A DNA stretch of 64,000 nucleotides, from NCBI GenBank assembly GCA_035499735.1, contig DATJYC010000043.1, forward strand, positions 15,182 to 79,181, read 5' to 3'. The position numbers were made by a program, and so were the translations under genes. The notes under the pieces were generated by a model that was not told the DNA's origin, searched no databases, and worked only from the letters and a program-made list of their open reading frames with translations. Within the stretch, counting starts at the first letter, position 1. Each line of letters opens with the position of its first letter. This DNA is from Burkholderiales bacterium. Lineage in GTDB: Bacteria > Pseudomonadota > Gammaproteobacteria > Burkholderiales > SG8-39. Shown here piece after piece: positions 1 through 64,000 of this stretch.

Positions 1-1
1 C

Positions 2-184
2 GACGACAAGCAGCCCTGGGCCGATGCGCGCGTGCAGCCCGGACAGGAAGCCGGCCAGGCGCGCTTCGCGGAGAAATACTCCGAGCGCCCCGAGGAGGGC
101 GTGAAGCAGGTGTGCCAGGCGTTCGCGAACTGGAGCCACGAGAAGGCGCGCCTCGCGCGCATCGTCGTCAAGTACGCGCTCTGA
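2..184 (+). CDS. 3' end of a gene truncated by the window edge, product unknown
   Basis: Open frame from base 2 to TGA at 182-184 (DDKQPWADARVQ...ARIVVKYAL) with GC3-rich codons like neighbouring genes. Confidence 0.5.
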   Translation, partial: DDKQPWADARVQPGQEAGQARFAEKYSERPEEGVKQVCQAFANWSHEKARLARIVVKYAL

Positions 185-222
185 CCCGGCGCGATCGGAG
201 TCCGCGGGGTAGACTCCGCCCT

Positions 223-804
223 ATGCCTCCCGTCACCCAGTCGCTGCTCATCGCCAACGTCGTCGTGTTTCTGCTTCAGACGCAGACCGGGACCCTGCTG
301 GACCCGCTCGCATTGTGGCCGCCGGGCGCGGGGTTCGCGCCCTGGCAGCTCGTGACCTACGGATTTCTCCACGGAAGCTTTGCGCACATCTTCTTCAACA
401 TGCTCGGCCTTTGGATGTTCGGAAGCGACATTGAGCGGCTGTTCGGGTCGCGCTACTTCCTGACCTACTACTTTGCATGCCTCGTGTCCGCGGCGCTGTG
501 CCAGCTCGTCATCGTTTCCCTCGCGGGCGGCCCCGCTTACCCGACCGTGGGCGCCTCGGGCGCGCTTTACGGGCTGCTGCTCGCCTTCGGAATGTACTTT
601 CCGCGGCGCATGGTGATGCTGATCTTCCCACCCATCCCGATGCCGGCGCGCGTGTTCGTGATCGTGTTCGGCGGGCTCGAGCTGCTGTACGGGGTGATGG
701 GCACCACCGACGGCGTCGCGCACTTCGCGCACCTCGGCGGCATGCTCGGCGGCTGGCTGGTGATCCAGTACCGCAGGCGCGGCTTTCCGTTCAGCCGGCG
801 ATAG
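223..804 (+). CDS. Rhomboid family intramembrane serine protease
   Basis: Hydrophobic protein with HGSFAHIFFNM, GASG (catalytic Ser) and AHFAHLGG (catalytic His). Start placed at ATG 223. Confidence 0.92.
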   Translation: MPPVTQSLLIANVVVFLLQTQTGTLLDPLALWPPGAGFAPWQLVTYGFLHGSFAHIFFNMLGLWMFGSDIERLFGSRYFLTYYFACLVSAALCQLVIVSLAGGPAYPTVGASGALYGLLLAFGMYFPRRMVMLIFPPIPMPARVFVIVFGGLELLYGVMGTTDGVAHFAHLGGMLGGWLVIQYRRRGFPFSRR

Positions 805-895
805 CGCTCCACTTCTTCGCCATCCACTCCGTCGTGCACGGCGTGTGCGCATACGGCGTGAAAGTCGCGTGCGCCCCCGCAATTCCCGCGCTACC

Positions 896-3391
896 ATGAT
901 TCCCGCGCCACGCCTTCGGGCCCAGAAAATGACCGCTACAGGACCAGGCGGCAGCAAGCTCGCCGGCGCCGCGATCGGCGCGGCGCTCGCGCTGCTCGGG
1001 GCCATCGTTGCGGCGGGCTGGATATTTCGAGCCCCGGCGCTGGTGCAGGTGTTCCCCGGCCTGACGCCGATGGTGTTCAACACCGCGATCTGCTTCGCCC
1101 TCGCGGGAACCTGGCTCGTGCTGGCGGCGCTGCGGCAGGGCTGGCGGCGCGCCGCGCGCGCCCTCGCCGCCGGTCTGCTCGCCCTTGCCGGCGCAGTGAC
1201 CCTGCAATACGTCCTCGGCGCCGATCTGGGCATCGACAGTCCCGCGCTGCATCGCTGGCTGGCCTCGAGCGGGCGCATGTCGGCGTTCACCGGGATCGCC
1301 TTTACCGCCGCCGGCCTCGCGATGCTGATCGAGACGGCACCTTCGCAGCCGCGAAGCGACTGGCTCTCCCCGGCGCTCGCGACTCTGGTCGGCGTCGTCG
1401 GCGCGCTGGCGCTGGTCGGCTATCTGTTCGAGCTGCACCTCGTCTTCGCCCGCTATCCACTCGGCCTGGTCGCGCTTCACACCGCCGTGGGGCTCGTTGC
1501 CCTGTCCGTCGGGCTGTGGCTCCAGCTGCTGCGCGAGGACCGCGTTCCCTTCTGGACGAGACTCGAGCCGCAGGACCGCATCACTCTCGGATCAGTCGCC
1601 ACCCTCACGCTGGTCGCGCTCGCCGTGGCGGTCAGCGTGTTCGCGGCGCTGCAGGCGCGCGTCACGCAGGCGCTGAGCGACGGCCTCGCAACCGCGCTGC
1701 GCTACCGCGTGTTGCTCGCCGAAGAGGCGATCGAAGCCGGGCTGGAGCGCACCCGCATCCTGGCGGGGCGACCGGCGCCGGCGAGGCTGCTGCGCCGTAT
1801 CGCCGAGCGTCCCAACGACAGCGAAGCGCTCGCCCAGCTCTCCCAGAGCGTCGCGAGCCTCATCGCAGACGGCTACCTCGCCGCGTCCTACTACGATGCC
1901 GCCGGTCGCGAGCTCGTTTCCGCCGGCCGGCGCGCGCAGACTCCGGTCCTCGCCGTCCCCCTTCGCGGCGTGTCCGGAGCGGAGCTCGCCTGGCAGGAAC
2001 AAAGCGTGGTCACGGGACACTATCCGATCTCGGACCCGGGTGGCGCGGTGGGGTCCGCGCTCGTCCGCTCGCCGCTGCCTGCCTTCGATGCCCTGCTCAA
2101 CGACACCTACCGTTTCGGAGCAAGCGGCGAGTCGGCGGTGTGCGCAAGGCAGGGCGAGCGGCTCGGCTGTTTCCCGCAGCCGCGCATACCCAAGGTGCAT
2201 TTCGTCCCACTGAAGACGGCCGACGGCGAGTTGCTGCCGATGAGCCGGGGGTTGGCCGGCGAAACCGGCGTATCGCTGACCAGCGACTTTCGCGGGCAGC
2301 GCGTCATGGCCGCCTACAGTCCGATCGGCCGGTACGGCCTCGCCATGGTCGTGAAGATCGACACCGCGGAGTTCTACGCGCCGGTTCGCGAACGGCTGCA
2401 GTTCGTGCTGCCGATCCTGGTCGTGCTCGTTGCAGCCGGCACGTTCCTCTTGCGCATAGGCGTCCAGCCGCTCGCCGACCGGCTCGCGCGCTCCGAGCGC
2501 GACGCGCAGGAGCGCCACCACGCGCTCGAGGCGATGATGGCCAATGTTGCCGACGGCATCATGCTGCTCGACGCCGACGGCACGATCCGCTCCTGGAACG
2601 CGGCGGCCGAGCACCTTTTCGGATACCTCATGAGCGAGGTCGTCGGCCGCAACGTGTCGATTCTGGTGCCGGTAGAGCTGCGTGAGTCGAACATCGCCTC
2701 GACGCGCCGCTTCCTCTCCACGGGCCAGAGCAACGTCGTCGGCCAGGGCAACCTGAGCTACCCTGCGCTGCGCAAGGACGGCTCCCGGTTCGAGCTCGAG
2801 TTCGCGGTCACCCGGATGGGAAGCGGGAAGACGCCGCAGCTCGTCGCGGTGTTCCGCGACATCACCGAGCGCAAGGCGGCCGAGCACCGCCTCTCCCGGC
2901 TCGCGCTCTACGACGCGCTCACCGGCCTGCCCAACCGCGCGAGCTTCGAGCGGCGCGTCGAGGAGGCGCTGCAGCGCCGCCGCCGCGGCGACACCCAGCT
3001 CGCGATCCTGCTGATGGACGTCGACAACTTCAAGAGGGTCAACGACTCCCTGGGACACGCGGCCGGGGATCTGCTGCTGGCGGGGTTCGCGAATCGTCTC
3101 GTGGCGGGGCTGCGCGAGACCGACATGGTCGCGCGGATCGGCGGCGACGAATTCACGATCGTCGCCGAGGGACTGAAGGACGCCGGCAACGCCATCGCGA
3201 TCGCGGACAAGATGCTCGCGGCGATGCGGGACCCATTCGACATCGAGGGGCGCAAGCTCGCCGCCTCGACGAGCATCGGCATCGCGCTCTACCGCGACGG
3301 GGACACGCTGCAATCTCTCATGAAGCGCGCCGATTCGGCGCTGTACGAGGCAAAAGGCGCGGGGCGCGCGCGATACCGCGTCGCCGCGTGA
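896..3391 (+). CDS. Membrane diguanylate cyclase (multi-TM, periplasmic Cache-like domain, PAS, GGDEF)
   Basis: Several N-terminal TM helices, PAS (DGIMLLDADGTIRSWNAAAEHLFGY...RKDGSRF), D.LTGLPNR, RIGGDEF and an intact RxxD I-site (RETD). Start is ATG 896 or 929. Confidence 0.9.
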   Translation: MIPAPRLRAQKMTATGPGGSKLAGAAIGAALALLGAIVAAGWIFRAPALVQVFPGLTPMVFNTAICFALAGTWLVLAALRQGWRRAARALAAGLLALAGAVTLQYVLGADLGIDSPALHRWLASSGRMSAFTGIAFTAAGLAMLIETAPSQPRSDWLSPALATLVGVVGALALVGYLFELHLVFARYPLGLVALHTAVGLVALSVGLWLQLLREDRVPFWTRLEPQDRITLGSVATLTLVALAVAVSVFAALQARVTQALSDGLATALRYRVLLAEEAIEAGLERTRILAGRPAPARLLRRIAERPNDSEALAQLSQSVASLIADGYLAASYYDAAGRELVSAGRRAQTPVLAVPLRGVSGAELAWQEQSVVTGHYPISDPGGAVGSALVRSPLPAFDALLNDTYRFGASGESAVCARQGERLGCFPQPRIPKVHFVPLKTADGELLPMSRGLAGETGVSLTSDFRGQRVMAAYSPIGRYGLAMVVKIDTAEFYAPVRERLQFVLPILVVLVAAGTFLLRIGVQPLADRLARSERDAQERHHALEAMMANVADGIMLLDADGTIRSWNAAAEHLFGYLMSEVVGRNVSILVPVELRESNIASTRRFLSTGQSNVVGQGNLSYPALRKDGSRFELEFAVTRMGSGKTPQLVAVFRDITERKAAEHRLSRLALYDALTGLPNRASFERRVEEALQRRRRGDTQLAILLMDVDNFKRVNDSLGHAAGDLLLAGFANRLVAGLRETDMVARIGGDEFTIVAEGLKDAGNAIAIADKMLAAMRDPFDIEGRKLAASTSIGIALYRDGDTLQSLMKRADSALYEAKGAGRARYRVAA

Positions 3392-4609
3392 TCAGAAAGG
3401 CGTGGCGAGCAGGTCCGGCCCGATCTCTGCGATCGAGCGCACGCCGGCGAGCTGCATCGAGCGGTACAGCTCGTCGCGCAGGATCTCGATCGCGCGGCGC
3501 GCGCCCGCCTCGCCCGCGGCGACGGCGCCGTAGAGCGTCGCGCGCCCGAGCATCACGCCCTCGGCCCCGAGCGCGACCGCCTTGATCGCGTCGACTCCAC
3601 GCCGCACGCCGCCGTCGACCAGCACGCTCATCCTGCCTTTCACCGCGCGCACGACGGCCGGCAGGGCGTCCATGCCCGAGGCCGCGCCGTCGAGCTGGCG
3701 CCCGCCGTGGTTGGACACGACGACCGCGTCCACTCCGATGGAGGCAAGCCGCTCCGCGTCCTCGGCCCGCAGGATGCCCTTCACCAGCATCTTCCCCGGC
3801 CAGCGGTCGCGCATCGCCTTGAGGTCGTCCCAGTTGAAATCGGCGTCCCAGTACTGGCCGACCGACGAGGCGATCTCGGCGGCGCTCTTCGCCTCCGGCG
3901 CGAACGCGGCGACGTTCTCCAGCAGCGGCATGCCGTAGCGGAGCACGTCGAGGACCCACAGCGGCCGCGTGGCGAAATCCAGGACGTTGCGCGGCGTGAA
4001 GCGGAAGCGGATCGCGAAGTCGTTGTAGAAGTCGCGCTCGCGCTTGCCGCCCACCGGTACGTCGACCGTGACCATCAGCGCCTCGTACCCGAAGTGCCGC
4101 GCGCGATCGACGAGCTCGGCCGTCATCTTCGGGTCGCGGAAGATGTAGATCTGGAACCAGAGGCGCCCGCCGGCCTCGCGCGCGATGCGCTCGATCGACG
4201 CGGTCGCCATGGTGGACAGCGTATACGGGATGCCGGCCGCGGCGGCCGCGCGCGCCACGCCCACGTCGGCGAACGGCCACCCGAAGCCGATTCCGCCCGT
4301 GGGGCCGACCGCGATCGGCATTCTCGAGAGTCCGCCGAGGAGCGACGTCGAGGTGTCCACGCGCTCGACGCCGGTGAGCATCTTCGGCAGCAGGCGCACT
4401 CTTTCGAAGGCGGCGCGGTTCTCGCGCAGCGTGATCTCGTCCTCCGCCGCGCCGTCGAAGAAATCGAATATCGCGCGCGGCAGCCGCCGCTTCGCCATCG
4501 CCCGCAGGTCGGCGATGTTCCAGGCGCGCCGCACGCGCCGCGATGCCCGCAACGAGGCCGGGCAGGAGGGCCTTGCTTCCGCGACCGCGCCGAGATCGTT
4601 CGTCTTCAT
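3392..4609 (-). CDS. FMN-dependent alpha-hydroxy acid oxidase/dehydrogenase (lactate/mandelate/glycolate oxidase family)
   Basis: DFFDGAAEDEITLREN, SNHGGRQLD and DGGVRRG.D motifs. ATG at 4609 overlaps the upstream stop (ATGA). Confidence 0.9.
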   Translation of the reverse strand: MKTNDLGAVAEARPSCPASLRASRRVRRAWNIADLRAMAKRRLPRAIFDFFDGAAEDEITLRENRAAFERVRLLPKMLTGVERVDTSTSLLGGLSRMPIAVGPTGGIGFGWPFADVGVARAAAAAGIPYTLSTMATASIERIAREAGGRLWFQIYIFRDPKMTAELVDRARHFGYEALMVTVDVPVGGKRERDFYNDFAIRFRFTPRNVLDFATRPLWVLDVLRYGMPLLENVAAFAPEAKSAAEIASSVGQYWDADFNWDDLKAMRDRWPGKMLVKGILRAEDAERLASIGVDAVVVSNHGGRQLDGAASGMDALPAVVRAVKGRMSVLVDGGVRRGVDAIKAVALGAEGVMLGRATLYGAVAAGEAGARRAIEILRDELYRSMQLAGVRSIAEIGPDLLATPF

Positions 4610-5571
4610 TCGAGCGTGACGTGCGCGGCCTTGATGACGCGCGCCCAGCGCTCGTGGTCCTTCTTCAGGAAAGCGGCGAACTCCGCGGGCGTGTCGGCGA
4701 TGATGACGGCACCGAGCGCCTTGACGCGCTCGCGCGTCTCGGGCCTGGCGAGGGACTTGCGCATCTCCTCGCTCAGGCGCTCGACGACGGCCTTGGGCGT
4801 CGCCGCCGGGGCAAGCATTCCCACCCAAGGCGCGGTCTCCTCGAAGCCCGGGAACCCGGCCTGCGCCATGGTCGGCACACCCGGGAAATCCGGACGCGGC
4901 CCGGTCGTTCCGATGGCGAGCACCTTGAGCTTCCCCGCCGCGACCTGGTCCGCGATGCCGACGACCGGATAGAACATATAGGTGACGCGGCCCGCCATCA
5001 CCTCGGCGAGCGCAGGCCCGTTCCCCTTGAAAGGGACGCTGAGCATCTTAGTCCCGGTGACGTTTTCGAGCATCGCGCCCGCGAGGTGCGACGAGCCGCC
5101 GATCCCCGGTGTCCCGTAGCTCACTTCGCCGGGCTTCGCCTTCGCGCGCGCCACCAGCTCCCCCACCGAGCCGATCCCCGTCTGCGGGCTCGTCACGACG
5201 ACCATCGGCAGCGCCGCCGCGTTGCTGATGGGCGCGAAGTCCCTGAACGGATCGTAGTGGACCTTGTCGGGCTGCAGGATCGCGTTGACAAGCAGCGACA
5301 GCGAGGAGAACAGCGTCGTGTAGCCGTCCGGCGCCGACTGCGCCACGGCGTCCGTCGCGATGATCGCGTTCGCGCCCGGCCGGTTCTCCACGATGAAAGA
5401 CTGTCCCAGCGACGCCGTCATGTCCCCCGCGACGATGCGCGCGATGACGTCGGTCGGCCCGCCCGCGGCGAAGCCGACCAGGATCCTGACCGGCCGGGCC
5501 GGATAGTTTTGCGCGGCAGCGGCGCCGCAGAGCGCGAGCAGCGCGAGTGAAAGAACCGCCTTTCTCATCAT
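4606..5571 (-). CDS. Bug/TctC tripartite tricarboxylate transporter substrate-binding protein
   Basis: Signal peptide, YPARPVRILVGFAAGGPTD, ENRPGA, PDGYT and C-terminal WARVIK. Confidence 0.93.
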   Translation of the reverse strand: MMRKAVLSLALLALCGAAAAQNYPARPVRILVGFAAGGPTDVIARIVAGDMTASLGQSFIVENRPGANAIIATDAVAQSAPDGYTTLFSSLSLLVNAILQPDKVHYDPFRDFAPISNAAALPMVVVTSPQTGIGSVGELVARAKAKPGEVSYGTPGIGGSSHLAGAMLENVTGTKMLSVPFKGNGPALAEVMAGRVTYMFYPVVGIADQVAAGKLKVLAIGTTGPRPDFPGVPTMAQAGFPGFEETAPWVGMLAPAATPKAVVERLSEEMRKSLARPETRERVKALGAVIIADTPAEFAAFLKKDHERWARVIKAAHVTLE

Positions 5572-6455
5572 GCCTCCGTCGTTTCCGGTTGGAACATCGT
5601 CGCCATGACCTGGCAGCGCTTGATCAGGCGGGGCTCGTCCGGCCCGTAGTCCGCCACCGCGTTGTGTATCGTGCCGATGTCCTCCCACATGAGGACGTCG
5701 CCCTCCCGCCAGCGGAAGGCGTAGCGGTATTCGGCCTTCAGCTGGTGCTCGAAGAGGAACCCGAGCGTGCGCTCGCTCTCCTTCTCCGGAAGCTCGTTGA
5801 TGCGCACCGCGTACCCCGGGTTCGCGTAGAGCACTCGGCGCCCGGTGACCGGGTGGGCGAGGAAGACCGGGTGCGAGACCGGGGGCTTCGCCTTGCGCTG
5901 CGCCTCGGTGAGCGGCGGTCGCTTGCTGCCCTTCTCGCGCCTCATCATCTCCCAGAACTTGTTGAAGTCGTGCAGCACGGTCATGCCCTCGAGATCCCGC
6001 TTCAGCTCCCCGGGCAGGTCCTCGTACGCCGCGTGCATGTTTGAGAACTCGGTGGCGCCCAGCGCCTTCCCGCCGCGCATCGGGATCTTGATCCCGTAGA
6101 GCACGTTCGCAAAGGCGATGGTCCGGCTGTATGACATGTCGGTATGCCAGTCCTGCCCGGCGTCAGCGAGGCCGATCGGCTTGCCGTCCTCGACGATGTT
6201 GGAGAGGATCATCACCTCGGGGATTCCGGGCTCCTGGTAGGCGTTGGCGACGTTGATCTCGAGCTCGCCGAAGCGCCGGGAGAAATCCGCGAGCTGCCTT
6301 CCCGTGAGCTTCTGCGCTGGAAAGCACACCACGCCGCGCTCGCCCAGCGTGCGCACCACGCCGTCGAACTGCTCCCGCGAGAGCGGCCGGGACAGATCGA
6401 GCCCCTCGATCGTCGCGCCCAGCGTCTCCCCGGTGGTCGTCACTTTCATCGGCAT
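5568..6455 (-). CDS. TauD/TfdA family Fe(II)/2-oxoglutarate dioxygenase
   Basis: HxD (WHTDMSY), HPV, WREGDVLMWED, distal His (IHNAV) and Arg (IKRC). Confidence 0.9.
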   Translation of the reverse strand: MPMKVTTTGETLGATIEGLDLSRPLSREQFDGVVRTLGERGVVCFPAQKLTGRQLADFSRRFGELEINVANAYQEPGIPEVMILSNIVEDGKPIGLADAGQDWHTDMSYSRTIAFANVLYGIKIPMRGGKALGATEFSNMHAAYEDLPGELKRDLEGMTVLHDFNKFWEMMRREKGSKRPPLTEAQRKAKPPVSHPVFLAHPVTGRRVLYANPGYAVRINELPEKESERTLGFLFEHQLKAEYRYAFRWREGDVLMWEDIGTIHNAVADYGPDEPRLIKRCQVMATMFQPETTEA

Positions 6456-6461
6456 CGGATT

Positions 6462-7250
6462 CTACGCCAGGCGCACCGCGACGCCTTCGAGCCCGGCGCC
6501 CGCCGCGGGGAAGCGCTTCATGACCAGCGGGTCGTGGCCCGGCACGACGAGCCCGGGCGCGTCCGCGAGCTCGGCGAGCCGCCGCCATCCCGCCACCATC
6601 TTCGGGACGTCGCAGACGATCGGAAAGGGCCGCTTCTCGCCCATGTTGGCGTAGAGATGGCTCGCGTCGGATGCGAGCACCATCCAGCCCGAGCGCGTGC
6701 GGATGCGTACCGCCTGAAGCCCCTCGGTGTGGCCGGCGATGCGGTGCAGCGACACGCCGGGCGCGAGCTCGGCGTCGCCGTCGTGAAAGCGCACCCGCCC
6801 CTTGTAGACCTCGCGGACCATCGCCACGACCTCGTCCACCTCGTAGGCGTGGCTGAAGAACTTCTCCGCCATGTGACGGCCGGTCGCGTACGCCATCTCG
6901 TCGTCCTGCAGGTGGAAGGTCGCGGCGGGGAAGAGACCGAAGTTGCCGACGTGGTCGTAGTGCAGGTGGGTGACGATCACGTCCTTCACGGTCTTTGCGT
7001 CGACTCCGAGGCGCGCGAGGCCCTGCTCGGGCGGCACGAGCGTCTTCCTGCCGCGCCGCGCGCCGACCCCGGCGTCGAATCCCGTGTCGATCACGAAGGT
7101 GCGCGAGGCCGAGCGCCCGAGCCACACGAAGTAATCGAGGTCGCTGCCGGCCTCGTGCGGATCGCCGCCGATGAAGTTCTCGCTCGCCTTGCGGCCCGAC
7201 AGGGTCGCGTACCTGATCGCGAAGACTTCGTAGGTGTTAGAGTTGTCCAA
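6462..7250 (-). CDS. MBL-fold hydrolase, N-acyl homoserine lactonase-like
   Basis: THLHYDHVG, GHTEG, SDASH and PGHD metal ligands. TTG start. Confidence 0.85.
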   Translation of the reverse strand: MDNSNTYEVFAIRYATLSGRKASENFIGGDPHEAGSDLDYFVWLGRSASRTFVIDTGFDAGVGARRGRKTLVPPEQGLARLGVDAKTVKDVIVTHLHYDHVGNFGLFPAATFHLQDDEMAYATGRHMAEKFFSHAYEVDEVVAMVREVYKGRVRFHDGDAELAPGVSLHRIAGHTEGLQAVRIRTRSGWMVLASDASHLYANMGEKRPFPIVCDVPKMVAGWRRLAELADAPGLVVPGHDPLVMKRFPAAGAGLEGVAVRLA

Positions 7251-7324
7251 GCGTTGCTGCGGCTCCCTTCCCGCTCGGAGCCAGTATAGCTAGGATGAGA
7301 GCGGGAAGCCTGAACGGAGGGGGG

Positions 7325-9100
7325 ATGGGACAGACGCTCGAGCACGGCCTGCGCCTCGCGCCGGCGCAGGTCGACGTCGTGCGGCGCGCCGACGGCACGA
7401 CGCTGCTGCGCTCGCCGCAGCCGCTGTCGCGCCACGCGCGCGCGGTCGGCGAGTGGCTGGTGAGTTGGGCGGCCGAGACCCCGGAGCGCTGCTTCCTCGC
7501 CGAGCGCCAGGGCGACGCGTGGCGCAAAGTCGGCTACCGCGAGGCGCTCGCGCTCGCCCGCCGCATCGGCCAGGGGCTACTCGCGCGCGGCCTCGACGCC
7601 TCGAAGCCGGTCGCGATCCTGTCCGACAATTCGATCGATCACGCCCTGCTCGCGCTCGGCGCGATGCACGTGGGCGTTCCGGTCGCGCCCATCTCGCCCG
7701 CCTACTCGCTGATGTCCAGAGACTTCGCCAAGCTCAAGGCCATCTTCGGGCTGCTCAAGCCGGGCCTCGTCTGGACTTCCGATCCGGAGAAGTTCGCGCC
7801 GGCGCTCGCCGCGGTCGGCGGGAGCGCCACCCCGCTCGCGGAGCTGCTCGCGCGCGCCCCCGGCCCCGAAGTCGACCGGGCGTTCTCGCGCATCGGGCCG
7901 GAGACGGTGGCGAAGGTCCTGTTCACCTCGGGGTCGACGGGCACGCCGAAGGGCGTGATCAACACCCACCGCATGCTCGCCGCGAACCAGGAGCAGTACG
8001 CGATGGTGTGGCCGTTCCTCGAGGAGCTGCCGCTCGTGCTCGTCGACTGGCTGCCCTGGAACCATACCTTCGGCGGCAACAGCAATTTCTTCATGATGCT
8101 GAGGAACGGCGGGACGATCCACATCGACGCGGGCAAGCCCGCGCCCGGGCTCGTCGAGACGAGCGTGCGCAACCTGAAGGAGGTCTCGCCGACGATGTAC
8201 TTCAACGTGCCGCGCGGCTTCGACCTGCTGCTCCCCTTCCTCGAGCGCGACGCGGAGCTGCGGAAGAGCTTCTTCCGCGAGCTCGAGTGGATGGTGTACG
8301 CGGGCGCAGCGCTGCCGCAGAACCTGTGGGATCGCATGCAGCAGCTGGCGCTCGCCGAGCGCGGCACGCGGCTGCCGCTGATCTCGGCCTGGGGCTCCAC
8401 CGAGACCGCGCCGCTCGCGACCTGCGTGCACTACCCGGTCGACCGCGCCGGCATCGTCGGGCTCCCGGTTCCAGGCTGCGAGCTCAAGCTCGTGCCCTCC
8501 GCCGGCAAGCTCGAGGTGCGCGTAAAGGGCCCGAACGTCACCCCGGGCTACTTCGGGCGCGACGACCTCACCCGCGCCGCGTTCGACGAGGAAGGCTATT
8601 ACCGCATCGGCGATGCCCTCAAGTTCGCCGATCCCAGGCGCCCCGAGCAGGGGCTCGCGTTCGACGGCCGAACGGCCGAGGACTTCAAGCTGTCCACCGG
8701 CACCTGGGTGCACGTCGGCGCGACGCGCATCAGGCTGATCGCCGCAGGCGACCCGCTCATCCAGGACGCGGTGATCACCGGCCACGGGCGAGCCGAGGTA
8801 GGCGCGCTCATCTTCCTCAACGCCGCGGCGGTGAAGGCGATGGGACTGGACGCGGACGCAGTGCGCGCGCGCCTGCTCGCGGCGATGCAAAAGCTCGCCA
8901 CGGAGACGGGCTCGGGCAGCTCGACGCACCCGGTGCGCGCGCTCGTCGTGGCCGATCCGCCCTCGATCGACGCCAACGAGATCACCGACAAGGGCTACAT
9001 CAACCAGCGCGCGGTGCTCGAGCGGCGCGCTGCGCTGGTCGAGGCGCTGCACGCCGATCTGCCGGGCGCCGAGGTCGTCCTCGCGCCGGCGCACAAATAG
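7325..9100 (+). CDS. fcs: Feruloyl-CoA synthetase-like acyl-CoA ligase
   Basis: AMP-binding FTSGSTGTPKGV, DWLPWNHTFGGN, FDGRTAEDFKLSTGTWV and EITDKGYINQRAVL, typical of Fcs/HcaC. GGAGG RBS before ATG 7325. Confidence 0.88.
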   Translation: MGQTLEHGLRLAPAQVDVVRRADGTTLLRSPQPLSRHARAVGEWLVSWAAETPERCFLAERQGDAWRKVGYREALALARRIGQGLLARGLDASKPVAILSDNSIDHALLALGAMHVGVPVAPISPAYSLMSRDFAKLKAIFGLLKPGLVWTSDPEKFAPALAAVGGSATPLAELLARAPGPEVDRAFSRIGPETVAKVLFTSGSTGTPKGVINTHRMLAANQEQYAMVWPFLEELPLVLVDWLPWNHTFGGNSNFFMMLRNGGTIHIDAGKPAPGLVETSVRNLKEVSPTMYFNVPRGFDLLLPFLERDAELRKSFFRELEWMVYAGAALPQNLWDRMQQLALAERGTRLPLISAWGSTETAPLATCVHYPVDRAGIVGLPVPGCELKLVPSAGKLEVRVKGPNVTPGYFGRDDLTRAAFDEEGYYRIGDALKFADPRRPEQGLAFDGRTAEDFKLSTGTWVHVGATRIRLIAAGDPLIQDAVITGHGRAEVGALIFLNAAAVKAMGLDADAVRARLLAAMQKLATETGSGSSTHPVRALVVADPPSIDANEITDKGYINQRAVLERRAALVEALHADLPGAEVVLAPAHK

Positions 9101-9116
9101 CATGAAGGAGAAAGCA

Positions 9117-9938
9117 ATGGCATTGCCGAAGTTCGAGACTGTCAAGGTCGACGTCGCCGAGAACATCGCCTGGCTGACGATGAACCGCCCGGAGAAGCGC
9201 AACGCGATGACGCCCCGGATGCACGAGGAGATGATCGTCGCCCTGGGCGAGCTCGCCGTCTCCCCGGAGGCCGGGGTGCTGGTGCTCACCGGCGCGGGCG
9301 AGAGCTGGAGCGCAGGCCAGGACATCGACCTCTTCTTCCGCGACCTCGACGACAAGCCGGTGAAGAAGCGCCGCGCGCTGTACGCCAGCCAGGAATGGCG
9401 GTGGAACCAGCTCGCGCACTTTCCCAAGCCGACGATCGCCATGGTGAACGGCTACTGCTACGGCGCCGCGTTCACTCCGCTCGTCGCCTGCGATTTCGCG
9501 ATCGCCGCCGAGGACGCGAAGTTCGGACTGTCGGAGATCAACTGGGGGATCCTGCCCGGAGGGCTCGTCTCCAAGGTGATGCTCGACGCGTGCAGCTACC
9601 GCGACGCCAAGTGGTACGCGCTCACCGGCGAGCCCTTCGACGGCCGGGTCGCGGAGAAGATCCGCCTGGTCAACTACGCCGTGCCGCGCGCGCAGCTCCG
9701 CGAGGAGACGGTCAAGCTCGCAAGGACGCTGCTCGCCAAGAACCCGCAGGTCTACAAGTCGGTGAAGGAGGTCATGCACCACATCCGCGGCATGGACGTC
9801 GAGCAGGCGACCGACTACCTGAGGGCGAAGGAAATGGAGATGCGCTTCATGGACCGCGAGGGCGGGCGCGCCAAGGGCATGAAGCAGTTCCTCGACGACA
9901 AGACCTACCGCCCGGGGCTGGAGACCTACAAGCGCTGA
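9117..9938 (+). CDS. ech: p-hydroxycinnamoyl-CoA hydratase/lyase (HCHL)-like crotonase
   Basis: NRPEKRNAM, FGLSEINWG and C-terminal GMKQFLDDK.Y.PGL.TYKR match the HCHL subfamily. Active-site Tyr changes are described under findings. Confidence 0.82.
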   Translation: MALPKFETVKVDVAENIAWLTMNRPEKRNAMTPRMHEEMIVALGELAVSPEAGVLVLTGAGESWSAGQDIDLFFRDLDDKPVKKRRALYASQEWRWNQLAHFPKPTIAMVNGYCYGAAFTPLVACDFAIAAEDAKFGLSEINWGILPGGLVSKVMLDACSYRDAKWYALTGEPFDGRVAEKIRLVNYAVPRAQLREETVKLARTLLAKNPQVYKSVKEVMHHIRGMDVEQATDYLRAKEMEMRFMDREGGRAKGMKQFLDDKTYRPGLETYKR

Positions 9939-11125
9939 TGTCCGCTCCCCTGAAAGGCATCCGCGTCCTCGAGCTCGGCCAGTTCATCGCGGGCCCGTAC
10001 GCGGGGCTGCAGCTCGCCGACCTCGGCGCGACGGTGATCAAGATCGAGCGGCCGGACGGCGGCGACGCCTTCCGCGCGTTCGGCTTCGCCGAGAACGCGA
10101 AAGGCTACAGCCACAACTTCTGCGCTTTCAACCGCAACAAGCTGAGCGTCGCTCTCGACGTCAACTCTCCGCGCGGGCGCGAGGCCTTTCTGAGGATGGC
10201 GCGGCAGGCGGACGTGGTGCTGGAGAACTTCCGCCCGGGCGTGATGAAGCGGCTGGGATTCGACTACGGATCGCTGAAGGCTGCCAATCCGCGGCTGGTC
10301 TACTGCTCGATCAGCGGCTTCGCCGAGGACGGTCCCTACGGCGACCGCCCCGCGTACGATGCCGTCGGCCAGGCGCTTTCCGGGCTGCTCTCCCTCTTCG
10401 TCGACCCCAAGGATCCGCGCACCCTCGGGCCGACGCTCTCCGACCAGATCACTGGCATGCAGGCATGCATGGCGGCGCTCGCGGCGCTCTACGAGCGCGA
10501 GCGCACCGGCAAGGGCGCGCGCGTCGAGGTGACCATGGTCGAAGCGAGCATGGCGCTGATCCCCGATTCCTTCACCGCGTATACGCACGCGGGTCACGTG
10601 ATGCAACCCGAGTCGCGTGCCGCCGTTTCCCTCTCCTTCGCTTTCGCCTGCGCGGACGGCAAGCTCATCGCCATCCACGTCTCGTCGATGGAGAAATTCT
10701 GGAAGGCGCTGCTCGCGGCGGTCGAGCGTCCCGACATCGGCGAGGACGCGCGGTTCCGCGACCGCATGGGCCGGATCAGGAACTACCACGCGCTGGTCGA
10801 GACGCTGCGTCCCGTCTTCGCCGCAAGACCCCGTGCCTACTGGGCCGAGCGGCTCGCGGCGCACGACGTTCCGGCGGCCGTGGTGCATTCGATCCCGGAG
10901 GCGATCGAGGAGCCCGAGGTGAAGTACCTCGGAATGCTGCACGAGCTGACCCACCCGCGATACGGAAAACAGATCGCAATGCGGCGCGCCTCGAGAATCG
11001 ATGGCGAGCGCGAGTCCCAGCCTCTCCCGCCGCCGGCGCTCGGCGAGCATACGGATCAAGTCCTGCGCGAATTCGGCTTTGCGTCCGATGAGATCGCAGA
11101 GCTGCGCGCAGGCAGTGCTGCTTGA
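9938..11125 (+). CDS. Family III CoA-transferase (CaiB/BaiF)
   Basis: LKGIRVLELGQFIAGPYAG, NRNKLS, ENFRPG, DRPAYD and PPALGEHT. TGATG overlap with the upstream gene. Confidence 0.92.
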   Translation: MSAPLKGIRVLELGQFIAGPYAGLQLADLGATVIKIERPDGGDAFRAFGFAENAKGYSHNFCAFNRNKLSVALDVNSPRGREAFLRMARQADVVLENFRPGVMKRLGFDYGSLKAANPRLVYCSISGFAEDGPYGDRPAYDAVGQALSGLLSLFVDPKDPRTLGPTLSDQITGMQACMAALAALYERERTGKGARVEVTMVEASMALIPDSFTAYTHAGHVMQPESRAAVSLSFAFACADGKLIAIHVSSMEKFWKALLAAVERPDIGEDARFRDRMGRIRNYHALVETLRPVFAARPRAYWAERLAAHDVPAAVVHSIPEAIEEPEVKYLGMLHELTHPRYGKQIAMRRASRIDGERESQPLPPPALGEHTDQVLREFGFASDEIAELRAGSAA

Positions 11126-12036
11126 AGCGCAGAACTTCCAGGAAGCTCGCAGTCGGCAGCGCTGCCCTGCTCTCCGCAATGATCACTGGTTGCGGGGGTG
11201 CGGGCGGCAGCGGGTCGAGTTCCGAATCTAACCCCACCCCAGCGTACAACTTTGTCGCCGACAGCGGCGTCCGGGTAGCGGGCGGAATCGGGCCGGTGGA
11301 GCTCGTAGTGGGCACAACGACGTATATGTACGTCGGCATCGGCGGCACCGCTACGGTCCTGGCATCGACCGACGGACTCGCGTTCACGACGGTACAGGCG
11401 ACCGTGGACGGCGGTCCCCTCATCTCGGGGGCCTGGTTTTCGTTCGTCGCGCTTCCCAGCGGAGGCTACCGCATGTATTTTGCCCGGCTGCTGGGTTCGC
11501 TCCTGAGCGCCACCTCGACGGATGGGCTCACATGGACGAGCGAGCCGGGCACACGAGTCGTGCTCAGCAATATCGCCGTGCCGAAGGTCGTCGCTCTCCT
11601 CGGCGGGGGCTATCGCGTGTACTACACGACTTCAGGAGGCCCGACGGGAATCGCGAGTGAGACCTCGAGCGATGGGCTGAACTTCACCGCGGATGACGGT
11701 CTTCGCCTTTCGCCGGTTCCCAAGAACCACGAGTGGGGAGATCCAAACGTCGTCGTCAGCGGCGGGACCTACCTGATGTCCGCGACGCAAGTACCTTCGG
11801 ACCATGTGTCATATTCGAGCATCTGGCTTTCCTCGTCTGCGGACGGAGTCACCTGGACAGACCCGATCCCGATCATCTCGAACCCGGGGGGCAGCCCCGT
11901 CGATTCGTCCTTCGCACCGCTCTCGAACGGGGCGTTCCGGGTCTACCACGGTCTTTTCCTGAACGCGCCTGCCGGACCGAACACCGGGAACGCGCAGAGC
12001 GAGATCCTCAGCGGCGTGCTCACCCCCGCTTCCTAG
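11122..12036 (+). CDS. Secreted lipoprotein with repeated Asp-box-like (S-x-D-G-x-x-W/F-T) beta-propeller blades
   Basis: Basic N-terminus and lipobox-like ITGC. Four repeats: STDGLAFT, STDGLTWT, SSDGLNFT, SADGVTWT. TTG start overlaps the upstream TGA. Confidence 0.68.
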   Translation: MKRRTSRKLAVGSAALLSAMITGCGGAGGSGSSSESNPTPAYNFVADSGVRVAGGIGPVELVVGTTTYMYVGIGGTATVLASTDGLAFTTVQATVDGGPLISGAWFSFVALPSGGYRMYFARLLGSLLSATSTDGLTWTSEPGTRVVLSNIAVPKVVALLGGGYRVYYTTSGGPTGIASETSSDGLNFTADDGLRLSPVPKNHEWGDPNVVVSGGTYLMSATQVPSDHVSYSSIWLSSSADGVTWTDPIPIISNPGGSPVDSSFAPLSNGAFRVYHGLFLNAPAGPNTGNAQSEILSGVLTPAS

Positions 12037-12043
12037 CCGGATC

Positions 12044-13195
12044 ATGGATTTCGCCTTCACCGAAGAGCAGCGCATGATGCGCGAGTCCGTTCGCAAGCTC
12101 ATGGACCGCATCGCGACGCCCGAGTACGTGCGGCGCCTGGACCGCGAGCAGGCCTACCCCGAGGAGCTGTACTCGGCCTGGGTCGACCTGGGGCTGCTGC
12201 GCGTGCCCTTCGAGGAGAAGTACGGGGGCCTCGGCGGCAGCGTCATCGACCTGATGATCGTCGCCGAGGAGATCTCGAGAAAGAGCGCCGACTTCTTCAT
12301 GGCCTACGCGGGCAGCGTGTTCTGCGCGCTCAACGTCGCCCGCAAGGGCTCGGAGGAGCAGAAGCGCCGCTGGCTTCCCAGGGTCCTGTCGGGCGAGATC
12401 AAGATGTCGATCTCGATGTCCGAGCCCGAGGCCGGCTCGGACGTCGGCGCGATGAAGACGGGCGCGCGCCGCGAAGGCGCCGACTGGGTCATCAGCGGGC
12501 AGAAGCTCTGGGCGACGGGCGCGGGCGCCCGCGGCAACGTCATCAACGTCTACGTGCGCACCGACCCGCAGGCGAACATCCGCCAGGGCATGTCGCTCTT
12601 CCTCGTCGACAACGACGCGAAGGGCCTCACGCTGCGGAAGCTCGACATGCTCGGCCGCCGCTGCACCGGCACCTACGAAGTCTTCTTCGACGGCGTGCGG
12701 GTTCCGGCAGATCGCCTCGTCGGAGGCGAGAACAGGGGCTGGGACTGCATTCTCGCGGGGCTGCAGGCCGAGCGCATCACCTCCGCCGCCGGCAATGTCG
12801 GGGCCGCGCAGGCCTGCCTCGACCTCGCCGTCGAGTACTCGAAGGAGCGCAGGCAGTTCGGGCGCGCCATCGGAACCAACCAGGCGATCGCCCACCTGCT
12901 CGCCGACATGGCGGCGGAGATCGAGGCCGCGCGCGCGCTCACCTGGCGCGCGGCGTGGATGGCCGCGACCGGGCAGGACGCGCTGCGCGAGATCTCGATG
13001 GCGAAGCTCTTTTCCTCCGAGGCCTACGTGAAGTGCGCCAACCTCGGCATGCAGGTCTTCGGCGGCTACGGCTACAGCATGGAGTACGACATGCAGCGCC
13101 ACTACCGCGACGCGCGGGCGGCGACGATCGCCGCGGGCACGTCGCAGATGCAGCGGAACATCATCGCGGGCCTGATGGGCCTGAAGGTCGGCTAG
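12044..13195 (+). CDS. Acyl-CoA dehydrogenase
   Basis: MSEPEAGSD, GQKLWAT, RRQFGRAI.NQAI, MQVFGGYGY and TIAAGTSQMQR. Confidence 0.93.
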   Translation: MDFAFTEEQRMMRESVRKLMDRIATPEYVRRLDREQAYPEELYSAWVDLGLLRVPFEEKYGGLGGSVIDLMIVAEEISRKSADFFMAYAGSVFCALNVARKGSEEQKRRWLPRVLSGEIKMSISMSEPEAGSDVGAMKTGARREGADWVISGQKLWATGAGARGNVINVYVRTDPQANIRQGMSLFLVDNDAKGLTLRKLDMLGRRCTGTYEVFFDGVRVPADRLVGGENRGWDCILAGLQAERITSAAGNVGAAQACLDLAVEYSKERRQFGRAIGTNQAIAHLLADMAAEIEAARALTWRAAWMAATGQDALREISMAKLFSSEAYVKCANLGMQVFGGYGYSMEYDMQRHYRDARAATIAAGTSQMQRNIIAGLMGLKVG

Positions 13196-13734
13196 AAGTT
13201 CACCATCAGGCCGACGTAGCCGCCCCGGTCGATATAAGGCTGCGAGCCGTCCTCCAGCTCGGCGCGCGTCCAGCGGACTCCGACGTACGCGAAGCTGTTG
13301 CGGAACACCTCGACCTCGGCGCGCAGCCCCGTGTCGTAGAAGTTCTTGCCGTCGATGAAGGTCACGACCTTGGGCGCGTAGAAAGCGTAGCCGCCGAAGC
13401 CGAAATTGCCGTTATTCGGGAACCAGCGCAGCTGGCCGCCGAGCGCCAGCGCCGCGACGTCGGAGCCGGCGACGTGGATGGCGTAGACCTTTCCCCCGAG
13501 GCCGCCGGCGACGCGCGACTTGCCGGCGTTGCCCTCGCCGGCCGCGAGCAGGCCGATGTTGAAGAGGTAGTTCTTGTCGTCCCGGTTGTACATTCCGCCG
13601 AAGGTCCAGTCGGCGGCGCCGAAGGGATTGTCGTACTTCGCCTCGATGGTGTCGTTCGACAGATTGATGTCCAGCGTTCCCGCCGTTGCGGTGACATTCG
13701 CCAGCGCGAGCACGGCGAACACGATCCAACGCAT
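13192..13734 (-). CDS. YfaZ-like small outer-membrane beta-barrel protein
   Basis: Signal peptide, LDINLSND start of the mature chain, alternating beta-strands, YAPKVVTF and terminal Phe. Confidence 0.72.
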   Translation of the reverse strand: MRWIVFAVLALANVTATAGTLDINLSNDTIEAKYDNPFGAADWTFGGMYNRDDKNYLFNIGLLAAGEGNAGKSRVAGGLGGKVYAIHVAGSDVAALALGGQLRWFPNNGNFGFGGYAFYAPKVVTFIDGKNFYDTGLRAEVEVFRNSFAYVGVRWTRAELEDGSQPYIDRGGYVGLMVNF

Positions 13735-13804
13735 GTTGCTCCTCCGAATCAAGTTGGCTCCCCTGCAAGAGACGGGCGATTATCCCACGGGACGGCGGGC
13801 AGTT

Positions 13805-15949
13805 TCAGAAATCCCAGCGGTATCCCGCGGAAAAGAAGTAACGATGTGTAACCTCCTGGAGGAAGGCGCTGCTCGTGTTCGTGTTCTCGATGCCGGCCTC
13901 GAGCTCCAGGGTGATGCTGTTGCGCCAGCGCCAGCTCGCGCGGCCCACCGGCGAGACGCGCTGGAGGGTGCTGCCGTCGTCGTTCTTCTGCCCGTACCAG
14001 AGCACCGCGCCGTCGAAGGTCCAGCTCGCGCCCACGGGGAAGCGGCTCGTGAGCTGGCCCGCCAGCCCGTGGTACGTGTCCGCGGTCACGCCGCTCACCG
14101 AGACGACGGTGACGTCGCGCGTCGCGAACACGCCCGTGCCGATCGCCTGGCTGGTGAGCGTCTTGATGTAGCCGCTGCCGGGCGTCGCGGGATAGTTGGG
14201 AGTTGCGTTCGTGTGGGAAATGCGCGTCACCTGGGCATTGAGGCCGAGCTGCCAGACGGAGGTCACCGGGTGCGTAAAGCCTCCGTATGCGATCGCCGAT
14301 TGCGCAGTCACATCCCGAGCCTGCTGACGCAGCTCGTCTTCGGTATAGATCGTGAGCAACTGGCGGATCGACGTCGTGGGCGCGCCGATGATCGCGCTCG
14401 TGGTCTGCAGCGACGGGGTCATGCGGTAGTCGAGCAGCATATTGAACGAGGTCTTCCACGGCGCGATCCAGTTCCCCTGCGCGGTCGCGATGTTGAGGTG
14501 GCGGAACAGCGTGTCGTAGTCGACCACCGACGAGAAGTACCCCTGAGGCGTGAAGTAGCGCGCCTCCGCGCCGACCGCGTCGCGGTCGGCGATGCCGTCC
14601 ACGGTCTGGCGGAACACGTAGACGTTCCCGCTCCAGCGCTGGTTGAAGGGCCCCAGCTCGGCGCTCGCCCCGTAGAAGCGCTGCACCGAATCGATGGTGA
14701 AGCCCGGCACGACCGGCTCGCCGGCGGCCAGGTTGAGCCGCGCGCTTGAGGTGAAGCCGTACCCGAGCAGAGCGCCGTCGAAGCGGCCGGGGAGGCCCGC
14801 GCTGTTGCCGGGCTGCCGTCCCAGGCGCGCGGAGGCGCTGGCGGGCTTGTACTTGTAGTCGTAGTAGGCCTGGTCCAGGCGGTTGATGCTTTCCTGTCCG
14901 GCGATGAAGTTCCGCGTGTTGACGTCCCGGAACACGATGCGGTTTTCGTGCGCGTCGTTCATAAAGCGCGCATTGAGATCGGCGCTGGTGATGAGCGCCG
15001 ACTGGTCGACGACCGAGAGCGTGGTCCGGTCGAGGGCGTTGGGCCCGAGCGGCTGGGAGTCGATCTTGCTGTTCCCGTGATAGTAGAACTGCGACAGGCC
15101 TCCGCTGACGAACGAGCGCCAGCCCTGCTGGGGCTCGGTGGGCGGGCGCAGGACCTCCGCCTGCGGCGCGGCGGCGAGGCTCGCAAGCCGCTGGCGCACG
15201 CGCACCGAGTCCTCGCCTTCCGGATATTTCTTCAGGTAGTTCTCGTACTCGGTCCTCGCGCGGGCGGTGTCTCCGCGGCGCTCGTAGGAAAGAGCGAGAA
15301 ACTCCTGCGCGTCGCGCGTCAAGGCGTTCTGGGGCAGCGCGAGCAGCTGCGTGAACGCGCGGATCGCAGCGGCGTAGTCCTCGCGCACGATCGCGCCGCG
15401 GCCATCGGCCATCAGCGCCTCGGGTGAGCCGGCGGGCGCGGGAGCCGCGGGCGGGGCGGCCGGCTGCGATGGCTCGGCCTGAGCCGACGGAGCGGGCGCC
15501 GGAGGCGTCGCCGCGGGCGCCGGAACCGCCGCGGGGGGCGCCGCCGGGCGCGGAAGCAACGCCGCCGCGGGCGGAGCGTCGGCCTTGGCCCGCGAAGTCT
15601 TCTCGAGGTTGTCGCGCTCCTGCGGGTGGACCTGGACGACGCGCGCCTCGCGAAAGCTCGCGGCGAGCTGCCGCCTCGCGCTCTCGGCGTCCCGCTGCGT
15701 GCCGAAGAAGCCCATGCACAGCTGGTAGCTCACGTTGCTTCCCGACCTCAGCACCCGCCAGTAGAGCGTGTTCCTGCGCAACGAGGCCGGGATCGGAGTG
15801 CTCGGGCGGTCCGCGACGTTCTTCACCGTCGCCAGCGCGACCACGTAGAGATCGGGCGCCGGAGCTTGGGCGCGGGCTTCCTGCGCAAGCAACGCGAGCG
15901 CGGCCAGCGCGGCGACCGCCAGGCCTCCCCTTAGGCCGGTTCTTGTCAT
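13805..15949 (-). CDS. Outer-membrane beta-barrel with N-terminal SPOR-like domain, Pro/Ala linker and TPRs (putative porin of a porin-cytochrome conduit)
   Basis: Signal peptide; SPOR-like YQLCMGFFGTQRDAESARRQL; TPRs (REDYAAAIRAF, YENYLKKYPEG); about 450 aa of amphipathic strands ending AGYRWDF. ATGA-coupled to the upstream gene. Confidence 0.8.
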   Translation of the reverse strand: MTRTGLRGGLAVAALAALALLAQEARAQAPAPDLYVVALATVKNVADRPSTPIPASLRRNTLYWRVLRSGSNVSYQLCMGFFGTQRDAESARRQLAASFREARVVQVHPQERDNLEKTSRAKADAPPAAALLPRPAAPPAAVPAPAATPPAPAPSAQAEPSQPAAPPAAPAPAGSPEALMADGRGAIVREDYAAAIRAFTQLLALPQNALTRDAQEFLALSYERRGDTARARTEYENYLKKYPEGEDSVRVRQRLASLAAAPQAEVLRPPTEPQQGWRSFVSGGLSQFYYHGNSKIDSQPLGPNALDRTTLSVVDQSALITSADLNARFMNDAHENRIVFRDVNTRNFIAGQESINRLDQAYYDYKYKPASASARLGRQPGNSAGLPGRFDGALLGYGFTSSARLNLAAGEPVVPGFTIDSVQRFYGASAELGPFNQRWSGNVYVFRQTVDGIADRDAVGAEARYFTPQGYFSSVVDYDTLFRHLNIATAQGNWIAPWKTSFNMLLDYRMTPSLQTTSAIIGAPTTSIRQLLTIYTEDELRQQARDVTAQSAIAYGGFTHPVTSVWQLGLNAQVTRISHTNATPNYPATPGSGYIKTLTSQAIGTGVFATRDVTVVSVSGVTADTYHGLAGQLTSRFPVGASWTFDGAVLWYGQKNDDGSTLQRVSPVGRASWRWRNSITLELEAGIENTNTSSAFLQEVTHRYFFSAGYRWDF

Positions 15950-16413
15950 TCTTTGTTGTCGGTGCTCGGGGTGCGCTTGTTTTCGTCGGGTGCAATCGGG
16001 AAATCGAGCAGCAGGCTGCGGCGGTCTTCGCCGAGGCGCACGTGGCTGCGGACCGGGCGCTCGTACTGGATCAGGATGCAGACCGGGTTCGGCACGGGCT
16101 CGCACCTCGGGTCGAGGGAGACCCTCACCGTGAAAGGAGGAATGGCGCCGTCTCCCCGGAAATACTTCACCTCGTCGGGAAACGGCGGCTCGCCCGGCAA
16201 AAGCGGGGCGAGCGCCTCGAGCTGCACGTTCACCAGCTCGCCGTTCTTCGACGCGTAGTCGCGGATGTAATGGACAGGGCCGGTGAGCCGCACCCTGACT
16301 CGCGGCACCGCGTCGCCTCTCTCAACGGCGATCTCGTCGATGACCGCGGCGAGCACGGGCGGAGAGGCCAGCGCCGCCCAAGCCAGAAGCGCTACGCATG
16401 AGATGCAACGCAT
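15946..16413 (-). CDS. Small secreted accessory protein, possibly AMIN-like
   Basis: Signal peptide, beta-rich IDEIAVERG...VRVRLTGPVHY...RSLLLDF, one Cys pair. Lies within the cytochrome-porin operon. Confidence 0.62.
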   Translation of the reverse strand: MRCISCVALLAWAALASPPVLAAVIDEIAVERGDAVPRVRVRLTGPVHYIRDYASKNGELVNVQLEALAPLLPGEPPFPDEVKYFRGDGAIPPFTVRVSLDPRCEPVPNPVCILIQYERPVRSHVRLGEDRRSLLLDFPIAPDENKRTPSTDNKE

Positions 16414-16420
16414 GCGGCTT

Positions 16421-17248
16421 TCAGCTCGTCCAGCGCGTGTAGGTGGAGCCCTGATTGCCCAGCGGCCTGTGGCAGCCCGAGAACGAGCAGTCGGGTCCGG
16501 TGCCGTCATGGTTGAGCGTGTTCTTCTGCATGCTTCCCAGATAAGGCGAGTTCCTCAAATGGCATGTGCTGCACTGGCCAGAGCCGTTCCCGAGACTGCT
16601 GTTGTGGTTCATCCGCTCCGCGGTGAAGGTCGTCGTGCTGGTGTGGCAGGCGTCGCAGCCCAGGCTCGCACCGTTGAGCAGCGCGGTCTTGTAGGGAATG
16701 TGGTTGGAGGGCATGGCGAGGCCAGGTCCCCCAGGGGTGTGACAGGTCTCGCAGCTTCCCGCAGCGACACCGTTGTGGTTGAACCCGGCCGGCACCCACG
16801 CCGCTGTGCGATGGCAGCTGTCGCAGGACGCAGTAGTTACCAAGTGGTTCGCCGGCTTCCCGGGCGCGAAGAAGCCGGTGTGGCAGGTCGTGCACGTCCC
16901 CGGCGCGACTGTCGCGTGGTTGTAGCGCGCGCCCTGCCAGGTGGCCGCGGAGCGGTGGCAGTTGTTGCAGGCCTCGTTCGTCTGCACGTGATTGGCGGGC
17001 TTGAAGGTCGTGGCGATGCGGCTGCCCGGGCGGTGGCAGTACTCGCACTGCCTGGGCGTGCCCGCCATCTGTCCGCCGACGTGGCAGTTCTCGCAGGGCG
17101 TGACTGCGTGCACGCCGGTGAGCGGGAACGTCGTGCGCAAGTGGTCGAAGGTGCTGCGGCCGCCCTGCGCGAACGCTGCGCCCGCGTTCAGCAGCACGGC
17201 GCCGAAAGCGATCAAGCGCGCCAGCCGAATGCCGTGTCCGGAGTCCAT
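16421..17248 (-). CDS. Multiheme c-type cytochrome (8 CxxCH plus 1 CX4CH)
   Basis: CENCH, CEYCH, CNNCH, CTTCH, CDSCH, CETCH, CDACH, CSTCH and CSFSGCH; signal peptide. Confidence 0.92.
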   Translation of the reverse strand: MDSGHGIRLARLIAFGAVLLNAGAAFAQGGRSTFDHLRTTFPLTGVHAVTPCENCHVGGQMAGTPRQCEYCHRPGSRIATTFKPANHVQTNEACNNCHRSAATWQGARYNHATVAPGTCTTCHTGFFAPGKPANHLVTTASCDSCHRTAAWVPAGFNHNGVAAGSCETCHTPGGPGLAMPSNHIPYKTALLNGASLGCDACHTSTTTFTAERMNHNSSLGNGSGQCSTCHLRNSPYLGSMQKNTLNHDGTGPDCSFSGCHRPLGNQGSTYTRWTS

Positions 17249-17261
17249 GTTGTTTCTCCCC

Positions 17262-18848
17262 TCACTGGAACAGACGCCCTGCGCCTCCCGACTTGATGGT
17301 CTTGAACGTGCTCGTGACGTGGCAGCGCTCGCAGACGGGCCCGAAGCCGCCGTTGTGGATGTCCTGCTCCGCGTGGCAGTCCGCGCAGGTGCTGGCGAGT
17401 TTGAGCTTCCCCTGCACCGGGAACCGGTGGCAGGCCAGGCAGTCCAGCCCGCGGTGCTTCCCGTCGAGGACGAAAGCGGTGCGCTTGTTGTGGTCGAAAT
17501 CCCACTGCTTCCAGCTGCGCGGGTTGTGGCATTGCTCGCACGCCATCCCGAGCTTCAGCTTGTGCTTGTCGTCCTTGCGGTGGCACGAGTAGCAGTCGGT
17601 CTTGGCGTCCTTGAACTGCGGCGTCGTGTGGCAGTCCTTGCAGGCGACCTTGGCGTGCCGGCCGAGCAGCGGGAAGCGCGTGAGTCCGTGATCGATGCGG
17701 CTCTGCTTCCAGCTCGCATCGTTGTGGCACGACTCGCACTGGGCTCCGAGCTGCCCGTTGTGCTTGTCGTCCTTCCTGTGGCACGCGATGCAGGCCGTCG
17801 CGAGCTTCTCCCTGTAGACGAATCCCTTGTGGCAGCTGACACAGGTAATCTGCGCGTGCTTGCCGCGCAGCGGATAGCGCGTGACCAGGCCGTGGTCGAA
17901 GATCGTGGCCTTCCAGTCTCTCTCGACGTGGCAGCTGTCGCACTTGTCTCCGAAGCGACCCTGATGCCCCTTCTTGTCGTCGTCCTTCTTGTGACAGGCG
18001 ACGCACGTCGTGGGCGTCTTCTCCTTGTAGAGCATGCCGGTGTGGCAGGCGTCGCAGCGGACGAACTGGTGCCTGCCCTTCAGCTCGAACTTCGTATCGC
18101 GTGCATGGCTGAACCGGGTCGTCTTCCACGCCATGTCGGTGTGGCAGGTCTCGCACTTGGCGCCGAACCTGCCGCGATGCCCCTTCTTGTCGTCGTCCTT
18201 CTGGTGGCAGGAGACGCAGGCGAGCGGAGTTCCCTTGAAGTCCTGCGTCTTGTGGCAGGACTCGCAGGCGACATCCGAGTGGGCGTTCCGCAGCGGGAAC
18301 TTCGTCTTGCTGTGGTCGAAGCGCGTCTGCTTCCACGAGATCTCGGTGTGGCAGTTGACGCACTCTGGGCCGAGCTTGCCCTTGTGCTTGTCGTCCTTCT
18401 TGTGGCACGCGTTGCAATCGTGCGCTGTGTTGCGGTACTTGACCGTCGGCACGTGGCAGGAGGCGCACTCGACCTTGGTCGAGGCGTGGGCGCCCTTGAG
18501 CAGGAAGTCGGTCTGCTTGTGGTCGAAGGTCCTGGAGTTCACGGGAGCGATGTTCGCCTTTCGCCCCTTGTGGTCGGTGTGGCAGGCGCGGCAGTCCCGG
18601 TCGGGCATGCGTCCGTGGTAGCGCCGGTGCTGCGCGACGTCGGCGGCGATCTCCTTGTGGCAGTCGAGACACTGCGTGCGCTGCCCGGCCCGGTTGAAGC
18701 GCACGTGGCAGTTCTTGCACTCGCTCTCCCACTTGGCGTGCCCCTCGATGACCTGGCCCGGCATGACCGCAGTCTCCAGGCTCTGCGCGAAAGCGCCCGG
18801 GACGAGCAGCAGGAGGAGCCATCCGGTGACCTTCGCTCGTCTCGACAT
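17262..18848 (-). CDS. 21-heme periplasmic c-type cytochrome
   Basis: I counted 21 CxxCH motifs. Signal peptide MSRRAKVTGWLLLLLVPGAFA. Start placed at ATG 18848. Confidence 0.95.
   Translation of the reverse strand: MSRRAKVTGWLLLLLVPGAFAQSLETAVMPGQVIEGHAKWESECKNCHVRFNRAGQRTQCLDCHKEIAADVAQHRRYHGRMPDRDCRACHTDHKGRKANIAPVNSRTFDHKQTDFLLKGAHASTKVECASCHVPTVKYRNTAHDCNACHKKDDKHKGKLGPECVNCHTEISWKQTRFDHSKTKFPLRNAHSDVACESCHKTQDFKGTPLACVSCHQKDDDKKGHRGRFGAKCETCHTDMAWKTTRFSHARDTKFELKGRHQFVRCDACHTGMLYKEKTPTTCVACHKKDDDKKGHQGRFGDKCDSCHVERDWKATIFDHGLVTRYPLRGKHAQITCVSCHKGFVYREKLATACIACHRKDDKHNGQLGAQCESCHNDASWKQSRIDHGLTRFPLLGRHAKVACKDCHTTPQFKDAKTDCYSCHRKDDKHKLKLGMACEQCHNPRSWKQWDFDHNKRTAFVLDGKHRGLDCLACHRFPVQGKLKLASTCADCHAEQDIHNGGFGPVCERCHVTSTFKTIKSGGAGRLFQ
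17319..18527 (-). repeat. Six intragenic tandem tri-heme repeats of about 70 aa
   Basis: Each unit reads (F/I)(D/S)H-x-T-x-F-x-L-x-G-x-H...CxxCH...CxxCH...DD-x-H...CxxCH...W (one unit has N for G; the last lacks DD and W). DNA such as cccttcttgtcgtcgtccttct recurs near 17968 and 18181. Confidence 0.88.
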
Positions 18849-18853
18849 GAGCC

Positions 18854-19843
18854 TCAATACATGTGCACGTAGACCACATGGACGATCGCGCTGAATACCA
18901 GCATGAAGACGAAAGGAACGTGCAGGACGTGCCACAGGGAGAACAGGCGCTCGTAGGTGCGGAACTGGGCGACTTCCTTCAGCTCGCGCATGTAGCCCTT
19001 CAGGATCCGCCGCGCGACGCGGATGCGATGGCTGCGCTCGCCGCGAGGCCAGTTGCGCTCGCTGGCGGCGCGCGACAGGATCCGGCCGACGTCCCGCATG
19101 CTGCGCCAGTAGACGTAGCGGGTGCGCACCGTGAGCGCGAGAAACCGCCGCACGCCGAGCAGACCGAGACGGGTCTGGTCGGCGGCGTACGCTTCCAGGT
19201 CCTTGAGGCGCTGCTCCACGCTGGGCGCAAAGTGGAATTTCGACTTTAGCGACTCGCCCTGCAGGCCCAGGTGCTCCTGGCGCTCTCGCAGCGTGGCCTG
19301 GCGGCCGTAGAGGCCGTGGTGGATCTTGGTGTAGATGAAGCGCCCGATGATTCCGCTGCCCGCGACGATCAGCATGCTGTAGAAGGCGACGGCGGCGTTG
19401 AGCGAGCCGATCCTGAGCGTGGAGTGGTACAGGATCAGGACCGGCCCGGCGATCCCGAGGAACATGTGCACCTTGAACCAGTGCCGGAGCTCCCCGGCCC
19501 GCTGAAGGAAGCGCACGCGCTTGCGCAGGGGATACAGGAGCAGCAGCAGCATGAAGATCGAGCCGACGAGGCCGAGGTTGTAGCCGAGATCGGAGCCGGG
19601 GGTATACAGCTCGGCGCGGCCGGCAAGCCAGGCGCCCGCGGCGAGAACGATCGCCACGAGCCAGATCGCCGTGACCGGCAGGGGGCGGGCGTCCCCGCGA
19701 CGCTCCGACCCCGCGTGCGGGCGCGGGCCCGCCGACCGGCGCTCGACATCGTATGCGGGACTCACCGGGGACGACACAGGTCTGCTCGGACGATTGGTCG
19801 ACGCGGAAGGAGTGCCATTGTCATCTGGACGGCGCACGGCCAT
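18854..19843 (-). CDS. Inner-membrane His-rich protein, cytochrome b/ferric-reductase-like transmembrane module
   Basis: Hydrophobic helices with His residues: WFKVHMFLG...LYHST and WHVLHVPF...IVHVVYVH. First gene of the cytochrome operon. The true start is uncertain and may be downstream of 19843. Confidence 0.78.
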   Translation of the reverse strand: MAVRRPDDNGTPSASTNRPSRPVSSPVSPAYDVERRSAGPRPHAGSERRGDARPLPVTAIWLVAIVLAAGAWLAGRAELYTPGSDLGYNLGLVGSIFMLLLLLYPLRKRVRFLQRAGELRHWFKVHMFLGIAGPVLILYHSTLRIGSLNAAVAFYSMLIVAGSGIIGRFIYTKIHHGLYGRQATLRERQEHLGLQGESLKSKFHFAPSVEQRLKDLEAYAADQTRLGLLGVRRFLALTVRTRYVYWRSMRDVGRILSRAASERNWPRGERSHRIRVARRILKGYMRELKEVAQFRTYERLFSLWHVLHVPFVFMLVFSAIVHVVYVHMY

Positions 19844-20008
19844 CCATGAAAATCTTCCACCATGCCCAGAAGAATCGACGCAGTCGTGAAAAACTGCCGC
19901 GCCTCCCGTTGCCTCCAGAACGCGGGCGTAGGATACGATATATTCAAGCGGGTGTCGGTGATTTTCTCTGTCTCCGATTCACGACACACAGACGTTTCTC
20001 ATTCTCAC

Positions 20009-21316
20009 GTGCTAGCAGGCGCAAACCTCACCACGCTGCTCTTATACGGGCTGCCCTTCCTTGCGGTGCTCGCCTGGTACGTCGTGCGCCAGCGCCGCCG
20101 CGACCGCGAGGGCAGCGAGCGCCTCCAGCAGGCGATCGAGGAGGGGCTCAACGAGCCCGCGTCGCTGCACCCTGTCATCGATCCGCGCAAGTGCCTCAAC
20201 TCCAGGGCGTGCGTCGCGGCCTGCCCGGAGGACGCCATCGGCATCGTCAACGGCAAGGCGCAGCTGGTGAATGCCGCGGCGTGCATCGGCCACGGGGCCT
20301 GCATGGCCTCGTGCCCGCACGACGCGATCACCCTGGTATTCGGCACCGAGAAGCGCGGCATGGACATCCCCCTGGTCAAGCCGAACTTCGAGACCAACGT
20401 GCCCGGCCTGTTCATCGCCGGGGAGCTCGGCGGGATGGGGCTCATACGCAAGGCGGTCGAGCAGGGCCGGCAGGCGATGGAATCGATCGCGAAGCTGAAG
20501 GGCAGCGGCCTGCCGCACGACGTCGTGATCGTCGGCGCCGGCCCGGCCGGCATCTCGGCCTCGCTCGCCGCGAAGGAAAGGAACCTCAAGTTCGTGACGG
20601 TCGAGCAGGAGAGCTCGTTCGGCGGCACCGTCTATCACTACCCGCGCAACAAGGTCGTCATGACCGCGCCGGTGCAGTTGCCGATCATCGGCAAGATGAA
20701 CTTCGGGGAGGTGAGCAAGGAGAAGCTCCTCGAGTTCTGGAACGGCGTCGTCAGGCGCACGGGCATCAAGATCAATTTCTTCGAGCGCATGGAGACGCTG
20801 AAGCCGGACCGCAACGGTTTCGTCCTCAGGACCTCGAAGCAGGAGTACCGCACGCGCGCGGTCCTGCTGACCATAGGCCGCCGCGGCACGCCCCGCAAGC
20901 TCGGCGTGAAGGGCGAGGAACGGCCCAACGTGGTCTACCGCCTGATCGACCCCGAGCAGTACCGCGGCCAGCACGTGCTCGTCGTCGGCGGGGGCGACTC
21001 CGCGCTCGAGGCGGCGCTCGCCTGCGCCGACGAGGCCGGCACGAGGGTCACGCTCTCCTACCGCAGCGAGGCGTTCTCGCGCGTGAAGCAGAAGAACCGC
21101 GAGGCCGTGCAGCGCGCCGAGAGCGCCCGCAGGCTGAAGGTCGTTCTTTCCTCGAACGTCGAGCAGATCGGCGAGGGCAGCGTCACCCTCGACCAGGGCG
21201 GCAGGAAGATCGAGCTGAAGAACGACGCGGTGATCGTATGCGCGGGCGGCATCCTGCCGACCCCCTTCCTCAAGGAGATCGGCGTGCAGGTCGACACCAA
21301 GTACGGCACGGCCTAG
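20009..21316 (+). CDS. Membrane-anchored 2x[Fe-S] ferredoxin fused to a TrxR/FNR-like FAD/NADPH oxidoreductase
   Basis: N-terminal TM followed by RQRRR; CLNSRACVAACP and CIGHGACMASCP; VGAGPAG (FAD); VGGGDSA...YRSEAFSR (NADPH type). GTG 20009 is the chosen start; the ORF is open from 19862. Confidence 0.85.
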   Translation: MLAGANLTTLLLYGLPFLAVLAWYVVRQRRRDREGSERLQQAIEEGLNEPASLHPVIDPRKCLNSRACVAACPEDAIGIVNGKAQLVNAAACIGHGACMASCPHDAITLVFGTEKRGMDIPLVKPNFETNVPGLFIAGELGGMGLIRKAVEQGRQAMESIAKLKGSGLPHDVVIVGAGPAGISASLAAKERNLKFVTVEQESSFGGTVYHYPRNKVVMTAPVQLPIIGKMNFGEVSKEKLLEFWNGVVRRTGIKINFFERMETLKPDRNGFVLRTSKQEYRTRAVLLTIGRRGTPRKLGVKGEERPNVVYRLIDPEQYRGQHVLVVGGGDSALEAALACADEAGTRVTLSYRSEAFSRVKQKNREAVQRAESARRLKVVLSSNVEQIGEGSVTLDQGGRKIELKNDAVIVCAGGILPTPFLKEIGVQVDTKYGTA

Positions 21317-22096
21317 CTACACCGCGGCGCGCTTCGAAATTCCCCCGTCGATGGTGACGATGGTGCCGCTCGTATAGGAGGACAGGTCGGAGGCGAGGAA
21401 CACCACGCTCGCGGCGATCTCGTCGACGGTCGCCGGGCGCCCGAAGGGATTCTTCTTCAGCAGCTCAGCGTAGCGCTCCTCGTCGCCGAGGATCGCCTTC
21501 GCGCGCTTTTTCGAGATCTTCATGACGCGGTCGGTGGCCACCGGCCCCGGGTTGACCGCCAGCACGCGAACGCCGTATTCGGGGCTCGCCGCGCCCAGCG
21601 CGAGAGTCATCGACATCAGGCTGGCGTTGCCCATCGAGCCCGCGACGTACGCCGGGATAGGACGTTCGCCCGCGGCGCCGATGATGTTGACGATGACGCC
21701 GCGTTTCCTCGCCTTCATTTTTGCGAGGTAATGGCGAGTGAGCGCGACGTAGCCGAACACCTTCAGGTCCCAGCCCGCGCGCCAGGCCGCGTCGTCGACC
21801 TCCTCGATCGGCCCCGCCGGAATGTCGCCCGCGTTGTTGATCAGTATGTCGACCTCGGGGCAGGCCTCGATCAGCTTCCCGCGACCCGCGTCCTGCGACA
21901 GGTCTAGCGCTAACGTCCGAACCTCGACCCTCGCGCTCTTCCTGATTTCGGCCGCTTCGCGCTCGAGCAGGTCCTTCGACCGCGCCGCGAGGCGCAGCGC
22001 GCAGCCCTCGCGCGCGAACCACTGCGCGATTCCGAGCCCGATGCCCTTCGACGCGCCCGTGACGAGCACCGTGCGTCCCGCGAGCTTGAGGTCCAT
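21317..22096 (-). CDS. Short-chain dehydrogenase/reductase
   Basis: VTGASKGIG, INNAG, YVAGSMGN, VNPGPVAT and IDGG. Confidence 0.9.
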   Translation of the reverse strand: MDLKLAGRTVLVTGASKGIGLGIAQWFAREGCALRLAARSKDLLEREAAEIRKSARVEVRTLALDLSQDAGRGKLIEACPEVDILINNAGDIPAGPIEEVDDAAWRAGWDLKVFGYVALTRHYLAKMKARKRGVIVNIIGAAGERPIPAYVAGSMGNASLMSMTLALGAASPEYGVRVLAVNPGPVATDRVMKISKKRAKAILGDEERYAELLKKNPFGRPATVDEIAASVVFLASDLSSYTSGTIVTIDGGISKRAAV

Positions 22097-22109
22097 TCCG
22101 GATATCCCC

Positions 22110-22826
22110 TTACTTGACGGCCCGGGCCTTGGCCTTCAGCCGAAGCGCTCGCGCACGCCTGCCGTCGCCCTTCCCGAGCGCGCGGAAGATGTCCTGATAG
22201 ACCGCGACCACGTCGCGCGGCTGCTCCGCGAGTTTCTGCGCGAACGCGAGGGTCTCGCGCTCGAGGCCGGATGCGGGGAACACCTCGTCGAGAAAGCCCC
22301 ACTCGCGGAGCGTCGCCGCCGCGAGGACCTCGCCAGCCAGCATCAAGCGCCGGGTGCGCATCTCGCCGATCATGGTATATAGCCGCTCGAGCGCCGTGAT
22401 CGGGTAATAGAGCCTGTTCTTCACCGCCGGCACCGAGAGCTTGAGGACGTCGTCGCCGAAGCGGAAGTCCGTCGACGCCGCGAGCTGGACGCCTCCGCCG
22501 TAGCAGTTCGCGTGCAGCATGGCGATCGTCGGAAAAGGCATGGCCCGCATGTCGCTCCAGAAGGTTTCGACGCCCTTCTCGACGACGGCGAACCCGTGTG
22601 CGCGTTTCGGGAAGGTTTCCACGAACTTGAGATCGACTCCCGCCGAGAAAGATCGCTCGCCCGCGCCGCGCAGCACCATCGCCCCGACGTCCTTGCGCTT
22701 CTTCAGCGCCCTCGCCGCAGCGGCGAGCCCCTGCGCGATGCCCGCGTCGATCGCGTTCATGCGCGCCGCGTTGTCGAACGTGACGACCGCGACCGCGCCG
22801 CGGATCTCGGTGGAGACAGAGCCCAC
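22110..22826 (-). CDS. Enoyl-CoA hydratase/isomerase family protein
   Basis: DNAARMNAID, GAGERSFSAGVDL and PTIAML...CYGGG. GTG start at 22826. Confidence 0.85.
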   Translation of the reverse strand: MGSVSTEIRGAVAVVTFDNAARMNAIDAGIAQGLAAAARALKKRKDVGAMVLRGAGERSFSAGVDLKFVETFPKRAHGFAVVEKGVETFWSDMRAMPFPTIAMLHANCYGGGVQLAASTDFRFGDDVLKLSVPAVKNRLYYPITALERLYTMIGEMRTRRLMLAGEVLAAATLREWGFLDEVFPASGLERETLAFAQKLAEQPRDVVAVYQDIFRALGKGDGRRARALRLKAKARAVK

Positions 22827-22827
22827 G

Positions 22828-23655
22828 TCAGCCGCTCGCCACGGCGACCGACTCGATGAAACCGAGGCACAGGCGATTGAACTCGGCCGGGTTCTCGAGG
22901 TTGACGCAGTGCCCGGTCTGAGGAAATACGTGCAGGCGCGCGTCCGGGAGAACCCGGGCCAGGAAATCGCTCGGCTTGCGGCACGGCTCGTCCTCGTCGC
23001 CGACGACCACGAGCACCGGAAGACGGAGCGCAACGAGGCGCTTCTCGTGCACGTACAGGGGCGGGCGCCGCCCCTGCACGCCGAGCTGGGTATTGGCGTG
23101 CCCCGCCGGCGACATCGCTAGGAGCTGCTCGTTGAAGCGGCGGAACTCGGCCGGGTTCTTGTCTTTCAGGCGCCGGCGGTTCGGGCTGTCGTTCATCTGC
23201 GCCGCGAGCGCCGCCATCCCGCGCTCTCCCAGCAGCTTCGCGGTCGCCCGCGCGGCGGCGCAGAACGTCTCCGGGTCGTCCGATCCCGAGCCGATGCCGA
23301 CCAGCGTCGCCGAGAGGACGCGCTGCGGCTCCTTGAGCGCGTACTGCAGGCTCGAGGCCGCGCCCATCGACACGCCGACGAGGTGGGCCCGCTCGATCGC
23401 GAGGCCGTCCATCACCGCGGCGATGTCGGCGACCGCGTGATCCTGCGAGTAGCGGTCGGCGGAGGCAGGCACCTCCGAGGGCGGATAGCCGCGCGCGTTG
23501 AACGTCACGCAGCGGCAGCGGCTGCGGAAGGCTTCGACCTGCCCGTCGAAGCTGCGGCAGGAGCCGCCGTACTCGTGCACGAAGAGGACGGCCGTGCCCT
23601 TCCCGCTCTCCTCGCAGTGGATCTTCGTTCCGTCGGCGCTCAGGACTTGCTTCAT
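22828..23655 (-). CDS. Alpha/beta hydrolase
   Basis: VHEYGG, NARGY, GVSMG nucleophile elbow, GDED and GHCVNLE. Confidence 0.88.
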   Translation of the reverse strand: MKQVLSADGTKIHCEESGKGTAVLFVHEYGGSCRSFDGQVEAFRSRCRCVTFNARGYPPSEVPASADRYSQDHAVADIAAVMDGLAIERAHLVGVSMGAASSLQYALKEPQRVLSATLVGIGSGSDDPETFCAAARATAKLLGERGMAALAAQMNDSPNRRRLKDKNPAEFRRFNEQLLAMSPAGHANTQLGVQGRRPPLYVHEKRLVALRLPVLVVVGDEDEPCRKPSDFLARVLPDARLHVFPQTGHCVNLENPAEFNRLCLGFIESVAVASG

Positions 23656-24611
23656 TCGACCTTGAACCCCGAAGTCTTCACGACCTGAGCCCATCTCGCA
23701 ATCTCGCGCTCGATCACGGCGGAGAATTCCTGCGGCGAGTCGGCGATGGGCTCGAGCCCCTGCGTCGAGATCGCATCGCGCAGCTCGGCCGACGCGACCG
23801 CCTTGCGCACCTCGGCGTTCAGCCTCGCGACGATCGCGGCGGGAGTGCCCTTCGGCGCAATCAGCCCGAACCATGCGGTCACGTCGATTCCGGGCAGGCC
23901 CGCCTCGGCCGCAGTGGGGACGGCCGGGAGCCGAGCGGTGCGCTCGGGTGCGAGCACCGCGAGCGCGCGCAGCCTGCCCGACTGGATGTTCTGCACCTGG
24001 AACGAGGCGAGCACGTCGAAGCCGATCTGGACCTGGCCGGCGAGCAGGTCGACGAGCACGGGCGCCACGCCCTTGTAGGGCACGTGCACGATATCGACCT
24101 TCGCGAGCGACTTGAAGCTCTCGCCGGCGAAGTGCTGCAGCGTTCCGTCGCCGATCGAGCCGAAGTTGTAGCGCCCGGGGTTCGCCCGGGCGAGCGCGAT
24201 CAGCTCGCCTAGGGATTTCGCCGGGACCTGGGCGTTGACCACCACGATGAAGGGCGCGCTCGCGACGAGGCTCACCGGCGCGAACGCGGCGAGCGAATCG
24301 TAGGGGGGATTCGCGCGCACCACCGGCGCCATGCCCAGCGTCGACACCGTTCCCAGGCCCAGCGTGTAGCCGTCGGCGGGCGATCTTGCGAGCGCGGCGA
24401 GGCCGATGGTGCCGCCCGCGCCGGCGCGGTTCTCGACGATCAGCTGCTGCCCCAGCCCTTCGCCCAGCTTCTTGGCGAGCGAGCGCCCGATGAGGTCGGT
24501 CGAGCCGCCTGCGGGGAAGGGAACGATCAGCCGCAGCGGGCGGGCCGGGTAGTCCTGGGCGGGCGCCGCTCCGCAGGCGCAAACAAGCAGCGTGGCGAGG
24601 AGGGCTCTCAC
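23652..24611 (-). CDS. Bug/TctC substrate-binding protein
   Basis: DYPARPLRLIVPFPAGGSTD, ENRAGAGG and HVPYKG. GTG start at 24611. Confidence 0.92.
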   Translation of the reverse strand: MRALLATLLVCACGAAPAQDYPARPLRLIVPFPAGGSTDLIGRSLAKKLGEGLGQQLIVENRAGAGGTIGLAALARSPADGYTLGLGTVSTLGMAPVVRANPPYDSLAAFAPVSLVASAPFIVVVNAQVPAKSLGELIALARANPGRYNFGSIGDGTLQHFAGESFKSLAKVDIVHVPYKGVAPVLVDLLAGQVQIGFDVLASFQVQNIQSGRLRALAVLAPERTARLPAVPTAAEAGLPGIDVTAWFGLIAPKGTPAAIVARLNAEVRKAVASAELRDAISTQGLEPIADSPQEFSAVIEREIARWAQVVKTSGFKVE

Positions 24612-25573
24612 TAGGGTGCGTCGCCCCTGAAGCCCGAGGCGCGGATCACGGGGCCCCAGCGCGCGTAGTCGGCGCGGACCACGCCGGCGAATTCCGCGGG
24701 GCTCATCTCGTGCACCTCCAGGTCGAGGCCCCGCATCCTGTCCTTCACCGCGGCCGTGCGCATCGCGGAGACGAAAGCGGCGTTCAGCTTCTTCACCGTG
24801 TCGGCGGGCGTCGCCGCGGGCGCGAAGATGCCGAACCAGGCGTCGGCGGTGAGCGCGGGAAGGCCGAGCTCCGCGAAGGTCGGGACGTCGGGCGCGCCGG
24901 ACGAGCGCTCCTTGCCCGACATGCCGAGGATCGCGAGCTTGCCGGCCTTCGCCTGGGCGAGCAGCGTGCCGAGCGGCTGGATCGTGGCGGGAACGTGTCC
25001 GGCGACGACGTCGAGGATCGCCGGCCCCGCGCCCTTGTAGGGCACCTGCTGCAGCGCAATGCCCTCGGTCTGCCCGAGCAGCACGCCGAAGAAATGCGTC
25101 GAGCCACCCGCGCCCGAGGACGCGAACACCGCGCGCCCGGGGTCGGCCTTCACCCAGGCGACGTACTCCGCGAGCGTCTTCACGCGCATCTCGGCCTGCA
25201 CGGCGAGCGCGAAGTTCCACCGGCCCGTATGAGCGACAGGCGCGAAATCGGCGAGCGGGTCGTAGGGCGGCTTCGCCAGGGTCTGCGGGCGGAAGATCAC
25301 CGTCGCGTCCGGCGCGAGCATCAAGGTGGCGCCGTCGGGTGCCGCCGCCTTCAGCGCTTCGGCGGCGATCTGCCCGACCGCCCCCGGCCGGTTCTCCACG
25401 ATCACCGGCCGTCCGAGCGCCTCGCCCATCGGCTCGGCAAAGATGCGGCCGAGCACGTCGACTGCCCCGCCCGGCGGATAGCCGACGAGCATGCGGGCCG
25501 TCTGCGCAGCCGCCGGCGCGCAGGCGAGCGATGCGACGAGGGCCAAAGCGAGCGGCGTTCGGACTCGTGGCAT
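24611..25573 (-). CDS. Bug/TctC substrate-binding protein
   Basis: VGYPPGGAVD, ENRPGA, QVPYKGAGPA and WFGIFAPA. Confidence 0.92.
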   Translation of the reverse strand: MPRVRTPLALALVASLACAPAAAQTARMLVGYPPGGAVDVLGRIFAEPMGEALGRPVIVENRPGAVGQIAAEALKAAAPDGATLMLAPDATVIFRPQTLAKPPYDPLADFAPVAHTGRWNFALAVQAEMRVKTLAEYVAWVKADPGRAVFASSGAGGSTHFFGVLLGQTEGIALQQVPYKGAGPAILDVVAGHVPATIQPLGTLLAQAKAGKLAILGMSGKERSSGAPDVPTFAELGLPALTADAWFGIFAPAATPADTVKKLNAAFVSAMRTAAVKDRMRGLDLEVHEMSPAEFAGVVRADYARWGPVIRASGFRGDAP

Positions 25574-26832
25574 CAGCGATCCTTCCCTTGCGAGACGTCC
25601 ATGATCATGCGCGCGAGCAGGTAGAGCCGCGGCTCTATCGAGTCTAGCAGGATGTACTCGGCGTCGTTCGAGTGCGCGCCGAAGCCCTGCACCCCGAAGC
25701 GCTCGAGCGTCGCCGCGTGGGACTCGAGCGCCGCGAACGCCGCGTCGGTGCCGCCGCCCTCGGCGACGGAATCGACGGTCAGCTTCCTGCCGATCTCGGT
25801 GTAGACCTTCTGCGCGTGCGCGCCGAGCGCGCGCGCCGCGGCGTTCGCCTCGAGCGGCGGCCGGCGCCGCTCGAAGGTCATCTCGACCTGCGTGTCGGGG
25901 ATGAGCCTCGCGCGAATGCGCTCGCGCACCTCGCGCTCGATGCGGTCGTAGTCGGCGACGCGCAGCACGCGCACGTCCGCGGTCGCGGTCGCCTCGGCGG
26001 GAATGACATTGCGGTTGGTGCCCGCCGACGCCAGCGTCCAGTTCATCTTGAGCCCCGTCGCGGGATCCGAGAGGTCGCGCGTCTGCATGATCTGGTGGGC
26101 GAGCTCGTACAGCGCGTTGCGTCCCATCTCGGGCGCCGACCCCGCGTGCGAGGCGCGCCCCTTCACCTTGAGGACGACCGAGGCGATTCCCGCGGTGGCG
26201 AGGGCGAGCTTGTCGCTGTCCACGCGCGATGACTCGCACGAGAACACCACGTCGTGCCGCGTGCCTTCGCGGATGATCAGCTTGCGCGACCCGGGCGAGC
26301 TCAGCTCCTCGTCGGCGTTGATGAGCACGGTCACGAGGCCGTAGTCGCGGAAGCCCATAGCCGTGAGCATGGCGAGCGCGTGCAGGACGAGGGCCACGCC
26401 CTGCTTGTCGTCGGCGATTCCCAGGCCGTAGGCGCGAGGTCCTTCGACGCGGAAAGGCTGCTTAGCCAGCATGCCGCGCAGGTACACCGTGTCCATGTGC
26501 GCGAGCAGCAGGATCCGCTTCCTTCCCCTGCCCTCGAAGCGCGCGAGCACTACCTTGCCGATCTTCGGCGGCGTGTCGGCCATGCGGTAGGCGTCGGCGC
26601 TGGTATCGACCAGCTCGACCTTGCCGCCGAGCGCCTGCAGGCGTCCCTCGATCAGGTAGGCGGCCTTCTCCAGCCCCTCGAGGTCGCGCGAGCCGGTCTC
26701 GATCGAGACGAGCTCGCGCAGCGTGTCGAGGTAGGGCTGTCTTTCCTTCTTCGCGAGGGAGAAAACCGGCTCCGCGGGCTGCGCGAACGCCGCGCCCGAG
26801 ACCGCGAGCATCAGAACGGCGCAGAGTCTCAC
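25573..26832 (-). CDS. M20 family metallopeptidase, glutamate carboxypeptidase (CPG2)-like, secreted
   Basis: Signal peptide, LLAHMDTV, GIADDKQG, ADEE, GRASHAG, GGGTD and HS. Confidence 0.9.
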   Translation of the reverse strand: MRLCAVLMLAVSGAAFAQPAEPVFSLAKKERQPYLDTLRELVSIETGSRDLEGLEKAAYLIEGRLQALGGKVELVDTSADAYRMADTPPKIGKVVLARFEGRGRKRILLLAHMDTVYLRGMLAKQPFRVEGPRAYGLGIADDKQGVALVLHALAMLTAMGFRDYGLVTVLINADEELSSPGSRKLIIREGTRHDVVFSCESSRVDSDKLALATAGIASVVLKVKGRASHAGSAPEMGRNALYELAHQIMQTRDLSDPATGLKMNWTLASAGTNRNVIPAEATATADVRVLRVADYDRIEREVRERIRARLIPDTQVEMTFERRRPPLEANAAARALGAHAQKVYTEIGRKLTVDSVAEGGGTDAAFAALESHAATLERFGVQGFGAHSNDAEYILLDSIEPRLYLLARMIMDVSQGKDR

Positions 26833-26887
26833 GGGCCCCCTCCGGCGACGTGCAAAGCGGGATTCTATCCTTTAGAGTCGGCTCATC

Positions 26888-28045
26888 GTGAGTCCTTCCC
26901 GTGTTCTCGACCGCAGGCTGATGGTCCTGCTCGCGGTGTCGGTGTTCGCCGGCGCGGGCACCATCCACTACCAGACGCCGATGCTCGCCGCCTTCGCCGC
27001 GGAGTTCCACGCGGACGCGGCGGCCGTCGGCTGGGTGGCGACGCTCACCTTCGGCGGGTTCCTGGCTGGCACCTTCTTCCTCGTACCGCTCGGCGACCGC
27101 TACGACAAGCGCCGCCTCATCCTCACAGAGCTCGCCGTGCTGATCGTCGCGCTCCTGGTGATGGCCTCGGCGCCCACGCTGCCGACGCTGGTCGCGGCGA
27201 GCCTCTTCGTAGGCTTCACCTCCGGCTTCGCGCAGCTCGTGATCCCGCTGACCGCCGAGCTCGCTCCGCCCGAGAAGCGCGGGCGCGTGATGGGGGCGCT
27301 GCTCGCGTGCCTGTTCCTCGGCATCCTTTTCGGGCGGCTTGCAGGCGGCTTCGTCGCGCAGTTCTTCGGCTGGCGCTGGCTCTACGTCGGGGCGGCGGTG
27401 ATGCTCGCCGGGCTCGCCCCCGCCCTGGTGCTGTGGCTGCCGTCGATGCCCTCGAAGACGAGCGTCGGCTATCTGCGCCTGATGCGCTCGCTCTTCGAAT
27501 ACCTGCGCGACAACACGACGCTGCGCCGCGCCTCGACCCTGCAATTCCTGCTGGGCATCTCGTACGGCGGCTTCTGGGCGACCGTCGCGCCGATGATGCT
27601 GGCCCTCCACGGCTTCGGCCCCGCCCAGACCGGACTGCTCGCCATTCCCGGCGCGGCAGGGATCCTCTTCTCGCAGCCCGCGGGCCGATGGTCGGATCGC
27701 CGCGGCGCCTTTCCCATCGTGACCGCGGGCGTGTGCCTGGTGCTCGCGGCTTACGCTGCGTTCGCTTTCGCGCCGCTGTGGGTGGGCGCGGTGATCATCG
27801 GCGCGGTGCTGCTCGACTCGGGGCTGCGCTCGGCGATGGTCGCGAACCAGACGCTCATCACCGCCGTCGCGCCCGAAGCGCGCAGCCGCTTCAACACCGT
27901 GTTCGGCGCCCACATCTGGGGCGGCAACGCGGTCGGCGCCTTCCTCGCGAGCACCGCTCTGGCTCACTGGGGATGGATCGCGGTGTGCGCGATCGCCATG
28001 GGCGCGTCGTGCGCGGCGTTCGTGCTGCACTGGCGCACGCGCTGA
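26888..28045 (+). CDS. MFS transporter
   Basis: About 12 TM helices; LGDRYDKRRL and WSDRRG motif-A-like loops. Confidence 0.9.
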   Translation: MSPSRVLDRRLMVLLAVSVFAGAGTIHYQTPMLAAFAAEFHADAAAVGWVATLTFGGFLAGTFFLVPLGDRYDKRRLILTELAVLIVALLVMASAPTLPTLVAASLFVGFTSGFAQLVIPLTAELAPPEKRGRVMGALLACLFLGILFGRLAGGFVAQFFGWRWLYVGAAVMLAGLAPALVLWLPSMPSKTSVGYLRLMRSLFEYLRDNTTLRRASTLQFLLGISYGGFWATVAPMMLALHGFGPAQTGLLAIPGAAGILFSQPAGRWSDRRGAFPIVTAGVCLVLAAYAAFAFAPLWVGAVIIGAVLLDSGLRSAMVANQTLITAVAPEARSRFNTVFGAHIWGGNAVGAFLASTALAHWGWIAVCAIAMGASCAAFVLHWRTR

Positions 28046-28066
28046 GCTTCCCGGTACGATTCGCGC

Positions 28067-28957
28067 ATGCGGGAAAAACTCGCCGTCGCGTTGCTCGCGC
28101 TTGTCCTGGAGGTCGTAGCCCCCTGCCGCGCCCAGGACACGTTCCGAAGCGAGGCCGGGCTGTCGTACTCGAACTTCAAGGGGAACGACCTGACCCGGAT
28201 ATCGGCCGGGGTCGACGGCACGTACTACTTCGACCCGCTGCCGCTGCATCCCGCGGACACGCCCTACGACCAGGTGCAGTTCGTCGAGCGGGTCGGGAGC
28301 GTCAGCGCGAACGCCGCGTGGACCTCGACCGACATCGAGGGCCAGGAGCGCCTGAGCAACGGCTACGACTACGGCGCAGCCGTGCAGTTCGCCCGGCCCG
28401 ACACGGTCCTGCGGGCCGCGGCCAGCGCCGAAGTCCTGAACCAGGGAAAGAGCAGGTCGAACGGCGTCGATATCGAAACCGAGACCAAGGCGTATCAGCT
28501 CTCGGTCGGCGCCTACGTCGCCAAAGCCACGAGCGTCGACCTCAATTTTTCGCGCAGCACGACCACGGCGTCCTCATCGGCGGGCATCCCCGATATCACC
28601 GTCGACGGGATCGCTCTCGTCGGCCAGCATCTCGAGCCGCTCGCCGTCAGCGCCCATGTCTTTTTCACCGCGAGGGCGGCCCAGTTCACGATCCGGTCCG
28701 AGGGGAGCTCGGATCAGAAGAACCGCGACCTTCAGGTCCAGGCCGTCTACTATCCGACGAAGCTCTTCGGGCTCAAGGCGGGGCTCGGGATCGACCGCGG
28801 CGACAACGACTCGCTGGAAGGCCAGACCCTGCTCCTCGGGTTGAAGACTTTCTTCACTCCGGCGGTCAGCCTGAGCCTCGATTTCCAGAGTTTCTACGCG
28901 AAGGCCGCGGGAAAGGACACCGACCTGGTCATGCTGAGAGGCGCGATGCGGTTTTAG
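28067..28957 (+). CDS. Putative general porin (outer-membrane beta-barrel)
   Basis: Signal peptide, DGTYYFDP, alternating strands and terminal Phe (GAMRF). Confidence 0.72.
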   Translation: MREKLAVALLALVLEVVAPCRAQDTFRSEAGLSYSNFKGNDLTRISAGVDGTYYFDPLPLHPADTPYDQVQFVERVGSVSANAAWTSTDIEGQERLSNGYDYGAAVQFARPDTVLRAAASAEVLNQGKSRSNGVDIETETKAYQLSVGAYVAKATSVDLNFSRSTTTASSSAGIPDITVDGIALVGQHLEPLAVSAHVFFTARAAQFTIRSEGSSDQKNRDLQVQAVYYPTKLFGLKAGLGIDRGDNDSLEGQTLLLGLKTFFTPAVSLSLDFQSFYAKAAGKDTDLVMLRGAMRF

Positions 28958-28964
28958 CCGATCG

Positions 28965-29813
28965 TTACTGCTTCTTGTTGTACGCGACCTGGTAGATGAC
29001 CAGCACGCCGTCCTTCGGCAGATCGGTGACGATGGGCTCGTTGTCCCCGCGCATCTTGATGACGAGCTTGCCTTTGTCCACGGTGTAGCGGCCCGAGTTC
29101 TGGGGGTCCCTCCGCTCGGCGGCGTCGAAGTCGAAGCGCCCGCCCGGCGCCTCGAGCCGGTCGTAGGCGCGATACGCGCGCCCGTTGGCCGAGAACACGT
29201 AGAAGTGCAGCGCCGTCTGGTAGGACGCGTAGCCGGTGACGTTCATCATCGTCGCGGTGTACTTCGCCTTCATGCCCTGGTAAAGACCGGCGACCTTGCT
29301 TCCCGCCTCGATGCTGAGGGGGGCCGCCGCAGGCGCGCCCTCGACCTTGAACGTGCTCGCCATCTGGTTGAGCCGCGGCGCCGCCATCTGCCATCCCTGC
29401 GCCGTGCCCGCCGAGGCATCGACGATCGCCGCCTCGTTTCCCTTCACGATCAGCATGCGGTTGTGCGGCCGCGCCAACCCCACGCGATTCTCGCTGAACG
29501 TCGCCGCGATCGCCGCGTCCGCGCCCGGAACCTGCACCCTCTGGAACGCCGGCTTGCCCGCGACGTTCTCCTCCTGGTGCATCGGCCCGATCCAGTCGCG
29601 CAGCAGCGTCCTCTGGAACGCCTGCACGATGTCGCCGCTGAACGGCCGGAACTGATAGACCTGCACCGACGCGTTCGTGCCGTTCAGGGAATAGTCGTCC
29701 GCCTGGATCGCCGACTTGAACGCATTCGCCGGCGGCGCGTACCGCAGGACGTGCGTCTGCGCCTGCGCCGCGCCCGCCAGCGCGAGCGCGACGATCGTCA
29801 TCGAAATCCGCAT
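28965..29813 (-). CDS. Secreted hypothetical protein
   Basis: Signal peptide (MRISMTIVALALAGAAQA) and GC3-biased codons; no family recognised. Confidence 0.72.
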   Translation of the reverse strand: MRISMTIVALALAGAAQAQTHVLRYAPPANAFKSAIQADDYSLNGTNASVQVYQFRPFSGDIVQAFQRTLLRDWIGPMHQEENVAGKPAFQRVQVPGADAAIAATFSENRVGLARPHNRMLIVKGNEAAIVDASAGTAQGWQMAAPRLNQMASTFKVEGAPAAAPLSIEAGSKVAGLYQGMKAKYTATMMNVTGYASYQTALHFYVFSANGRAYRAYDRLEAPGGRFDFDAAERRDPQNSGRYTVDKGKLVIKMRGDNEPIVTDLPKDGVLVIYQVAYNKKQ

Positions 29814-29951
29814 GCCGGCCTCCCGATCTCTCCGTGCACGCGGCCATTCTGCGCGCGGGAAGGCCCGGCGCGCAATGGGCGATCCGCTAGCGCCCGCTGT
29901 TTCGATGTCGCGGGCGCGCCGGCTCTCGCGCTGTTCCCTATAATCCGCTTC

Positions 29952-30284
29952 GTGCCGGACAGTCCGACGCTCAAATCCCGTCTCGACGCGCTGCTCCTCG
30001 CGCTTCCCGGCGTCGAGGCGCGCACGATCCACGGCCTCGACGCCTACTTCGTCGCCGACAAGATGTTCGCCTGCATCAGCGGCGGGGGCGTCGGCCTGCG
30101 TTTTCCCGCGCAGGTCGCGACCGAGCTGCAGTTCTCGCGCGACCACGTCACGGCGTTCCAGCCGCGCAGCTTACCCGCGACGCGCGAATGGGTGCAGGTC
30201 AACCGCGCCGATCCCGTGGATTACGCGAAAGATCTCGAGCTGTTCCAGGAATCCATCGCGTTCGTGAAGAAGGGACGGCGCTAA
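29952..30284 (+). CDS. Small TfoX-N/YjbR-like protein
   Basis: GTG start, 110 aa; LPGV...AYFVADKMFA...LR...EWV pattern typical of this fold. Confidence 0.6.
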   Translation: MPDSPTLKSRLDALLLALPGVEARTIHGLDAYFVADKMFACISGGGVGLRFPAQVATELQFSRDHVTAFQPRSLPATREWVQVNRADPVDYAKDLELFQESIAFVKKGRR

Positions 30285-30645
30285 GGGTTGACCGAACCGC
30301 TTGACAGTGGCCGCGGAAAGGCGCTCACTGGAAGCGCTACGGTGATTCGGCCCGAAACGATCTCGACCAAAGACTGAGATCCGGTTGCTGCACCGAGGTC
30401 CGCTGTTGTGCGCGCCCCGAAATCGCGGGTGTGCCTGAGGCGGGCGGGCGGCGACCACGTCGACACGATGTTGGAGCATCGCCCGGGCCGAAGCGCCGCA
30501 GCACGACGTCTGCGCAATAGTTGCAGTCGAGAGAGGAGGGCGATTCTATCGATGACGACTACGGACAGCACCACTTTCGCGCCGGATAAGGTTGACCGGC
30601 CTCGTCACGGTGATGTGACGCAAAGCAAACGCCACGACAGTGGCC

Positions 30646-30677
30646 AAAATGAAGCCCCGAAGCATCCCCGGGGCTTC
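30646..30677 (-). terminator. Intrinsic terminator downstream of ygiQ
   Basis: GAAGCCCCG-9 nt-CGGGGCTTC inverted repeat followed by ATTTT on the minus strand. Confidence 0.7.
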
Positions 30678-30688
30678 GCTTATTCAGG

Positions 30689-32818
<2,130 letters not shown>

Positions 32819-32850
32819 TATCGATGGCGTCATCGCGGCATTAGACCATC

Positions 32851-32887
32851 AAAAGAAAAGCGGCGGGCCCTCGCGGGCGCCGCCGCC
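32851..32887 (-). terminator. Intrinsic terminator after the small lipoprotein gene
   Basis: GC hairpin gcggcggcgccc-gcga-gggcccgccgc followed by TTTTCTTTT on the minus strand. Confidence 0.65.
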
Positions 32888-32905
32888 TTCCGGTTCGCTC
32901 AGCGC

Positions 32906-33127
32906 CTACTTCTTTGCGGGGTCGGCGTCGGACTTGGGCGCGCCGGACTTCGGCGCGTCGGACTTGGCCGCGTCGGCGGCCGGGGCCGCAGGCGCCGGAG
33001 CGGGAGCCGCCGCGGGAGCAGGGGCAGGCGCCGGAGCGGGCTGCACCTTGGGAGCTTCCTGTTTCTGGCCGCAGGCGGCAAGCGCGGCGATGAGTGCAGC
33101 GGACAACAGCAGCGATTTCGTGTTCAT
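32906..33127 (-). CDS. Small Pro/Ala-rich lipoprotein
   Basis: MNTKSLLLSAALIAALAAC lipobox, a PAPAPA tract and KS(D/G)A repeats; gaggaac RBS. Confidence 0.75.
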   Translation of the reverse strand: MNTKSLLLSAALIAALAACGQKQEAPKVQPAPAPAPAPAAAPAPAPAAPAADAAKSDAPKSGAPKSDADPAKK

Positions 33128-33145
33128 GTTCCTCGGGTCGTGGAT

Positions 33146-33188
33146 AAAGAAAAGCCCGCGGCGGGTGCCGCGGGCGGCTCGAATTATA
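33146..33188 (-). promoter_or_regulatory. Sigma70 -10 box (TATAAT) followed immediately by a hairpin and U-tract
   Basis: Minus-strand TATAAT at 33183-33188, perfect 9-bp stem at 33154-33175, then TTTTCTTT. Confidence 0.5.
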
Positions 33189-33563
33189 TCAGAGCAGCAG
33201 GATCAGGATAATGACCCCGAGCAGGATGATCAGGATGAGCTGGAAGTCGGTGAGCCGGCCGCCGGCGGGCAGCGAGTCCATGTTCTGAGCGATGAGGCGC
33301 ACTTCGGCGTCGCTCATCGCACGCACCCGCGCCTTCGCCTCGTCCGGCGTGACGCCCAGCGACTGGAGCTGCTTCACCACCTCGGGCCGGTCGAGGAAGG
33401 CACGCAGCTTCTCCCGGTCGGCGTTCGGGTTGGCCGGCTCCATGGAGGCGGCCGCCTCGTCGGTACCGACCATCTCGGCATTCGCCGTTCCGCAGCACAG
33501 CGCGAACCCGACGAGCGAAGCACCGAGAAGGCGCGACAGGGTTCGGTAGAGACGTTCGTTCAT
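33189..33563 (-). CDS. PA2779-like small secreted/membrane protein
   Basis: Signal peptide, REKLRAFLDRPEV..QL..LGV.P.EA.ARV..MSD.E...PAGG and a hydrophobic C-terminal tail. Confidence 0.78.
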   Translation of the reverse strand: MNERLYRTLSRLLGASLVGFALCCGTANAEMVGTDEAAASMEPANPNADREKLRAFLDRPEVVKQLQSLGVTPDEAKARVRAMSDAEVRLIAQNMDSLPAGGRLTDFQLILIILLGVIILILLL

Positions 33564-33629
33564 GGCTTCTCCCCGCAGGTATGGGAACGGCGCGATTGTA
33601 ATCGGGAATGACTGCCGGGGCGCCGCGCG

Positions 33630-34532
33630 CTAGTGCAATATTCCCGCTTCGCGCATATAACGCAGCACGCCCGGATGGATCAGATCCCGCCGCGGCGCGG
33701 CGGCGAGCGTGTTCTCCAGCGTCGACTCCTGCCCCTGGGCGTGGCGCGCGGCGATCACGGCCTTGCCCCTGTGGAGCGCGCGCGCCAGGCGGTACGCCAC
33801 ATCCTCGGGCAGCGAAGGCGCCGCGAGCACCAGCGAATACGATCCCGGCGCAGTCATCGGCGCGTCCTGGCCGGGATAGCTGCCGGCAGGCACGGTGATC
33901 GGCTTGATGAAGGGATGCTTCGCGAGCACGCGCTTCATGTCCTCGGGCGAGGGCGCGATGAAATGCGCGCCTCCCGGGGATTTCGCGAGCGCCATGAACC
34001 CGGGCCAGCCTATGCCTCCGCCCCAAAGCGCGGCAGCGCGCCCGTCCTGCACCATCGCCGGGCCGTCTCCGGCCTTCTCCAGGAAGATCGGCGAGAAGTC
34101 GCGGCTGATGTCCAGCCCGAGCCCGTCGAACACGTAGCGCGCCAGCACCACGAACCCGGAGCCCGACGCTCCCCAGGCGACGGGCTTGCCCTTCAGGTCC
34201 GCGCAGGAGCGCGCGGGGCTGTCGGCGCGCACGACGAACATGCCGAAGTTCGAGTACATCGCGTTGATGATGCGAAGATCGGCCTTTGGCCGGCCGATCC
34301 CCTGCAGGGCCTCGTAGGCGACCTCGCCGGTCGCCTGGCCGATGTCGATCTCGCCGGCCTCGAGCAGCGGGATGTTCTCGGTGCTTCCCTTGGTGTTGCG
34401 CGGCTCGACCGAGAGCGTCGGGTCCATCTCGTTGAGCGTGCTCGAATACGCGGCCCCGTAGACCGGAAAGCCTCCGCCCGGGGTCGCCGTACCGAGCACA
34501 ACCACGGTCTTCTGCTGGCCCGTCGCGATCAT
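33630..34532 (-). CDS. TAXI family solute-binding protein with no evident signal peptide
   Basis: GTATPGGGF, TKGSTENI, WGASGSG and IHPG(V/A).RY motifs. Confidence 0.85.
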   Translation of the reverse strand: MIATGQQKTVVVLGTATPGGGFPVYGAAYSSTLNEMDPTLSVEPRNTKGSTENIPLLEAGEIDIGQATGEVAYEALQGIGRPKADLRIINAMYSNFGMFVVRADSPARSCADLKGKPVAWGASGSGFVVLARYVFDGLGLDISRDFSPIFLEKAGDGPAMVQDGRAAALWGGGIGWPGFMALAKSPGGAHFIAPSPEDMKRVLAKHPFIKPITVPAGSYPGQDAPMTAPGSYSLVLAAPSLPEDVAYRLARALHRGKAVIAARHAQGQESTLENTLAAAPRRDLIHPGVLRYMREAGILH

Positions 34533-34714
34533 CTCTTTACTCGGGGGTGCTCCGCCCGGTTCACGTTCTTCACTTTGTAACAGGATTTTGCGGATCGCTG
34601 GAATATAAATGACGGCAGGGCATTGCCACCCAACAACGGGGAGCTTCGGCCGTGGTATTCTTTTCCGCAGGTTCATCCGTTAACCCCGCTTTCTTCTGAG
34701 AGGAGGACCACACC

Positions 34715-35299
34715 ATGAAGATCGCCGGCTCGCTTTTCGCTTCGGGCAGGACCCTCGCCGCGGCCACGCTCGCCCTGGTTCTCGCCGCCTGCGGCGGGGG
34801 CAAGACCGTGGTCGAGAGCGACCTCGGCATCAAGGGCGCCCCCGACTGGGTCAACAAGGGGACGCAGGCCGTCAACGACAAGGACGGAAGGCTGTTCCAC
34901 GGGGTCGGATCGTCGCCCTCGCTCGGGGACGAGGCGCTGCAGCGCTCGACCGCGGACGACCGCGCGCGCGCCGAAGTCGGGCGCATGCTCTCGACCTACC
35001 TCGACGTGGTCGGCAACGACTTCACGGCGTCGGCGGGCACGGGCAGCAACGCCAGCGCCGACCAGTCGGTGTCGCGCCAGATCAAGGCGATCACCAAGGT
35101 GAATCTGGCGGGCTCGAAGATCATCGGGCGCTGGAAGGACCAGAAGACCAACATGGTCTGGTCGATCGCCGAGCTCGACCTGAAGCAGGTGAAGAGCACG
35201 CTCGAGAACGCCAACAGCATGAACGAGGACCTGCGGCGCTACATCGGCCAGAACGCCGACAATATCTTCGACAAGGTATCGGGGGGGAAGGGCAAATGA
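34715..35299 (+). CDS. LPP20-like lipoprotein
   Basis: GGAGG RBS, LAAC lipobox, APDWV and ADDRARAEV. Confidence 0.75.
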   Translation: MKIAGSLFASGRTLAAATLALVLAACGGGKTVVESDLGIKGAPDWVNKGTQAVNDKDGRLFHGVGSSPSLGDEALQRSTADDRARAEVGRMLSTYLDVVGNDFTASAGTGSNASADQSVSRQIKAITKVNLAGSKIIGRWKDQKTNMVWSIAELDLKQVKSTLENANSMNEDLRRYIGQNADNIFDKVSGGKGK

Positions 35300-35904
35300 G
35301 GGGTCATCGATGGCTGCGCGTCGGGTTCGCCCTGCTCGCGCTCGCAACGGTATCGGCCTGCTCGACCAAGGTCGAGCGCCTGGACGAGTCGCAGGCGGTG
35401 GACCTGAGCGGGGCCTGGAACGATACGGACTCGAGGCTCGTGTCCCAGGAAATGATCCAGGACTCGCTGTCGCGTGCGTGGCTGCAGGAATTCAGGGGTC
35501 GGGCCGGACAGTCGCGGCCGGCGGTGATAGTCGGCGAAGTGCGCAACATGAGCCACGAGCACATCAACACGCAGACGTTCACGCTGGAGATGGAGCGCGC
35601 GCTGATCAACTCGGGCAAGGTCGATTTCGTCGCCAACAAGTCGGAACGCCAGGGAATCCGCGACGAGCGCAAGGACCAGGACCTCAACGCCCGCGAGGAC
35701 ACGCGCAACGCGATGGGCAGGGAGCTAGGCGCGGATTTCATGCTCTCCGGGACGATCAACACCATCGTCGACCCGAACGGGGACACGCAGGTCCGCTTCT
35801 ACCAGGTCAACATGACCCTCATCAGCCTCGCGGACAACCGCAAGGTCTGGGTCGGCCAGAAGGACATCAGGAAGCTGGTCACGCGCAGCAAGCTGCGCTT
35901 CTAG
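35296..35904 (+). CDS. LpoB-like (CsgG-fold) lipoprotein
   Basis: VSAC lipobox, NMSHEHINT, ELGADFML.G.I, YQVNMTL and VW.GQK.I.K. Confidence 0.8.
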   Translation: MRGHRWLRVGFALLALATVSACSTKVERLDESQAVDLSGAWNDTDSRLVSQEMIQDSLSRAWLQEFRGRAGQSRPAVIVGEVRNMSHEHINTQTFTLEMERALINSGKVDFVANKSERQGIRDERKDQDLNAREDTRNAMGRELGADFMLSGTINTIVDPNGDTQVRFYQVNMTLISLADNRKVWVGQKDIRKLVTRSKLRF

Positions 35905-35922
35905 CGCAGTCCGGCGAAGGCC

Positions 35923-37272
35923 GTGTCTGCGGGAGGCCCTGCGGCGAGGCTCCGGCTGCCGTGCGCGGCGGCGTGCCTCGCCGCGCTTGCCGGCTGCGCG
36001 ACCTTCAGCGACACCATCCAGTCCACCGAGCGCAGCCTCGCGCAGCAGCAGCCCAAGGCGGCCCTCGCCGAGTACCAGAAGCTGAAACCAAATGCCGCCG
36101 ACCGCGTTCTCTACCTCATGAACACGGGAATGCTGGAGCGCATGGCCGGAGACTACGACGCGAGCACGCGCACGCTCGAGAGCGCCAAGGGCCAGATCGA
36201 GCAGCTCAGGGCGCTCAGCCTGCGCGAGCAGGCTCTTTCGATCACCGTGAACGACGCCACCAAGGCCTTCACCGGCGAGGACTACGAGCGCGTGATGGTG
36301 AACAACTTCCTCGCGCTCAACTATCTGGAGCGGGGACAGCTCGACGCCGCGCGCGTCGAGGCGCTGCAGGTCGACGTGCTGCTGCGCGAGAAGCGGCAGC
36401 GAACCTCCAAGGGCAACCCGTACCAGGAGGACGCGTTCGCCCGCTACCTCACCGGCATCATCTACGAGGATGAGGGCGAGTGGAGCGACGCCATGATCTC
36501 CTACCGCCAGGCCTACGAGGCCTACAACCGGCAGCTCAAGGCGTTCGGCGTCGCGATGCCCGAGACGCTGAAGCACGACCTGATACGCCTGGCCGACCGC
36601 ATGGGGATCGCCGACGAGGCGAAGCGCTACCGGGAGGAGTTCAAGATCGACCAGACGCCGAGCGAGGCGGAGCTTCTCGAGCGCGGCGAGGTCGTCTTTA
36701 TCGTCAACGCCGGGCTCGCCCCGCTCAAGCGCGAGAAGGCGGTCACCGCGCCCAACCCGGCGACCGGGCGCATCGTCAGGGTCGCAGTGCCGGAGTACCG
36801 GCCGAGGACGCATCCCTTCGCGTACGCGCTCCTGAGCGCCGACTCCGCGTCGGCGCGGACCTCGCGGGTGGAGAACGTCGAGGCAATCGCCATCAAGACA
36901 CTCGATTCCGAGTTGCCCGGGATCACCGCGCGCGCCATCGCGCGCGCGATAGCGAAGGACAGCCTCGCCGGCGCCGCGGCGAGCTCCGGCAACAACAGCA
37001 ACAGCTCGGGCGCCGCCCTGCTCGGCCTGGCGGTCAACCTCGCCGGCGTGTTCACCGAGCGCGCCGATACCCGCAGCTGGTTCACGCTGCCGGGAGAGAT
37101 CCATCTCGCGCGCCTGGCGCTGCCGCCGGGCGAGTACAAGCTGAAGATCGAGCTCCACGGCAAGGACGAGCGCGTGCTCGACTCGAACGAAATCAAGATA
37201 GCGCTCCGCAAGGGGGAAAAGAAATACCTGTCGCGGTACTGGATTCCAACCAATCTCGAGGTCAGACCATGA
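35923..37272 (+). CDS. COG3014-like TPR lipoprotein
   Basis: LAGC lipobox, LYLMNTG, F.GEDYE, ARYLTGIIYE, ERADTRSW.TLP and a C-terminal beta domain. Confidence 0.78.
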   Translation: MSAGGPAARLRLPCAAACLAALAGCATFSDTIQSTERSLAQQQPKAALAEYQKLKPNAADRVLYLMNTGMLERMAGDYDASTRTLESAKGQIEQLRALSLREQALSITVNDATKAFTGEDYERVMVNNFLALNYLERGQLDAARVEALQVDVLLREKRQRTSKGNPYQEDAFARYLTGIIYEDEGEWSDAMISYRQAYEAYNRQLKAFGVAMPETLKHDLIRLADRMGIADEAKRYREEFKIDQTPSEAELLERGEVVFIVNAGLAPLKREKAVTAPNPATGRIVRVAVPEYRPRTHPFAYALLSADSASARTSRVENVEAIAIKTLDSELPGITARAIARAIAKDSLAGAAASSGNNSNSSGAALLGLAVNLAGVFTERADTRSWFTLPGEIHLARLALPPGEYKLKIELHGKDERVLDSNEIKIALRKGEKKYLSRYWIPTNLEVRP

Positions 37273-38255
37273 AGCCATGGCTATCAATCGTTGCAGCGGG
37301 CGTTATTCTGTTCGGGTGCGCGTCGGCGCCCACGACTCCGGACTGGGTCAGCGGCAAGAGCGCCAAGTATCCGGACAACCAGTATCTCGTCGGCCGCGGC
37401 CAGGCCGACACCCTGGACGACGCGCGCAACCGCGCGCGCGCCGACCTGGCCAAGATCCTCGAGGTCGCGGTGTCGGCGAAATCGAGCGACGTCACTGCCT
37501 ACAGCTCGGGTCCGGCCGGCGGTACCGAGTCCCAGGTCTCGCGCAGCATCACGACGCGCACCGACCAGATCGTGCGCGGCATCCAGATCCCCGAGGTGTG
37601 GCAGGACCCGAAGACCAAGTCGTACTCGGCGCTCGCGGTGCTGCCGCGCAACCAGGCCGCGATGGGCCTGCGCGCCGACATCGACCGGCTGGACGCGGCG
37701 ACGCGGGGCTACGTCGCGCAGGCCCGCAGCGCGCCAGACCTGCTCGCCCAGGTGGCCGCCGCCAGCCGGGCGCTCGACTCGCAGCGCGAGCGCGACGGCG
37801 TGCAGCGGACTCTCCAGGTGATCGACGTCACGGGCCAGGGCGTGGCGCCGGAATTCAACAGCGGCCAGCTCGCCGCGGACCTCGGCACTCTGCTCAAGCG
37901 CGTGCACATGAGGCCGCAGGCGCCGTCCTCTCAGGAACTGGAGCGCATGCTCTCCGCGGCGCTGTCAGCAGCGGGATTCGTGCCGGAGGCGGGCGAGGAC
38001 GCGCCGTACGTGCTGTTCGGCTCGCTTCAGATGGACGACCTGGGGCTGATCAACGGCTGGTACTGGATGCGCGGCACCCTCGAGGTCCAGCTCGCGGAGA
38101 AGGCGAGCGGCAAGGTCCGCGGGAACAAGCGCTGGGAGATCAAGACCTCCAGCCCGCAGCAGGCAACTGCGCGGCGGCGCACGATGGACGAGGCCGATGC
38201 GACGCTGAAGCGCGAGCTTCGGCCGACGATCCTCGGCTTCGCGACCGGCAGCTGA
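37269..38255 (+). CDS. LPP20-like lipoprotein, longer form
   Basis: LFGC lipobox, PDWV, YLVGRG and ARNRARADLAK. ATGA-coupled to the upstream gene. Confidence 0.75.
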   Translation: MKPWLSIVAAGVILFGCASAPTTPDWVSGKSAKYPDNQYLVGRGQADTLDDARNRARADLAKILEVAVSAKSSDVTAYSSGPAGGTESQVSRSITTRTDQIVRGIQIPEVWQDPKTKSYSALAVLPRNQAAMGLRADIDRLDAATRGYVAQARSAPDLLAQVAAASRALDSQRERDGVQRTLQVIDVTGQGVAPEFNSGQLAADLGTLLKRVHMRPQAPSSQELERMLSAALSAAGFVPEAGEDAPYVLFGSLQMDDLGLINGWYWMRGTLEVQLAEKASGKVRGNKRWEIKTSSPQQATARRRTMDEADATLKRELRPTILGFATGS

Positions 38256-38278
38256 CGGCCCGTCCCACCGGGCCGTCA
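38253..38278. terminator. Hairpin between convergent genes
   Basis: Perfect 10-bp stem TGACGGCCCG-tcccac-CGGGCCGTCA; no clear U-tract. Confidence 0.45.
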
Positions 38279-38306
38279 TTCTCATCGGTCCAGCTCGACG
38301 GCATGC

Positions 38307-38999
38307 TCATCCCTGCAGCCGCCTCGCGTGGATGCGGAACCGCAGCGCGAGGCCGTCCTTCACCGCGATCGCGCCGCCGAGGAGCGCGTAGGGCGTGATA
38401 CCGAAGTCTGTCTGCTTGAACGCGAGCTTGCCGGAGACGGCGATCGCCTCGTCGCCGGCCTCGACCTCGGCCGGGACCTGGAAGCTTCGCGTCTGGCCGT
38501 GAAGGGTAATCGCAACGGCGAGCGTCGGATTTTTCGCCTTGGCGTCGGCGCCCGTCACGGCGATGACCGCGTAAGGATACTTGTCCGCCTCGAGGACGTG
38601 GCCGAGCATGTTCGAGCGCGTGCCCTCGATGTCGGAATCGGTGGGCTGGGTGTCGAATCCCGCCTCCTTGCGCAGCCCGGGCTCGTCGACGACGAGGCGC
38701 GCGACGGCGACGTACAGGTCGGCGCGTCCCTCGCCGGGCGCGACCCAGCCGGTGACATCGTGACTCGCGACGACGTGGTCATGGCCGAGCCGCGCGAGCG
38801 AGCCGCCGCGGCGCACCTCGATAACCACGAGCGACGCCGCGGAATCGACGCGGTACACGGGCTGACCCGCCTTTAGCGCCTGCTGATAATGGCTTCCGGG
38901 GAATCCGGGTGGCGGCGCGACGGGCGCCTCGACGCGGAACAGCTCCGCGCACCCGGCGACCAGCGTCGCCGCCGCGGCGAGCGCAAGAAGGCGTCTCAT
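38307..38999 (-). CDS. YceI-family lipoprotein
   Basis: VAGC lipobox, YRVDSAAS, GHDHVV, LTLHG-like ITLHGQT and FKQTDFGI. Confidence 0.82.
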   Translation of the reverse strand: MRRLLALAAAATLVAGCAELFRVEAPVAPPPGFPGSHYQQALKAGQPVYRVDSAASLVVIEVRRGGSLARLGHDHVVASHDVTGWVAPGEGRADLYVAVARLVVDEPGLRKEAGFDTQPTDSDIEGTRSNMLGHVLEADKYPYAVIAVTGADAKAKNPTLAVAITLHGQTRSFQVPAEVEAGDEAIAVSGKLAFKQTDFGITPYALLGGAIAVKDGLALRFRIHARRLQG

Positions 39000-39000
39000 C

Positions 39001-39546
39001 TCAGGCCTTCTTCAGCTTAACCTTGAACTTCACCTTCACCTCGGCGCCGATGGTGTCGGTCGCCTTCCATTCGCCCAGGCCGATGCCGAAATCGCCGCGC
39101 CTGAGCGTGAGCTCGCCTTCGATGGTCGCGCCGTCGCCCGAAGACGCCCAGGTGAAGGGCACCTCGACCGCCTGCTTCACGCCCTTCAGCGAAAGCGTCC
39201 CTCGCGCCGCGTAGCGGTTGCCCTCGACGCGCCGCAACTCGGTCGAGTGAAACTCGGCGCCGGGAAAACCGGCGTAGTCGAACCAGTCCTTGTTGCGGAT
39301 CTCCTTGTTCACGTCCGGGATGCTCATGTCCGCGCTCGTCACCTTGACGGTGACGTGCAGGCTGCCGCCCGCGGGCTTTTCCGGATCGAAGGCAAGACGC
39401 GCGTCGAACTCCCTGAACACGCCAGGCGCCGGGTTCTTCTCGAAGGTGGCGACGAACTCGAGCCGGCTGCCCGCGGGATCCATTTTCCAATCCGCGGCGA
39501 GCACCGGAGAGGCGGCGAGGAAGGCGCAAAAGAGGAGGATCTTCAT
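39001..39546 (-). CDS. YceI-family periplasmic protein
   Basis: Signal peptide, WKMDPAGSRLEF, WFD...FP.A.F, GTLSLKG and RGDFGIG. Confidence 0.88.
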   Translation of the reverse strand: MKILLFCAFLAASPVLAADWKMDPAGSRLEFVATFEKNPAPGVFREFDARLAFDPEKPAGGSLHVTVKVTSADMSIPDVNKEIRNKDWFDYAGFPGAEFHSTELRRVEGNRYAARGTLSLKGVKQAVEVPFTWASSGDGATIEGELTLRRGDFGIGLGEWKATDTIGAEVKVKFKVKLKKA

Positions 39547-40091
39547 GAAGGGCTCCAGGGAAGCATGCGCGCGAGCACCGTATCCTTCTTCACGTAGTGG
39601 TGGCGCAGCGCGGCGCCGATATGCGCGACGAGCACCAGCGCAAGCAGGCTCACCAGCCAGCCGTGGATGGTCGCGAACTGGTCGGCGAGCCCCTTGTCGG
39701 GGGCCGCGACCGCCGGCAGCGGAATCGTCCAGAAGATCCTGAACGGAACGCCGCTCGCCGAGCTGATCACCCAGCCCGTCAGCGGCAGCGCGAGCATCAG
39801 CGTATACAGCAGGAAGTGCGAGACGCGCGCCCCTGCGCGCTCCCACGCAGGCATCTCCAGGGGCAGCGCGGGAACGCGGTGCGACAGGCGCCACGCGAGG
39901 CGCAGCGCGAGCAGCGCGAGGATGAGCATTCCCGTCGACTTGTGCCAGACGAAGAGATCGAGCTTCGTCGGCGACAGCCGCCAGCTCACGGCGAGGAGGC
40001 CGAGCGCGATCTGCGCGAAGATGAGCAGCGCCATCCCCCAGTGGAAGAGCTTCGCGGCGGCGCTCCAGGTATCGGGATCGTTGCGGAACAT
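39543..40091 (-). CDS. Cytochrome b561 (CybB/YceJ-like)
   Basis: FHW, WHKSTG, HFLLY...PLTG, IHG..V..HIGAAL.HH heme ligands; four TM helices. Confidence 0.9.
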   Translation of the reverse strand: MFRNDPDTWSAAAKLFHWGMALLIFAQIALGLLAVSWRLSPTKLDLFVWHKSTGMLILALLALRLAWRLSHRVPALPLEMPAWERAGARVSHFLLYTLMLALPLTGWVISSASGVPFRIFWTIPLPAVAAPDKGLADQFATIHGWLVSLLALVLVAHIGAALRHHYVKKDTVLARMLPWSPS

Positions 40092-40201
40092 GTGCGGCGT
40101 ATTCTAGCGGCTGAGGTCCAGGCTTGCGGTTGGCTGACTATGTCCCCTGGGCCCGGAGTCGTATCATAGGGCGGGGACAGGTCGCTACAGGGAAAAAAGC
40201 G

Positions 40202-41014
40202 ATGGACCTCGAAGACACCCAAAACCTCACCATCTTCGCGCCCACCGAGAAGGGGAAGAAGGAGCTCAAGGCAGGGTCGACGAACCTTTCGGTCGTCGCG
40301 CTCGCGCTGATGGTGATGTTCGACGGGAAATCCCCGATGGCGGCGATCACGAAGCGCGTGCCGGGCGCGAAGCCGGGCGAGATCGGCAAGGCGGTGGAAG
40401 CCCTCCTCAAGGACAGGCTCATCGACGTCGTCAAGCCGGGAGCAACCACGGAGCACGACTTCGGCTCCTTCTTCGAGGTGCCGATCGAGGCGATGCCCGA
40501 CAGCGTCTCGGCGCAGTTCCGCGACGAGGCGGAAAGAGGCCTGCAATCGCTCGACCGCACGGGCTACTACATCGGCGTCGCGAGGCAGGCGGCGGCGACG
40601 AAGCCTCCGAACAACGGCGCGAGGTACGCCGTCCTCATGATCGAGGACAACGCGCCGTTCATCACCGCGGTCAAGATGCTGCTCAAGCTCGAAGGCTACG
40701 AGGTGCGCGTCGCCACGAACCGCGACGAGATCGTGGCCGCGCTGAGGGGCGCGCCCCTGCCCGACGCCATCCTGCTGGACGTCAACCTGCCCGGCACCGA
40801 CGGCTTCTCCATCCTCGCGCGCGTTCGCCAGCATCCCGCGCTCAAGGCCATCCCGGTAATCATGCTTACCGCGCAGGCGAGCCGCGGAGACGTCCTTCGC
40901 GGACTGTCTGGCGGAGCCGACGGCTACATCACCAAGCCCTTCGAGCACGAGGCGCTGATGAAGAGCCTGCGCGCCGTTCTCGGCGTGAGCGATCAGCCCG
41001 CAAGGAAGTCCTAG
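40202..41014 (+). CDS. Orphan response regulator with C-terminal receiver and N-terminal winged-helix-like domain
   Basis: IEDN, LLDVNLPGTDG, LTA and YITKPF receiver motifs in the C-terminal third. Confidence 0.85.
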   Translation: MDLEDTQNLTIFAPTEKGKKELKAGSTNLSVVALALMVMFDGKSPMAAITKRVPGAKPGEIGKAVEALLKDRLIDVVKPGATTEHDFGSFFEVPIEAMPDSVSAQFRDEAERGLQSLDRTGYYIGVARQAAATKPPNNGARYAVLMIEDNAPFITAVKMLLKLEGYEVRVATNRDEIVAALRGAPLPDAILLDVNLPGTDGFSILARVRQHPALKAIPVIMLTAQASRGDVLRGLSGGADGYITKPFEHEALMKSLRAVLGVSDQPARKS

Positions 41015-41712
41015 GCGTGCAGCAGCAGTAGCCCCGCGAGCTCCTGTGGCACCAGGACCATCGAGTCGTGCCCGGTCTTCAGCTCGTGGAAGCGCCACGC
41101 GGGATCGTTTCGGTATTTCGCCGCGAACTGGTCGAAGGTGCCGGTCGCCGGCGCCGAGCAATAGATGAACGTCTTGGGCAGCGCGGCGGCCGACGAGTTC
41201 GTCCGCCGCAGGTTTTCAGTGAAGCAGCGATAGGGGTGAGGCCGCTCGCGCTGTCGGGCGAAGGCGACATCCCCGGGCGCGACGACGCCCCACAGCGACG
41301 CCGGCGGCGGATCGACATATCCGGTGCGCTCGCCCTGCTCCCGGAACGCCGCCGCGCGCTCGGGCACGACGTAGTCGAGCGCGCAGCGGCCGTCCTCGGG
41401 AACGAAAGCATCGAGATAGACGAGGCGGCGGATGCGCTCCGGCGCGCGCTCGGCCGCGCCGGTCACGACCATGCCGCCGTAGCTGTGGCCGACGAGCACG
41501 ATATCGCGCAGGTCCTCCATTTCGAGGACCGCGACGACGTCCTGGACCTGCACGCCGAGGTCGATGTCCGGGGTCGCGAGATGCGCGCGCTCGCCCAGTC
41601 CCGTGAGCGTGGGCGTAAACACCTCGTGCCCCGCGCGCCGCAGCAGCGGCGCGACGAAGCGCCACTTCCAGCCGCCGGACCAGGCGCCGTGCACGAGAAC
41701 GAAGGTCGTCAT
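41011..41712 (-). CDS. Alpha/beta hydrolase (esterase)
   Basis: VLVHGAWSGGW, GHSYGG, YLDAF and TGHD. Confidence 0.9.
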   Translation of the reverse strand: MTTFVLVHGAWSGGWKWRFVAPLLRRAGHEVFTPTLTGLGERAHLATPDIDLGVQVQDVVAVLEMEDLRDIVLVGHSYGGMVVTGAAERAPERIRRLVYLDAFVPEDGRCALDYVVPERAAAFREQGERTGYVDPPPASLWGVVAPGDVAFARQRERPHPYRCFTENLRRTNSSAAALPKTFIYCSAPATGTFDQFAAKYRNDPAWRFHELKTGHDSMVLVPQELAGLLLLHA

Positions 41713-41717
41713 GAGCG

Positions 41718-42491
41718 TCAGCGCTTCGGCGCGAGCAAGCCGAACATCGCGCCCTGCGGGTCGATGCATTGCGCGATCCACTGCCCCGTCGGGACCCGTA
41801 CCGGCTCGAGCGCGATCCTGCCGCCTGCGCTCCTGACGCGCGCGACCGCGTCGTCGATCGCCTCGGCGTTGAAGTAGTACAGCCAGAAGGCCCACGGCGC
41901 CTCGGGCACCTTGGTCATGATGCCGCCGACCGGGCCGCCGCCGGTCGAGAAGGTCTGGTAGACGCCCGCCTTGCCCATGTCGATCGCGTCGGCCTTCTTC
42001 CAGCCGAAGAGGCCGGAGTAGAACGCAAACGCGGCCTTGCCGTCGCCCGCCTGCAGCTCGCGCCAGCCGACGTGTCCAGGCGCGTCCGGCGCGGGCTGCG
42101 GCGGCCCTTCGGCGCTGTTTCCCTTCATGATGATGAACACCGCGCCGTGCGGGTCCGCGACCACCGCGTAACGCCCCACGCCCGGAATGTCCTCGGGCCC
42201 GCGGTGCAGCCTGCCGCCCGCCTTCTTCACGCGCGCCGCGTAGCCGTCGACGTCGTCCACGGCGATGTAGCCGGTCCAGCAGGGCGGAACGTCCTTCTTC
42301 TTCGCCTCGTCCGGAATCGGCATCAGTCCGCCGACGTCCACCGACCCGGCCGAGAAAAGCGTGTACGGGCGCCCGCCCGCTCCCGCGTCCTTCGCGCTCC
42401 ACCCGAATGCCTTCCGGTAGAAGGACTCGGCCGCTCGGGTGTCGGTGGTCATCACGTCGTACCAGATGAATTTGCCGTGGTATTGCGACAT
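41718..42491 (-). CDS. Two-domain VOC/glyoxalase family protein
   Basis: FIWYDV..FY..AFGW repeated twice; DPHGAVF and DPQGAMFG. Confidence 0.9.
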   Translation of the reverse strand: MSQYHGKFIWYDVMTTDTRAAESFYRKAFGWSAKDAGAGGRPYTLFSAGSVDVGGLMPIPDEAKKKDVPPCWTGYIAVDDVDGYAARVKKAGGRLHRGPEDIPGVGRYAVVADPHGAVFIIMKGNSAEGPPQPAPDAPGHVGWRELQAGDGKAAFAFYSGLFGWKKADAIDMGKAGVYQTFSTGGGPVGGIMTKVPEAPWAFWLYYFNAEAIDDAVARVRSAGGRIALEPVRVPTGQWIAQCIDPQGAMFGLLAPKR

Positions 42492-42495
42492 GGCG

Positions 42496-43266
42496 TCAGC
42501 CTCCTGGAAGGGTCTTCATCCACGCGAGCAGCGCTTCGGCCACCGCCCGCGGCTGCTCGGGGACGAGCGCGTGGCCCGCGCCGCGGACGAGCGCGACGGT
42601 CACGCGCTCGCCCAGCTCCTCGCGCAGCTCGTTCGCCGTCTCTCGCGGCCGGAAGCGGTCGAACTCCGCCTGGAGGTCGAGGAGCGGCGCGCTCCCCGCA
42701 CCCCACCACGCCGCCTGCGGCGTCGCAAGGCCCGCCGCGCGCTGGCTCGCGTTCACCTCTGGGTGGAAGCCCTCCAGCCACTCGCTCGCGTCGTGGCCCG
42801 GCGCGAAAAAAGCGTAGCGCAGGTACCTCAGCCGCTCCGCGTCGGAAAGCGAGGTGTCGGCGCACTTCGTCACCGCCTCGGCGAGATCCTTCGGATAGGT
42901 CTTGGCGGCGGCGGCGAGGATGGCGACGCCGCGAACGAGCGCGGGGTGATCGGCCGCCGTCATGCGCGCGACCCAGTTGCCGAAGGCGTGCCCGGCGACG
43001 ACCGCGGGGCCGCCCTCGCGAGCGATGACCGCCGCCACGTCGCGCGCGAGGTCGTGCAGCGTGAGCCCCTCGAGCGGCCCCCGGCTCCGCCCTATCCCGC
43101 GCGGCTGCGGGCGCAGCACGCGGTAGCCGGATGCAGCCAGCTCGCGCGCGAGCCCGTCGTAGTCCTCGGCGCCCCGTCCGCGCGAAGGCAGGACTACGAC
43201 GAGCGGGCCCTTGCCCTCCGCGATCGCCTCGATCCGCGCGTCGCCCGCCTCGACCAGATGGGACAT
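42496..43266 (-). CDS. Alpha/beta hydrolase fold protein
   Basis: RGIGRS, GHAFG elbow with Ala in place of the nucleophilic Ser, and AGHAL..EQP. Confidence 0.8.
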   Translation of the reverse strand: MSHLVEAGDARIEAIAEGKGPLVVVLPSRGRGAEDYDGLARELAASGYRVLRPQPRGIGRSRGPLEGLTLHDLARDVAAVIAREGGPAVVAGHAFGNWVARMTAADHPALVRGVAILAAAAKTYPKDLAEAVTKCADTSLSDAERLRYLRYAFFAPGHDASEWLEGFHPEVNASQRAAGLATPQAAWWGAGSAPLLDLQAEFDRFRPRETANELREELGERVTVALVRGAGHALVPEQPRAVAEALLAWMKTLPGG

Positions 43267-43287
43267 CGCCGCATGATACGCACGGGC

Positions 43288-43315
43288 AAAAAAAAGGGGC
43301 GCCGAGGAGCCCCTT
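43288..43315 (-). terminator. Intrinsic terminator closing the small-protein unit
   Basis: AAGGGGC-8 nt-GCCCCTT stem running into a long T tract on the minus strand. Confidence 0.75.
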
Positions 43316-43357
43316 CCCAGCTCGACTCGGCGCCCTACCGGCTCGCCAAGCCCTCCC

Positions 43358-43480
43358 TCAGAGTCCGGCTTGCGAGTGCCAGGTCCGGTCGCGGAGCAGG
43401 CACTTCAGGGACAGCATGCCGCCCCACGCGAGAAAAGCCACGACAGCAATATGGATCACAAGAGTCAGCAGATTCGTCAT
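43358..43480 (-). CDS. 40-aa single-TM small protein, not in the ORF track
   Basis: MTNLLTLVIHIAVVAFLAWGGMLSLKCLLRDRTWHSQAGL; GGGAGG RBS; ATG 10 bp after the upstream stop. Confidence 0.62.
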   Translation of the reverse strand: MTNLLTLVIHIAVVAFLAWGGMLSLKCLLRDRTWHSQAGL

Positions 43481-43490
43481 GTTCGCCTCC

Positions 43491-43694
43491 CTAGTAGTAC
43501 ATCACCGGTTCCGGAACGATCTCCCTGGCCTGGTTCTCGATCCGGGCCGGAAGGTAGTCGCTCACGGCGATGGCGGCTGCGGCCGATTCCTCGGTGCCCG
43601 CCTGCGCCGGCATCAGCAGGATGGCGACCGCGCAGATCACGACCGCCAGCAGCGTCAGCGTGAACATGCCGGGCTTCGTTTCGCGGTTGCTCAT
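43491..43694 (-). CDS. 67-aa secreted peptide, paralog 1
   Basis: GAGGAGA RBS, signal/TM segment ending AQA, C-terminal DYLPARIENQAREIVPEPVMYY; homologous to 53451-53711. Confidence 0.75.
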   Translation of the reverse strand: MSNRETKPGMFTLTLLAVVICAVAILLMPAQAGTEESAAAAIAVSDYLPARIENQAREIVPEPVMYY

Positions 43695-43866
43695 GTTGGG
43701 TCTCCTCTCGCTTCGCGGACCGGCGGAAATCGCCCGTCCGATGGAGACCACTCTAGGATTGCGGCTTCAGGGAATCCCCGCCGTCCGGCACTGAGGGGTT
43801 GTGCCGCAAGCCACAAACGGCCGCGGCGCGCGAAGCCCGTCACGGCGGTTTTGTGCCAAACGCACA
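43695..43866 (-). promoter_or_regulatory. Promoter/leader of peptide paralog 1
   Basis: -10 TAGAGT (43750-43755), leader hairpin 43716-43740, TGTGC-N6-CCACA (43800-43815) and TGTGC-N5-GCACA (43852-43866). Confidence 0.55.
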
Positions 43867-43895
43867 AAACCCCGGGAAGCGGAGGAAGCCGGGTC

Positions 43896-44555
43896 TTACC
43901 AGTGCGCCGGGAGGCGCTTGTGGACGCGGATCTGCTTGGCGTCGACCGAGATGTAGCCGCCCGCTGTGAGGTCCTTGACGATGCGGTTCACCATCTCGCG
44001 CGAGCCGCCGATGCGCTCGGCGATGTCCGACTGGGTCAGGCGCTCGGGGACGATGCGCGCACCGTCCTGATCGACCGCGCTCTCGTCGATGAACTTGGCG
44101 AAGCGTCCGTAGACGTCCTTGAGCGCCAGGTCGCGGACCTGCTTGACGAGGCTCCGCGTCTTGGCGATCAGCATGTGGATCAGGTGGCGCGCGAACAGGG
44201 GGTTCTTCGCGAGGAGCTGCTCGATCTCGCTCATCGGGATAACGAAGCAGCGGCAGGGCTCGAGCGCCATCACCGACGCCGAGCGCGGGCCCCCGTCGAG
44301 CACGAGCTCGCCGAAGTAGCTGCCCTCGCGCATGGTGGAGAGCACCACTTCCTTGCCGTCCTCGTCGCTCACGTAGACCTTGACGCGCCCGGCAAGCAGG
44401 ACATAGAGCGAGTCGGTCTCGTCGCCCTCGGTGATGATCACCGCGTTCTTGGGGTAGGAGCGCGCCGTGCCGTGCGGGGCGAGGTCCTTGAGCGCGTCCT
44501 CGCCCAGGGTGGCGAGCGGTCCGATGCCCATCGATACGGCCTGTGACAGCGACAT
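43896..44555 (-). CDS. Crp/Fnr family transcriptional regulator
   Basis: cNMP-binding domain (GSYFGEL...PRSASV) and HTH (LTQSDIAERIGGSREMVNR). No Fnr Cys cluster. Confidence 0.93.
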   Translation of the reverse strand: MSLSQAVSMGIGPLATLGEDALKDLAPHGTARSYPKNAVIITEGDETDSLYVLLAGRVKVYVSDEDGKEVVLSTMREGSYFGELVLDGGPRSASVMALEPCRCFVIPMSEIEQLLAKNPLFARHLIHMLIAKTRSLVKQVRDLALKDVYGRFAKFIDESAVDQDGARIVPERLTQSDIAERIGGSREMVNRIVKDLTAGGYISVDAKQIRVHKRLPAHW

Positions 44556-44662
44556 GGGACCCCCCAGGAGTGCTTGAGGCTGAATTCTGGCACGGCCCGC
44601 GCCGCTTGTGCAGAGGCTTCGTCCGGGCGCAACATGACGGCTCCTCCAGGGGGAGAAAACGC

Positions 44663-46339
44663 ATGAAACGCCTCGCTACCGCATCCCTTTTGCTTTTCGC
44701 CGCCGCCCAGGCCGGCGCGCAGACGCTGGACGACCTGAAGAACGACGGCAAGAACACCGACAACATCCTCACCTACGGGATGGGCTACTCGCAGCAGCGC
44801 TACAGCTCGCTCTCCCAAGTCAACAAGACGACGGTCAAGCGCCTCGTGCCGGTGTGGAACCTGAGCCTGGACAACAACTGGGGCGAGCAGGCGCAGCCCA
44901 TCGTCTGGAACGGCGTCATGTACGTCACCAACGCCAGGGCGACGGTCGCCATCGACGTCGCCACCGGCAAGCAGATCTGGAAGCAGACGCTCGACTGGCC
45001 TGCGGACACGCCTCGCGTGGTCTGTTGCGGCGTATCCAACAAGGGCGCGGCGATCTACAACGGCAAGGTCTACCGCACCACGCTCGACGCCCACGTGGTG
45101 GCGTACGACGCGAAGACGGGCAAGGAGATCTGGAAGTCGAAGGCCGCCGAGTGGAAGGACGGCTATTCGCTCACCGTCGCGCCCCTCATCGCGAACGGCG
45201 TGCTCATCACCGGCATTTCCGGCGCCGAGTACGGGATCCGCGGCTTCATCGACGGCTGGGACCCGGAGACCGGCAAGCAGCTGTGGCGCCGCTACACCAT
45301 CCCGGCGCGCGGCGAGAAGGGCAACGAGACCTGGCCGCAGAACAACAACGCCTGGGAGACCGGCGGCGGCTCGGCCTGGATCACCGGCTCCTACGATCCC
45401 GCGCTCGACCTCGTCTACTGGGGCATCGGCAACCCCGCGCCCTGGGCCTCGCAGAGCCGCCCGGGCGACAACCTGTACACCTCGTCTGTGCTCGCGCTGC
45501 GCCCGAAGACCGGCGAGATCGCCTGGCATTACCAGTTCACGCCCAACGACGCCTACGACTACGACGCCTGCTGGGAGCTCATCCTCGCCGACCTGAACGT
45601 GCAGGGCAAGCCGCGCAAGGTGGCGATGCAGCTCAACCGCAACGGCTTCCTCTACGTGCTCGACCGCAGCAACGGGCAGCTGCTGTCGGCGAAGGCCTAC
45701 GAGAAGGTCAACTGGGCGAGCGGCGTCGACATGAAGACCGGGCGCCCGGTCGAGACCGATATCGCGAAGAGCATCCGCGACATGAAGGCCACCGAGCACT
45801 GGCCCTCCACCCGCGGCGCGAAGAACTGGGAGCACGCCGCCTTCAGCCCGCAGACCGGCCTGCTCTACGCGAACACGCTGCACGAGGGGCGCATGTACAA
45901 GCACCTCGAGACCAAGCCCTACAAGGCCGGCGAGCGCTACATGTTCATCGAGAACCTGCCGCTGCCGCGCGCCGCCGGCGAGCCGGTCGGGCACATGGAG
46001 GCGATCGACCCCCTGACCGCCGAGAAGAAGTGGCGGGTGCCGCTCACCGACTTCCAGAGCTGGTCGGCGATGCTCGCCACCGGCGGCGGCCTCGTGTTCA
46101 CCGGGCGGGAAACGGGCGAGTTCATCGCGCTCGACGCCGACACCGGGAAGCGGCTGTGGCAGTTCCAGACCGGCTCCGGCATCAACGCCATGCCGGTCAC
46201 CTTCACGCAGGGCGGCCGGCAGTACGTCACCGTGCTCTCCGGCATCGGCGGCCTCTACTGGAACATCGCCCGCGAGCAGCTCAAGGACAAGGTGCCGCCG
46301 GGCGGCTCCGTGTGGACCTTCGCGCTGATGCCGGATTGA
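44663..46339 (+). CDS. PQQ-dependent alcohol dehydrogenase (methanol/ethanol family) 1
   Basis: Signal peptide, vicinal CC (VCCG), GAEYGIRG, GNPAPW, GDNLY, TPNDAYDYD and W-docking repeats. Confidence 0.92.
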   Translation: MKRLATASLLLFAAAQAGAQTLDDLKNDGKNTDNILTYGMGYSQQRYSSLSQVNKTTVKRLVPVWNLSLDNNWGEQAQPIVWNGVMYVTNARATVAIDVATGKQIWKQTLDWPADTPRVVCCGVSNKGAAIYNGKVYRTTLDAHVVAYDAKTGKEIWKSKAAEWKDGYSLTVAPLIANGVLITGISGAEYGIRGFIDGWDPETGKQLWRRYTIPARGEKGNETWPQNNNAWETGGGSAWITGSYDPALDLVYWGIGNPAPWASQSRPGDNLYTSSVLALRPKTGEIAWHYQFTPNDAYDYDACWELILADLNVQGKPRKVAMQLNRNGFLYVLDRSNGQLLSAKAYEKVNWASGVDMKTGRPVETDIAKSIRDMKATEHWPSTRGAKNWEHAAFSPQTGLLYANTLHEGRMYKHLETKPYKAGERYMFIENLPLPRAAGEPVGHMEAIDPLTAEKKWRVPLTDFQSWSAMLATGGGLVFTGRETGEFIALDADTGKRLWQFQTGSGINAMPVTFTQGGRQYVTVLSGIGGLYWNIAREQLKDKVPPGGSVWTFALMPD

Positions 46340-46641
46340 AGCGCTTTCTGATCGCCCTGGCGCTCGCCTGGTCCCCGGCGATTGCGCAGGACGCGCAGAA
46401 GCTGAAGGCGGGCGCGGAGATCTACGAGCGCAACTGCTCGCCCTGCCACGGCGCGCGCATGATGGACCCGCAGGGCGCGGCCGACCTGCGCAAGTTCCCG
46501 CACGACCAGCACGACCGCTTCGTCGACTTGGTGACGAAGGGCAAGAACCAGATGCCGCCCTGGGGCGGCCTCTTGAAGCCCGAGGACGTCGAGGCGCTCT
46601 GGACCTACGTGGTCAACGCGGACGCCATCTACGGTCACTGA
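46336..46641 (+). CDS. Monoheme cytochrome c, likely acceptor of PQQ-ADH 1
   Basis: TTG start overlapping the ADH stop; signal peptide; CSPCH; QMPPW axial Met. Confidence 0.85.
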   Translation: MKRFLIALALAWSPAIAQDAQKLKAGAEIYERNCSPCHGARMMDPQGAADLRKFPHDQHDRFVDLVTKGKNQMPPWGGLLKPEDVEALWTYVVNADAIYGH

Positions 46642-46647
46642 ACCCGT

Positions 46648-47571
46648 TCACTGAACGACGACGCCCCACGGCAGCTTGCCCACCGGGATGTCGGCGATCT
46701 TCGCGTTCTTCTGCGTGTCGATGACCGACACCACCCCCGAGCGTCCGCACGCGACGTAGAGCTTGCGCCCGTCGGGCGTGAGCGCCATGTTCCAGGGACG
46801 CTGGCCCACCGGGATCGTCGCGACGATGGCGTTCGTCGCCGTGTCGAGCACCGACACCGACGCGTCGCCGCCGTTCGAGATGTACACGCGCCCGCCGTCC
46901 GGGTGCACGGCGATGCCGTTCGAGCGCTTGCCGGCCGGGATCTTCGCGAGCACGGCGTGCGCCCTGGCGTCGATGACGAACACCGTGTCGGCGTTCTCCG
47001 CAGCGACGTAGGCGCGGCTGCCGTCGGGCAGGAAGCCGATGCCGCGCGGCCGCTCGCCCACCTTGATCTGGCCGACCTGCGCGCGCTTCTCGACGTCGAT
47101 CACCTCGATGGTGTCGCCATCTTCGGAGCTCGCATACACGGTCCTGCCGTCCGGGCTGAACTCCGCGTGCTCCGGGTTCTGTCCCTTGACCTTCACGGTG
47201 AAGGCTTCCTTGCGCGCCGCGGTGTCGATGAAGGTCACGCTGTTCGACTGCTCGCTCGCCGCGACGATCCAGCGGCCGTCCCACGAGCGCCCCACGCCCT
47301 CCGGGGAGACGCCGAGCGCGATCGCGCCCGAGGGCTTGCGCTCCTTCAGGTCGATCAGCACGAGGCGGTTGCCGGGCTGGTCGCTGACGTAGAGCCAGCC
47401 GCCGGCCGCGGCCGCGCCGCGCGGCTTGCCGCCCGTCTCCAGCGTGGCGACGACGGCGTCGCTGGCGGTGTCGACGACGCTCACCGAGCCCGAGCCCTCG
47501 TTAGAGACGTAGGCGAAGGGCGCGGCGAGCGCGACGGACGGAAAGAGCAGAAAGGGCGCGAGCTTGTTCAT
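46648..47571 (-). CDS. YVTN-type beta-propeller protein (PQQ catabolism-associated type)
   Basis: YVSNEGSGSVSVVD, YVAAEN, YISNGG and P.G/PW repeats; signal peptide. Confidence 0.85.
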   Translation of the reverse strand: MNKLAPFLLFPSVALAAPFAYVSNEGSGSVSVVDTASDAVVATLETGGKPRGAAAAGGWLYVSDQPGNRLVLIDLKERKPSGAIALGVSPEGVGRSWDGRWIVAASEQSNSVTFIDTAARKEAFTVKVKGQNPEHAEFSPDGRTVYASSEDGDTIEVIDVEKRAQVGQIKVGERPRGIGFLPDGSRAYVAAENADTVFVIDARAHAVLAKIPAGKRSNGIAVHPDGGRVYISNGGDASVSVLDTATNAIVATIPVGQRPWNMALTPDGRKLYVACGRSGVVSVIDTQKNAKIADIPVGKLPWGVVVQ

Positions 47572-48098
47572 GAGGGCATCATCCTGCGGAAGATCCCGTA
47601 GCGGGAAAAGAAGAGGTGCCTGAGCGCGGCGCCGACGTGGACGGCGATCAGCGCGACGAACACGAACGAGGTGGTGACGTGCAGCGCGTTGAACACCGCG
47701 TAGATCGAGCGGTCGTCCGGGCCCCAGGGGGGCAGCAGCACGGCGTTGAAGAGCTTGACTCCGAACTTGCTGAAATTCGACGCGGTGTAGCCGGCGACCG
47801 GCATGACGATCATGCAGGCGTAGAGCAGCGCGTGGCTCACGCGCGCGGCGCTCTGCTCCCAGGCCGGCATCGAGGCGGGAAACGGAGGCGGCTTGTGCGT
47901 GAGGCGCCAGGCGAGGCGCACGAGAATCAGCAGGCCGATCGCCAGGCCGGTGGACTTGTGCAGGTTCACGAACACGGTGCGCTCGGGCGTGAGGCGCGGG
48001 ACGGTCTGGAGATACCAGCCGAACGCGATCTGGCCCAGGACGGCGAGCGCGATCACCCAGTGCAGCACCATCGCCGTGCGGGAATAGCGGTCTTCCAC
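47568..48098 (-). CDS. Cytochrome b561
   Basis: LHW, LHKSTG, SHALLY and LHV...HVGAALRH. GTG start at 48098. Confidence 0.85.
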   Translation of the reverse strand: MEDRYSRTAMVLHWVIALAVLGQIAFGWYLQTVPRLTPERTVFVNLHKSTGLAIGLLILVRLAWRLTHKPPPFPASMPAWEQSAARVSHALLYACMIVMPVAGYTASNFSKFGVKLFNAVLLPPWGPDDRSIYAVFNALHVTTSFVFVALIAVHVGAALRHLFFSRYGIFRRMMPS

Positions 48099-48102
48099 GA
48101 GG

Positions 48103-50304
48103 CTAATGGTAGCGCACGCCGATCCACGCGCCGAACGGGGCGCCTGGCGACAGGAACAGCTCGCTCGCCGCCGCGTTGGCGTCGAAAGTCCGGCCCGGCC
48201 CGTTGAAGAAGTTTCTGCCCAGGAGCCCCACGGTCTCGTACTGGGTGTTGAAGACGTTGTCGACCTCGGCAAACAGCTCCCACCCGCGCGCGAATCGCCA
48301 GTGCGCGTCGAGGTTGAACACCGTGTAGCCGGCGACCTTGCCGCGGCTGTCCTGATTGTTCTCGTTGCCGCGCGCAAGCTGGCTCCCCGCGGCGATCATG
48401 CCGGCGCCGAGGTCCACGGCGTCCGCTGCGCGCCAGGCGGCGCGCAGCTTGAAGACGTTCTGCGGGATGCCGGAAATGCGATCGCCCGGGCTCACCTCGA
48501 TGTCACCGTTCGCGTCGGCGGCGGCGTTGTTCGGGCTGTGCTCGGTGAAGCTGCTGCGGAAGCGCGCGTCGATGTACGCGTAGCTCGCGGACACGCTCAC
48601 GCGGCCCGCGGTTCCATTCGCTCCCAGCTCGACGCCGCGGCGGCGAGTGGTCCCGACATTCTGGAAGAAGCCCGTGTTCGGCGCGCCCGCCGAGGCGCTC
48701 ACGAACAGGATGTCGTCCGTGAGCGTCGTCTGGTAGGCGGTCGCGCGCCAGCTCGCGTTCGGCGAGATTCTGCCGCGCAGCCCCGCCTCGATCGTCCTGC
48801 CGATCACGGGCTTGAGCGGCGGGTCGGCGAGGAAAGCGTTCGGCAGGGCGCAGGGCGCCGAGGGGTTCGCGCAGGTCAGCTCGACCGGCGTCGGGATGCG
48901 CATGCCCTCGTTGTAGTTCGCGTAGGCGGTGAGCGAGTCGCTCGTCTTCCAGGTGGCGCCCGCTGCCGGGTTGAAGCGGCTGAAGCGGCTGTCGCCGTCG
49001 AGCGCGGGGTTGGTGCCGCTCGTGTCGCGGATCTGCACCAGCGCGCGGTTGTAGCGCCCCGCGACCGTGACGTCCACCTGCGGCGTCACCGAGAGGGTGT
49101 CGGTGACGTAGAGCGCCTGGTAGCTGTTGCTGACCCGCGCCTGCGTGACGGGGCTGAAACCGCCGGCAGGGATGTTCGAGCGGTCGTTCGCGAAATTCGC
49201 CTCCTGCCGGCTCTCGCTGAAATCGGTGCGGCCCGCGTCGATCCCGGCGCCGAGCGTCAGCCGATTCCTCATGGCTCCGGCGTCGCCGAGATAGCTGTAT
49301 TGCAGGCCGACGCCCCAGCTCGAGGTGGCGACGTCGTCCTGGATGTTCTGCCCCTGCGTATTGCCGGGCGCGATCGGCTGCACCGGATCGAAATCGTCGT
49401 TGACGTTCGTGCTGAACGTGCTGCTCTTGAGGCTGCGGCTGTAGGCGCCGGCCTCGAGCACCTGCTGCCCGGAAAAGTAGCGCCTGCCGACGAGGTTGAC
49501 GAACGAGAGGTCGTTCCTGAAGGTGTCGGGGAAGGTGTAGGCGATCGAGCGCCGCTCCTCCAGGAACGAGACCGGAACGCTTTGCGCGCCGTTCAGCACG
49601 TTGCTCGCACCGGTGTAGGAGAGGTCGAGGCTCGTGTCGCCGCTTCGGTAGCTGAGCTTCGCGAAACCCTGCCTGACCAGGCTCGCGCTCTGGTCGCGCC
49701 AGCCGGTCTCGTCGAAGAGGTTGCCGGCGATGAAATAGGCGGCGCGCTCACTGCCCCCTCCGTACTCGAGCTCCCCCGCGCGGCGGCCGAACGAGCCGCC
49801 GTACGCCTCGGCCGCTAGCCCCGGGTTGTCGAAGCCGCTCTTGGTCGTGAGCACGAGCGCGCCGCCCAGCGTGTTCAGGCCAAACACCGGGTTCGACCCC
49901 GGGATGAGCGCCATGCTGGAGATGGCGGCCTTCGGGATCAGGTCCCAGTTCACCGAGTCGCCGAACGGCTCGTTGACGCGCACGCCGTCCTGGAACACCG
50001 ACAGCCCCGGCTGGGTGCCGAGGAGCGGCGAGGCGGTGAAACCCCGGAAATTGACGTCGGGCTGGAACGGGTTTCCCTGAGCTGCGTTGACGGTAACGCT
50101 GTCCAGGCCGCGCTCCATGAAATCCGGCACCGTCAGCACGCCTGGATTGCGCAGCTCCGCGGCGCCGCCCGTCTGCACGTTGGCCGGAATGCTGTCGCGC
50201 GGCGCCCCGACGCCGGGCAGCGGCGTAGTCCCGATCACCTCGACCACGGGCTCGCCCTGGGCGAGCGCGGGCGCGCAGGCCGCGCAAGCGAGCACCCCCG
50301 TCAA
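48103..50304 (-). CDS. TonB-dependent receptor
   Basis: TonB-box-like EVIGT, plug (FRGF...DGVRVN...GLNTLGGAL), barrel strands and an NVFNT.Y motif. TTG start at 50304. Confidence 0.9.
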   Translation of the reverse strand: MTGVLACAACAPALAQGEPVVEVIGTTPLPGVGAPRDSIPANVQTGGAAELRNPGVLTVPDFMERGLDSVTVNAAQGNPFQPDVNFRGFTASPLLGTQPGLSVFQDGVRVNEPFGDSVNWDLIPKAAISSMALIPGSNPVFGLNTLGGALVLTTKSGFDNPGLAAEAYGGSFGRRAGELEYGGGSERAAYFIAGNLFDETGWRDQSASLVRQGFAKLSYRSGDTSLDLSYTGASNVLNGAQSVPVSFLEERRSIAYTFPDTFRNDLSFVNLVGRRYFSGQQVLEAGAYSRSLKSSTFSTNVNDDFDPVQPIAPGNTQGQNIQDDVATSSWGVGLQYSYLGDAGAMRNRLTLGAGIDAGRTDFSESRQEANFANDRSNIPAGGFSPVTQARVSNSYQALYVTDTLSVTPQVDVTVAGRYNRALVQIRDTSGTNPALDGDSRFSRFNPAAGATWKTSDSLTAYANYNEGMRIPTPVELTCANPSAPCALPNAFLADPPLKPVIGRTIEAGLRGRISPNASWRATAYQTTLTDDILFVSASAGAPNTGFFQNVGTTRRRGVELGANGTAGRVSVSASYAYIDARFRSSFTEHSPNNAAADANGDIEVSPGDRISGIPQNVFKLRAAWRAADAVDLGAGMIAAGSQLARGNENNQDSRGKVAGYTVFNLDAHWRFARGWELFAEVDNVFNTQYETVGLLGRNFFNGPGRTFDANAAASELFLSPGAPFGAWIGVRYH

Positions 50305-50308
50305 CCGT

Positions 50309-50890
50309 CTAGTCCAGGGTCGCAATGTAGTGCGCCAAGTCCTCGATGTCGGCTTCACTCAACGTCTGCGCGACGCTGGTCATGTTGCCGGCGTCGTTGG
50401 TGCGCGTGCGCGCCTTGAAGGCCTTGAGCTGCCCGATGACGTACTCGGGCCATTGCCCCGCGACGCGCGGGATCTCGTTCTGCCCCTTCATGCCGCCCAG
50501 GTGGCACATAGTGCACAGGACCTCGTCGGCCTTCTTCCTGCCGCGCGCCGCGCGCGTGGGATCCGCCTTGAACGCGATGGGCTTCGGCTTCTGCGCCGCG
50601 AAGTAGTCGGCGAGGTCGAGCATGTCCTCGCGCGAGAGCTTGGCGACGAAGGGCGCCATGAGGCCGTTCGTGCGCCTTCCCTCCTTGAAGTCCTTCAGCT
50701 CGAGGTAGATGTAGCGCGCGGTCTGCCCCGCGAGGATGGGATACTCGCCGCTCGCCGAGTTGCCCCCCGGCCCGTGGCAGGTTACGCAGGCGGCGGCCTT
50801 CTTCCCGCCCGCCTCGGGGTCGGCGTGCGCGGCGCCCGCGGCGAGAAATAAAAAGGCCGCCGTGAAGGCGGCCCGAAGGGCTTGCTTCAT
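50309..50890 (-). CDS. Diheme cytochrome c4
   Basis: CVTCH...YPILAGQ...M and CTMCH...PRVAGQ...M. Confidence 0.92.
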   Translation of the reverse strand: MKQALRAAFTAAFLFLAAGAAHADPEAGGKKAAACVTCHGPGGNSASGEYPILAGQTARYIYLELKDFKEGRRTNGLMAPFVAKLSREDMLDLADYFAAQKPKPIAFKADPTRAARGRKKADEVLCTMCHLGGMKGQNEIPRVAGQWPEYVIGQLKAFKARTRTNDAGNMTSVAQTLSEADIEDLAHYIATLD

Positions 50891-52621
50891 TCAGGGAAGC
50901 GAGAACACGAGCACGCTGTTGCCGCGCTTGAAGTCGATCTGGGTGTTGCCGCCCGCCGCGACGGCGACGTACTGCTTGCCGCCGACCGAGTAGGACACGG
51001 GCGGGGCGTTCACGCCGGCGCCCGCCTGGTATTGCCACAGCAGCTGTCCCGACTTGGCGTCGAGGGCCTTGAACCAGCCGTTGCCCTCGCCGAAGAACAC
51101 GAGGCCGCCCGCAGTGGCGAGCGCGCCGCCGATGAGCGGCTGCTCGGTGTCGTACTTCCAGGCGACCTTGCCGGTGTCGATGTTCACCGCCGACAGGCGC
51201 CCCCACTGCTTCTCGCTCGCGATGGTCTTGAACGCGCCGCCCAGCCACAGCTTGCTGCCGCCGGGATAGTTCGCGGCCTCGACGTGGTAGGTCATGGGCT
51301 GGTGCAGGTTGAGCGCGTACGCGAGGCGCGTGCCCGGGTTGATCGCCATGGGCGACCACTCGACGCCGCCGTTCGCGCCGGGCAGCATGCGCGCACCCTG
51401 GGGCGTCGGTAGCACCCACATGTTCTCCTGCGGGATCATCGCCTCGGAGAAGCGGATGAGCTTGCCGGTGGCGCGCTCGTGCACGTAGACGTGGCCGGTC
51501 TTGCCGCCGTGGATGACGACGTCGACTTGCTTGCCGTTCTTGTCCGCGGCGTGGGTGAGGATGGGCGGGCTGACCGCGTCGAGGTCCCAGACGTCGTGGG
51601 CGATGTACTGGTAGTGCCACTTGATTTTCCCACTGCCGAGGTCGACCGCGACCATCGAGTCGGTGTACAGGTTGTCGCCGGGGCGCTCCGTGCCGTACAG
51701 GTCGGGCGACGGGTTGCCGACGACGAAGAACACGGTCTTCGTCTTGCGGTCGACCGCGGGAGTCATCCACACGCCGCCGCCGAGGGTCTGGTAGAAGCCG
51801 CCGCCCTTCGCGGCGAGCTCCTTCTTCTCCGCGGCGATGTCGCGGTGCATGTTGCGCCCGGTGGCGTCGTTCTCGGCCCACACACCTTCCTGGCCCTTGT
51901 CGGGGATGGTGTGGAAGGTCCACAGCAGCTTGCCGCTCTTCGCGTCGAACGCCTTGAGGAAGCCGCGGATGCCGTACTCGCCGCCGTTCGTTCCGATCAG
52001 CACCTTACCGTCGACCGCGGTCGGCGCCATGGTCTCGGAGTAGCCTTTCTCGGGATCGGCGATCTGGACTTCCCATTTCACCGCGCCGGTCTTGGCGTCG
52101 AGCGCGACGAGCTTGGCGTCGAGCGTGCCCATGTAGACCATGCCGTCGTACGCCGCCACGCCGCGGTTGTTCGGGCCGCAGCAGAAAGTCGTCACGGGTC
52201 CCATTTTGTGCTTGTAGTGCCAGAACTCGGTCCCGGTCGCCGCGTCGATCGCGTAGACGTGGTTGAACGAGGTGGTGAGGAACATGACGCCGTTCACCAC
52301 CAGCGGCGAGGTTTCCATCGACTCGAGCACCGCGGTCTGGAAGACGAACGCGGGCCGCAGCCCTTTCACATTGTTTGCGTTGATCTGCGAGCCAGGGTAG
52401 TAGCGGGTCTGCTCGTAGTTGCCGTTCGGGTGGAGGACGTTCTTGTCGTCCTTGGCCGCGCCGTCGAGCATCGCCTGGGTAACCGGGACGAGCGAGGCGG
52501 ACATCTTGGCGCCCGAAGTGGTGGGACCGCCCTTCACTTCCTGGGCCTGGGCGACCAGCACCGGGGTGCAGAGTGCAGCGAAAACGATCAAACGGAGATG
52601 ACTGCGGAGCGAGGTGCGCAT
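50891..52621 (-). CDS. PQQ-dependent dehydrogenase 2
   Basis: Signal peptide, [28 protein letters not shown] and HDVWDLD. Confidence 0.92.
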
Positions 52622-52720
52622 GAGTCCCCCTTGCGAGTTGTTTGACGTTCTTGTTGTGCTACGACGCCGGATGCCGTTGGCATGACGGGCGGTACGTGGC
52701 TACTATAGTTCAGCCCACTT

Positions 52721-53386
52721 ATGGGATTCAAGATGAGATTGGCTCAGGCAATTGCTACGGCATCGATGCTGCTCGCAGCCTTTTCGGCAGGGGCCCAGGA
52801 GCTTTCGCCCAACGCCCAGCTCCTTGCTGCGGCGCGGCAAGGGGACCTCGCCGGCGTCACGCGGCTGCTCGACGCGGGCGCGGCGGTGAACTCGCGCAAC
52901 CGCATCGGCGACACGACGCTGATGATCGCATTGAAGAACAACCACAAGGCCGTGGCTCAGCTCGCGGTCGCCCGGGGGGCGGACGTGAACCTCGCCAACG
53001 TCTCCAGGGTGACCCCGCTCATGGCGGCGAGCTTCTCCGGGAGCGCCGACCTGACGAGGCTGCTCCTGGAGAAGGGCGCCGACCGCGCGCCCGAGGACCG
53101 CGTGGGAAAGACCGCCATGGTCTACGCGGCGGGGCTGGGCCACACCGAGGTCGTGGCGCTGCTCCTCGACCGGGGCGAGAGCCCGCGCGCCGCCTACCGC
53201 AACGACCTTACCGCGCTCATGTGGGCGGCCGGGAACGGGCACACGGAGACCGTTAAGCTGCTCCTTGCACGCGGGGCGGACTTGAAAGCGCGCGACAACC
53301 GCGGCAAGACGGCGCTCGCGATGGCCGTGGAAGGCGGCCACAAGGAGGCGGAGGAGCTCCTCCGCCAGGCGGGAGCCAAGGACTAG
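52721..53386 (+). CDS. Secreted ankyrin-repeat protein
   Basis: Signal peptide then about five ankyrin repeats (GDTTL, VTPLMAA, KTAMVYAA, LTALMWAA, GKTAL). Start may be ATG 52733. Confidence 0.88.
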   Translation: MGFKMRLAQAIATASMLLAAFSAGAQELSPNAQLLAAARQGDLAGVTRLLDAGAAVNSRNRIGDTTLMIALKNNHKAVAQLAVARGADVNLANVSRVTPLMAASFSGSADLTRLLLEKGADRAPEDRVGKTAMVYAAGLGHTEVVALLLDRGESPRAAYRNDLTALMWAAGNGHTETVKLLLARGADLKARDNRGKTALAMAVEGGHKEAEELLRQAGAKD

Positions 53387-53418
53387 AAATGAAAAGGCCC
53401 GGAGGAGATCTCCGGGCC
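53387..53418 (-). terminator. Intrinsic terminator after peptide paralog 2
   Basis: GGCCCGGAG-gagat-CTCCGGGCC stem followed by TTTTCATTT on the minus strand. Confidence 0.72.
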
Positions 53419-53450
53419 CTGCTCCGGCCGGGGGTTGGCCGGAAGCGAAA

Positions 53451-53711
53451 TCAGTTGTACATCATCGGCGCGGCGTCTTCGTAGCTGGCCGCTTCCTGCT
53501 TCGGGAAGGTCTTCGCCAGGCCGACGTCGCTGTACTCGTAGACCTGGGGCACGATGTCCTTCGCCTGGTTGACGATCTGCTCGGGCAGGTACTCGGTCGA
53601 GGCGCTGAAGGAGGCGTTGCTCGCGGAAACCGGCGCGAAGGCCAGGAGGGCGAGGATGCCGCAGAGCGCGACCGCGGCGGTGATGGGGGCCACGTTGCTG
53701 ATGTTCTTCAT
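53451..53711 (-). CDS. 86-aa secreted peptide, paralog 2
   Basis: GAGGAGA RBS, signal peptide, EYLPEQIVNQAKDIVP core and a second degenerate core ending APMMYN. Confidence 0.78.
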   Translation of the reverse strand: MKNISNVAPITAAVALCGILALLAFAPVSASNASFSASTEYLPEQIVNQAKDIVPQVYEYSDVGLAKTFPKQEAASYEDAAPMMYN

Positions 53712-53830
53712 TGTGTTTCTCCTCTCGCTTTCAGGCTCGCGGAAATCGCTCGCCCAACGGTTTCCACTTTAGGCCTCCGCTCTCCCGGATTCGCCGTCGC
53801 GCGACGCAGGAATTCTGTGACGTACGCACA
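53712..53830 (-). promoter_or_regulatory. Promoter/leader of peptide paralog 2
   Basis: -10 TAAAGT (53766-53771), leader hairpin 53733-53755 and TGTGA-N5-GCACA (53816-53830). Confidence 0.55.
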
Positions 53831-53863
53831 TTTCCCCGCCGGAACCGGCTAGACTCGGCACAA

Positions 53864-54826
53864 ATGCGCGCGCCGCGACCCTTCCTGGCCGTCCTGGCGC
53901 TCGCGGCCGGAGCCGCCTTCGGCCAGGGCTACCCCTCGAAGCCCGTCCACCTCGTCGTTCCCTTCCCGCCCTCGGGAGGCAACGACGTGTTCGCGCGCAT
54001 CGTGGCGCAGCAGCTTGCGGAGGCCTGGCGCCAGCAGGTGCTGGTCGAGAACCGCCCCGGCGCGGGCGGAAGCGTCGGCACCGAGTACGTCGCGAAGAGC
54101 CAGCCGGACGGCTACACCCTGCTCCTCGGCCACACGGGCACCCTCGCCATCAACCCGTCGCTGTACAAGAACATCGGCTACGACACCCTGCGCGACCTCG
54201 CGCCGATCGCCCTCCTCGCCTCGGCGCCGCTCGTGCTCGTCGTGAGTCCCAGCACCGGCATCCACAGCGTCCGCGACCTCATCAAGGAAGCAAAGGCCGA
54301 CCCGGAAGAACTCACAATAGCCTCGGCGGGCAACGGCACCGGCTCGCACCTCACCGCCGAGCTGCTCCAGAACATGGCCAACATCAAGCTCACCCACGTG
54401 CCCTACAAAGGCAGCTCGCCCGCCGTCACCGACCTCCTAGGCGGGCAAGTCCAGATGATGTTCAGCGTCATCCCGCCCGTCCTGCCGCAGATCAATGCCG
54501 GCAAGCTGCGACCCGTCGCCGTGACGAGCGCGAGCCGCATCCCGCAGCTCCAGCGCGTCCCGACCGTCGCGGAGTCAGGGCTGCCCGGCTTCGAATCAAC
54601 CCTCGCCTATGGCATCCTCGCGCCGAAAGGAACCCCGGCGAGCATCGTCAACGAAATCCACGCCCAGATCGCGCGCATCACCGCCATGCGCGACTACGGC
54701 GTGCGCGTCGGCGTAGAAGGCGCGCTCGTGCTGGAAGGAACGCCGGCGGAGTTTGCGGCGTTGATCAAACAGCAGAGGGAGAAGTGGGGGAAGTTGATTC
54801 GGGCAGCCGCGCTGAAGCCCGAGTAA
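53864..54826 (+). CDS. Bug/TctC substrate-binding protein
   Basis: YPSKPVHLVVPFPPSGGND, ENRPGAGG, PDGYT and HVPYKG. Confidence 0.92.
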   Translation: MRAPRPFLAVLALAAGAAFGQGYPSKPVHLVVPFPPSGGNDVFARIVAQQLAEAWRQQVLVENRPGAGGSVGTEYVAKSQPDGYTLLLGHTGTLAINPSLYKNIGYDTLRDLAPIALLASAPLVLVVSPSTGIHSVRDLIKEAKADPEELTIASAGNGTGSHLTAELLQNMANIKLTHVPYKGSSPAVTDLLGGQVQMMFSVIPPVLPQINAGKLRPVAVTSASRIPQLQRVPTVAESGLPGFESTLAYGILAPKGTPASIVNEIHAQIARITAMRDYGVRVGVEGALVLEGTPAEFAALIKQQREKWGKLIRAAALKPE

Positions 54827-54869
54827 CGTGCTCGGCGTAGACTTTCTATCTTCGGGAGGGCAATCGACA

Positions 54870-55634
54870 ATGGGAGCATTGCAGCGACTCTGCATTGTCC
54901 CGGCAGCCTGGCTCGCGCTCGCCGCCGCGAGCGCGCTCGCCGATGAAGCGCCGCCGGCCGGTGCCGCCTCGCTCCAGCTGTCTTTCGCGAGCCCCGTCCA
55001 GCTTGTCCCGGAATCGAGGGACGTCTCGGGGCTGAGGCTCACCCTGTTCTACGGGAAGAACGCCGGCGTTTCCGGCCTCGATATCGCCGCTCTCGGTTTC
55101 TCCCAGGCCAGGACCTTTGACGGCGCCCAGCTGTCTTTCTTCGGAAATGCAGTCGAGGGCAAGACGACGGGGCTGCAAGCCGGCCTCTTTGCGAACGCAA
55201 CAGGGCAGCTCTCCGGCATGCAGGTCGGCGGCATCCTCGCCAATTTCGCCCGCGAGGGCGGACGCGGCGTGCAGCTCGGAGTCTCCAACTTCTCGGGCGG
55301 CAAGTTCAGCGGCGTCCAGATCGGATTGATAGGAAGCGCCTTCCGCACCGACTGGACGACCCTGGACTTCGCCGGCGTGCAGATCGGCGTGCTCAATCTC
55401 GTGAACGGCGACGTCTCCGGCGTCCAGATCGGCGCATTGAACGGGCAGGGCATCAAAGAGGGGAAGCTCAGCGGCGTTCAAATCGGTGCGGTGAATTTCG
55501 CAGGCGAGTGCAAGGGCCTTCAGATCGGCGTCTTCAACAGCTGCAGGGACATGCGCGGGGTGCAGATCGGCCTGCTCAACCACATCGCGCAGGGAGCCAT
55601 ACCGTGGCTCCCGATCGTCAACGCCAAGTTCTAG
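54870..55634 (+). CDS. LA_2272-type surface repeat (beta-solenoid) protein
   Basis: Signal peptide and repeated (S/T)G(L/V)Q(I/L)G..N units; ends PIVNAKF. Confidence 0.78.
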   Translation: MGALQRLCIVPAAWLALAAASALADEAPPAGAASLQLSFASPVQLVPESRDVSGLRLTLFYGKNAGVSGLDIAALGFSQARTFDGAQLSFFGNAVEGKTTGLQAGLFANATGQLSGMQVGGILANFAREGGRGVQLGVSNFSGGKFSGVQIGLIGSAFRTDWTTLDFAGVQIGVLNLVNGDVSGVQIGALNGQGIKEGKLSGVQIGAVNFAGECKGLQIGVFNSCRDMRGVQIGLLNHIAQGAIPWLPIVNAKF

Positions 55635-56185
55635 CGCTTGTAGGTTCCGACCAGCTCCGCCCGCGCGATCACGTGCCCCTGCATCGCGCGCTCGAGCGCG
55701 GCCTTGTCCGGGCGGCTCAGTCCCTGGAGCACGGTGTCGAGCGCATACAGCTTGTGGAAGTAGCGGTGCCGCCCGACCGGCGGGCACGGACCGCCGTAGC
55801 CGGTGCGCTGCCAGTCGTTGACCCCCTCCGCGGTTCCGGCCGGAAGCGCCTTAACGCCTTCGGCGAGGCCCGCAGCGGACGTCGGAATGTTGTACAGCAC
55901 CCAGTGCACCCAGGTCATCTCGGGCGCCGCGGGATCCGGCGCGTCCGGATCGTCGACGATGAGCGCGAGGCTCTTCGCCTGCGCGGGAACGTCCGACCAG
56001 GATAGCGGCGGCGAGGCATCGCCGCCGTCGCAGGTATGCTTCTTCGGGATGGCCCCGTTATGGGGAAAGGCGCCCGAGGAGAGATTCATCGCTCCGCTCC
56101 TTCCAGAGAGTGCCTGCCCCGCCGCAGTTCCAAACGAGAACGCCACCGTGACGAGAACCGATCGTAGGACCAGGGAGGAAATCAT
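55631..56185 (-). CDS. YbhB/YbcL (PEBP/RKIP-like) protein
   Basis: SPPLSW, DDPDAP, WVHWVLYN, GYGGPCPP and HRYFHKLYALD. Start is 56185 (with leader) or 56089. Confidence 0.9.
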   Translation of the reverse strand: MISSLVLRSVLVTVAFSFGTAAGQALSGRSGAMNLSSGAFPHNGAIPKKHTCDGGDASPPLSWSDVPAQAKSLALIVDDPDAPDPAAPEMTWVHWVLYNIPTSAAGLAEGVKALPAGTAEGVNDWQRTGYGGPCPPVGRHRYFHKLYALDTVLQGLSRPDKAALERAMQGHVIARAELVGTYKR

Positions 56186-56265
56186 CGCCAGCTCATTGCG
56201 GCCGCGGCATGGAACGATAACACGGCCGCAATGGCCGGGCTCTGTGCACCCTGGCCTCCAGGGGG

Positions 56266-56499
56266 CTAGTGGCGGACTCGGCCGCCTGCGGCGCGCCGGA
56301 CCTTGCCGTGGGTCGACGAGCGGAGCGGCTTGTTCGGCCGCTTCTGGCGGTGCAGATAGCTCACGACCTTGGGGGCGAGAGTCGTGCTCTCCGACGCTTC
56401 GCCGCGGCGCGCGAACCCTCCGAACAGGTAGGCGACGACGAGCCCGACTAGCGTCCACGCGAGCAGCACGGCTATCCACAGGATCCAGCTCGATTCCAT
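56266..56499 (-). CDS. Small single-TM membrane protein
   Basis: Hydrophobic N-terminal helix followed by a basic tail, 77 aa. Confidence 0.55.
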   Translation of the reverse strand: MESSWILWIAVLLAWTLVGLVVAYLFGGFARRGEASESTTLAPKVVSYLHRQKRPNKPLRSSTHGKVRRAAGGRVRH

Positions 56500-56610
56500 C
56501 TGTTCACCCTACACCGATTTCAGCGCGCAGCCTATGCGCCGAACACCGGACGCGCTCTTATTTCTCGCTCAGCGTAGCAAGTGCGCGCTTACCTGTACAA
56601 ATTCGTCGCC

Positions 56611-58080
56611 CTATTGCGACACTTCCGTCGGGCGGTGAAGATATAGCCCGCGCGGCTCCCCGATAACCCTTCCGTTCTCGCACACCAGCATCCCGCGAAG
56701 GAACGTCGCCTTGATGCGCGCTCCGAGCTCGAGGCCTTCGAAAGGCGTGTAGCCCTGCGTCGACTCGGAGTCCCTGGCCCGGATCGTCCACGTCTCGCTC
56801 GGATCGACGAGCGCGAGATCGGCGTCGAGGCCCGGGGCGACGTCGCCCTTGGAGTTGAGGCCGTAGCGCCGCGCCGGGTTGTGGCTGGTGAGGCTCGCGA
56901 TGCGTCCGAGCGCAAGGCCGCGCTTCGCGCCCTCGGAGACGAGCGCGGGCAGGAGGTACTCGGTGCCGCCGAAGCCGGACTTCGCCAGCCAGATGTTGCC
57001 GAAGGCCTTCTTCGCCGCCTTGGTCTCGTGGCGGCAGCAGGCGTGGTCGCTCACCACCCAGTCGATCCTGCCCTCGAGGAGCTTCTCCCACAGGAACTCG
57101 ACGTCCTCGCGCGGACGGATCGGCGGGTTGACCTTGGCGAGCACGCCGGCCTTCGAGCCCGTGTCGAGCATCAGGTGGCCGATCGTCGCCTCGCGGCGGA
57201 AGTCGATGTGCGGGAACACCTGGGCCATCTGCAGGGCCGCGGCGAGCGCCTTCTTCGAGGAAAGGTGCAGCAGGTTGATGTTCGGCAGCGCCGCCTCGCT
57301 CGCGAGATACGCTGCGATGAACACCGCGAGCCCCTCGGAATGCGGCGGCCGCGCTGCGTGGTAGGCGGCGAGGCCTTTCAGTTTCGTGCGCTCGATCCGC
57401 CTCGTATACGCGGTCATGATCTCGGCGGTCTCGCAGTGCAGCGACAGGCTGATCTGCGCGGCCTTCTCCGGGAAGCGCTCGCGCGCCGACTGTACCGCCC
57501 GCATCACGAACTCGAAGTGCGCGTAGTCGTAGCGCTCATCCCTGCCGATCATCAGGAACTTGCGTTGGTCGTCCGAGCGCCCGTGCAGTCCGTGCGAGCC
57601 GTAGAACATGAAGATCTTGAACGAGGCGACGCCGTGCTTCGACACCAGCATCGGGATCTCGCGCAGGTGAACGGAGTCCATCGGCGCGAGGTGGTAGCCG
57701 TAGTCGACGTGGAACTTCCCTTTGGAGATCTTCAGCACCTCGGGGAAGAACTTCGCGTACGGCCCGCCCTTGTTCAGGTAGTACTGGCCGGTGCGGAAGT
57801 AGTTGAGCATCGAGGTGACGCCCCCCTGAGCCGCGGCGCGGCTCTCCGAGACCGCGTCCTCACTGAGCGGCGCGTAGATGCCTGCGTGCATATGCGCGTC
57901 CACCACGCCGGGAAAGGCGAGCCGGCCGCGGCCGTCGTAAACCGTCTTCGCCTCGTCCGGGCGAAGGCCCGGCGCGATCCGGGAGAATTTGCCGTCCTTG
58001 ATCGCGATATCCGCCTCGATCGGCGCGTCGTTGCCCGGGCGCACCACGCGCACGTTCTTGATGATCAGGTCGTCGCTCAT
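56611..58080 (-). CDS. Cyclic amidohydrolase (dihydroorotase/allantoinase/hydantoinase superfamily)
   Basis: DAHMH, SFKIFM (carbamylated Lys), LHCE, LLHLS, VNPPIR and VSDHA binuclear-site residues. Confidence 0.9.
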   Translation of the reverse strand: MSDDLIIKNVRVVRPGNDAPIEADIAIKDGKFSRIAPGLRPDEAKTVYDGRGRLAFPGVVDAHMHAGIYAPLSEDAVSESRAAAQGGVTSMLNYFRTGQYYLNKGGPYAKFFPEVLKISKGKFHVDYGYHLAPMDSVHLREIPMLVSKHGVASFKIFMFYGSHGLHGRSDDQRKFLMIGRDERYDYAHFEFVMRAVQSARERFPEKAAQISLSLHCETAEIMTAYTRRIERTKLKGLAAYHAARPPHSEGLAVFIAAYLASEAALPNINLLHLSSKKALAAALQMAQVFPHIDFRREATIGHLMLDTGSKAGVLAKVNPPIRPREDVEFLWEKLLEGRIDWVVSDHACCRHETKAAKKAFGNIWLAKSGFGGTEYLLPALVSEGAKRGLALGRIASLTSHNPARRYGLNSKGDVAPGLDADLALVDPSETWTIRARDSESTQGYTPFEGLELGARIKATFLRGMLVCENGRVIGEPRGLYLHRPTEVSQ

Positions 58081-58592
58081 GCTTTCTTCAGCCGCTTCTC
58101 CAGGTGCCCGAGCAGGCCGCCGTCGCGGATCAGCGCCATGAGGTGCGCGGGCACCGGCTCGCAGGCGATCATTTCGCCGGTCGTGAGATTGGCTATCCTC
58201 CCCGCCTCGGCATCAACCCGCAGCCGGTCTTCCGCGCGGATGCGCTTCGCCTCCGCGCACACGACCGCAGGCAGCCCGAGGTTGAAAGCATTGCGGTAGA
58301 AGAGTCCCGCAAACGATTCCGCGATCAGCGCCGCCACCCCGAGGTGCTTGAGCGCCTGCGGCGCCTGCTCGCGCGACGAGCCCGCGCCGAAATTCTTCCC
58401 GCCGACGACCACGTCGCCTGGTCGCACCTCTGCCGCGAACCTCGGCTCGACCGACTCGAGGCAGTGCTTCGCGATTTCCTCGATCCCGAACCTCATGTAC
58501 CGGCCCGGCGCGAGGACGTCGGTGGTGAGATCGTCGCCGAAGCGCCAGACGCGGCCGGCATGCTGCGAGGAGCTCGACGGGCGGGCAGTCAT
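58077..58592 (-). CDS. LeuD/DmdB-like aconitase-family small (swivel) subunit
   Basis: FGDDLTTD, GGKNFGAGSSREQA and IAESFAGLFYRNA.N.GLP. Confidence 0.85.
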   Translation of the reverse strand: MTARPSSSSQHAGRVWRFGDDLTTDVLAPGRYMRFGIEEIAKHCLESVEPRFAAEVRPGDVVVGGKNFGAGSSREQAPQALKHLGVAALIAESFAGLFYRNAFNLGLPAVVCAEAKRIRAEDRLRVDAEAGRIANLTTGEMIACEPVPAHLMALIRDGGLLGHLEKRLKKA

Positions 58593-58718
58593 TGGTCGGA
58601 GCGGTGATGCGCGGATGCAGGATAGGAATCGTAACACCGGTCAGCCGGGCTATTTTCGGCGCACCGGTTTTGCGCCATCATGCGGCCTACCCGCTCCGGG
58701 TATCGGACTCCCACCCAC

Positions 58719-59354
58719 ATGCTGAAACCCCTCCCTGCCCTGGGCGTCGGCTTGCTCCTGGCGGTGCAGCCGCTCGCTGCAGCAGCGGACGGCTGCGGCA
58801 GTGCCTACGTCGACGTTCCGGGAAGCTCGGCCCTGGCTTCGGCCTCGTTGTGGTCGAACGCGCGCTCCGCCGGCAACTCGCTGAAGGTGCGAAGCCGGGC
58901 TCTCCTCGAGCAGGCGGCGGCAAGCCGCAAGGTCATGGCGCCGCCGCCCGGCGGCTGCCCGGCCGGCTGCAAGCCGGCCGGCCCTCCCCTCGTCGTGTTC
59001 CGCTCGGTCCCCAACAGGTTCCGTACGGACTACTCGGACGCCGGGATGTGCAGGAAGCTGGAGGAGCAGACGCAAGCCGCGCCGTTCCGATACGGCGCGA
59101 GAACGTTCGCGTCGCTGGACGACCTGAATTCGTGGTTTGGCGACTTCTCGCAGGGCGACGGCCCCGACGGCGAGGACCTTTACCGGCGCTGCTCCGGGGA
59201 TTGCAGCCCGCAGTACACCAATGTCATCGACGTCACGGCCCACTCCACGCTCAACCTCGTCGCGAACGTGGTCTGCGGCCCGGCGCGGGACAAGTCCGAC
59301 GATCAGTACCGGCTCTCGATCGCGTATCGGTTCGCCTGCCGTCCCCAGCGCTAA
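58719..59354 (+). CDS. Secreted Cys-rich hypothetical protein
   Basis: Signal peptide and eight Cys residues; no family recognised. Confidence 0.65.
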   Translation: MLKPLPALGVGLLLAVQPLAAAADGCGSAYVDVPGSSALASASLWSNARSAGNSLKVRSRALLEQAAASRKVMAPPPGGCPAGCKPAGPPLVVFRSVPNRFRTDYSDAGMCRKLEEQTQAAPFRYGARTFASLDDLNSWFGDFSQGDGPDGEDLYRRCSGDCSPQYTNVIDVTAHSTLNLVANVVCGPARDKSDDQYRLSIAYRFACRPQR

Positions 59355-59386
59355 CGCTCGAGGCCCGGGACCGGCCCGGGTCCTGC

Positions 59387-59737
59387 TCAGTGCTGCCCGA
59401 GCAACCGCTCCGCCGAATGCGCGCCGCGGTACAGCGCCCAGGCCGCGAACACCACGAACAGTGCGCCGACGGTCGCGGTATTCCGCGCGATCAGGAATCT
59501 GGACGCGAACTGCAGCGCCCAGGGCGACACGATCAGCCAGGTCCCGAGCAGTATCTCGAGGACCTCCTTCCAGTACCTGGGCACCGAGGCCGCGAACGCC
59601 GCCAGCGCGAACAGCACGGCGCCGAACGCCCATGCGTTGCGCGCCGCCGCCTCGTGAACGTAGCCCAGAGCCCAGGGCGAGACGAACAGCCACGCCGCGA
59701 GCAGCATGTTGATTATTTCCTGCCATCGCCGAGTCAT
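59387..59737 (-). CDS. SPW-repeat membrane protein
   Basis: Two repeats W-L-x-V-SPW-AL (FVSPWALGY, IVSPWALQF). Confidence 0.8.
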   Translation of the reverse strand: MTRRWQEIINMLLAAWLFVSPWALGYVHEAAARNAWAFGAVLFALAAFAASVPRYWKEVLEILLGTWLIVSPWALQFASRFLIARNTATVGALFVVFAAWALYRGAHSAERLLGQH

Positions 59738-59870
59738 GGTGCACCTCTTGAAAGCTGTTGAACCCGAAACGTTCGACTTCGCCGGCGGACCCGAGGTTCC
59801 GGGCGGGAAAACATATCGGGAACGCGCGATCCTTAATCGCCGCTTAAGAATCGGCGCGCAACATCGCGGA

Positions 59871-60809
59871 TCACCGGTCGGACGCTTCGCGATACGCCGC
59901 CCGCACGGCGCCGGGCAGGCGCGTCCCGGCGTCGGGATAGCGCGCCTTCGCCTCCGCGGCGACCGCCTCCAGCGCCTGGTCGACCGTCCTGCCCTCGCTC
60001 TTGAGCGCGGCGGTGCGCGCGCGCACGAACGCCAGGTAATCGCGATAGCTCCTGATGAAGCCCGCGTCGCCCAACGGCCCGTGGCTGGGCACGATGATCC
60101 GCGGATGCAGCGCGTCGAAGGCATCCAGGCTCGCGAGCCAGGTCTTCACGCTCGACGCGGGGCTCGCGAACGCCGGCGCCGCCTTCATCGCGATGTCGCC
60201 CGAGAACAGGACGCCTTCGCCTTCCACCCAGATCGCCGTATCGCCCCGCGTGTGATTCGGCCCCATCGCGATCAGCCGCGCCTTCACGCCGCCCAGGTCG
60301 AGGGCGCGCTCCTTGTCGAAGATCTCGTCCGCCTTGCGGAATTCCGCTCCCTCCAGCAGTTGCGCCATCGCGGGCGAGCGGCTCCGGAAGATATCGGCCG
60401 TCTTCATACCCTCCGAGGCGATCTCGTCGACCTGCGCCCGCGCGCGAACCATCTTCGTGGACGCGGGGAAGGCCTGCGCACCGAGATCGTGCTCGGGGTG
60501 CACGTGCGTCGTCACCAGGTAGAGCGGCCTGTCGCCGCTCACCTTGCGCACCTCGCGCAGCACCGTCTCGCCGTTCTGCCGGCCCAGGCCGGTATCGACG
60601 ACGAGCGTCGCGCGCGTGCCGACGATGATTCCCACGTTGGGCACGCCCGGCACGCTGAAGTCCGGAATCACGTACACGTGCGCGGAGATCTTCTCCGTCG
60701 CGCCCTCCTTCACCAGCGGGCCGCTCGTGACGAGCTGCTGCGCGCCGGCCTGGGCCGCGAGGATCAGGCCCGGCAACACGCTGCCGATCGCCAGGTGAAC
60801 GCCCCTCAT
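59871..60809 (-). CDS. Secreted MBL-fold metallo-hydrolase
   Basis: Signal peptide, VVDTG, THVHPEHDLG, HTRGD, FSGD and PSHG. Confidence 0.85.
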   Translation of the reverse strand: MRGVHLAIGSVLPGLILAAQAGAQQLVTSGPLVKEGATEKISAHVYVIPDFSVPGVPNVGIIVGTRATLVVDTGLGRQNGETVLREVRKVSGDRPLYLVTTHVHPEHDLGAQAFPASTKMVRARAQVDEIASEGMKTADIFRSRSPAMAQLLEGAEFRKADEIFDKERALDLGGVKARLIAMGPNHTRGDTAIWVEGEGVLFSGDIAMKAAPAFASPASSVKTWLASLDAFDALHPRIIVPSHGPLGDAGFIRSYRDYLAFVRARTAALKSEGRTVDQALEAVAAEAKARYPDAGTRLPGAVRAAYREASDR

Positions 60810-60819
60810 GATCCCCCGC

Positions 60820-61557
60820 CTAGACGCAGCGCGCGCCGTCGACCTCGATGCACACGCCGCTCACCATCGCGGCCTCGTCGGAGGCGAGGTAGAGGCAGGC
60901 GTTCGCCACGTCGAGCGGCGTCGAGAAGCGCCCGAGCGGGATGGTGGCGAGGAAGCGCTCCTTCGCCTCGTCGCTCAGCGTCCCGCCGGCGAACTCCGCC
61001 GAGAGCCCGGTGCCCGGGCTGAACACCGGGTTCACGCAGTTGACCCGGATCCCGTCCGGGCCGAATTCCGCGGCCATCGACTTCGACATGATGATCACCG
61101 CGCCCTTCGAGCTGTTGTACACGGTGAGCCCGGGCCTGGGGCGCACGCCGGCGGTCGATGCGATGTTGACGAAGCAGCCGCCGCCGCGCTTGCGGAAGAC
61201 GGGCACGGCGTGGATCGCAGAGAGGTAGACGCTCTTCACGTTGACGGCGTAGACGCGATCGAACTCTGCCTCGCTCACCTCCAGATACGGCTTGCTGCGG
61301 TGCGTCCAGCCGGCGTTGTTGACAACGATGTCGAGACTCGCACCGGCCTCCCGCACGAGGCGCGCCCAGTCGTCGCCCTTCGTGACGTCGCCCTGCACGA
61401 ACCGGCCGCCGATCTCGCGCGCGATCTTCTCTCCGCGGTCGGAAACATCGTTCACCACCACCCTCGCGCCTTCCTCGGCGAAGCGCTTCGCGATCCCGGC
61501 GCCGAAGCCGGAGCCCGCGCCAGTGACGATCGCCGTCTTGTCCTTCAGTCGCATCAA
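60820..61557 (-). CDS. Short-chain dehydrogenase/reductase
   Basis: TGAGSGFG, VNNAG, YNSSK (YxxxK) and EVDG. Confidence 0.92.
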   Translation of the reverse strand: MMRLKDKTAIVTGAGSGFGAGIAKRFAEEGARVVVNDVSDRGEKIAREIGGRFVQGDVTKGDDWARLVREAGASLDIVVNNAGWTHRSKPYLEVSEAEFDRVYAVNVKSVYLSAIHAVPVFRKRGGGCFVNIASTAGVRPRPGLTVYNSSKGAVIIMSKSMAAEFGPDGIRVNCVNPVFSPGTGLSAEFAGGTLSDEAKERFLATIPLGRFSTPLDVANACLYLASDEAAMVSGVCIEVDGARCV

Positions 61558-61564
61558 CAGGGGC

Positions 61565-63514
61565 TCAAGCGCGCGCTTCAGCAGTCGCGCTCGCAGCGGA
61601 AATCCGCCGCCGCACGAGCCAGTAGGCGATGATCATCCCCAGGGGTACGCAGGTGAGCGCCGCCACCCGCTCGCTCGGATGCAGCAGGACGACCATGGCG
61701 AGCGCGGCGAGCGCTCCCCGCAGCCCCAGATCGACGACCGGGCGCTCGGAGAACCGCGCCTGGAGGCTGAAGGTGATCCCGATGGTGGCGACGAGGATCA
61801 GCGCTGCGGCGCCGAGCTGGGCCGTACCGGGCTCGATGACGAGCTCCGGCCTGACGAACACGCCGGCCATGAGCGTGAACAGCGAAACGCAGATCTGCAG
61901 CGCCCGGCTCAGCGTTTGCCCGAACGGAGCGCCGGCGATCTTCGACGTCACCGCCGCGACCAGCGACGTCGGCGGCGTCAGCTCGCCCCAGACCGCGAGG
62001 AAGAACGCGAAGAAGTGCACTACCCACGGGTTCACCCCGACGCTGATCATCGGCGGCACGATCACCAGGGCGGCGATGATGTAGGTCGGCGCGGGCGGCA
62101 GCCCGGTCCCGAGCACCGCGCCGAAGACGAAGGCCATCAGCACCATCGCGGCGAGGTTCACCCCGGCCGCATCCATCAGCAGCGAGCCCATCTTGGTCGG
62201 AACGCCGGTGATGACCAACGCTCCGGTCATGATCGACAGCGTGGCGAGCAGCAACGCCAGGTCGGCGGTCATCTCGGTGTAGGTGTCGACGAACCGCGCG
62301 AGCGGCTCGACGAGCGCGCGGAGCGACAGGCGGCGCGACCACAGCAAGGCCGCCACGTTCACGGCGAAGAGCACGCTGGCGACGGCCACGAACACATAGA
62401 GCGCGGCGAACATCGGCGCGAGATGCCACACCGCCATGAGGCCGACCAGGCCGCTGATGACCGCGGCGAAGGCGCCGATGTTCGTCCAGTCCTTCCAGGT
62501 CATGCCCTCGATGTTCAGGGCGACGGCGTGCGTGCGGTTGCGCAGCGACAGCAGGTAGACCGACACGGCGACGGTGGCGTAATAGATGATCGCCGGCACG
62601 TAGCCGCGCGCCACGACGTCGAAATAGCTGACGCCCATGAACTCGGCCATGAGGAAAGCCGAGACGCCCATGACCGGCGGCATCAGCTGCCCGCCGAGCG
62701 ACGAGGCCGATTCGATCGCGGCGGCCGTCGCGCGCGGCATGCCCGCGCCGATCATCGCCGGGATGGTGGCCGTGCCGATGGTGATCGCGTTGGCCGCGCC
62801 GCTGCCGCTCACCGTCCCGACCAGCATCGACCCGACCACCGCCGACTGCGGCAGCGCGTGCGCCGAGCGCACCGCGACCCGCTTGGTGGCGCGGAGCAGG
62901 GAGTCGATGCAGCCGTAGGCGCGCAGCGCGCTCAGCACCAGAAGGAACGAGCCGATCACGGTCAGCGCGATCTGAGGCAGCCGCGCGAAGATTCCGGTGG
63001 ACATCTCGACGCTCGCTGCGCTCACGATGCGCGACCAGGGGAGGCCCGCGTGATAGAACATGCCGGGCACCAGATAGCCGTACACGGCGTACAGCATGAG
63101 CGCGACGTTCAGAATGAACAGCGTCATGTGACGCTTGCGCGCGTATTCCATGACGAGCGCGACCATCGCGCCCCCCAGGAACAGATCGGCCGGGTCCCAC
63201 ATTCCGGCGCGCACCGTGCCGAGGTCCATATACTCCACGCGCATATACACCGAGACGGCGATGCAGACGGCCACGTAGGCGGCGGCGATGGCGTAGTTCG
63301 CCGCCGCAGGCAGGCGCGGATACAGATCGTCCTTGCGCAGCGCGTCCAGGGTGAAGAGGACGAATGTGAAGGGGATCAGCGTCATCGCCAGCAGCGTCGG
63401 GCCACCAGAGCTGGTGACGTAGTACCAGAAGAGGTAGAGAAAGAAGAGCGTCGCGGCGGCGTAGTACAGGCGGTCGACCACGACGCGCCGGCGGCTGGAA
63501 GCGGCTGACTCCAT
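61565..63514 (-). CDS. TRAP transporter 4TM/12TM fused permease (TAXI-associated)
   Basis: SGSGAAN, ASSLGGQLMPPVMG, GTGLPPAPTY and ELTPP motifs; many TM helices. Confidence 0.9.
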   Translation of the reverse strand: MESAASSRRRVVVDRLYYAAATLFFLYLFWYYVTSSGGPTLLAMTLIPFTFVLFTLDALRKDDLYPRLPAAANYAIAAAYVAVCIAVSVYMRVEYMDLGTVRAGMWDPADLFLGGAMVALVMEYARKRHMTLFILNVALMLYAVYGYLVPGMFYHAGLPWSRIVSAASVEMSTGIFARLPQIALTVIGSFLLVLSALRAYGCIDSLLRATKRVAVRSAHALPQSAVVGSMLVGTVSGSGAANAITIGTATIPAMIGAGMPRATAAAIESASSLGGQLMPPVMGVSAFLMAEFMGVSYFDVVARGYVPAIIYYATVAVSVYLLSLRNRTHAVALNIEGMTWKDWTNIGAFAAVISGLVGLMAVWHLAPMFAALYVFVAVASVLFAVNVAALLWSRRLSLRALVEPLARFVDTYTEMTADLALLLATLSIMTGALVITGVPTKMGSLLMDAAGVNLAAMVLMAFVFGAVLGTGLPPAPTYIIAALVIVPPMISVGVNPWVVHFFAFFLAVWGELTPPTSLVAAVTSKIAGAPFGQTLSRALQICVSLFTLMAGVFVRPELVIEPGTAQLGAAALILVATIGITFSLQARFSERPVVDLGLRGALAALAMVVLLHPSERVAALTCVPLGMIIAYWLVRRRISAASATAEARA

Positions 63515-63543
63515 TGTGCTCACCCCGTCGGTCGGTTGCCGGC

Positions 63544-64000
63544 CTACTTCGCGATCCGGCCGTCCCACTTCGTTTCCCAGACCCCTTTCTCGCGCATGTA
63601 CCTCGCGAGCCCCGGGTGAATCGGCACGAGATCCCACGACGATTCGACGCCGCGCCGCTGAAAGCCCGCCATGTTCTGGGCGATCTGCGCGAATCCCGAG
63701 TCGGCCTTGGCCAGCTCGGGCGCGTGCTGCTCGATGAGCTTCAGCATCTGGTAGACGTCTTCCGCCGGGATCTCGAGGCCCACGTCGAAGCCGAAATAGA
63801 ACGGCAGCTCGACCACCTTCTTGACGTGCACGTCCCTCTTGAACACCGAAGGGTCGAGCTCGACCACGCTGAATTTCTGCTTCTCGAGCTTGGCGATCTC
63901 GGCCGCGCTCGGATTCAGCGCCGCCCAGTCGGCCGCGAGCGAGGCTTCGGTGATCCAGGGAGCCGGGGTCTTCTCGGCGCCGGTATAGATGCACATGGCG
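63544..64000 (-). CDS. TAXI solute-binding protein, C-terminal part cut by the window edge
   Basis: VPIHPGLARYMREKG terminal motif; directly upstream of the fused permease. Confidence 0.82.
   Translation of the reverse strand, partial: AMCIYTGAEKTPAPWITEASLAADWAALNPSAAEIAKLEKQKFSVVELDPSVFKRDVHVKKVVELPFYFGFDVGLEIPAEDVYQMLKLIEQHAPELAKADSGFAQIAQNMAGFQRRGVESSWDLVPIHPGLARYMREKGVWETKWDGRIAK

Follow-up and report, generated by a model that had tools for sequence, protein, structure and literature searches.

A Non-Canonical Phe/Arg Member of the HCHL Crotonase Family Adjoining a Family III CoA-Transferase Gene

The window analyzed here, i.e., the whole stretch of 64,000 nucleotides of Burkholderiales DNA, contains a gene for a crotonase of the HCHL (feruloyl/4-hydroxycinnamoyl-CoA hydratase-lyase) family, whose canonical members turn ferulic acid into vanillin; Phe and Arg occupy the positions of the HCHL residues Tyr75 and Tyr239 in the encoded protein. 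The combination of Phe with Arg or Lys at these positions is a trait of the clade to which the protein belongs, not a private mutation. Because Phe and a conserved Arg or Lys stand in place of the tyrosine pair, and because a CoA-transferase is the constant partner of the gene, the enzyme probably cleaves a different acid. We lean towards the reading that it is an HCHL-family hydratase/retro-aldol lyase with a rebuilt distal pocket, which would act on a non-canonical, possibly anionic, substituted acryloyl-CoA within a CoA-recycling cycle.

Identity and Start of the HCHL-like Gene

9105 to 9110, plus strand: Shine-Dalgarno box AAGGAG, read from the sequence, 6 nucleotides 5' of the ATG at 9117
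9117 to 9938, plus strand: HCHL-family crotonase gene, non-canonical Phe/Arg member, 273 amino acids

A phmmer search against the PDB chains returned Pseudomonas fluorescens HCHL (2j5i, 2vss, and 2vsu) as the top match (E = 4e-90). Residues 5 to 273 of the query aligned with residues 7 to 276 of the HCHL chain, and the single one-residue gap is distant from sites 75 and 239. The protein also matched the Pfam family ECH_1 (PF00378; 1e-43), which has the crotonase fold, and scored 372.4 bits with the NCBIfam equivalog NF006588 (cut-off 276). NF006588 also accepts clades without the tyrosines, and the model therefore does not separate the family by substrate. The motifs SAGQDIDLFFRD, ATDYLRAK, and LSEINWG, quoted in an earlier sequence-only reading of this DNA, are all present in the plus-strand translation of 9117-9938, and the P. 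fluorescens motifs given in that reading match those printed for the PDB chain. No second HCHL homolog was found in this genome.

The start was placed at 9117 rather than 9102 because of the position of the AAGGAG box; the N-termini of the homologs also agree with this choice. The DNA was recovered from metagenomes of wetlands, where plant phenolics are abundant. No RNA dataset was listed as containing the operon. About one quarter of the sampled words was present in peat runs, and one run that was examined (X8) has a relative that is about 94% identical.

Active-Site and Putative Pocket Residues

9333 to 9335, plus strand: codon TTC of Phe73, which corresponds to HCHL Tyr75 (MDLKEYFRE) in the structure-chain alignment; all 38 clade members have Phe
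9459 to 9461, plus strand: codon of Tyr115, which corresponds to HCHL Phe118 in the loop beside the oxyanion hole (per-clade residue table)
9534 to 9536, plus strand: codon GAG of Glu140, which aligns with the catalytic Glu143 of HCHL (LSEINWG)
9753 to 9755, plus strand: codon of Tyr213, a clade-specific tyrosine that corresponds to HCHL Leu216
9822 to 9824, plus strand: codon AGG of Arg236, which aligns with HCHL Tyr239 (EDYLYAK); all 38 clade members have Arg or Lys

In the work on 2VSS, Tyr75 and Tyr239 of HCHL are reported to bind the 4-hydroxyl of the substrate, and Tyr239 is reportedly required for activity on hydroxycinnamoyl-CoA. The sequence-only reading had assigned the replacements Tyr75 to Phe and Tyr239 to Arg, with the catalytic Glu kept, and had proposed an alignment to the HCHL structure as a check. 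The alignment to 2J5I/2VSS is gapless around both sites, and the query has no Tyr at either one; the numbering was correct, and Phe73 and Arg236 were confirmed. When the query was compared with Ralstonia solanacearum HCHL, the replacements of Tyr75 and Tyr239 were identical to those relative to P. fluorescens. Glu140 aligns with HCHL Glu143, a position that is Glu in 190 of the 190 aligned family sequences, and HCHL Ser123, an active-site hydroxyl residue, corresponds to Thr120 in the query, a conservative change.

The query resembles P. fluorescens AN103 HCHL (EC 4.1.2.61; 2J5I/2VSS/2VSU) in its crotonase fold, equal length, and colinearity over residues 5 to 273, as well as in the catalytic Glu143 and the C-terminal tail GMKQFLDDK...PGL..YKR. 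It differs from AN103 HCHL not only at positions 75 and 239, but also in having Gln for Met70, Tyr for Phe118, Ala for both Gly120 and Gly121, Tyr for Leu216, and WGILPGG for WGIPPGN. The partner genes differ as well.

The clade-specific residues are, in HCHL numbering, Y118, A120, Y216, and R/K239. Position 118 is Y in the F/[RK] clade and F or M in every other clade. At position 216, all clade members have Y (29 of 29 and 38 of 38), and the sister clade and others have L. Judging from the predicted helices, Tyr213 would lie near residue 236, on the adjoining helix of a hairpin; an AF2 model built with a 20-sequence clade alignment was of low confidence (pLDDT 53, pTM 0.56). A literature search returned nothing relevant on the roles of Tyr75, Tyr239, and Glu143, on PDB 6P5U, on FCHL structures, or on hydratase-lyase/CoA-transferase pathways.

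Phylogenetic Distribution of the Phe/Arg State

The sequences with Phe at position 75 and Arg or Lys at position 239 form a clade of 38 rows (support 99), whose members extend down to about 70% identity. Its sister is a clade of 65 rows with Phe and Leu or Phe at the same positions (support 97). The two clades are joined with a support of 99, and the canonical Tyr/Tyr sequences are placed elsewhere on the tree. At position 239, there are at least four switches between Arg and Lys on the tree, and none to an uncharged residue; across the relatives, the Arg codons are AGG, CGG, and CGC, and the Lys codon is AAG. The Phe and Arg/Lys pair is not due to chance, because it is present in all 38 clade members, is encoded with three Arg codons, and occurs in a gene whose dN/dS of 0.09-0.19 reveals purifying selection.

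Both tyrosines had been described as lost. They are indeed absent; however, the direction implied was overstated, as position 239 varies by clade and the tree cannot separate gain from loss. In our query-biased sample, the residue found at position 239 is, depending on the clade, Y, N, M, A, S, G, L, K, or R, and the Tyr/Tyr proteins are a small minority of the sequences in this query-centered set.

The sister clade is hydrophobic at positions 118, 216, and 239, which argues that these positions set specificity and do not merely drift. Its members are annotated as HCHL but uncharacterized, and include sequences from Amorphus coralli, Pigmentiphaga humi, and Paenochrobactrum gallinarii. They are 62-64% identical to the query, and share with it Phe75, Gln70, and a CoA-transferase gene downstream (product 51% identical). 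They differ from the query in Phe118, Leu216, and Leu239, in having Val-Gln in place of Thr-Pro at 123-124, and in the aldehyde dehydrogenase gene located upstream in both loci seen.

No member of the Phe and Arg/Lys clade was found outside the genus of the window in 400 genomes of the order and 400 of the class. In the plasmid collection, the relatives all had less than 60% identity, with canonical ones such as that of Ralstonia among them. A search at the level of 50% representatives was of no use for separating the clades, as all HCHL sequences fall into one or two clusters there.

The Gene Neighborhood

5568 to 6455, minus strand: divergent TauD-family dioxygenase (Pfam TauD; nearest PDB entries are taurine dioxygenases and RdpA)
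6462 to 7250, minus strand: small MBL-fold hydrolase (Pfam Lactamase_B; nearest PDB entries are glyoxalase II/lactonase-like)
7295 to 9100, plus strand: Fcs-type AMP-forming acyl-CoA synthetase, 601 amino acids (Pfam AMP-binding)
9938 to 11125, plus strand: family III (CaiB/BaiF) CoA-transferase, 395 amino acids (Pfam CoA_transf_3, 1e-111)
11122 to 12036, plus strand: lipoprotein-like gene between the CoA-transferase and the acyl-CoA dehydrogenase, 304 amino acids; a lipobox-like ITGC ends the N-terminus
12044 to 13195, plus strand: acyl-CoA dehydrogenase (ACAD), 383 amino acids (Pfam Acyl-CoA_dh N, M, and C)

The ATG of the CoA-transferase gene overlaps the stop codon of the HCHL-like gene by 1 nucleotide (TGATG, 9936-9940). 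A search for a Phe/Arg clade and its gene context had also been suggested beforehand; it yielded the 38-member clade and a CoA-transferase gene directly 3' of the HCHL-like gene in all 18 related loci with enough flanking sequence. The loci with readable context belong to close relatives (84-95% identity) from one genus-level soil/wetland Burkholderiales group, and synteny alone is weak evidence because all of them are this closely related. In 7 of 12 related loci, the ACAD gene follows at a distance of no more than 6 kb, and the gene for the Fcs-like ligase is located upstream in only 5 of 17.

An HCHL-like gene next to a CoA-transferase gene in the same orientation, in some cases also with an ACAD gene, was found in the F/L, Y/M, F/A, and Y/[SGA] clades as well. 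The identity of the partners drops with the divergence of the HCHL-like proteins. The CoA-transferase is 51% identical in the F/L clade and 47-53% identical in the Y/M clade; the ACAD of the Y/M-clade modules is 62-64% identical to the one in the window, and identities to the Y/[SGA] partners are about 30%.

The nearest PDB relatives of the CoA-transferase are a formyl-CoA transferase-like entry (10uh), SUGCT, and YfdE, and its best NCBIfam match is succinate-glutarate CoA-transferase. The nearest characterized relatives (SUGCT, YfdE, and formyl-CoA transferase) act on dicarboxylates. The ACAD scored below every NCBIfam cut-off. The Fcs-like ligase reached 760 bits with PRK12582, below the cut-off of 777, and shares 46% identity with the Ralstonia feruloyl-CoA synthase along its entire length. 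A Pfam and NCBIfam scan detected no aldehyde dehydrogenase, 3-hydroxyacyl-CoA dehydrogenase, or thiolase in the operon; the latter two are also absent from the genes beside it, both in the window and in the relatives.

The product of the lipoprotein-like gene contains four copies of the motif S-x-DG-x-x-[FW]-T and has no Pfam or NCBIfam match. This insertion is missing from all related loci and lies outside the conserved module; it is bridged by independent contigs from run X6 (9874-12370) and from peat run X8 (about 94% identity). The TauD and MBL genes flank the HCHL-like gene in many, but not all, close relatives and not in other clades. The TauD and MBL genes have an uncertain link to the module; we did not count them or the FMN-dehydrogenase gene as part of it because their linkage is not conserved past the close relatives. 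In the loci of relatives, a gene for a Peripla_BP_6 binding protein is inserted; the protein resembles uncharacterized LIV-type proteins from Burkholderia, and lignin-aromatic binders are only distantly similar (E = 8e-23). Elsewhere, the genome encodes PobA (672 bits, cut-off 539) and six LigB-family dioxygenases, and no intradiol dioxygenase was found in it. The argument that a genome without aromatic catabolism speaks against a phenolic substrate failed, given the presence of PobA and the six LigB-family genes.

Comparison with Known Systems

The canonical cluster on the megaplasmid of Ralstonia solanacearum OE1-1 consists of MarR and ech-vdh-fcs. As in that cluster, an Fcs-type ligase (46% identity) adjoins the HCHL-family gene (54% identity) in the window. 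In contrast to that cluster, there is no aldehyde dehydrogenase or MarR here, and a translationally coupled family III CoA-transferase is found instead. Unlike in the canonical fcs-ech-vdh cluster, the ligase is dispensable among the relatives of the query. The fcs-ech-vdh logic is also seen in Pseudomonas and in the hca genes of Acinetobacter; the latter include an acyl-CoA dehydrogenase, hcaD, for dihydro acids.

Family III CoA-transferase cycles recycle the thioester, as is the case for CaiB/CaiD (carnitine) and for FldA (cinnamoyl-CoA:phenyllactate CoA-transferase). In such cycles, the CoA-transferase works with a crotonase or dehydratase, an ACAD-type enzyme, and a priming ligase, so that no ATP is spent on renewing the CoA ester. 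The set of ligase, crotonase, CoA-transferase, and ACAD in the window mirrors caiC, caiD, caiB, and caiA. The scores fall short of orthology to the Cai proteins: 121 bits with the CaiB model (cut-off 413) and 202 bits with the model for crotonobetainyl-CoA dehydrogenase (CaiA-like; cut-off 540). The best family for the crotonase in the window is HCHL, the lyase type, and not CaiD.

The closest annotated pair of ACAD (61% identical) and CoA-transferase (47% identical) is located on plasmid pOT10-1 of Roseomonas sp. OT10. This pair adjoins a CitE-like acyl-CoA lyase and an enoyl-CoA hydratase; going by the annotation, desaturation, hydration, and cleavage look common to both systems. On pOT10-1, a generic crotonase is assigned the hydration and a CitE-family lyase the cleavage, whereas a single HCHL-type enzyme would catalyze the two steps here. 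The idea of a role in the degradation of sulfophenylcarboxylates (LAS) was set aside as an analogy only; the genome paper on Comamonas KF-1 names no enzyme for the hydratase/lyase step.

Proposed Function and Alternative Explanations

In the cycle that we propose, the translationally coupled CoA-transferase would transfer CoA to a 3-substituted acrylic or propionic acid; the most economical donor, at a guess, would be the acetyl-CoA freed by the lyase. Where present, the ACAD would desaturate a saturated propionyl side chain, and the Fcs-like ligase would prime the cycle with ATP. Based on homology, the HCHL-like enzyme is expected to hydrate the enoyl-CoA using Glu140 (Glu143) and Thr120 (Ser123), and then to cleave the 3-hydroxyacyl-CoA in a retro-aldol reaction to acetyl-CoA and an aldehyde. 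The enzyme would recognize a substituent other than the 4-hydroxyphenyl group that is clamped by the canonical Tyr/Tyr pair. The positive charge, which is conserved, and the two tyrosines hint at a distal group that is anionic or highly polar, such as a carboxylate, a sulfonate, a sulfate ester, or a phenolate. Pairing of an anionic group with the Arg would fit the charge that is kept through the Arg/Lys switches, the presence of Tyr118 and Tyr216, and the dicarboxylate-using relatives of the CoA-transferase.

A narrower version of this proposal is possible, and we offer it tentatively: an anion-directed retro-aldol lyase and the CoA-transferase may form an ATP-free, two-enzyme CoA-recycling cycle that removes acetate from the side chain, an acrylate or a propionate, of acids with a second negative charge, with Arg/Lys239, Tyr118, and Tyr216 as the anion site. 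Candidate substrates would be the mono-CoA esters of dicarboxylates, giving oxo-acids or semialdehydes, and the carboxy-, sulfo-, or sulfated aryl-acrylates of peat and wetland matter.

The expectation of a different substrate, already voiced in the sequence-only reading, is supported indirectly by the fixed Phe and Arg/Lys clade, its Phe and Leu sister, the missing vanillin dehydrogenase, and the CoA-transferase as invariant partner. The enzyme could still be a hydratase/lyase for hydroxycinnamoyl-CoA, or part of a dihydro-hydroxycinnamate pathway, in which case p-coumaroyl-, feruloyl-, or caffeoyl-CoA would be bound with the phenolate held by Arg/Lys239 together with Tyr118 and Tyr216; we regard this as plausible but rather doubtful. 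The Fcs-like ligase directly upstream, with its similarity to feruloyl-CoA synthase, would suit such a role, but it is found in few of the related loci while the CoA-transferase is invariant. An NF006588 score above the cut-off, the status of sole HCHL homolog in a genome with a bona fide PobA and six LigB-family dioxygenases, the wetland habitat, and the relatives' Peripla_BP_6 protein, which fits an ordinary phenylpropanoid substrate, all point to a phenolic compound. No vanillin or aldehyde dehydrogenase adjoins the gene, unlike in the canonical clusters. The two tyrosines gained by the clade could contribute to phenolate binding; however, neither canonical phenol ligand is left in any member of the clade, and the fully hydrophobic state of the sister clade at the same three sites argues that these positions determine specificity.

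It had also been suggested that the enzyme performs hydration only, i.e., that water is added to the enoyl-CoA without C-C cleavage, and genes at other sites encode the enzymes that process the product. Generic crotonase chemistry needs just the Glu that is kept, the phenol group reportedly aids catalysis in HCHL and such help would be missing here, and the M70Q and G120A changes are near the oxyanion hole. This explanation has become improbable, because genes for a 3-hydroxyacyl-CoA dehydrogenase or a thiolase are missing both in and beside the operon, in the window as well as in the relatives. The protein shares 55% identity with lyase-competent HCHLs and is colinear with them, also in the C-terminal region, and Glu143 is invariant across all clades. 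Moreover, related ACAD and CoA-transferase pairs adjoin a separate lyase, which suggests cleavage as the purpose of the module. The substitutions would be meaningless if the gene were decaying or misassembled; the source is a metagenome-assembled genome with an estimated contamination of 4%, but we found no support for this possibility and consider it refuted. The frame is intact with a good ribosome-binding site, GC3 is 0.91, selection is purifying, the same residue state is found in 38 relatives from many samples, and independent contigs from other runs cover the gene with zero or one difference.

Significance

Databases label this protein and hundreds of its relatives as "p-hydroxycinnamoyl-CoA hydratase/lyase" or "vanillin synthase", although the residues for phenol recognition are absent. 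If these clades use other acids, counts of "ech/HCHL" genes would overestimate the potential for degrading lignin and phenolics in soil and wetland metagenomes. In that case, a CoA-neutral, side-chain-clipping family, composed of an HCHL-like enzyme, a family III CoA-transferase, and in some cases an ACAD, would await characterization, and position 239 together with 118 and 216 would constitute a simple specificity code that may be usable for engineering aldehyde-forming lyases. Should the anion-directed lyase cycle prove to be true, it would represent a route of C2 removal that is distinct from both beta-oxidation and the canonical vanillin pathway.

Active-site residues of the HCHL-like protein

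The reading frame and its two altered positions, the latter counted along the phmmer alignment, are:

9105-9110, + strand: AAGGAG box before the ATG at 9117, read from the sequence
9117-9938, + strand: HCHL-like ORF, 273 aa; the translation contains all three motifs quoted in the sequence-only reading, ATDYLRAK and LSEINWG among them
9333-9335, + strand: TTC, Phe73, equivalent to HCHL Tyr75
9822-9824, + strand: AGG, Arg236, equivalent to HCHL Tyr239

Homologues of this ORF begin at the matching relative position. In a phmmer search against all PDB chains, the best match was Pseudomonas fluorescens HCHL (2j5i/2vss/2vsu; E = 4e-90, residues 5-273), followed by other HCHL/FCHL entries (6l3o, 6p5u, and 7xwc). 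The alignment to P. fluorescens HCHL has a single gap, distant from sites 75, 123, 143, and 239; it pairs Glu140 with HCHL Glu143 and Thr120 with Ser123. Using the Ralstonia solanacearum enzyme as reference resulted in identical pairing. The sequence-only reading had claimed that both phenol-binding tyrosines were replaced (Tyr75 to Phe, Tyr239 to Arg) and that the catalytic glutamate was retained; all three claims were borne out with both references, and the Phe/Arg feature is real. The protein scored 372 bits against NF006588, the NCBIfam HCHL equivalog model (cut-off 276), and its Pfam match is ECH_1. By homology it is a member of the HCHL family, with the catalytic Glu kept and the distal residues rebuilt; judged by its phenol clamp, it is a putative, not demonstrated, 4-hydroxycinnamoyl-CoA hydratase/lyase.

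Phylogeny and selection

None of the 120 closest relatives in a collection of 5.8 billion proteins is Tyr/Tyr at positions 75/239. Phe with Arg or Lys is present in 29/29 relatives at 70% identity or more, and the next relatives (62-64% identity) have Phe with Leu. The sequence-only reading had suggested looking for a Phe/Arg clade. In a FastTree phylogeny of 190 family members, calculated with both trait columns masked, the Phe/[Arg-Lys] sequences grouped in one clade of 38 rows (support 99), sister to a 65-row Phe/[Leu-Phe] clade (support 97; joining node 99); the canonical Tyr/Tyr sequences are placed elsewhere.

Within the 38-row clade, position 239 switched between Arg (AGG, CGG, or CGC) and Lys (AAG) at least four times, and no uncharged residue was found there. 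Pairwise dN/dS values between the HCHL-like gene and its relatives are 0.09-0.19, and Glu143 is kept in all 190 sequences. The Phe/[Arg-Lys] state is a clade trait under purifying selection. A per-clade table revealed that this clade alone has Tyr at HCHL positions 118 (Phe or Met in other clades) and 216 (Leu in other clades), and Ala at position 120. The sister clade has Phe118/Leu216/Leu239; residues 118, 216, and 239, which probably face the substrate, thus form a polar, cationic triad in one clade and a hydrophobic one in its sister.

In searches that covered 400 genomes from the order and 400 from the class, the clade was restricted to the window's genus. The window's genome is a 3.74-Mb metagenome-assembled genome (96% complete) whose closest records are uncultured soil Burkholderiales. 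The operon DNA is nearly complete in seven wetland-metagenome runs, and a peat run carries a relative of about 94% identity.

Gene context

On the + strand, the HCHL-like gene follows a ligase and precedes three further genes:

7295-9100, + strand: Fcs-type ligase; full-length identity to Ralstonia feruloyl-CoA synthase 46%
9938-11125, + strand: family III CoA-transferase; its start overlaps the HCHL-like stop as TGATG
11122-12036, + strand: 304-aa lipoprotein-like ORF with a lipobox-like ITGC, between the CoA-transferase and the ACAD
12044-13195, + strand: acyl-CoA dehydrogenase (ACAD)

The divergent genes upstream encode a small MBL-fold hydrolase, a TauD-family dioxygenase, and an FMN-dependent 2-hydroxyacid dehydrogenase. 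As annotated, the MBL-fold and ligase genes start only about 44 bp apart (7250-7295); one start codon may be miscalled, or the promoters may overlap.

The clade's gene context, another check raised by the sequence-only reading, was surveyed in genomes and metagenomes, 26 related loci in all. Linkage to the CoA-transferase is tight: it directly follows the HCHL-like gene in 18/18 loci with sufficient flank. An ACAD lies within 6 kb in 7/12 and a ligase upstream in 5/17; in several relatives a Peripla_BP_6 binding protein separates ligase and HCHL-like gene. The nearest relatives of the window's CoA-transferase (SUGCT, YfdE, and formyl-CoA transferase) are of the dicarboxylate type.

The motif S-x-DG-x-x-[FW]-T is repeated four times in the 304-aa ORF, a pattern resembling that of Asp-box beta-propellers. 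The ORF matched nothing in Pfam or NCBIfam, has a lower GC3 (0.77), and was not found in any of the related loci compared. A 2.5-kb contig of another run spans 9874-12370, and peat contigs span both of its junctions; bridged by independent contigs from wetland and peat runs, it is a genuine insertion. In the Phe/Lys loci L008, L011, and L035, a Tll0287-like/HAMP sensor protein takes the place of the ACAD after the CoA-transferase, and L007 and L027 have two additional genes at the CoA-transferase-ACAD junction, which therefore looks like an insertion hot spot.

Elsewhere in the window, a 766-aa TPR-like protein precedes two c7/c3-type multihaem c-type cytochromes of 275 and 557 aa (13805-18935, - strand). 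This set, unusual for the order, is conserved on the downstream side of the module in MAGs of related Burkholderiales and may serve extracellular or periplasmic electron transfer. A TonB-dependent receptor is flanked by two PQQ-dependent alcohol/aldehyde dehydrogenase-type beta-propeller genes (44492-46339, +; 48103-50358, -; 50891-52699, -).

Modules in other clades

Downstream of canonical Tyr/Tyr genes lies an aldehyde dehydrogenase (ALDH), not a CoA-transferase; the Ralstonia cluster reads MarR | ech-vdh-fcs. Metagenome loci of the Phe/Leu type have the order ALDH, HCHL, CoA-transferase (51% identical to the window's), and those of the Phe/Ala type HCHL, ACAD (59%), TctC, CoA-transferase (45%). 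Tyr/Met loci (L083, L087, and L094) read IclR | HCHL, CoA-transferase (47-53%), ACAD (62-64%), TctC, UbiD-family decarboxylase, pointing to decarboxylation of the aldehyde or acid product by a prFMN enzyme. In Tyr/[Ser-Gly-Ala] loci, the order is HCHL, ACAD, then a pair of family III CoA-transferase genes (about 30%); in L038, L047, L049-L051, L060, and L061, several NMT1/THI5-type binding proteins and a GNAT acetyltransferase are encoded on the flanks.

Plasmid pOT10-1 of Roseomonas sp. OT10 (L113, NZ_CP087720.1 144453-163601) has one unit of ligase, HCHL-like gene (Phe/Phe), and TctC, and 6 kb off a second: CitE-like lyase, ACAD (61%), CoA-transferase (47%), enoyl-CoA hydratase, and an Asp/Glu-racemase-family gene. 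The second shares the desaturate-hydrate-cleave logic of the window's module, with the last two steps divided between the generic hydratase and the CitE-like acyl-CoA lyase.

Proposed substrate and mechanism

An anionic substrate, such as a dicarboxylate mono-thioester or a carboxy- or sulfo-substituted aryl acrylate, would fit the sequence data: the conserved cation and two tyrosines, the dicarboxylate-type CoA-transferase relatives, the missing ALDH, and the nearby TctC receptors are each in keeping with it. The ligase, where present, would prime the cycle, and the ACAD would desaturate saturated side chains. The HCHL-like enzyme would hydrate the enoyl-CoA and cleave it to acetyl-CoA and an aldehyde. 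The CoA-transferase would activate the acid, most simply from the acetyl-CoA that the lyase releases, a reuse that would conserve CoA and energy. Hydration alone, an option in the sequence-only reading, is disfavoured relative to a lyase because no 3-hydroxyacyl-CoA dehydrogenase or thiolase is present near the gene.

A re-clamped hydroxycinnamoyl-CoA lyase, its phenolate gripped by Arg/Lys and the new tyrosines, is rather unlikely. It stays plausible given the Fcs-like ligase beside the HCHL-like gene, the latter's status as the genome's sole HCHL homologue, and the presence in that genome of six LigB-family genes and a PobA that passes its equivalog cut-off. A search of the genome for an intradiol dioxygenase was negative; the idea that it lacks aromatic ring catabolism is rejected by PobA and the LigB-family genes.

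Implications for annotation

NF006588 passes proteins without one or both phenol-binding tyrosines, and JGI and NCBI label these vanillin synthase or HCHL. The names "vanillin synthase" and "p-hydroxycinnamoyl CoA hydratase/lyase" are over-specific for this protein and its relatives, and naming via this model is likely systematic over-annotation. In the literature library searched, no paper on tyrosine-less HCHL clades or HCHL/CoA-transferase modules was found. The window contributes the Phe/[Arg-Lys] clade with its charge conservation, the Tyr118/Tyr216 co-changes relative to the hydrophobic sister clade, and the retained Fcs-like ligase.

Follow-up and report, generated by a model that had tools for sequence, protein, structure and literature searches.

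In the window, a stretch of 64,000 nucleotides of contig DATJYC010000043.1 from a Burkholderiales bacterium (GCA_035499735.1), we found five co-directional minus-strand open reading frames at 13805-19843, exactly where the original prediction had placed five tightly packed genes. These and the neighboring features are as follows:

13192-13752, minus strand: small outer-membrane-type protein, 186 aa, 52 nt downstream of the barrel gene
13805-15949, minus strand: outer-membrane protein (porin, OMP), within the ORF 13805-16105
15946-16413, minus strand: detached porin N-terminal domain (the "accessory" protein), within the ORF 15946-16509
16421-17248, minus strand: 9-haem second cytochrome c, 275 aa, with 8 CXXCH motifs and 1 CX4CH motif
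17262-18848, minus strand: periplasmic 21-haem cytochrome c, within the ORF 17262-18935, likely ATG start at 18848
18854-19843, minus strand: PCC3 inner-membrane protein (IMP), 329 aa, 13 His, 0 Cys
19844-20008, no strand: divergent IMP/flavoprotein intergenic region, presumed to be a shared promoter region
20009-21316, plus strand: Fe-S flavoprotein with a membrane anchor, 435 aa, start codon GTG

The junctions within the cluster are tight. The TGA of the IMP gene is followed by 5 nt and the ATG of the 21-haem cytochrome gene, the two cytochrome genes are separated by 13 nt, the 9-haem cytochrome and accessory genes by 7 nt, and the accessory and OMP genes are joined by an ATGA overlap. We saw no terminator-like sites on the minus strand inside the cluster, which is consistent with a single operon. 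If the IMP begins at an alternative GTG at 19777, yielding a 307-aa protein that matches the length of its homologues, the intergenic region would cover 19778-20008; a search between the IMP and flavoprotein genes found no consensus sigma-70 site. The gene order is repeated in most of 80 related loci extending far enough downstream, drawn from Burkholderiales, Acidiferrobacterales, Thiobacillus, Gallionellaceae and Nitrospirota; because it recurs in this way, the arrangement is not due to chance.

The cluster is homologous in all four defining parts to the type cluster, PCC3 cluster 1 of Sideroxydans lithotrophicus ES-1 (Slit_0867-0870; PMC5566968, PMC8788666), which has the same order of IMP, 21-haem cytochrome, second cytochrome and porin. 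The IMP is 44% identical to its ES-1 counterpart (E=9e-77) and shares its motifs, the 21-haem cytochromes of the two clusters share 53% identity over 522 aa, the 9-haem cytochrome aligns at 38% identity with the N-terminal ~280 residues of the 17+1-haem cytochrome of ES-1, and the porin is 33% identical over 620 aa (E=1e-76). Moreover, the same Fe-S flavoprotein (64% identity) flanks the ES-1 cluster. Thus, the PCC3 identity that had been proposed holds, and the window cluster is an ordinary member of a known group. The two clusters do differ: the second cytochrome has 9 haems in the window versus 17+1 in ES-1, the porin N-terminal domain is a separate gene in the window but fused in ES-1, the window porin has an extra N-terminal alpha/beta domain, the flavoprotein gene is divergent from the IMP gene rather than convergent behind the porin gene, and the host is a heterotroph lacking RuBisCO, whereas ES-1 is a lithoautotrophic iron oxidiser.

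PCC3 was predicted in 2017 (He et al. 2017; PMC5566968), and PCC3 papers still call its function untested, in keeping with its earlier description as not biochemically characterised. The host had been called an apparent organoheterotroph, which fits, since RuBisCO was not found in its 96%-complete genome. However, organisms that do not oxidise iron, and heterotrophs such as Leptothrix cholodnii, had already been reported to carry PCC3 (He et al. 2017), so its presence here is unsurprising. We add that the same organism has, elsewhere in its genome, a complete MtrCAB/CymA-type cluster, comprising MtrB, MtrA, two MtrC/OmcA-like proteins and a NapC/NirT CymA-like protein.

The 21-haem cytochrome is 528 aa from its ATG at 18848 and consists of a signal peptide (end AFA-QS) and seven tandem units of ~70 aa, each of the c7 trihaem type. 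We counted 21 CXXCH motifs, at ~24 residues per haem; together with the second cytochrome, whose nine motifs also agree with the earlier count, the cluster has 30 haems at 24-27 residues per haem. Pfam Cytochrome_C7 matched in 5 stretches (5.6e-28), and the closest PDB match was a cytochrome c3 (E=0.003), with no solved structure close by sequence. Homologues in loci uncut by contig ends have 18, 21, 24 or 27 haems, always a multiple of three, with 18 in a single locus (L035); the published numbers for PCC3 periplasmic cytochromes are 21, 24 and 27.

The 9-haem cytochrome, of a kind termed "extracellular" in the PCC3 papers, is rich in Thr, Gly, Ala, Ser and Asn (~27 residues per haem), contains NH-x(7-9)-CxxCH units, and has a weak match to the NCBIfam model TIGR04257. 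Its sequence has a Sec signal peptide (end AFA-QG) and no lipobox; the missing lipobox counts against the conduit proposed below. It matched 29 large cytochrome ORFs (14-59 haems), in 26 of them best over the N-terminal ~250 residues; two of the three exceptions (L028 and L036) are periplasmic-type 24-haem cytochromes. As judged by alignment, then, the 9-haem cytochrome is only the conserved N-terminal core of outer PCC3 cytochromes that are usually much longer.

From its likely start at 15949, the OMP is 714 aa. Its signal peptide is followed by an alpha/beta domain (34-124), a linker rich in Pro/Ala that is disordered (128-166), TPR helices (176-260; weak Pfam TPR matches), and a barrel ending in a C-terminal Phe. 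The large beta-barrel that had been proposed is borne out by an AlphaFold2 model (mean pLDDT 87.7), which has 22 strands over residues 278-713. We rejected the barrel as a relative of MtrB: it has no match to Pfam MtrB_PioB, whereas the real MtrB of the same genome scores E=7e-163, in agreement with the claim that the cluster is distinct from MtrAB/MtoAB. Foldseek comparison with solved structures returned generic barrels only (TM-score <=0.31). The estimated C-alpha diameter is ~40 A for a 22-strand barrel versus ~47 A for one of 26 strands; TonB-dependent receptors also have 22 strands, and enclose a plug domain.

The accessory protein, 155 aa from its likely start at 16413, has the signal peptide expected of the secreted protein it was taken to be, but its separate accessory identity did not survive. 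In profile-profile comparison it matched the N-terminal domain of fused Gallionellaceae porins (probability 99.7%, E=2.8e-27, 117 columns), and its tblastn matches sit within the porin ORFs of Sideroxydans and ES-1; it matched no Pfam family even at E<=10 and no solved relative by sequence. These alignments identify it as the porin's own periplasmic N-terminal domain, detached as a separate gene. The protein is secreted, and the ATGA overlap couples its translation to that of the barrel gene.

The IMP has five TM helices in its AlphaFold2 model (pLDDT 80), with a K/R-rich helical domain of ~125 residues between TM4 and TM5 (179-303); this domain and the N-terminus are cytoplasmic by a positive-inside tally. 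It has both WX3HX13H motifs published for PCC3, W122-x3-H126-x13-H140 in TM3 and W304-x3-H308-x13-H322 in TM5, as well as the SGXXG motif in TM4 (S163-G-x-x-G167). The four His, both Trp and the S/G/G of SGxxG are invariant among 55 sequences. We predict that the IMP carries a transmembrane stack of two bis-His b haems, an assignment based on the motifs since structural and Pfam matches to haem-b folds were lacking: no Pfam or NCBIfam family was matched, including the Pfam ferric-reductase, NOX, MsrQ and cytochrome b561 families, and comparison of the model with the PDB yielded no significant fold match to these or other folds.

Although the cluster had been described as a complete five-gene conduit, and the PCC3 parts are indeed present, a sixth gene, encoding the flavoprotein, lies just beyond them. 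This protein has one N-terminal TM helix followed by RQRRR, which places its body in the cytoplasm. Its ferredoxin-like domain contains the non-canonical motifs CxxSxxCxxxCP and CxxHxxCxxxCP, kept in 46/47 homologues, and its FAD/NAD(P)H domain is TrxR/YpdA-like but lacks the redox CxxC; Pfam matches were Fer4 and Pyr_redox_3/2, and the closest solved relatives were YpdA/Bdr 7a7b (2e-29) and TrxR-like ferredoxin-NADP reductases. Its gene divergently adjoins that of the IMP in 54 of 74 evaluable loci and is missing from this position in the other 20. Within the GTDB family, 17 genomes have both IMP and flavoprotein, 133 have neither and 1 has a partial IMP only (Fisher p=1.5e-21, without correction for phylogeny); all 17 genomes with a full-length IMP have the flavoprotein, on the same contig and in matching copy number. 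The flavoprotein is also the best-conserved protein of the set (56-92% identity). Its gene is divergent here, convergent behind the porin gene in ES-1 and L060, and last in a co-directional IMP-cytochrome-flavoprotein order in L081-L083; thus, the linkage outlasts rearrangement. On the IMP tree, linked loci are in the majority, and loss of the linkage falls mainly within a single Gallionellaceae subclade. We propose that the flavoprotein is the cytoplasmic input module of the conduit.

Our preferred reading, to which we assign a probability of roughly 0.55, is that the locus encodes a PCC3-type trans-envelope electron conduit with six genes, not five. The anchored flavoprotein would oxidise NAD(P)H on its FAD and, by way of two Fe-S clusters, pass electrons one at a time to the IMP on its cytoplasmic side. 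The IMP would move them over the inner membrane from a haem at H126/H308, near the cytoplasm, to one at H140/H322, near the periplasm. The seven trihaem modules of the 21-haem cytochrome, in a row, would span the periplasm, and the 9-haem cytochrome, in or at the 22-strand barrel, would bring electrons to the cell surface; acceptors there that are soluble or closely apposed (Fe(III) in chelated or mineral form, Mn(IV), humic quinones) might be reduced. Periplasmic scaffolding may fall to the TPR segment and N-terminal alpha/beta domain of the OMP, together with the detached domain. The analysis itself shows which genes are present, their homology to the type PCC3 cluster, the motifs, the numbers of haems, the size of the barrel and the linkage of the flavoprotein gene; in this scheme we infer haem b binding, the protein contacts, passage of the cytochrome through the barrel, the NAD(P)H donor and the outward direction.

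If true, such a path bypasses the quinone pool and consumes rather than builds membrane potential, so the conduit would be an electron outlet, or extracellular-substrate reductase, beside the quinol-linked MtrCAB. Electrons moving inward from Fe(II) to NAD(P)+ would have to climb in redox potential and oppose the membrane potential. We favor the outward direction because ES-1 lowers the expression of both its PCC3 clusters on Fe(II) (Zhou et al. 2022; PMC8788666) and because the host lacks RuBisCO. On the other side, the 20 of 74 loci without an adjacent flavoprotein count against our preferred reading. So does the ability of TrxR-type FNRs to run in either direction.

The presence of the flavoprotein favors an NAD(P)H-fed, outward conduit over the published model, in which the IMP is cytochrome-b-like and quinone-active and the conduit trades electrons with the quinone pool, mainly in uptake from Fe(II) or minerals outside the cell (He et al. 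2017). The flavoprotein would then be a neighbor with another job, which is difficult to reconcile with its near-perfect co-occurrence and linkage, type cluster included. The published model was drawn from the same IMP motifs, and it accommodates the quarter of loci without an adjacent flavoprotein, the rise of the PCC3_2 IMP gene in Sideroxydans CL21 during iron oxidation, and the enrichment of PCC3 in iron-oxidising Gallionellaceae (26 complete clusters among 87 iron-oxidiser genomes; 59% of Sideroxydans) (Hoover et al.), which fits electron uptake at least as naturally as outward flow. However, no quinone site was identified, the ES-1 clusters respond to Fe(II) in the opposite sense, and this RuBisCO-less host already has a CymA-like quinol dehydrogenase with MtrCAB. 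We therefore regard the quinone-linked model as unlikely, though it is the strongest of the alternatives.

We also considered that the system might be confined to the periplasm, with the IMP, 21-haem cytochrome and flavoprotein forming an electron store or distributor (a capacitor, a role also named by Hoover et al., or a supply line for periplasmic reductases) and the barrel being an ordinary channel or a device for export or assembly of the second cytochrome. Indeed, the core function may be periplasmic, since two loci (L082 and L083) have the IMP-cytochrome-flavoprotein trio but no porin detectable within 19 kb; moreover, the second cytochrome has a Sec signal only, and the barrel is unlike any solved cytochrome-sheathing porin. 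Nevertheless, we consider this improbable: a barrel gene follows the cytochromes in all loci reaching far enough downstream except L039, here its translation is coupled within the operon, 22 strands plus TPR and docking domains make the barrel protein too large for a solute porin, and the conserved core of the second cytochrome co-varies with porin presence. Least probable is an inward conduit from strongly reducing outside donors (Fe(0), sulfide minerals, reduced humics, cathodes or partner cells) directly to NAD(P)H or reduced Fe-S carriers, for although TrxR-type FNRs can reduce NADP+ from low-potential donors, c7-type haems are of low potential and PCC3 is common in lithotrophs, electrons would move inward against the membrane potential, and a heterotroph without RuBisCO has little need of it.

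The proposed six-gene conduit resembles several known systems in part. Like MtrCAB, MtoAB and PioAB, it combines a periplasm-facing multihaem cytochrome with a large barrel and would be able to carry electrons across the outer membrane, but its barrel has 22 strands in the model, as opposed to 26 in MtrB, its cytochromes are c7-repeat polymers rather than MtrA-type decahaems, CymA, a quinol dehydrogenase, gives way to a dedicated IMP and flavoprotein, and, unlike MtrCAB, it lacks a lipoprotein surface cytochrome. Tandem trihaem c7-type domains forming a linear haem wire are also found in the Geobacter c7 polymers (TIGR04257), of which the dodecahaem "nanowire" GSU1996 has four modules versus seven here, where the wire is set in a porin/IMP operon.

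If the proposed mechanism is true, the route from NAD(P)H through flavin and two bis-His b haems to an outer-side acceptor would parallel that of NOX/FRE/FRO enzymes, whose two TM helices likewise carry His pairs spaced 13 residues apart, a likeness already noted for the PCC3 motifs (He et al. 2017), and the separate dehydrogenase polypeptide would recall MsrQ-Fre. Neither the sequence searches nor the model establishes the IMP as a member of the NOX/ferric-reductase family, however: it has five TM helices versus six, Fe-S clusters are interposed, and the flavin domain is TrxR/YpdA-like rather than FNR-like. The five-TM IMP of PCC4 (He et al. 2017) has the same WX3HX13H and SGXXG motifs, and PCC4 subgroup II has a gene for an Fe-S protein upstream of the one for the IMP; by contrast, the periplasmic cytochromes of PCC4 number three, an outer cytochrome is absent, and the IMPs share no sequence homology with those of PCC3, which the window cluster matches directly.

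Finally, the small outer-membrane-type protein downstream of the porin has a signal peptide and ends in MVNF, and matched no Pfam or NCBIfam family. The one promoter-like site before its gene is no more than expected by chance. The gene stands right behind the porin gene in L001, L003, L004, L006, L007, L008 and L013 (54-89% identity), lies elsewhere in L010, and was not found in the other related loci or in the ES-1 cluster; it is possibly a lineage-specific add-on that lies outside PCC3 elsewhere.

We found five co-directional, tightly packed open reading frames on the minus strand at 13805-19843, as the original prediction had described, with one further gene of interest on either side:

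20009-21316, plus strand, Fe-S flavoprotein of 435 aa, divergent from the inner-membrane protein gene
18854-19843, minus strand, inner-membrane protein (IMP)
17262-18848, minus strand, 21-haem cytochrome
16421-17248, minus strand, 9-haem cytochrome
15946-16413, minus strand, "accessory" protein
13805-15949, minus strand, outer-membrane barrel protein
13192-13752, minus strand, small outer-membrane-type protein of 186 aa, 52 nt 3' of the barrel gene

The haem counts were also as predicted: there are 21 CXXCH motifs in the open reading frame at 17262-18935, eight CXXCH motifs and one CX4CH motif at 16421-17248, and none of either kind in the other three reading frames. With the most plausible starts (ATG at 18848, 17248, 16413 and 15949), four of the five proteins have a Sec-type signal peptide at the N-terminus. 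The genes are spaced by 5, 13 and 7 nt, beginning with the 5 nt between the IMP stop and the start of the 21-haem cytochrome gene, and end in an ATGA overlap between the last two; no terminator-like hairpin was found on the minus strand within the five-gene block, and a promoter and terminator scan of the locus gave matches no more often than chance.

PCC3, a predicted porin-multihaem-cytochrome cluster, is defined by four parts: a porin, two multihaem cytochromes (one "extracellular" and one periplasmic) and an IMP (He et al. 2017, PMC5566968). The type cluster of Sideroxydans lithotrophicus ES-1 (CP001965.1) encodes a 299-aa IMP, a 21-haem cytochrome, a 17+1-haem cytochrome and a 744-aa porin. 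All four parts have homologues in the window: the IMP is 44% identical to that of ES-1 (E = 9e-77; 4e-69 by tblastn against the ES-1 locus), and tblastn found 53% identity over 522 aa for the 21-haem cytochrome (E = 2e-168), 38% for the 9-haem cytochrome against the 17+1-haem protein (E = 5e-48), and 33% over 620 aa for the barrel (E = 1e-76). The IMP motifs match as well, and the order of IMP, periplasmic cytochrome, outer cytochrome and porin is kept in the window, as it is in most of the eighty related loci with sufficient sequence. Thus, at the level of homology, membership in PCC3 is established as proposed, with extracellular electron transfer as the predicted function.

Profile searches likewise confirmed that the cluster is distinct from Mtr. 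The MtrAB, MtoAB and PioAB systems combine a PF11854 porin with an MtrA-type decahaem cytochrome, whereas the window cluster has neither: its barrel gave no match to PF11854 (MtrB_PioB) at E ≤ 10, compared to E = 7e-163 for a genuine MtrB elsewhere in the host genome, and its two cytochromes, of 21 and 9 haems, are of the c7/c3 type. We therefore rejected identity with any of these three systems. A Foldseek search with the barrel model returned only generic barrels, and MtrB was not among the best 50.

The 21-haem cytochrome consists of seven tandem units of ~70 residues with three haem motifs apiece (~24 residues per haem), which Pfam reads as repeated cytochrome-c7 domains; a PDB sequence search with this protein was uninformative. 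Periplasmic cytochromes of Gallionellaceae PCC3 clusters have 21, 24 or 27 haems (Hoover et al.), and the same three numbers are found nearly always in our related loci. The second PCC3 cytochrome is rich in small residues and predicted to be extracellular, with 10-35 haems in Gallionellaceae and up to 85 elsewhere (He et al. 2017, PMC5566968). In the window this protein, rich in Thr, Gly, Ala, Ser and Asn, is built of short NH-x(7-9)-CxxCH units (~27 residues per haem) and has only 9 haems, fewer than any in the Gallionellaceae range. It matched 29 large cytochrome reading frames of 14-59 haems; in 26 of these the alignment fell on the first ~250 residues, and two of the three exceptions are periplasmic-type cytochromes. 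By these alignments it is the conserved N-terminal core only, without the variable extension of the longer outer cytochromes.

The gene predicted to encode a large beta-barrel does so, with 22 strands in an AlphaFold2 model (pLDDT 87.7); the layout of the protein is signal peptide, alpha/beta domain, disordered Pro/Ala linker, TPR helices and barrel. The standard barrel formula gives a C-alpha diameter of ~40 Å for 22 strands, compared to ~47 Å for 26. TonB-dependent receptors hold a plug domain inside a barrel of likewise 22 strands; by this comparison and the modeled diameter, the barrel here may be able to hold a cytochrome.

The protein upstream of the barrel, originally described as a secreted accessory protein, does have its Sec-type signal peptide, but it is not an extra component: it is the porin's own N-terminal domain. 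In Gallionellaceae, including ES-1, the homologous stretch forms the N-terminal domain of the porin chain, and profile-profile comparison of the two gave a probability of 99.7% (E = 2.8e-27). Thus, the domain that is fused to the porin in ES-1 is a separate gene in the window, where it shares an ATGA with the barrel gene, and in related Burkholderiales and Acidiferrobacterales MAGs. An identity as AMIN or SPOR, considered for the accessory protein as well as for the N-terminal domain of the porin, found no Pfam support even at E ≤ 10, and a PDB search with the accessory profile was uninformative. Pfam and NCBIfam held nothing usable for the accessory protein or the small outer-membrane-type protein. 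The latter directly follows the porin in related loci L001, L003, L004, L006, L007, L008 and L013, lies elsewhere in L010, and was not found in the remaining related loci or the ES-1 cluster. A group of related MAGs has in common the split porin domain and the 9-haem, core-only outer cytochrome, together with an extra porin N-terminal domain and the small downstream protein.

The PCC3 IMP was described as a protein of ~300 aa with five transmembrane helices, an SGXXG motif on TM4 and WX3HX13H motifs on TM3 and TM5 (He et al. 2017, PMC5566968). In agreement with a predicted His-rich inner-membrane protein, the window IMP has 329 aa with 13 His and no Cys, and its AlphaFold2 model (pLDDT 80) has five membrane helices, of which TM4 and TM5 are joined by a long helical domain. 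The motifs are W122-H126-H140, S163-G167 and W304-H308-H322, and their residues (of SGxxG, S163, G164 and G167) are invariant across 55 homologues. A tally of Lys and Arg places the N-terminus and the TM4-TM5 helical domain on the predicted cytoplasmic side. The family is large (3330 database clusters). Pfam and NCBIfam placed the protein in no family, the only Pfam match being a sub-threshold DUF4405 (E = 0.044). We considered membership in the ferric reductase/NOX/MsrQ family (PF01794) and rejected it, since there was no Pfam match and Foldseek found no match to the model in the PDB at E < 1 (the hit to cytochrome b561 had E = 3). Because of this lack of a significant fold match, we keep the likeness to NOX/FRD proteins at the level of motif and apparent mechanism, as a resemblance rather than a membership. 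The UniRef cluster name on the ES-1 IMP (P0129) is "FAD-dependent pyridine...", yet the protein has no such domain; the name could come from a fused or mis-merged member somewhere. An IMP-flavoprotein fusion of the kind the name brings to mind was not borne out in the over-long IMP reading frames of L080, L074 and L040, which have no extra Pfam domain.

The mechanistically interesting point of the locus is the flavoprotein gene, which lies outside the coordinates first given. The N-terminus of the protein has one transmembrane helix followed by RQRRR. Its ferredoxin-like domain has the motifs CxxSxxCxxxCP and CxxHxxCxxxCP, with the second Cys replaced in both, and the replacements (Ser or Ala in the first motif, His in the second) are kept in 46 of 47 homologues, including that of ES-1. 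The flavin domain resembles TrxR and YpdA (Pyr_redox_3, 3.3e-42; PDB relatives YpdA/Bdr, 2e-29, and TrxR-like FNRs), and no redox CxxC of the TrxR type was seen in it. The protein is thus assigned to the TrxR-like FNR/YpdA class, with a predicted FAD/NAD(P)H fold of two dinucleotide-binding domains. We noted that the Pyr_redox_3 match stops ~23 profile positions early and that a GD-type FAD motif (PGLFIAGELGG) stands before the GxGxxG motif; this order and the early end of the match are consistent with a circular permutation.

Several lines of evidence tie this gene to PCC3. In 54 of the 74 loci that extend far enough upstream it adjoins the IMP gene, and its conservation (56-92%) is above that of every other cluster gene. 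Of 151 genomes in the GTDB family of the host, an orthologue was found in 17 (E ≤ 1e-148 throughout), and these are exactly the 17 with a full-length IMP, on the same contig and in equal copy number (Fisher P = 1.5e-21, not corrected for phylogeny). Moreover, the linkage survives rearrangement: the gene is divergent from IMP here, convergent behind the porin in ES-1 and L060, and co-directional after the cytochrome in L081-L083. On the IMP tree most members have the linkage, and its losses fall mainly in a single Gallionellaceae subclade, one whose outer cytochromes are very long. Thus, we conclude that the flavoprotein belongs to the PCC3 system as its sixth gene. We found no mention of it in the PCC3 literature searched, and for the ES-1 neighbors Slit_0866, 0871, 1445 and 1450 we found no paper and no entry in the supplement of Zhou et al. 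2022 (PMC8788666).

From the observed components, topology signals, motifs, haem counts, barrel size and genetic linkage we infer a chain that leads from NAD(P)H to an external acceptor, which is the best supported of the readings we compared. NAD(P)H, the proposed donor, would reduce FAD and then the two Fe-S clusters of the flavoprotein at the cytoplasmic face; electrons would cross the inner membrane in the IMP, from a haem b held by H126/H308 to a second held by H140/H322, and would pass, through contacts between the proteins, to the 21-haem periplasmic wire and on to the 9-haem cytochrome, which may sit at or pass through the 22-strand barrel. On a further-reaching reading, to which we give a probability of roughly 40%, PCC3 would be a quinone-independent, split NOX/FRE-like trans-envelope reductase, and not a four-gene, quinone-linked conduit for iron oxidation: dihaem-b membrane proteins of a new family would receive electrons from their own membrane-anchored Fe-S flavoprotein, which would use NAD(P)H, and would pass them to a haem wire spanning the periplasm and to a cytochrome held by the porin. 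The window would then be a minimal form, with the outer cytochrome cut to its porin-engaging core and the porin docking domain split off, and so would point to the essential segments.

The strongest competitor is the published model of quinone-linked electron uptake. PCC3 is enriched in iron oxidizers (Hoover et al.), a quarter of the loci have no adjoining flavoprotein, and Foldseek against the PDB found no demonstrable fold relation of the IMP to NOX/FRD proteins, all of which count against an outward NAD(P)H chain. Nevertheless, outward flow is favored, since electrons going from Fe(II) to NAD(P)+ would have to climb in redox potential and move against the membrane potential, since both ES-1 PCC3 clusters decrease on Fe(II) (Zhou et al. 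2022, PMC8788666), and since the host is not autotrophic. A purely periplasmic electron store and inward flow from donors of very low potential are the other, less likely rivals.

The host assembly (3.74 Mb, 86 contigs, 67% GC, 96% complete) has soil MAGs labelled Burkholderiales as its nearest public relatives, and we found no RuBisCO in it, which fits the apparent organoheterotroph of the original prediction. PCC3 in such a host is not new, since it had been reported in the heterotroph L. cholodnii and in many Alpha-, Beta- and Gammaproteobacteria without a known link to metal redox (He et al. 2017, PMC5566968). Its distribution among close relatives is patchy: PCC3 occurs in 5 of the 9 genus members sampled and in 18 of the family's 151 genomes. 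On another contig of the host genome (C62:103797-113397), directly 3' of cytochrome c maturation (ccm) genes, we found a complete Mtr-type cluster with an MtrB porin (PF11854), an MtrA-like decahaem cytochrome, two MtrC/OmcA-like decahaem lipoproteins and a divergent NapC/NirT (CymA-like) tetrahaem gene. Thus, the host has two unrelated outer-membrane cytochrome systems, and extracellular electron transfer is expected in it rather than surprising.

The window holds no new kind of system; it offers a compact reference variant (30 haems, split porin domain, core-only outer cytochrome), a case of PCC3 and MtrCAB side by side in a soil Burkholderiales heterotroph, and independent support for an Fe-S flavoprotein, missing in the published model, as a part of PCC3, including the ES-1 type cluster. 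PCC3 is among the most widespread predicted systems for extracellular electron transfer, present in iron oxidizers, sulfur oxidizers and ordinary soil heterotrophs. If the flavoprotein does belong to it, PCC3 would serve as an outlet for electrons driven by NAD(P)H, and in that case the "iron oxidation potential" inferred from PCC3 genes in metagenomes would need revision.

The surroundings of the IMP and flavoprotein genes vary among the related loci. Downstream of its flavoprotein gene, ES-1 has a Na+/H+ exchanger gene and rnf genes (RnfH, Rnf-Nqr, FMN_bind; L086:16511-20900) in the same orientation. At Sideroxydans loci with no flavoprotein neighbor (L034:8657-9577, L050:8296-9222 and similar ones), a same-strand gene for an HD-domain protein precedes IMP, with an EamA-type transporter gene further upstream in the same subclade. 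In two loci of the host's GTDB family (L082:5253-9559 and L083:4195-8295), three genes in the same orientation stand together, for the IMP, the flavoprotein and a 24-haem cytochrome, and there is no PCC3 porin gene within 19 kb; this arrangement suggests that the three are a core module with an exchangeable porin end. Genes next to this trio encode a tetrahaem cytochrome, an NHL-repeat protein and regulators of the two-component type.

Follow-up and report, generated by a model that had tools for sequence, protein, structure and literature searches.

A circularly permuted thioredoxin reductase-like flavoprotein and its partner, the PCC3 inner-membrane protein

Introduction

PCC3 is a widespread putative heme conduit across the cell envelope, which the literature connects with the quinone pool and with the oxidation of Fe(II). 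Its published definitions comprise four parts and do not mention the flavoprotein described here (He et al., 2017, PMC5566968; Gallionellaceae pangenome, PMC10734462). Sideroxydans lithotrophicus ES-1 and Leptothrix cholodnii SP-6 are among the published carriers of PCC3. In the window analyzed here, i.e., the whole stretch of 64,000 nucleotides from a Burkholderiales bacterium, an operon of this kind lies head-to-head with a gene that encodes a flavoprotein of unusual build. The original prediction had described its product as a circularly permuted relative of thioredoxin reductase (TrxR) with non-canonical iron-sulfur ligands. The locus raises the question of whether the chain is truly rearranged and what such a protein might do beside a heme conduit.

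The flavoprotein gene and its product

The gene is present in single copy in the genome. The GTG at 20009 was taken as the start because the resulting product of 435 aa has the length of nearly all close homologs, with a coverage of 100%. An ATG at 19862, which would yield 484 aa, was ruled out, since the gap to the divergent gene would shrink to 18 bp and the homologs have 435 aa. The product contains, in this order, an N-terminal membrane helix, a two-cluster ferredoxin domain, a displaced GD-type FAD segment and a FAD/NAD(P)H core that resembles YpdA and TrxR:

20009..21316, plus strand: flavoprotein gene, GTG start at 20009, stop at 21314-21316, 435 aa
20027..20086, plus strand: N-terminal transmembrane helix, aa 7-26, LTTLLLYGLPFLAVLAWYVV, then RQRRRDRE; hydropathy peak 1.8
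20162..20344, plus strand: ferredoxin-like two-cluster domain, aa 52-112; Pfam Fer4_10, 41.5 bits (cutoff 25.5)
20192..20227, plus strand: cluster motif 1, CLNSRACVAACP, aa 62-73, C62-LN-S65-RA-C68-VAA-C72-P73, second Cys replaced by Ser
20282..20317, plus strand: cluster motif 2, CIGHGACMASCP, aa 92-103, C92-IG-H95-GA-C98-MAS-C102-P103, second Cys replaced by His
20348..20509, plus strand: GD-type FAD-binding strand and helix in displaced position, aa 114-167; a short linker leads into the Rossmann strand
20522..20551, plus strand: FAD Rossmann motif VVIVGAGPAG, aa 172-181
20981..21016, plus strand: NAD(P)H Rossmann motif VVGGGDSALEAA, aa 325-336
21242..21313, plus strand: C-terminal chain end, aa 412-435, stopping at the equivalent of Bdr residue 272 of 328

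The AF2 model of the whole flavoprotein has a pLDDT of 91.9 and a pTM of 0.84, a confidence that indicates a compact, fixed arrangement and nothing beyond it. The N-terminal helix spans aa 2-44 in this model, and the protein is predicted to have its N-terminus outside and its bulk in the cytoplasm. This topology is consistent with two natural fusions, one that joins a multiheme domain, a transmembrane segment, the ferredoxin domain and the flavoprotein (P0230), and another in which the five-helix inner-membrane protein (IMP) of PCC3 precedes the last three of these (P0136).

The core adopts the TrxR fold; it has the glycine motifs for FAD and for NAD(P)H and lacks redox cysteines, as TrxR-type ferredoxin-NADP+ reductases (FNRs) do. 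The best structural matches of the AF2 model are Bdr/YpdA, followed by the TrxR-type FNRs 2zbw, 3ab1 and 3lzw. The YpdA profile TIGR04018 scores 161.4 bits with the native chain and 170.1 bits with a re-ordered one (see below), far under its curated cutoff of 339.9, and the low-Mr thioredoxin reductase profile TIGR01292 reaches 79 bits against a cutoff of 343. The redox-active CxxC of that family is missing: no CxxC occurs outside the ferredoxin motifs, and the only cysteines outside the ferredoxin domain, C339 and C411, are not conserved. The Cys of the GGGPCG motif (Cys14 of Staphylococcus aureus YpdA) is also absent, the flavoprotein reading GAGPAG with Ala180 in the Cys14 position of Firmicute YpdA (alignment to Bdr 7a7b). 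The strand after the NAD(P)H motif ends in ...TLSYR, with R352 nearly invariant, and the same ending is found in NADPH-using Bdr. A C-terminal extension that covers the flavin with an aromatic or His stacking residue is lacking. Without a CxxC, with Ala at the Cys14 site and with the six cluster ligands as the only invariant cysteines, the flavoprotein would have no disulfide chemistry.

The flavoprotein family comprises thousands of sequences in at least 10 phyla. Relatives were found in lithotrophs, sulfur-oxidizing symbionts among them (Thiodiazotropha, Sedimenticola, Endoriftia and Thiogranum are examples), and also in cultivated isolates of Ideonella and Undibacterium. Neither Pfam nor NCBIfam gave a family-level match, and its members carry no annotation more specific than 'NAD(P)-binding domain-containing protein' or 'thioredoxin reductase'. 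A literature search for permuted TrxR/YpdA proteins found no description of it, which is no proof of absence, and a search for a flavoprotein tied to PCC3, to the neighbors of Slit_0867-0870 or to NOX-like EET found none either.

Order of the segments in the chain

In YpdA, the FAD Rossmann domain is followed by the NADPH domain and then by a C-terminal GD segment, and the flavoprotein does not follow this linear order. The TIGR04018 profile matches the native chain only over its positions 1-264 of 316, and Bdr (7a7b) aligns only over residues 6-272 of 328, where HMMER reports a weak second stretch that pairs aa 124-141 of the flavoprotein with Bdr 277-294. The chain terminates in ...VIVCAGGILPTPFLKEIGVQVDTKYGTA* at 21313, the point where the displaced segment would normally follow, as originally proposed. 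This end point is shared by nearly all relatives, and in nearly all genomic relatives it lies about 109 aa past the NAD(P) glycine motif.

To place the segment, we re-ordered the chain in silico as aa 168-435 followed by aa 114-167. The re-ordered chain matches YpdA over 1-310 of 316 with 170.1 bits, compared with 153.7 for the core alone and 153.9 for the core with a shuffled tail, and it matches TrxR over 1-297 of 300 with 86.3 bits, against 74.0 and 73.4 for the same two controls. As a single-sequence query, the segment gave only weak matches (E = 0.1-1), and a profile search was used instead. The profile of this N-terminal segment found two-dinucleotide-binding flavoproteins in 56 of its 57 PDB matches (best E = 5.6e-4), all 56 of them falling after the NAD(P)H domain, at the site of the GD motif. 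A natural non-permuted relative (L082) shows the same exchange in BLASTP: the core (aa 170-426) aligns with its residues 145-406 (E = 8e-35) and the segment (aa 120-158) with its residues 416-454 (E = 2e-7), the two in swapped order. A Foldseek search with the whole model aligns about 265-280 sequential columns, in which a permuted segment cannot show.

The sequence ETNVPGLFIAGELGG, which belongs to the displaced segment, starts at nucleotide 20390 (aa 128), and VVIVGAGPAG follows at 20522-20551, close to where the original prediction had located it. Within the segment, G138-E139 is invariant, Glu replacing the usual Asp of the GD motif, and the AF2 model shows a strand at aa 134-136 and a helix at aa 146-161 (pLDDT 81-96). 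More than 8000 clusters at 90% identity share the rearranged order, as do 868 at the 50% level with E <= 1e-30. The arrangement is not a matter of chance, because it is kept across the family clusters with a constant chain end. A gene fusion, a frameshift or an assembly artefact was ruled out, since thousands of homologs have the same order.

Taken together, the profile extents, the re-ordered chain, the segment profile and the alignment to the relative bear out the original claim of a permutation. No conventional C-terminal GD segment was found; the segment aligns N-terminal to the core. Judged from these alignments, the circular permutation with respect to TrxR-, YpdA- and FNR-type flavoproteins is real and family-wide. 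With the segment moved before the first Rossmann strand, the ferredoxin domain would be attached where the FAD and NAD(P)H domains hinge on each other, and it may, as originally proposed, dock beside the FAD. A single whole-protein permutation of the relative with cNMP-binding and Fer4 domains was considered and dropped, as the two domain orders cannot be interconverted by a single cut. The family represents a natural circular permutation of the TrxR fold for which a non-permuted sister family is available for comparison.

Iron-sulfur sites

The ferredoxin domain scores 37.9 with Fer4_7 (cutoff 27), so that both Fer4-clan profiles lie above the gathering score, and its PDB sequence matches are the ferredoxin modules of MvhB, RnfB and HdrA. 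Two complete CxxCxxCxxxCP motifs with eight Cys are not present. The motifs read CxxSxxCxxxCP and CxxHxxCxxxCP, and both keep the three other Cys and the Pro, as in the CXX?XXC(X)nCP ferredoxins that bind [3Fe-4S] clusters. The second Cys is therefore missing from both motifs (C62-LN-S65 and C92-IG-H95), just as had been predicted. The prediction further offered either Ser and His as ligands, or [3Fe-4S] clusters with shifted potentials.

Conservation bears on this choice. At the second position of motif 1, the 77 genomic relatives have Cys (41), Ser (24), Thr (10) or Ala (2), with at least four changes between Cys and non-Cys on the tree. At that of motif 2, His is found in 77 of 77; in the paired motifs of the 271 proteins scanned this position is never Cys, being mostly His and occasionally D, V, I, Y, A, T or F. 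Across the family, no more than six Cys are invariant. The characterized CXXHXXC(X)nCP and CXXSXXC(X)nCP ferredoxins all bind [3Fe-4S] clusters, and the CXX(H/S/T/Y/N/F)XXC(X)nCP ferredoxins examined do so aerobically and anaerobically alike (PMC6237146). In solved structures of the His type, the His is not a ligand and is turned from the cluster (10.1101/2022.11.02.514812). Because of the six invariant Cys, the Ser swaps, these [3Fe-4S] precedents and the unligated His, Ser65 and His95 are probably not ligands. Thus, the first of the two options gives way to the second, which is the better reading and has published precedent: two [3Fe-4S] clusters are more likely than Ser/His ligation.

Two [4Fe-4S] clusters with a Ser oxygen and a His nitrogen as fourth ligands are, in our judgment, unlikely. 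His95 is invariant and flanked by Gly (G94-H95-G96), which would leave it free to reach the iron, and a few family members have Asp at this position. Asp is a known cluster ligand in Pyrococcus furiosus ferredoxin. His-ligated [4Fe-4S] clusters are also known in hydrogenases (cited in PMC6237146), and the strict conservation of His95 in the core family could also reflect one. Against such ligation stand the published [3Fe-4S] variants and the orientation of the His, together with the tolerance for residues unable to ligate iron, namely Ala, Ile and Val in motif 1 and Val, Ile, Phe and Ala in motif 2 of distant members.

In the preferred reading, each of the two cubane sites of the domain would have three Cys and most likely hold a [3Fe-4S] cluster, and the invariant His95 might tune the second cluster or face the partner protein. 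Potentials of such clusters are more positive in His variants and lower in a Ser variant (PMC6237146). No earlier case of two CXX(S/H)XXC sites in one reductase-fused ferredoxin domain was found in the literature, and this appears to be the first, which would make the flavoprotein useful for the study of [3Fe-4S] potential tuning.

Pairing with the PCC3 inner-membrane protein

The neighboring operon is transcribed divergently and contains the following features:

19844..20008, no strand: divergent intergenic region shared with the conduit operon, 165 bp
18854..19843, minus strand: PCC3 IMP gene, 329 aa, five TM helices, two W-x3-H-x13-H motifs, SGxxGR
17262..18848, minus strand: predicted periplasmic multiheme cytochrome, 21 CxxCH; likely start MSRRAKV..., 6 nt past the IMP stop
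16421..17248, minus strand: second multiheme cytochrome, 8 CxxCH and 1 Cx4CH
13805..16105, minus strand: porin-like predicted outer-membrane protein with a TPR region, 766 aa, ending in ...GYRWDF

A promoter and terminator scan of 19844..20008 found no sigma-70 consensus promoter and was not informative. The gene content agrees with the PCC3 cytochromes and porin (21-27 hemes, a second multiheme cytochrome and a porin in the cluster), and the porin-like gene is syntenic in proteobacterial relatives. The IMP has the features required of a PCC3 inner-membrane protein (about 300 aa, five TM helices, two WX3HX13H motifs and SGXXG), with motifs as set out in PMC5566968. In an alignment of 31 sequences these are W122-x3-H126-x13-H140, W304-x3-H308-x13-H322 and S163-G-x-x-G167; the residues H126, H140, H308, H322, S163, G164, G167 and R168 are invariant, as is W304, and W122 is nearly so. 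The AF2 model of the IMP has five long hydrophobic helices.

The H-x13-H pairing has been noted as a motif of ferric-reductase/NOX domains (PMC5566968), and these motifs suggest that the IMP binds two b hemes. A Pfam search gave no FRD (PF01794) match and only a faint one to DUF4405 (E = 0.044), and Foldseek of the model against the PDB gave no significant match (best E = 0.5; cytochrome b561 with a probability of 0.23). The likeness of the IMP to NOX/FRD proteins would thus be one of motifs.

Among 151 genomes of the order, nine have a full-length flavoprotein gene, and in all nine (9/9) the IMP gene adjoins it, divergent and 200-400 bp away; the remaining 142 genomes gave no strong IMP match. 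Beyond the order, an IMP homolog lies within about 10 kb in 69 of 80 fetched loci from many phyla. Most of the 11 loci without it are at contig ends, and two (L006 and L044) have several kb of IMP-free flank. Moreover, the two proteins are fused, in the order flavoprotein-IMP (P0137, L048, L075, L076 and L079) and in the order IMP-flavoprotein (P0136), besides the fusion of a multiheme domain, a TM segment and the flavoprotein (P0230). The pairing and the fusions show that the flavoprotein is a constant partner of the PCC3 IMP, one so far undescribed in the published PCC3 definitions searched. This pairing, absent from the original prediction, is the main clue to function.

An ordinary stand-alone reductase of the thiol-disulfide/bacillithiol type, or a ferredoxin reductase, that merely adjoins the conduit genes is very hard to reconcile with these observations. 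The top profile match is YpdA and some database records name relatives 'thioredoxin reductase', but the YpdA score of 161 bits falls short of the cutoff of 340, neither CxxC nor Cys14 is found, a membrane anchor and Fe-S clusters are present, and the co-occurrence with the IMP is perfect in the sampled order and accompanied by fusions in both orders.

Proposed electron route and its direction

Considering sequence and gene context, the gene product is probably the cytoplasmic subunit through which electrons enter the PCC3 heme conduit. The single N-terminal helix would tether the flavoprotein to the inner membrane, most of the protein lying in the cytoplasm, where the YpdA/TrxR-fold module without redox-active cysteines would bind FAD and take hydride from NAD(P)H, probably NADPH. 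The flavin would then hand on single electrons, via both clusters, to the IMP with its two predicted b hemes, whose gene lies head-to-head with that of the flavoprotein. The next carriers would be the periplasmic 21-heme cytochrome and the conduit in the outer membrane. The whole would be a split transmembrane electron exporter similar to NADPH oxidase. The cluster type, the preference for NADPH, the binding of heme b and the outward flow are inferred.

More tentatively, we envisage a continuous wire from the cytoplasm to the cell surface, made of NAD(P)H, FAD, two [3Fe-4S] clusters, two b hemes and about 30 c hemes. Such a wire may be a bacterial analogue of NADPH oxidase built on a different flavoprotein fold that bypasses the quinone pool and dumps or exchanges electrons outside in many phyla, the permutation being an adaptation that sets the two clusters between the flavin and the hemes of the membrane.

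The potential of NAD(P)H is about -320 mV, and outward flow is downhill. Inward flow to NAD(P)+ would be uphill in redox potential and would run against the membrane potential. TrxR-type FNRs are reversible enzymes. This reversibility would favor the same complex running backwards, with an extracellular donor feeding the conduit and cytoplasmic NAD(P)+ being reduced as a supply of reducing power for lithoautotrophs, and so would the many carriers that are sulfur or iron lithotrophs, in which electron uptake is the assumed role, and the first finding of PCC3 in Fe(II) oxidizers (PMC5566968, PMC10734462). We nevertheless consider reverse flow improbable: the reduction of NAD(P)+ from donors at the level of Fe(II) is uphill by about 0.3 V or more, electrons would move against the membrane potential with no evident coupling site, and His-type [3Fe-4S] clusters tend to high potentials (PMC6237146), which are unfavorable for FAD reduction. 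The host also looks organoheterotrophic, the window containing many Bug-type (tripartite tricarboxylate) transporter genes and genes of acyl-CoA metabolism. Finally, Sideroxydans ES-1 down-regulated PCC3 when on Fe(II) (PMC8788666); this argues against reverse flow and fits a PCC3 role other than Fe(II) oxidation.

With outward flow as the preferred direction, a dedicated, adjacent and sometimes fused NAD(P)H flavoprotein would alter both the expected electron source of PCC3 and its likely direction of flow. The region aa 46-435 should offer a soluble, easily expressed handle for PCC3 biochemistry.

Comparison with known systems

YpdA/Bdr (PDB 7A7B, 7APR and 7A76; TIGR04018) is the best match of the flavoprotein core in both sequence and structure. 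They share GxGxxG, GxGxxA and the ...YR strand end of NADPH users, and neither has a CxxC. However, the last ~50 residues of YpdA/Bdr (GD strand and helix) stand before the core in the flavoprotein, Cys14 is replaced by Ala and the GD Asp by Glu, and a membrane helix and a two-cluster ferredoxin domain are added. To our knowledge, bacillithiol synthesis is not known in organisms that carry the flavoprotein.

The TrxR-type FNRs (YumC 3LZW of Bacillus subtilis, 3AB1 of C. tepidum, 2ZBW of T. thermophilus and FNR1/2 of B. cereus) share the two-dinucleotide-binding fold without redox cysteines. By analogy, the flavoprotein probably works as they do: NAD(P)H would pass a hydride to FAD, and an Fe-S centre would receive single electrons in turn. 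The FNRs are soluble proteins of linear chain order with a flavin-stacking C-terminal subdomain and a separate ferredoxin, whereas the chain of the flavoprotein is permuted, stops short of such a subdomain and includes its ferredoxin as a fused domain. The non-permuted sister (L082:2605-5430) has a YpdA-like core, then two cNMP-binding domains and then a C-terminal Fer4_11 domain. Its core is 32% identical to the flavoprotein, the unusual segment signature ES/TNVxGLYIxG(E/A)LGGxxLIK is common to both, and its segment order is conventional (Pyr_redox_2 matches 2-291 of 291). It adjoins a cytochrome c554-like gene, and an IMP-like gene lies about 10 kb off.

The [3Fe-4S] ferredoxins of P450 systems (Fdx/FdxE of Mycobacterium tuberculosis, Fdx1-11 of M. 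marinum and HaPuxC 4ID8 of R. palustris) are substituted at the same motif position, share the context C-I/V-G-H-G-x-C with the flavoprotein and provide a precedent for a potential raised by His or lowered by Ser. They are small, single-cluster and soluble, in contrast to the two sites of one ferredoxin fold fused here to a reductase.

In NADPH oxidase/ferric reductase and in the two-component system Fre-MsrQ of Escherichia coli, electrons from an NAD(P)H flavoenzyme in the cytoplasm cross the membrane by way of two stacked b hemes, which His pairs on two helices hold in place. The logic that we propose for the flavoprotein and the IMP is alike. In contrast, the flavoprotein dehydrogenase has the TrxR fold and not the plant-FNR fold, two Fe-S clusters are interposed, and the IMP has five helices with neither an FRD Pfam match nor a significant fold match. 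The acceptor would be a multiheme cytochrome, and not O2, Fe(III) chelates or MsrP as in those systems.

The neighboring operon has the IMP, the 21-heme cytochrome, the second multiheme cytochrome and the porin-like protein that define a PCC3 cluster. The PCC3 literature has proposed the IMP as a quinone-active cytochrome b (PMC5566968; PMC10734462), and the pairing seen here points instead to NAD(P)H as the cytoplasmic partner.

Identification of the flavoprotein gene and its parts

The plus-strand open reading frame covering window positions 20009-21316 has two candidate starts, ATG at 19862 (484 aa) and GTG at 20009 (435 aa). Since the close homologs, aligned over the full query, are almost all 435 aa long, the start was placed at 20009 and the 484-aa version was set aside. 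All the coordinates of the original prediction were correct on re-checking. The flavoprotein (P0001; 20009-21316, plus strand) contains the following parts:

aa 7-26, hydrophobic helix, followed by RQRRRDRE
aa 62-73, ferredoxin-type motif 1, CLNSRACVAACP
aa 92-103, ferredoxin-type motif 2, CIGHGACMASCP
aa 126-159, displaced segment, FETNVPGLFIAGELGGMGLIRKAVEQGRQAMESI
aa 172-181, FAD motif VVIVGAGPAG
aa 325-336, NAD(P) motif, VVGGGDSALEAA
chain terminus, ...CAGGILPTPFLKEIGVQVDTKYGTA

The gene abuts stop-to-stop, with no spacer, a convergent short-chain dehydrogenase gene (21317-22096, minus strand), and no terminator-like hairpin lies between them (21314-21319). The dehydrogenase gene shows no synteny in relatives.

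This large family comprises 868 clusters at 50% identity (E <= 1e-30). No Pfam or NCBIfam model matches it at the family level, and we found no experimental study of any member in the literature searched. Many members, i.e., P0133, P0134, and P0138-P0152 (representatives of about 1000-1377 aa), carry an Ala/Leu-rich C-terminal extension of 550-950 aa past the normal chain end, with only weak TPR matches.

The flavoprotein is circularly permuted

The Pfam match to Pyr_redox_3 runs only to position 282 of the 305-position profile, and that to Pyr_redox_2 only to 253 of 291. The top NCBIfam model, YpdA, is covered at 1-264 of 316, and the top PDB sequence match, the bacillithiol disulfide reductase Bdr/YpdA (7a7b), at residues 6-272 of 328; HMMER added a weak stretch of aa 124-141 onto Bdr 277-294. 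When the chain was rebuilt in conventional order (aa 168-435, then aa 114-167), it matched in a single stretch YpdA at 1-310 of 316 and TrxR at 1-297 of 300, gaining 16.4 and 12.3 bits, respectively, over the core alone, while the control with a shuffled tail gave no gain. A profile of the N-terminal segment made from 39 family members was searched against the PDB, and 56 of its 57 matches (best E = 5.6e-4) were two-dinucleotide-binding flavoproteins, each matched at the GD strand and helix that follow the NAD(P)H domain, e.g., dihydrolipoamide dehydrogenase (305-351 of 481), GltD (405-448 of 456), and TrxR (299-341 of 343). The GD-motif Asp is an invariant Glu in the family (G138-E139).

A natural relative with the conventional order is encoded at L082:2605-5430, in the bacterial order of the window. 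BLASTP aligned aa 170-426 of the flavoprotein to its residues 145-406 (E = 8e-35) and aa 120-158 to 416-454 (E = 2e-7), and two segments in swapped order are, at the sequence level, the signature of a permutation. In the AF2 model (pLDDT 91.9, pTM 0.84), a strand (aa 134-136) and a helix (aa 146-161) directly precede the first Rossmann strand (aa 170-175); Foldseek placed Bdr/YpdA at the top, followed by TrxR-type ferredoxin-NADP+ reductases. Thus, the permutation relative to the TrxR-like order that had been predicted is real according to the profile, re-ordered chain, segment profile, and BLASTP tests. It shifts the chain start to the hinge where the FAD domain meets the NAD(P)H domain, the point at which the ferredoxin is joined, and leaves one crossover, instead of two, linking both domains. 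This may bring a cluster close to the flavin.

The L082 gene (plus strand) belongs to a non-permuted sister family found in six more genomes. In its ORFs of 800-1150 aa, a YpdA-like core whose GD-like segment (G-A-L-G-G) is conventional is combined with a pair of cyclic-nucleotide-binding domains and, at the C-terminus, a four-cluster Fer4_11 domain. The cyclic-nucleotide-binding domains suggest a regulated electron input. The L082 gene adjoins a multiheme gene resembling cytochrome c554, and a weak IMP-like match occurs at a distance of about 10 kb. Possibly, this family represents the 'redox gene' of PCC4-type clusters.

Iron-sulfur sites

As anticipated, the second Cys is missing from both ferredoxin motifs, replaced by Ser in motif 1 and by His in motif 2. 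In those of the 271 scanned family proteins that have both motifs, Cys never occupies this position of motif 2; the residue is mostly His, with occasional D, V, I, Y, A, T, or F. It is His in all 77 loci with both motifs readable (of 80 species-level genomic loci). In these 77 loci, motif 1 has Cys (41), Ser (24), Thr (10), or Ala (2), with at least four Cys/non-Cys changes, and nine changes over all states, on a maximum-likelihood tree, where the ten-member clade of the window protein has only Ser or Ala. P0230 has Asp in motif 2 (CMGDTVC), and the ferredoxin of Pyrococcus furiosus carries Asp at the corresponding position.

Only six Cys are invariant in the family (C62, C68, C72, C92, C98, and C102). 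Published ferredoxins of the type CXX?XXC(X)nCP (? standing for H, S, T, N, Y, or F) all carried [3Fe-4S] as isolated, the His forms having more positive potentials (-31 mV in a M. tuberculosis protein) and the Ser form a lower one (PMC6237146). Based on the six invariant Cys, the motif variation, and this precedent, the flavoprotein most likely has two three-Cys sites holding two [3Fe-4S] clusters, and relatives with a canonical motif 1 would hold one [4Fe-4S] and one [3Fe-4S]. Alternatively, it may hold a His-ligated [4Fe-4S] cluster; crystal structures of Fdx and FdxE from M. tuberculosis, however, show this residue not bound to the cluster, and the His of FdxE points to the redox partner (10.1101/2022.11.02.514812). 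Therefore, of the two options originally proposed, the precedent supports [3Fe-4S] clusters, while the six invariant Cys and the unligated His argue against Ser/His ligation.

Pairing with a porin-cytochrome conduit

Head-to-head with the flavoprotein gene, across 165 bp, lies a minus-strand operon encoding:

18854-19843, minus strand, 329-aa inner-membrane protein (IMP)
minus strand, cytochrome with 21 CxxCH motifs
minus strand, second cytochrome with 8 CxxCH and one Cx4CH
minus strand, small secreted protein
minus strand, porin-like protein of 766 aa

The 21-heme cytochrome likely starts at MSRRAKV..., which is signal-peptide-like, 6 nt past the stop of the membrane-protein gene (18848-18856); the mechanically called 557-aa ORF shares 82 nt with that gene and is probably overlong.

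He et al. (2017) defined the PCC3 IMP by five TM helices, two WX3HX13H motifs, and SGXXG, and likened its His pairs to ferric-reductase/NOX domains (PMC5566968). The window IMP has exactly these features, and its four His and SG..G residues are invariant in 31 homologs. Its model (pLDDT 83) has no significant structural neighbour in the PDB, and the IMP lacks an FRD Pfam match, so heme binding is predicted from the motifs. The PCC3 papers examined propose a quinone-active cytochrome b and do not mention the flavoprotein.

Among the 80 loci, which span Pseudomonadota, Bacteroidota, Ignavibacteriota, Myxococcota, Acidobacteriota, Gemmatimonadota, Planctomycetota, and others, 69 have a homolog of the IMP no more than about 10 kb away, and the large cytochrome is present in most of them too. 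The full-length flavoprotein occurs in 9 of 151 high-quality genomes of the window's order, always with a divergent IMP 200-400 bp away, and the other 142 have no strong IMP match. The pairing is very tight. One IMP homolog adjoining the flavoprotein (G079:C1:696564-697445) has one in-frame TGA, which may stem from a sequencing error or from recoding, or may mark a pseudogene. In a Methylococcaceae MAG (L006) and a Porticoccaceae MAG (L044), the several flanking kb contain no IMP or multiheme cytochrome match; these flavoproteins may be orphan copies or have partners encoded elsewhere.

Natural fusions were found as flavoprotein-IMP (P0137, L048, L075, L076, and L079; about 750 aa), IMP-flavoprotein (P0136), and multiheme domain-TM-flavoprotein (P0230). 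All are consistent with one topology, in which the N-terminus of the flavoprotein is outside and most of the protein is cytoplasmic, whereas the IMP starts inside and ends outside. In P0230 (831 aa), the membrane helix is preceded by a cytochrome c3/c7-like domain with seven CxxCH motifs. The IMP has a helical insert of about 90 aa between TM4 and TM5 (aa 175-265; pLDDT 82-98) that, by the topology argument, would lie in the cytoplasm, where the ferredoxin domain may dock on it.

Proposed electron path and type of flavoenzyme

We propose that NAD(P)H would reduce the FAD, which would pass single electrons through the two clusters to a cytoplasmic-side heme b of the IMP; the IMP would carry them across the membrane to a second heme, and from there to the 21-heme cytochrome and the outer conduit. 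The redox potentials would favour movement of electrons outward; passing them to NAD(P)+ instead would be an uphill step that also opposes the membrane potential. In Sideroxydans ES-1, the PCC3 genes were down-regulated on Fe(II) (PMC8788666).

Membership in YpdA, TrxR, and canonical FNR was rejected on score cutoffs, Cys residues, chain order, and the C-terminal subdomain. The flavoprotein has no CxxC, Ala occupies the position of YpdA Cys14, and the only Cys beyond the ferredoxin domain, C339 and C411, are not conserved. These features speak against a disulfide reductase and favour an FNR-like converter of hydride to single electrons. As in Bdr, which uses NADPH, the strand that follows the NAD(P) motif closes with ...TLSYR, whose Arg352 is nearly invariant; by this similarity, NADPH is probably preferred. 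The flavoprotein would work like a TrxR-type ferredoxin-NADP+ reductase, but fused to its own ferredoxin.
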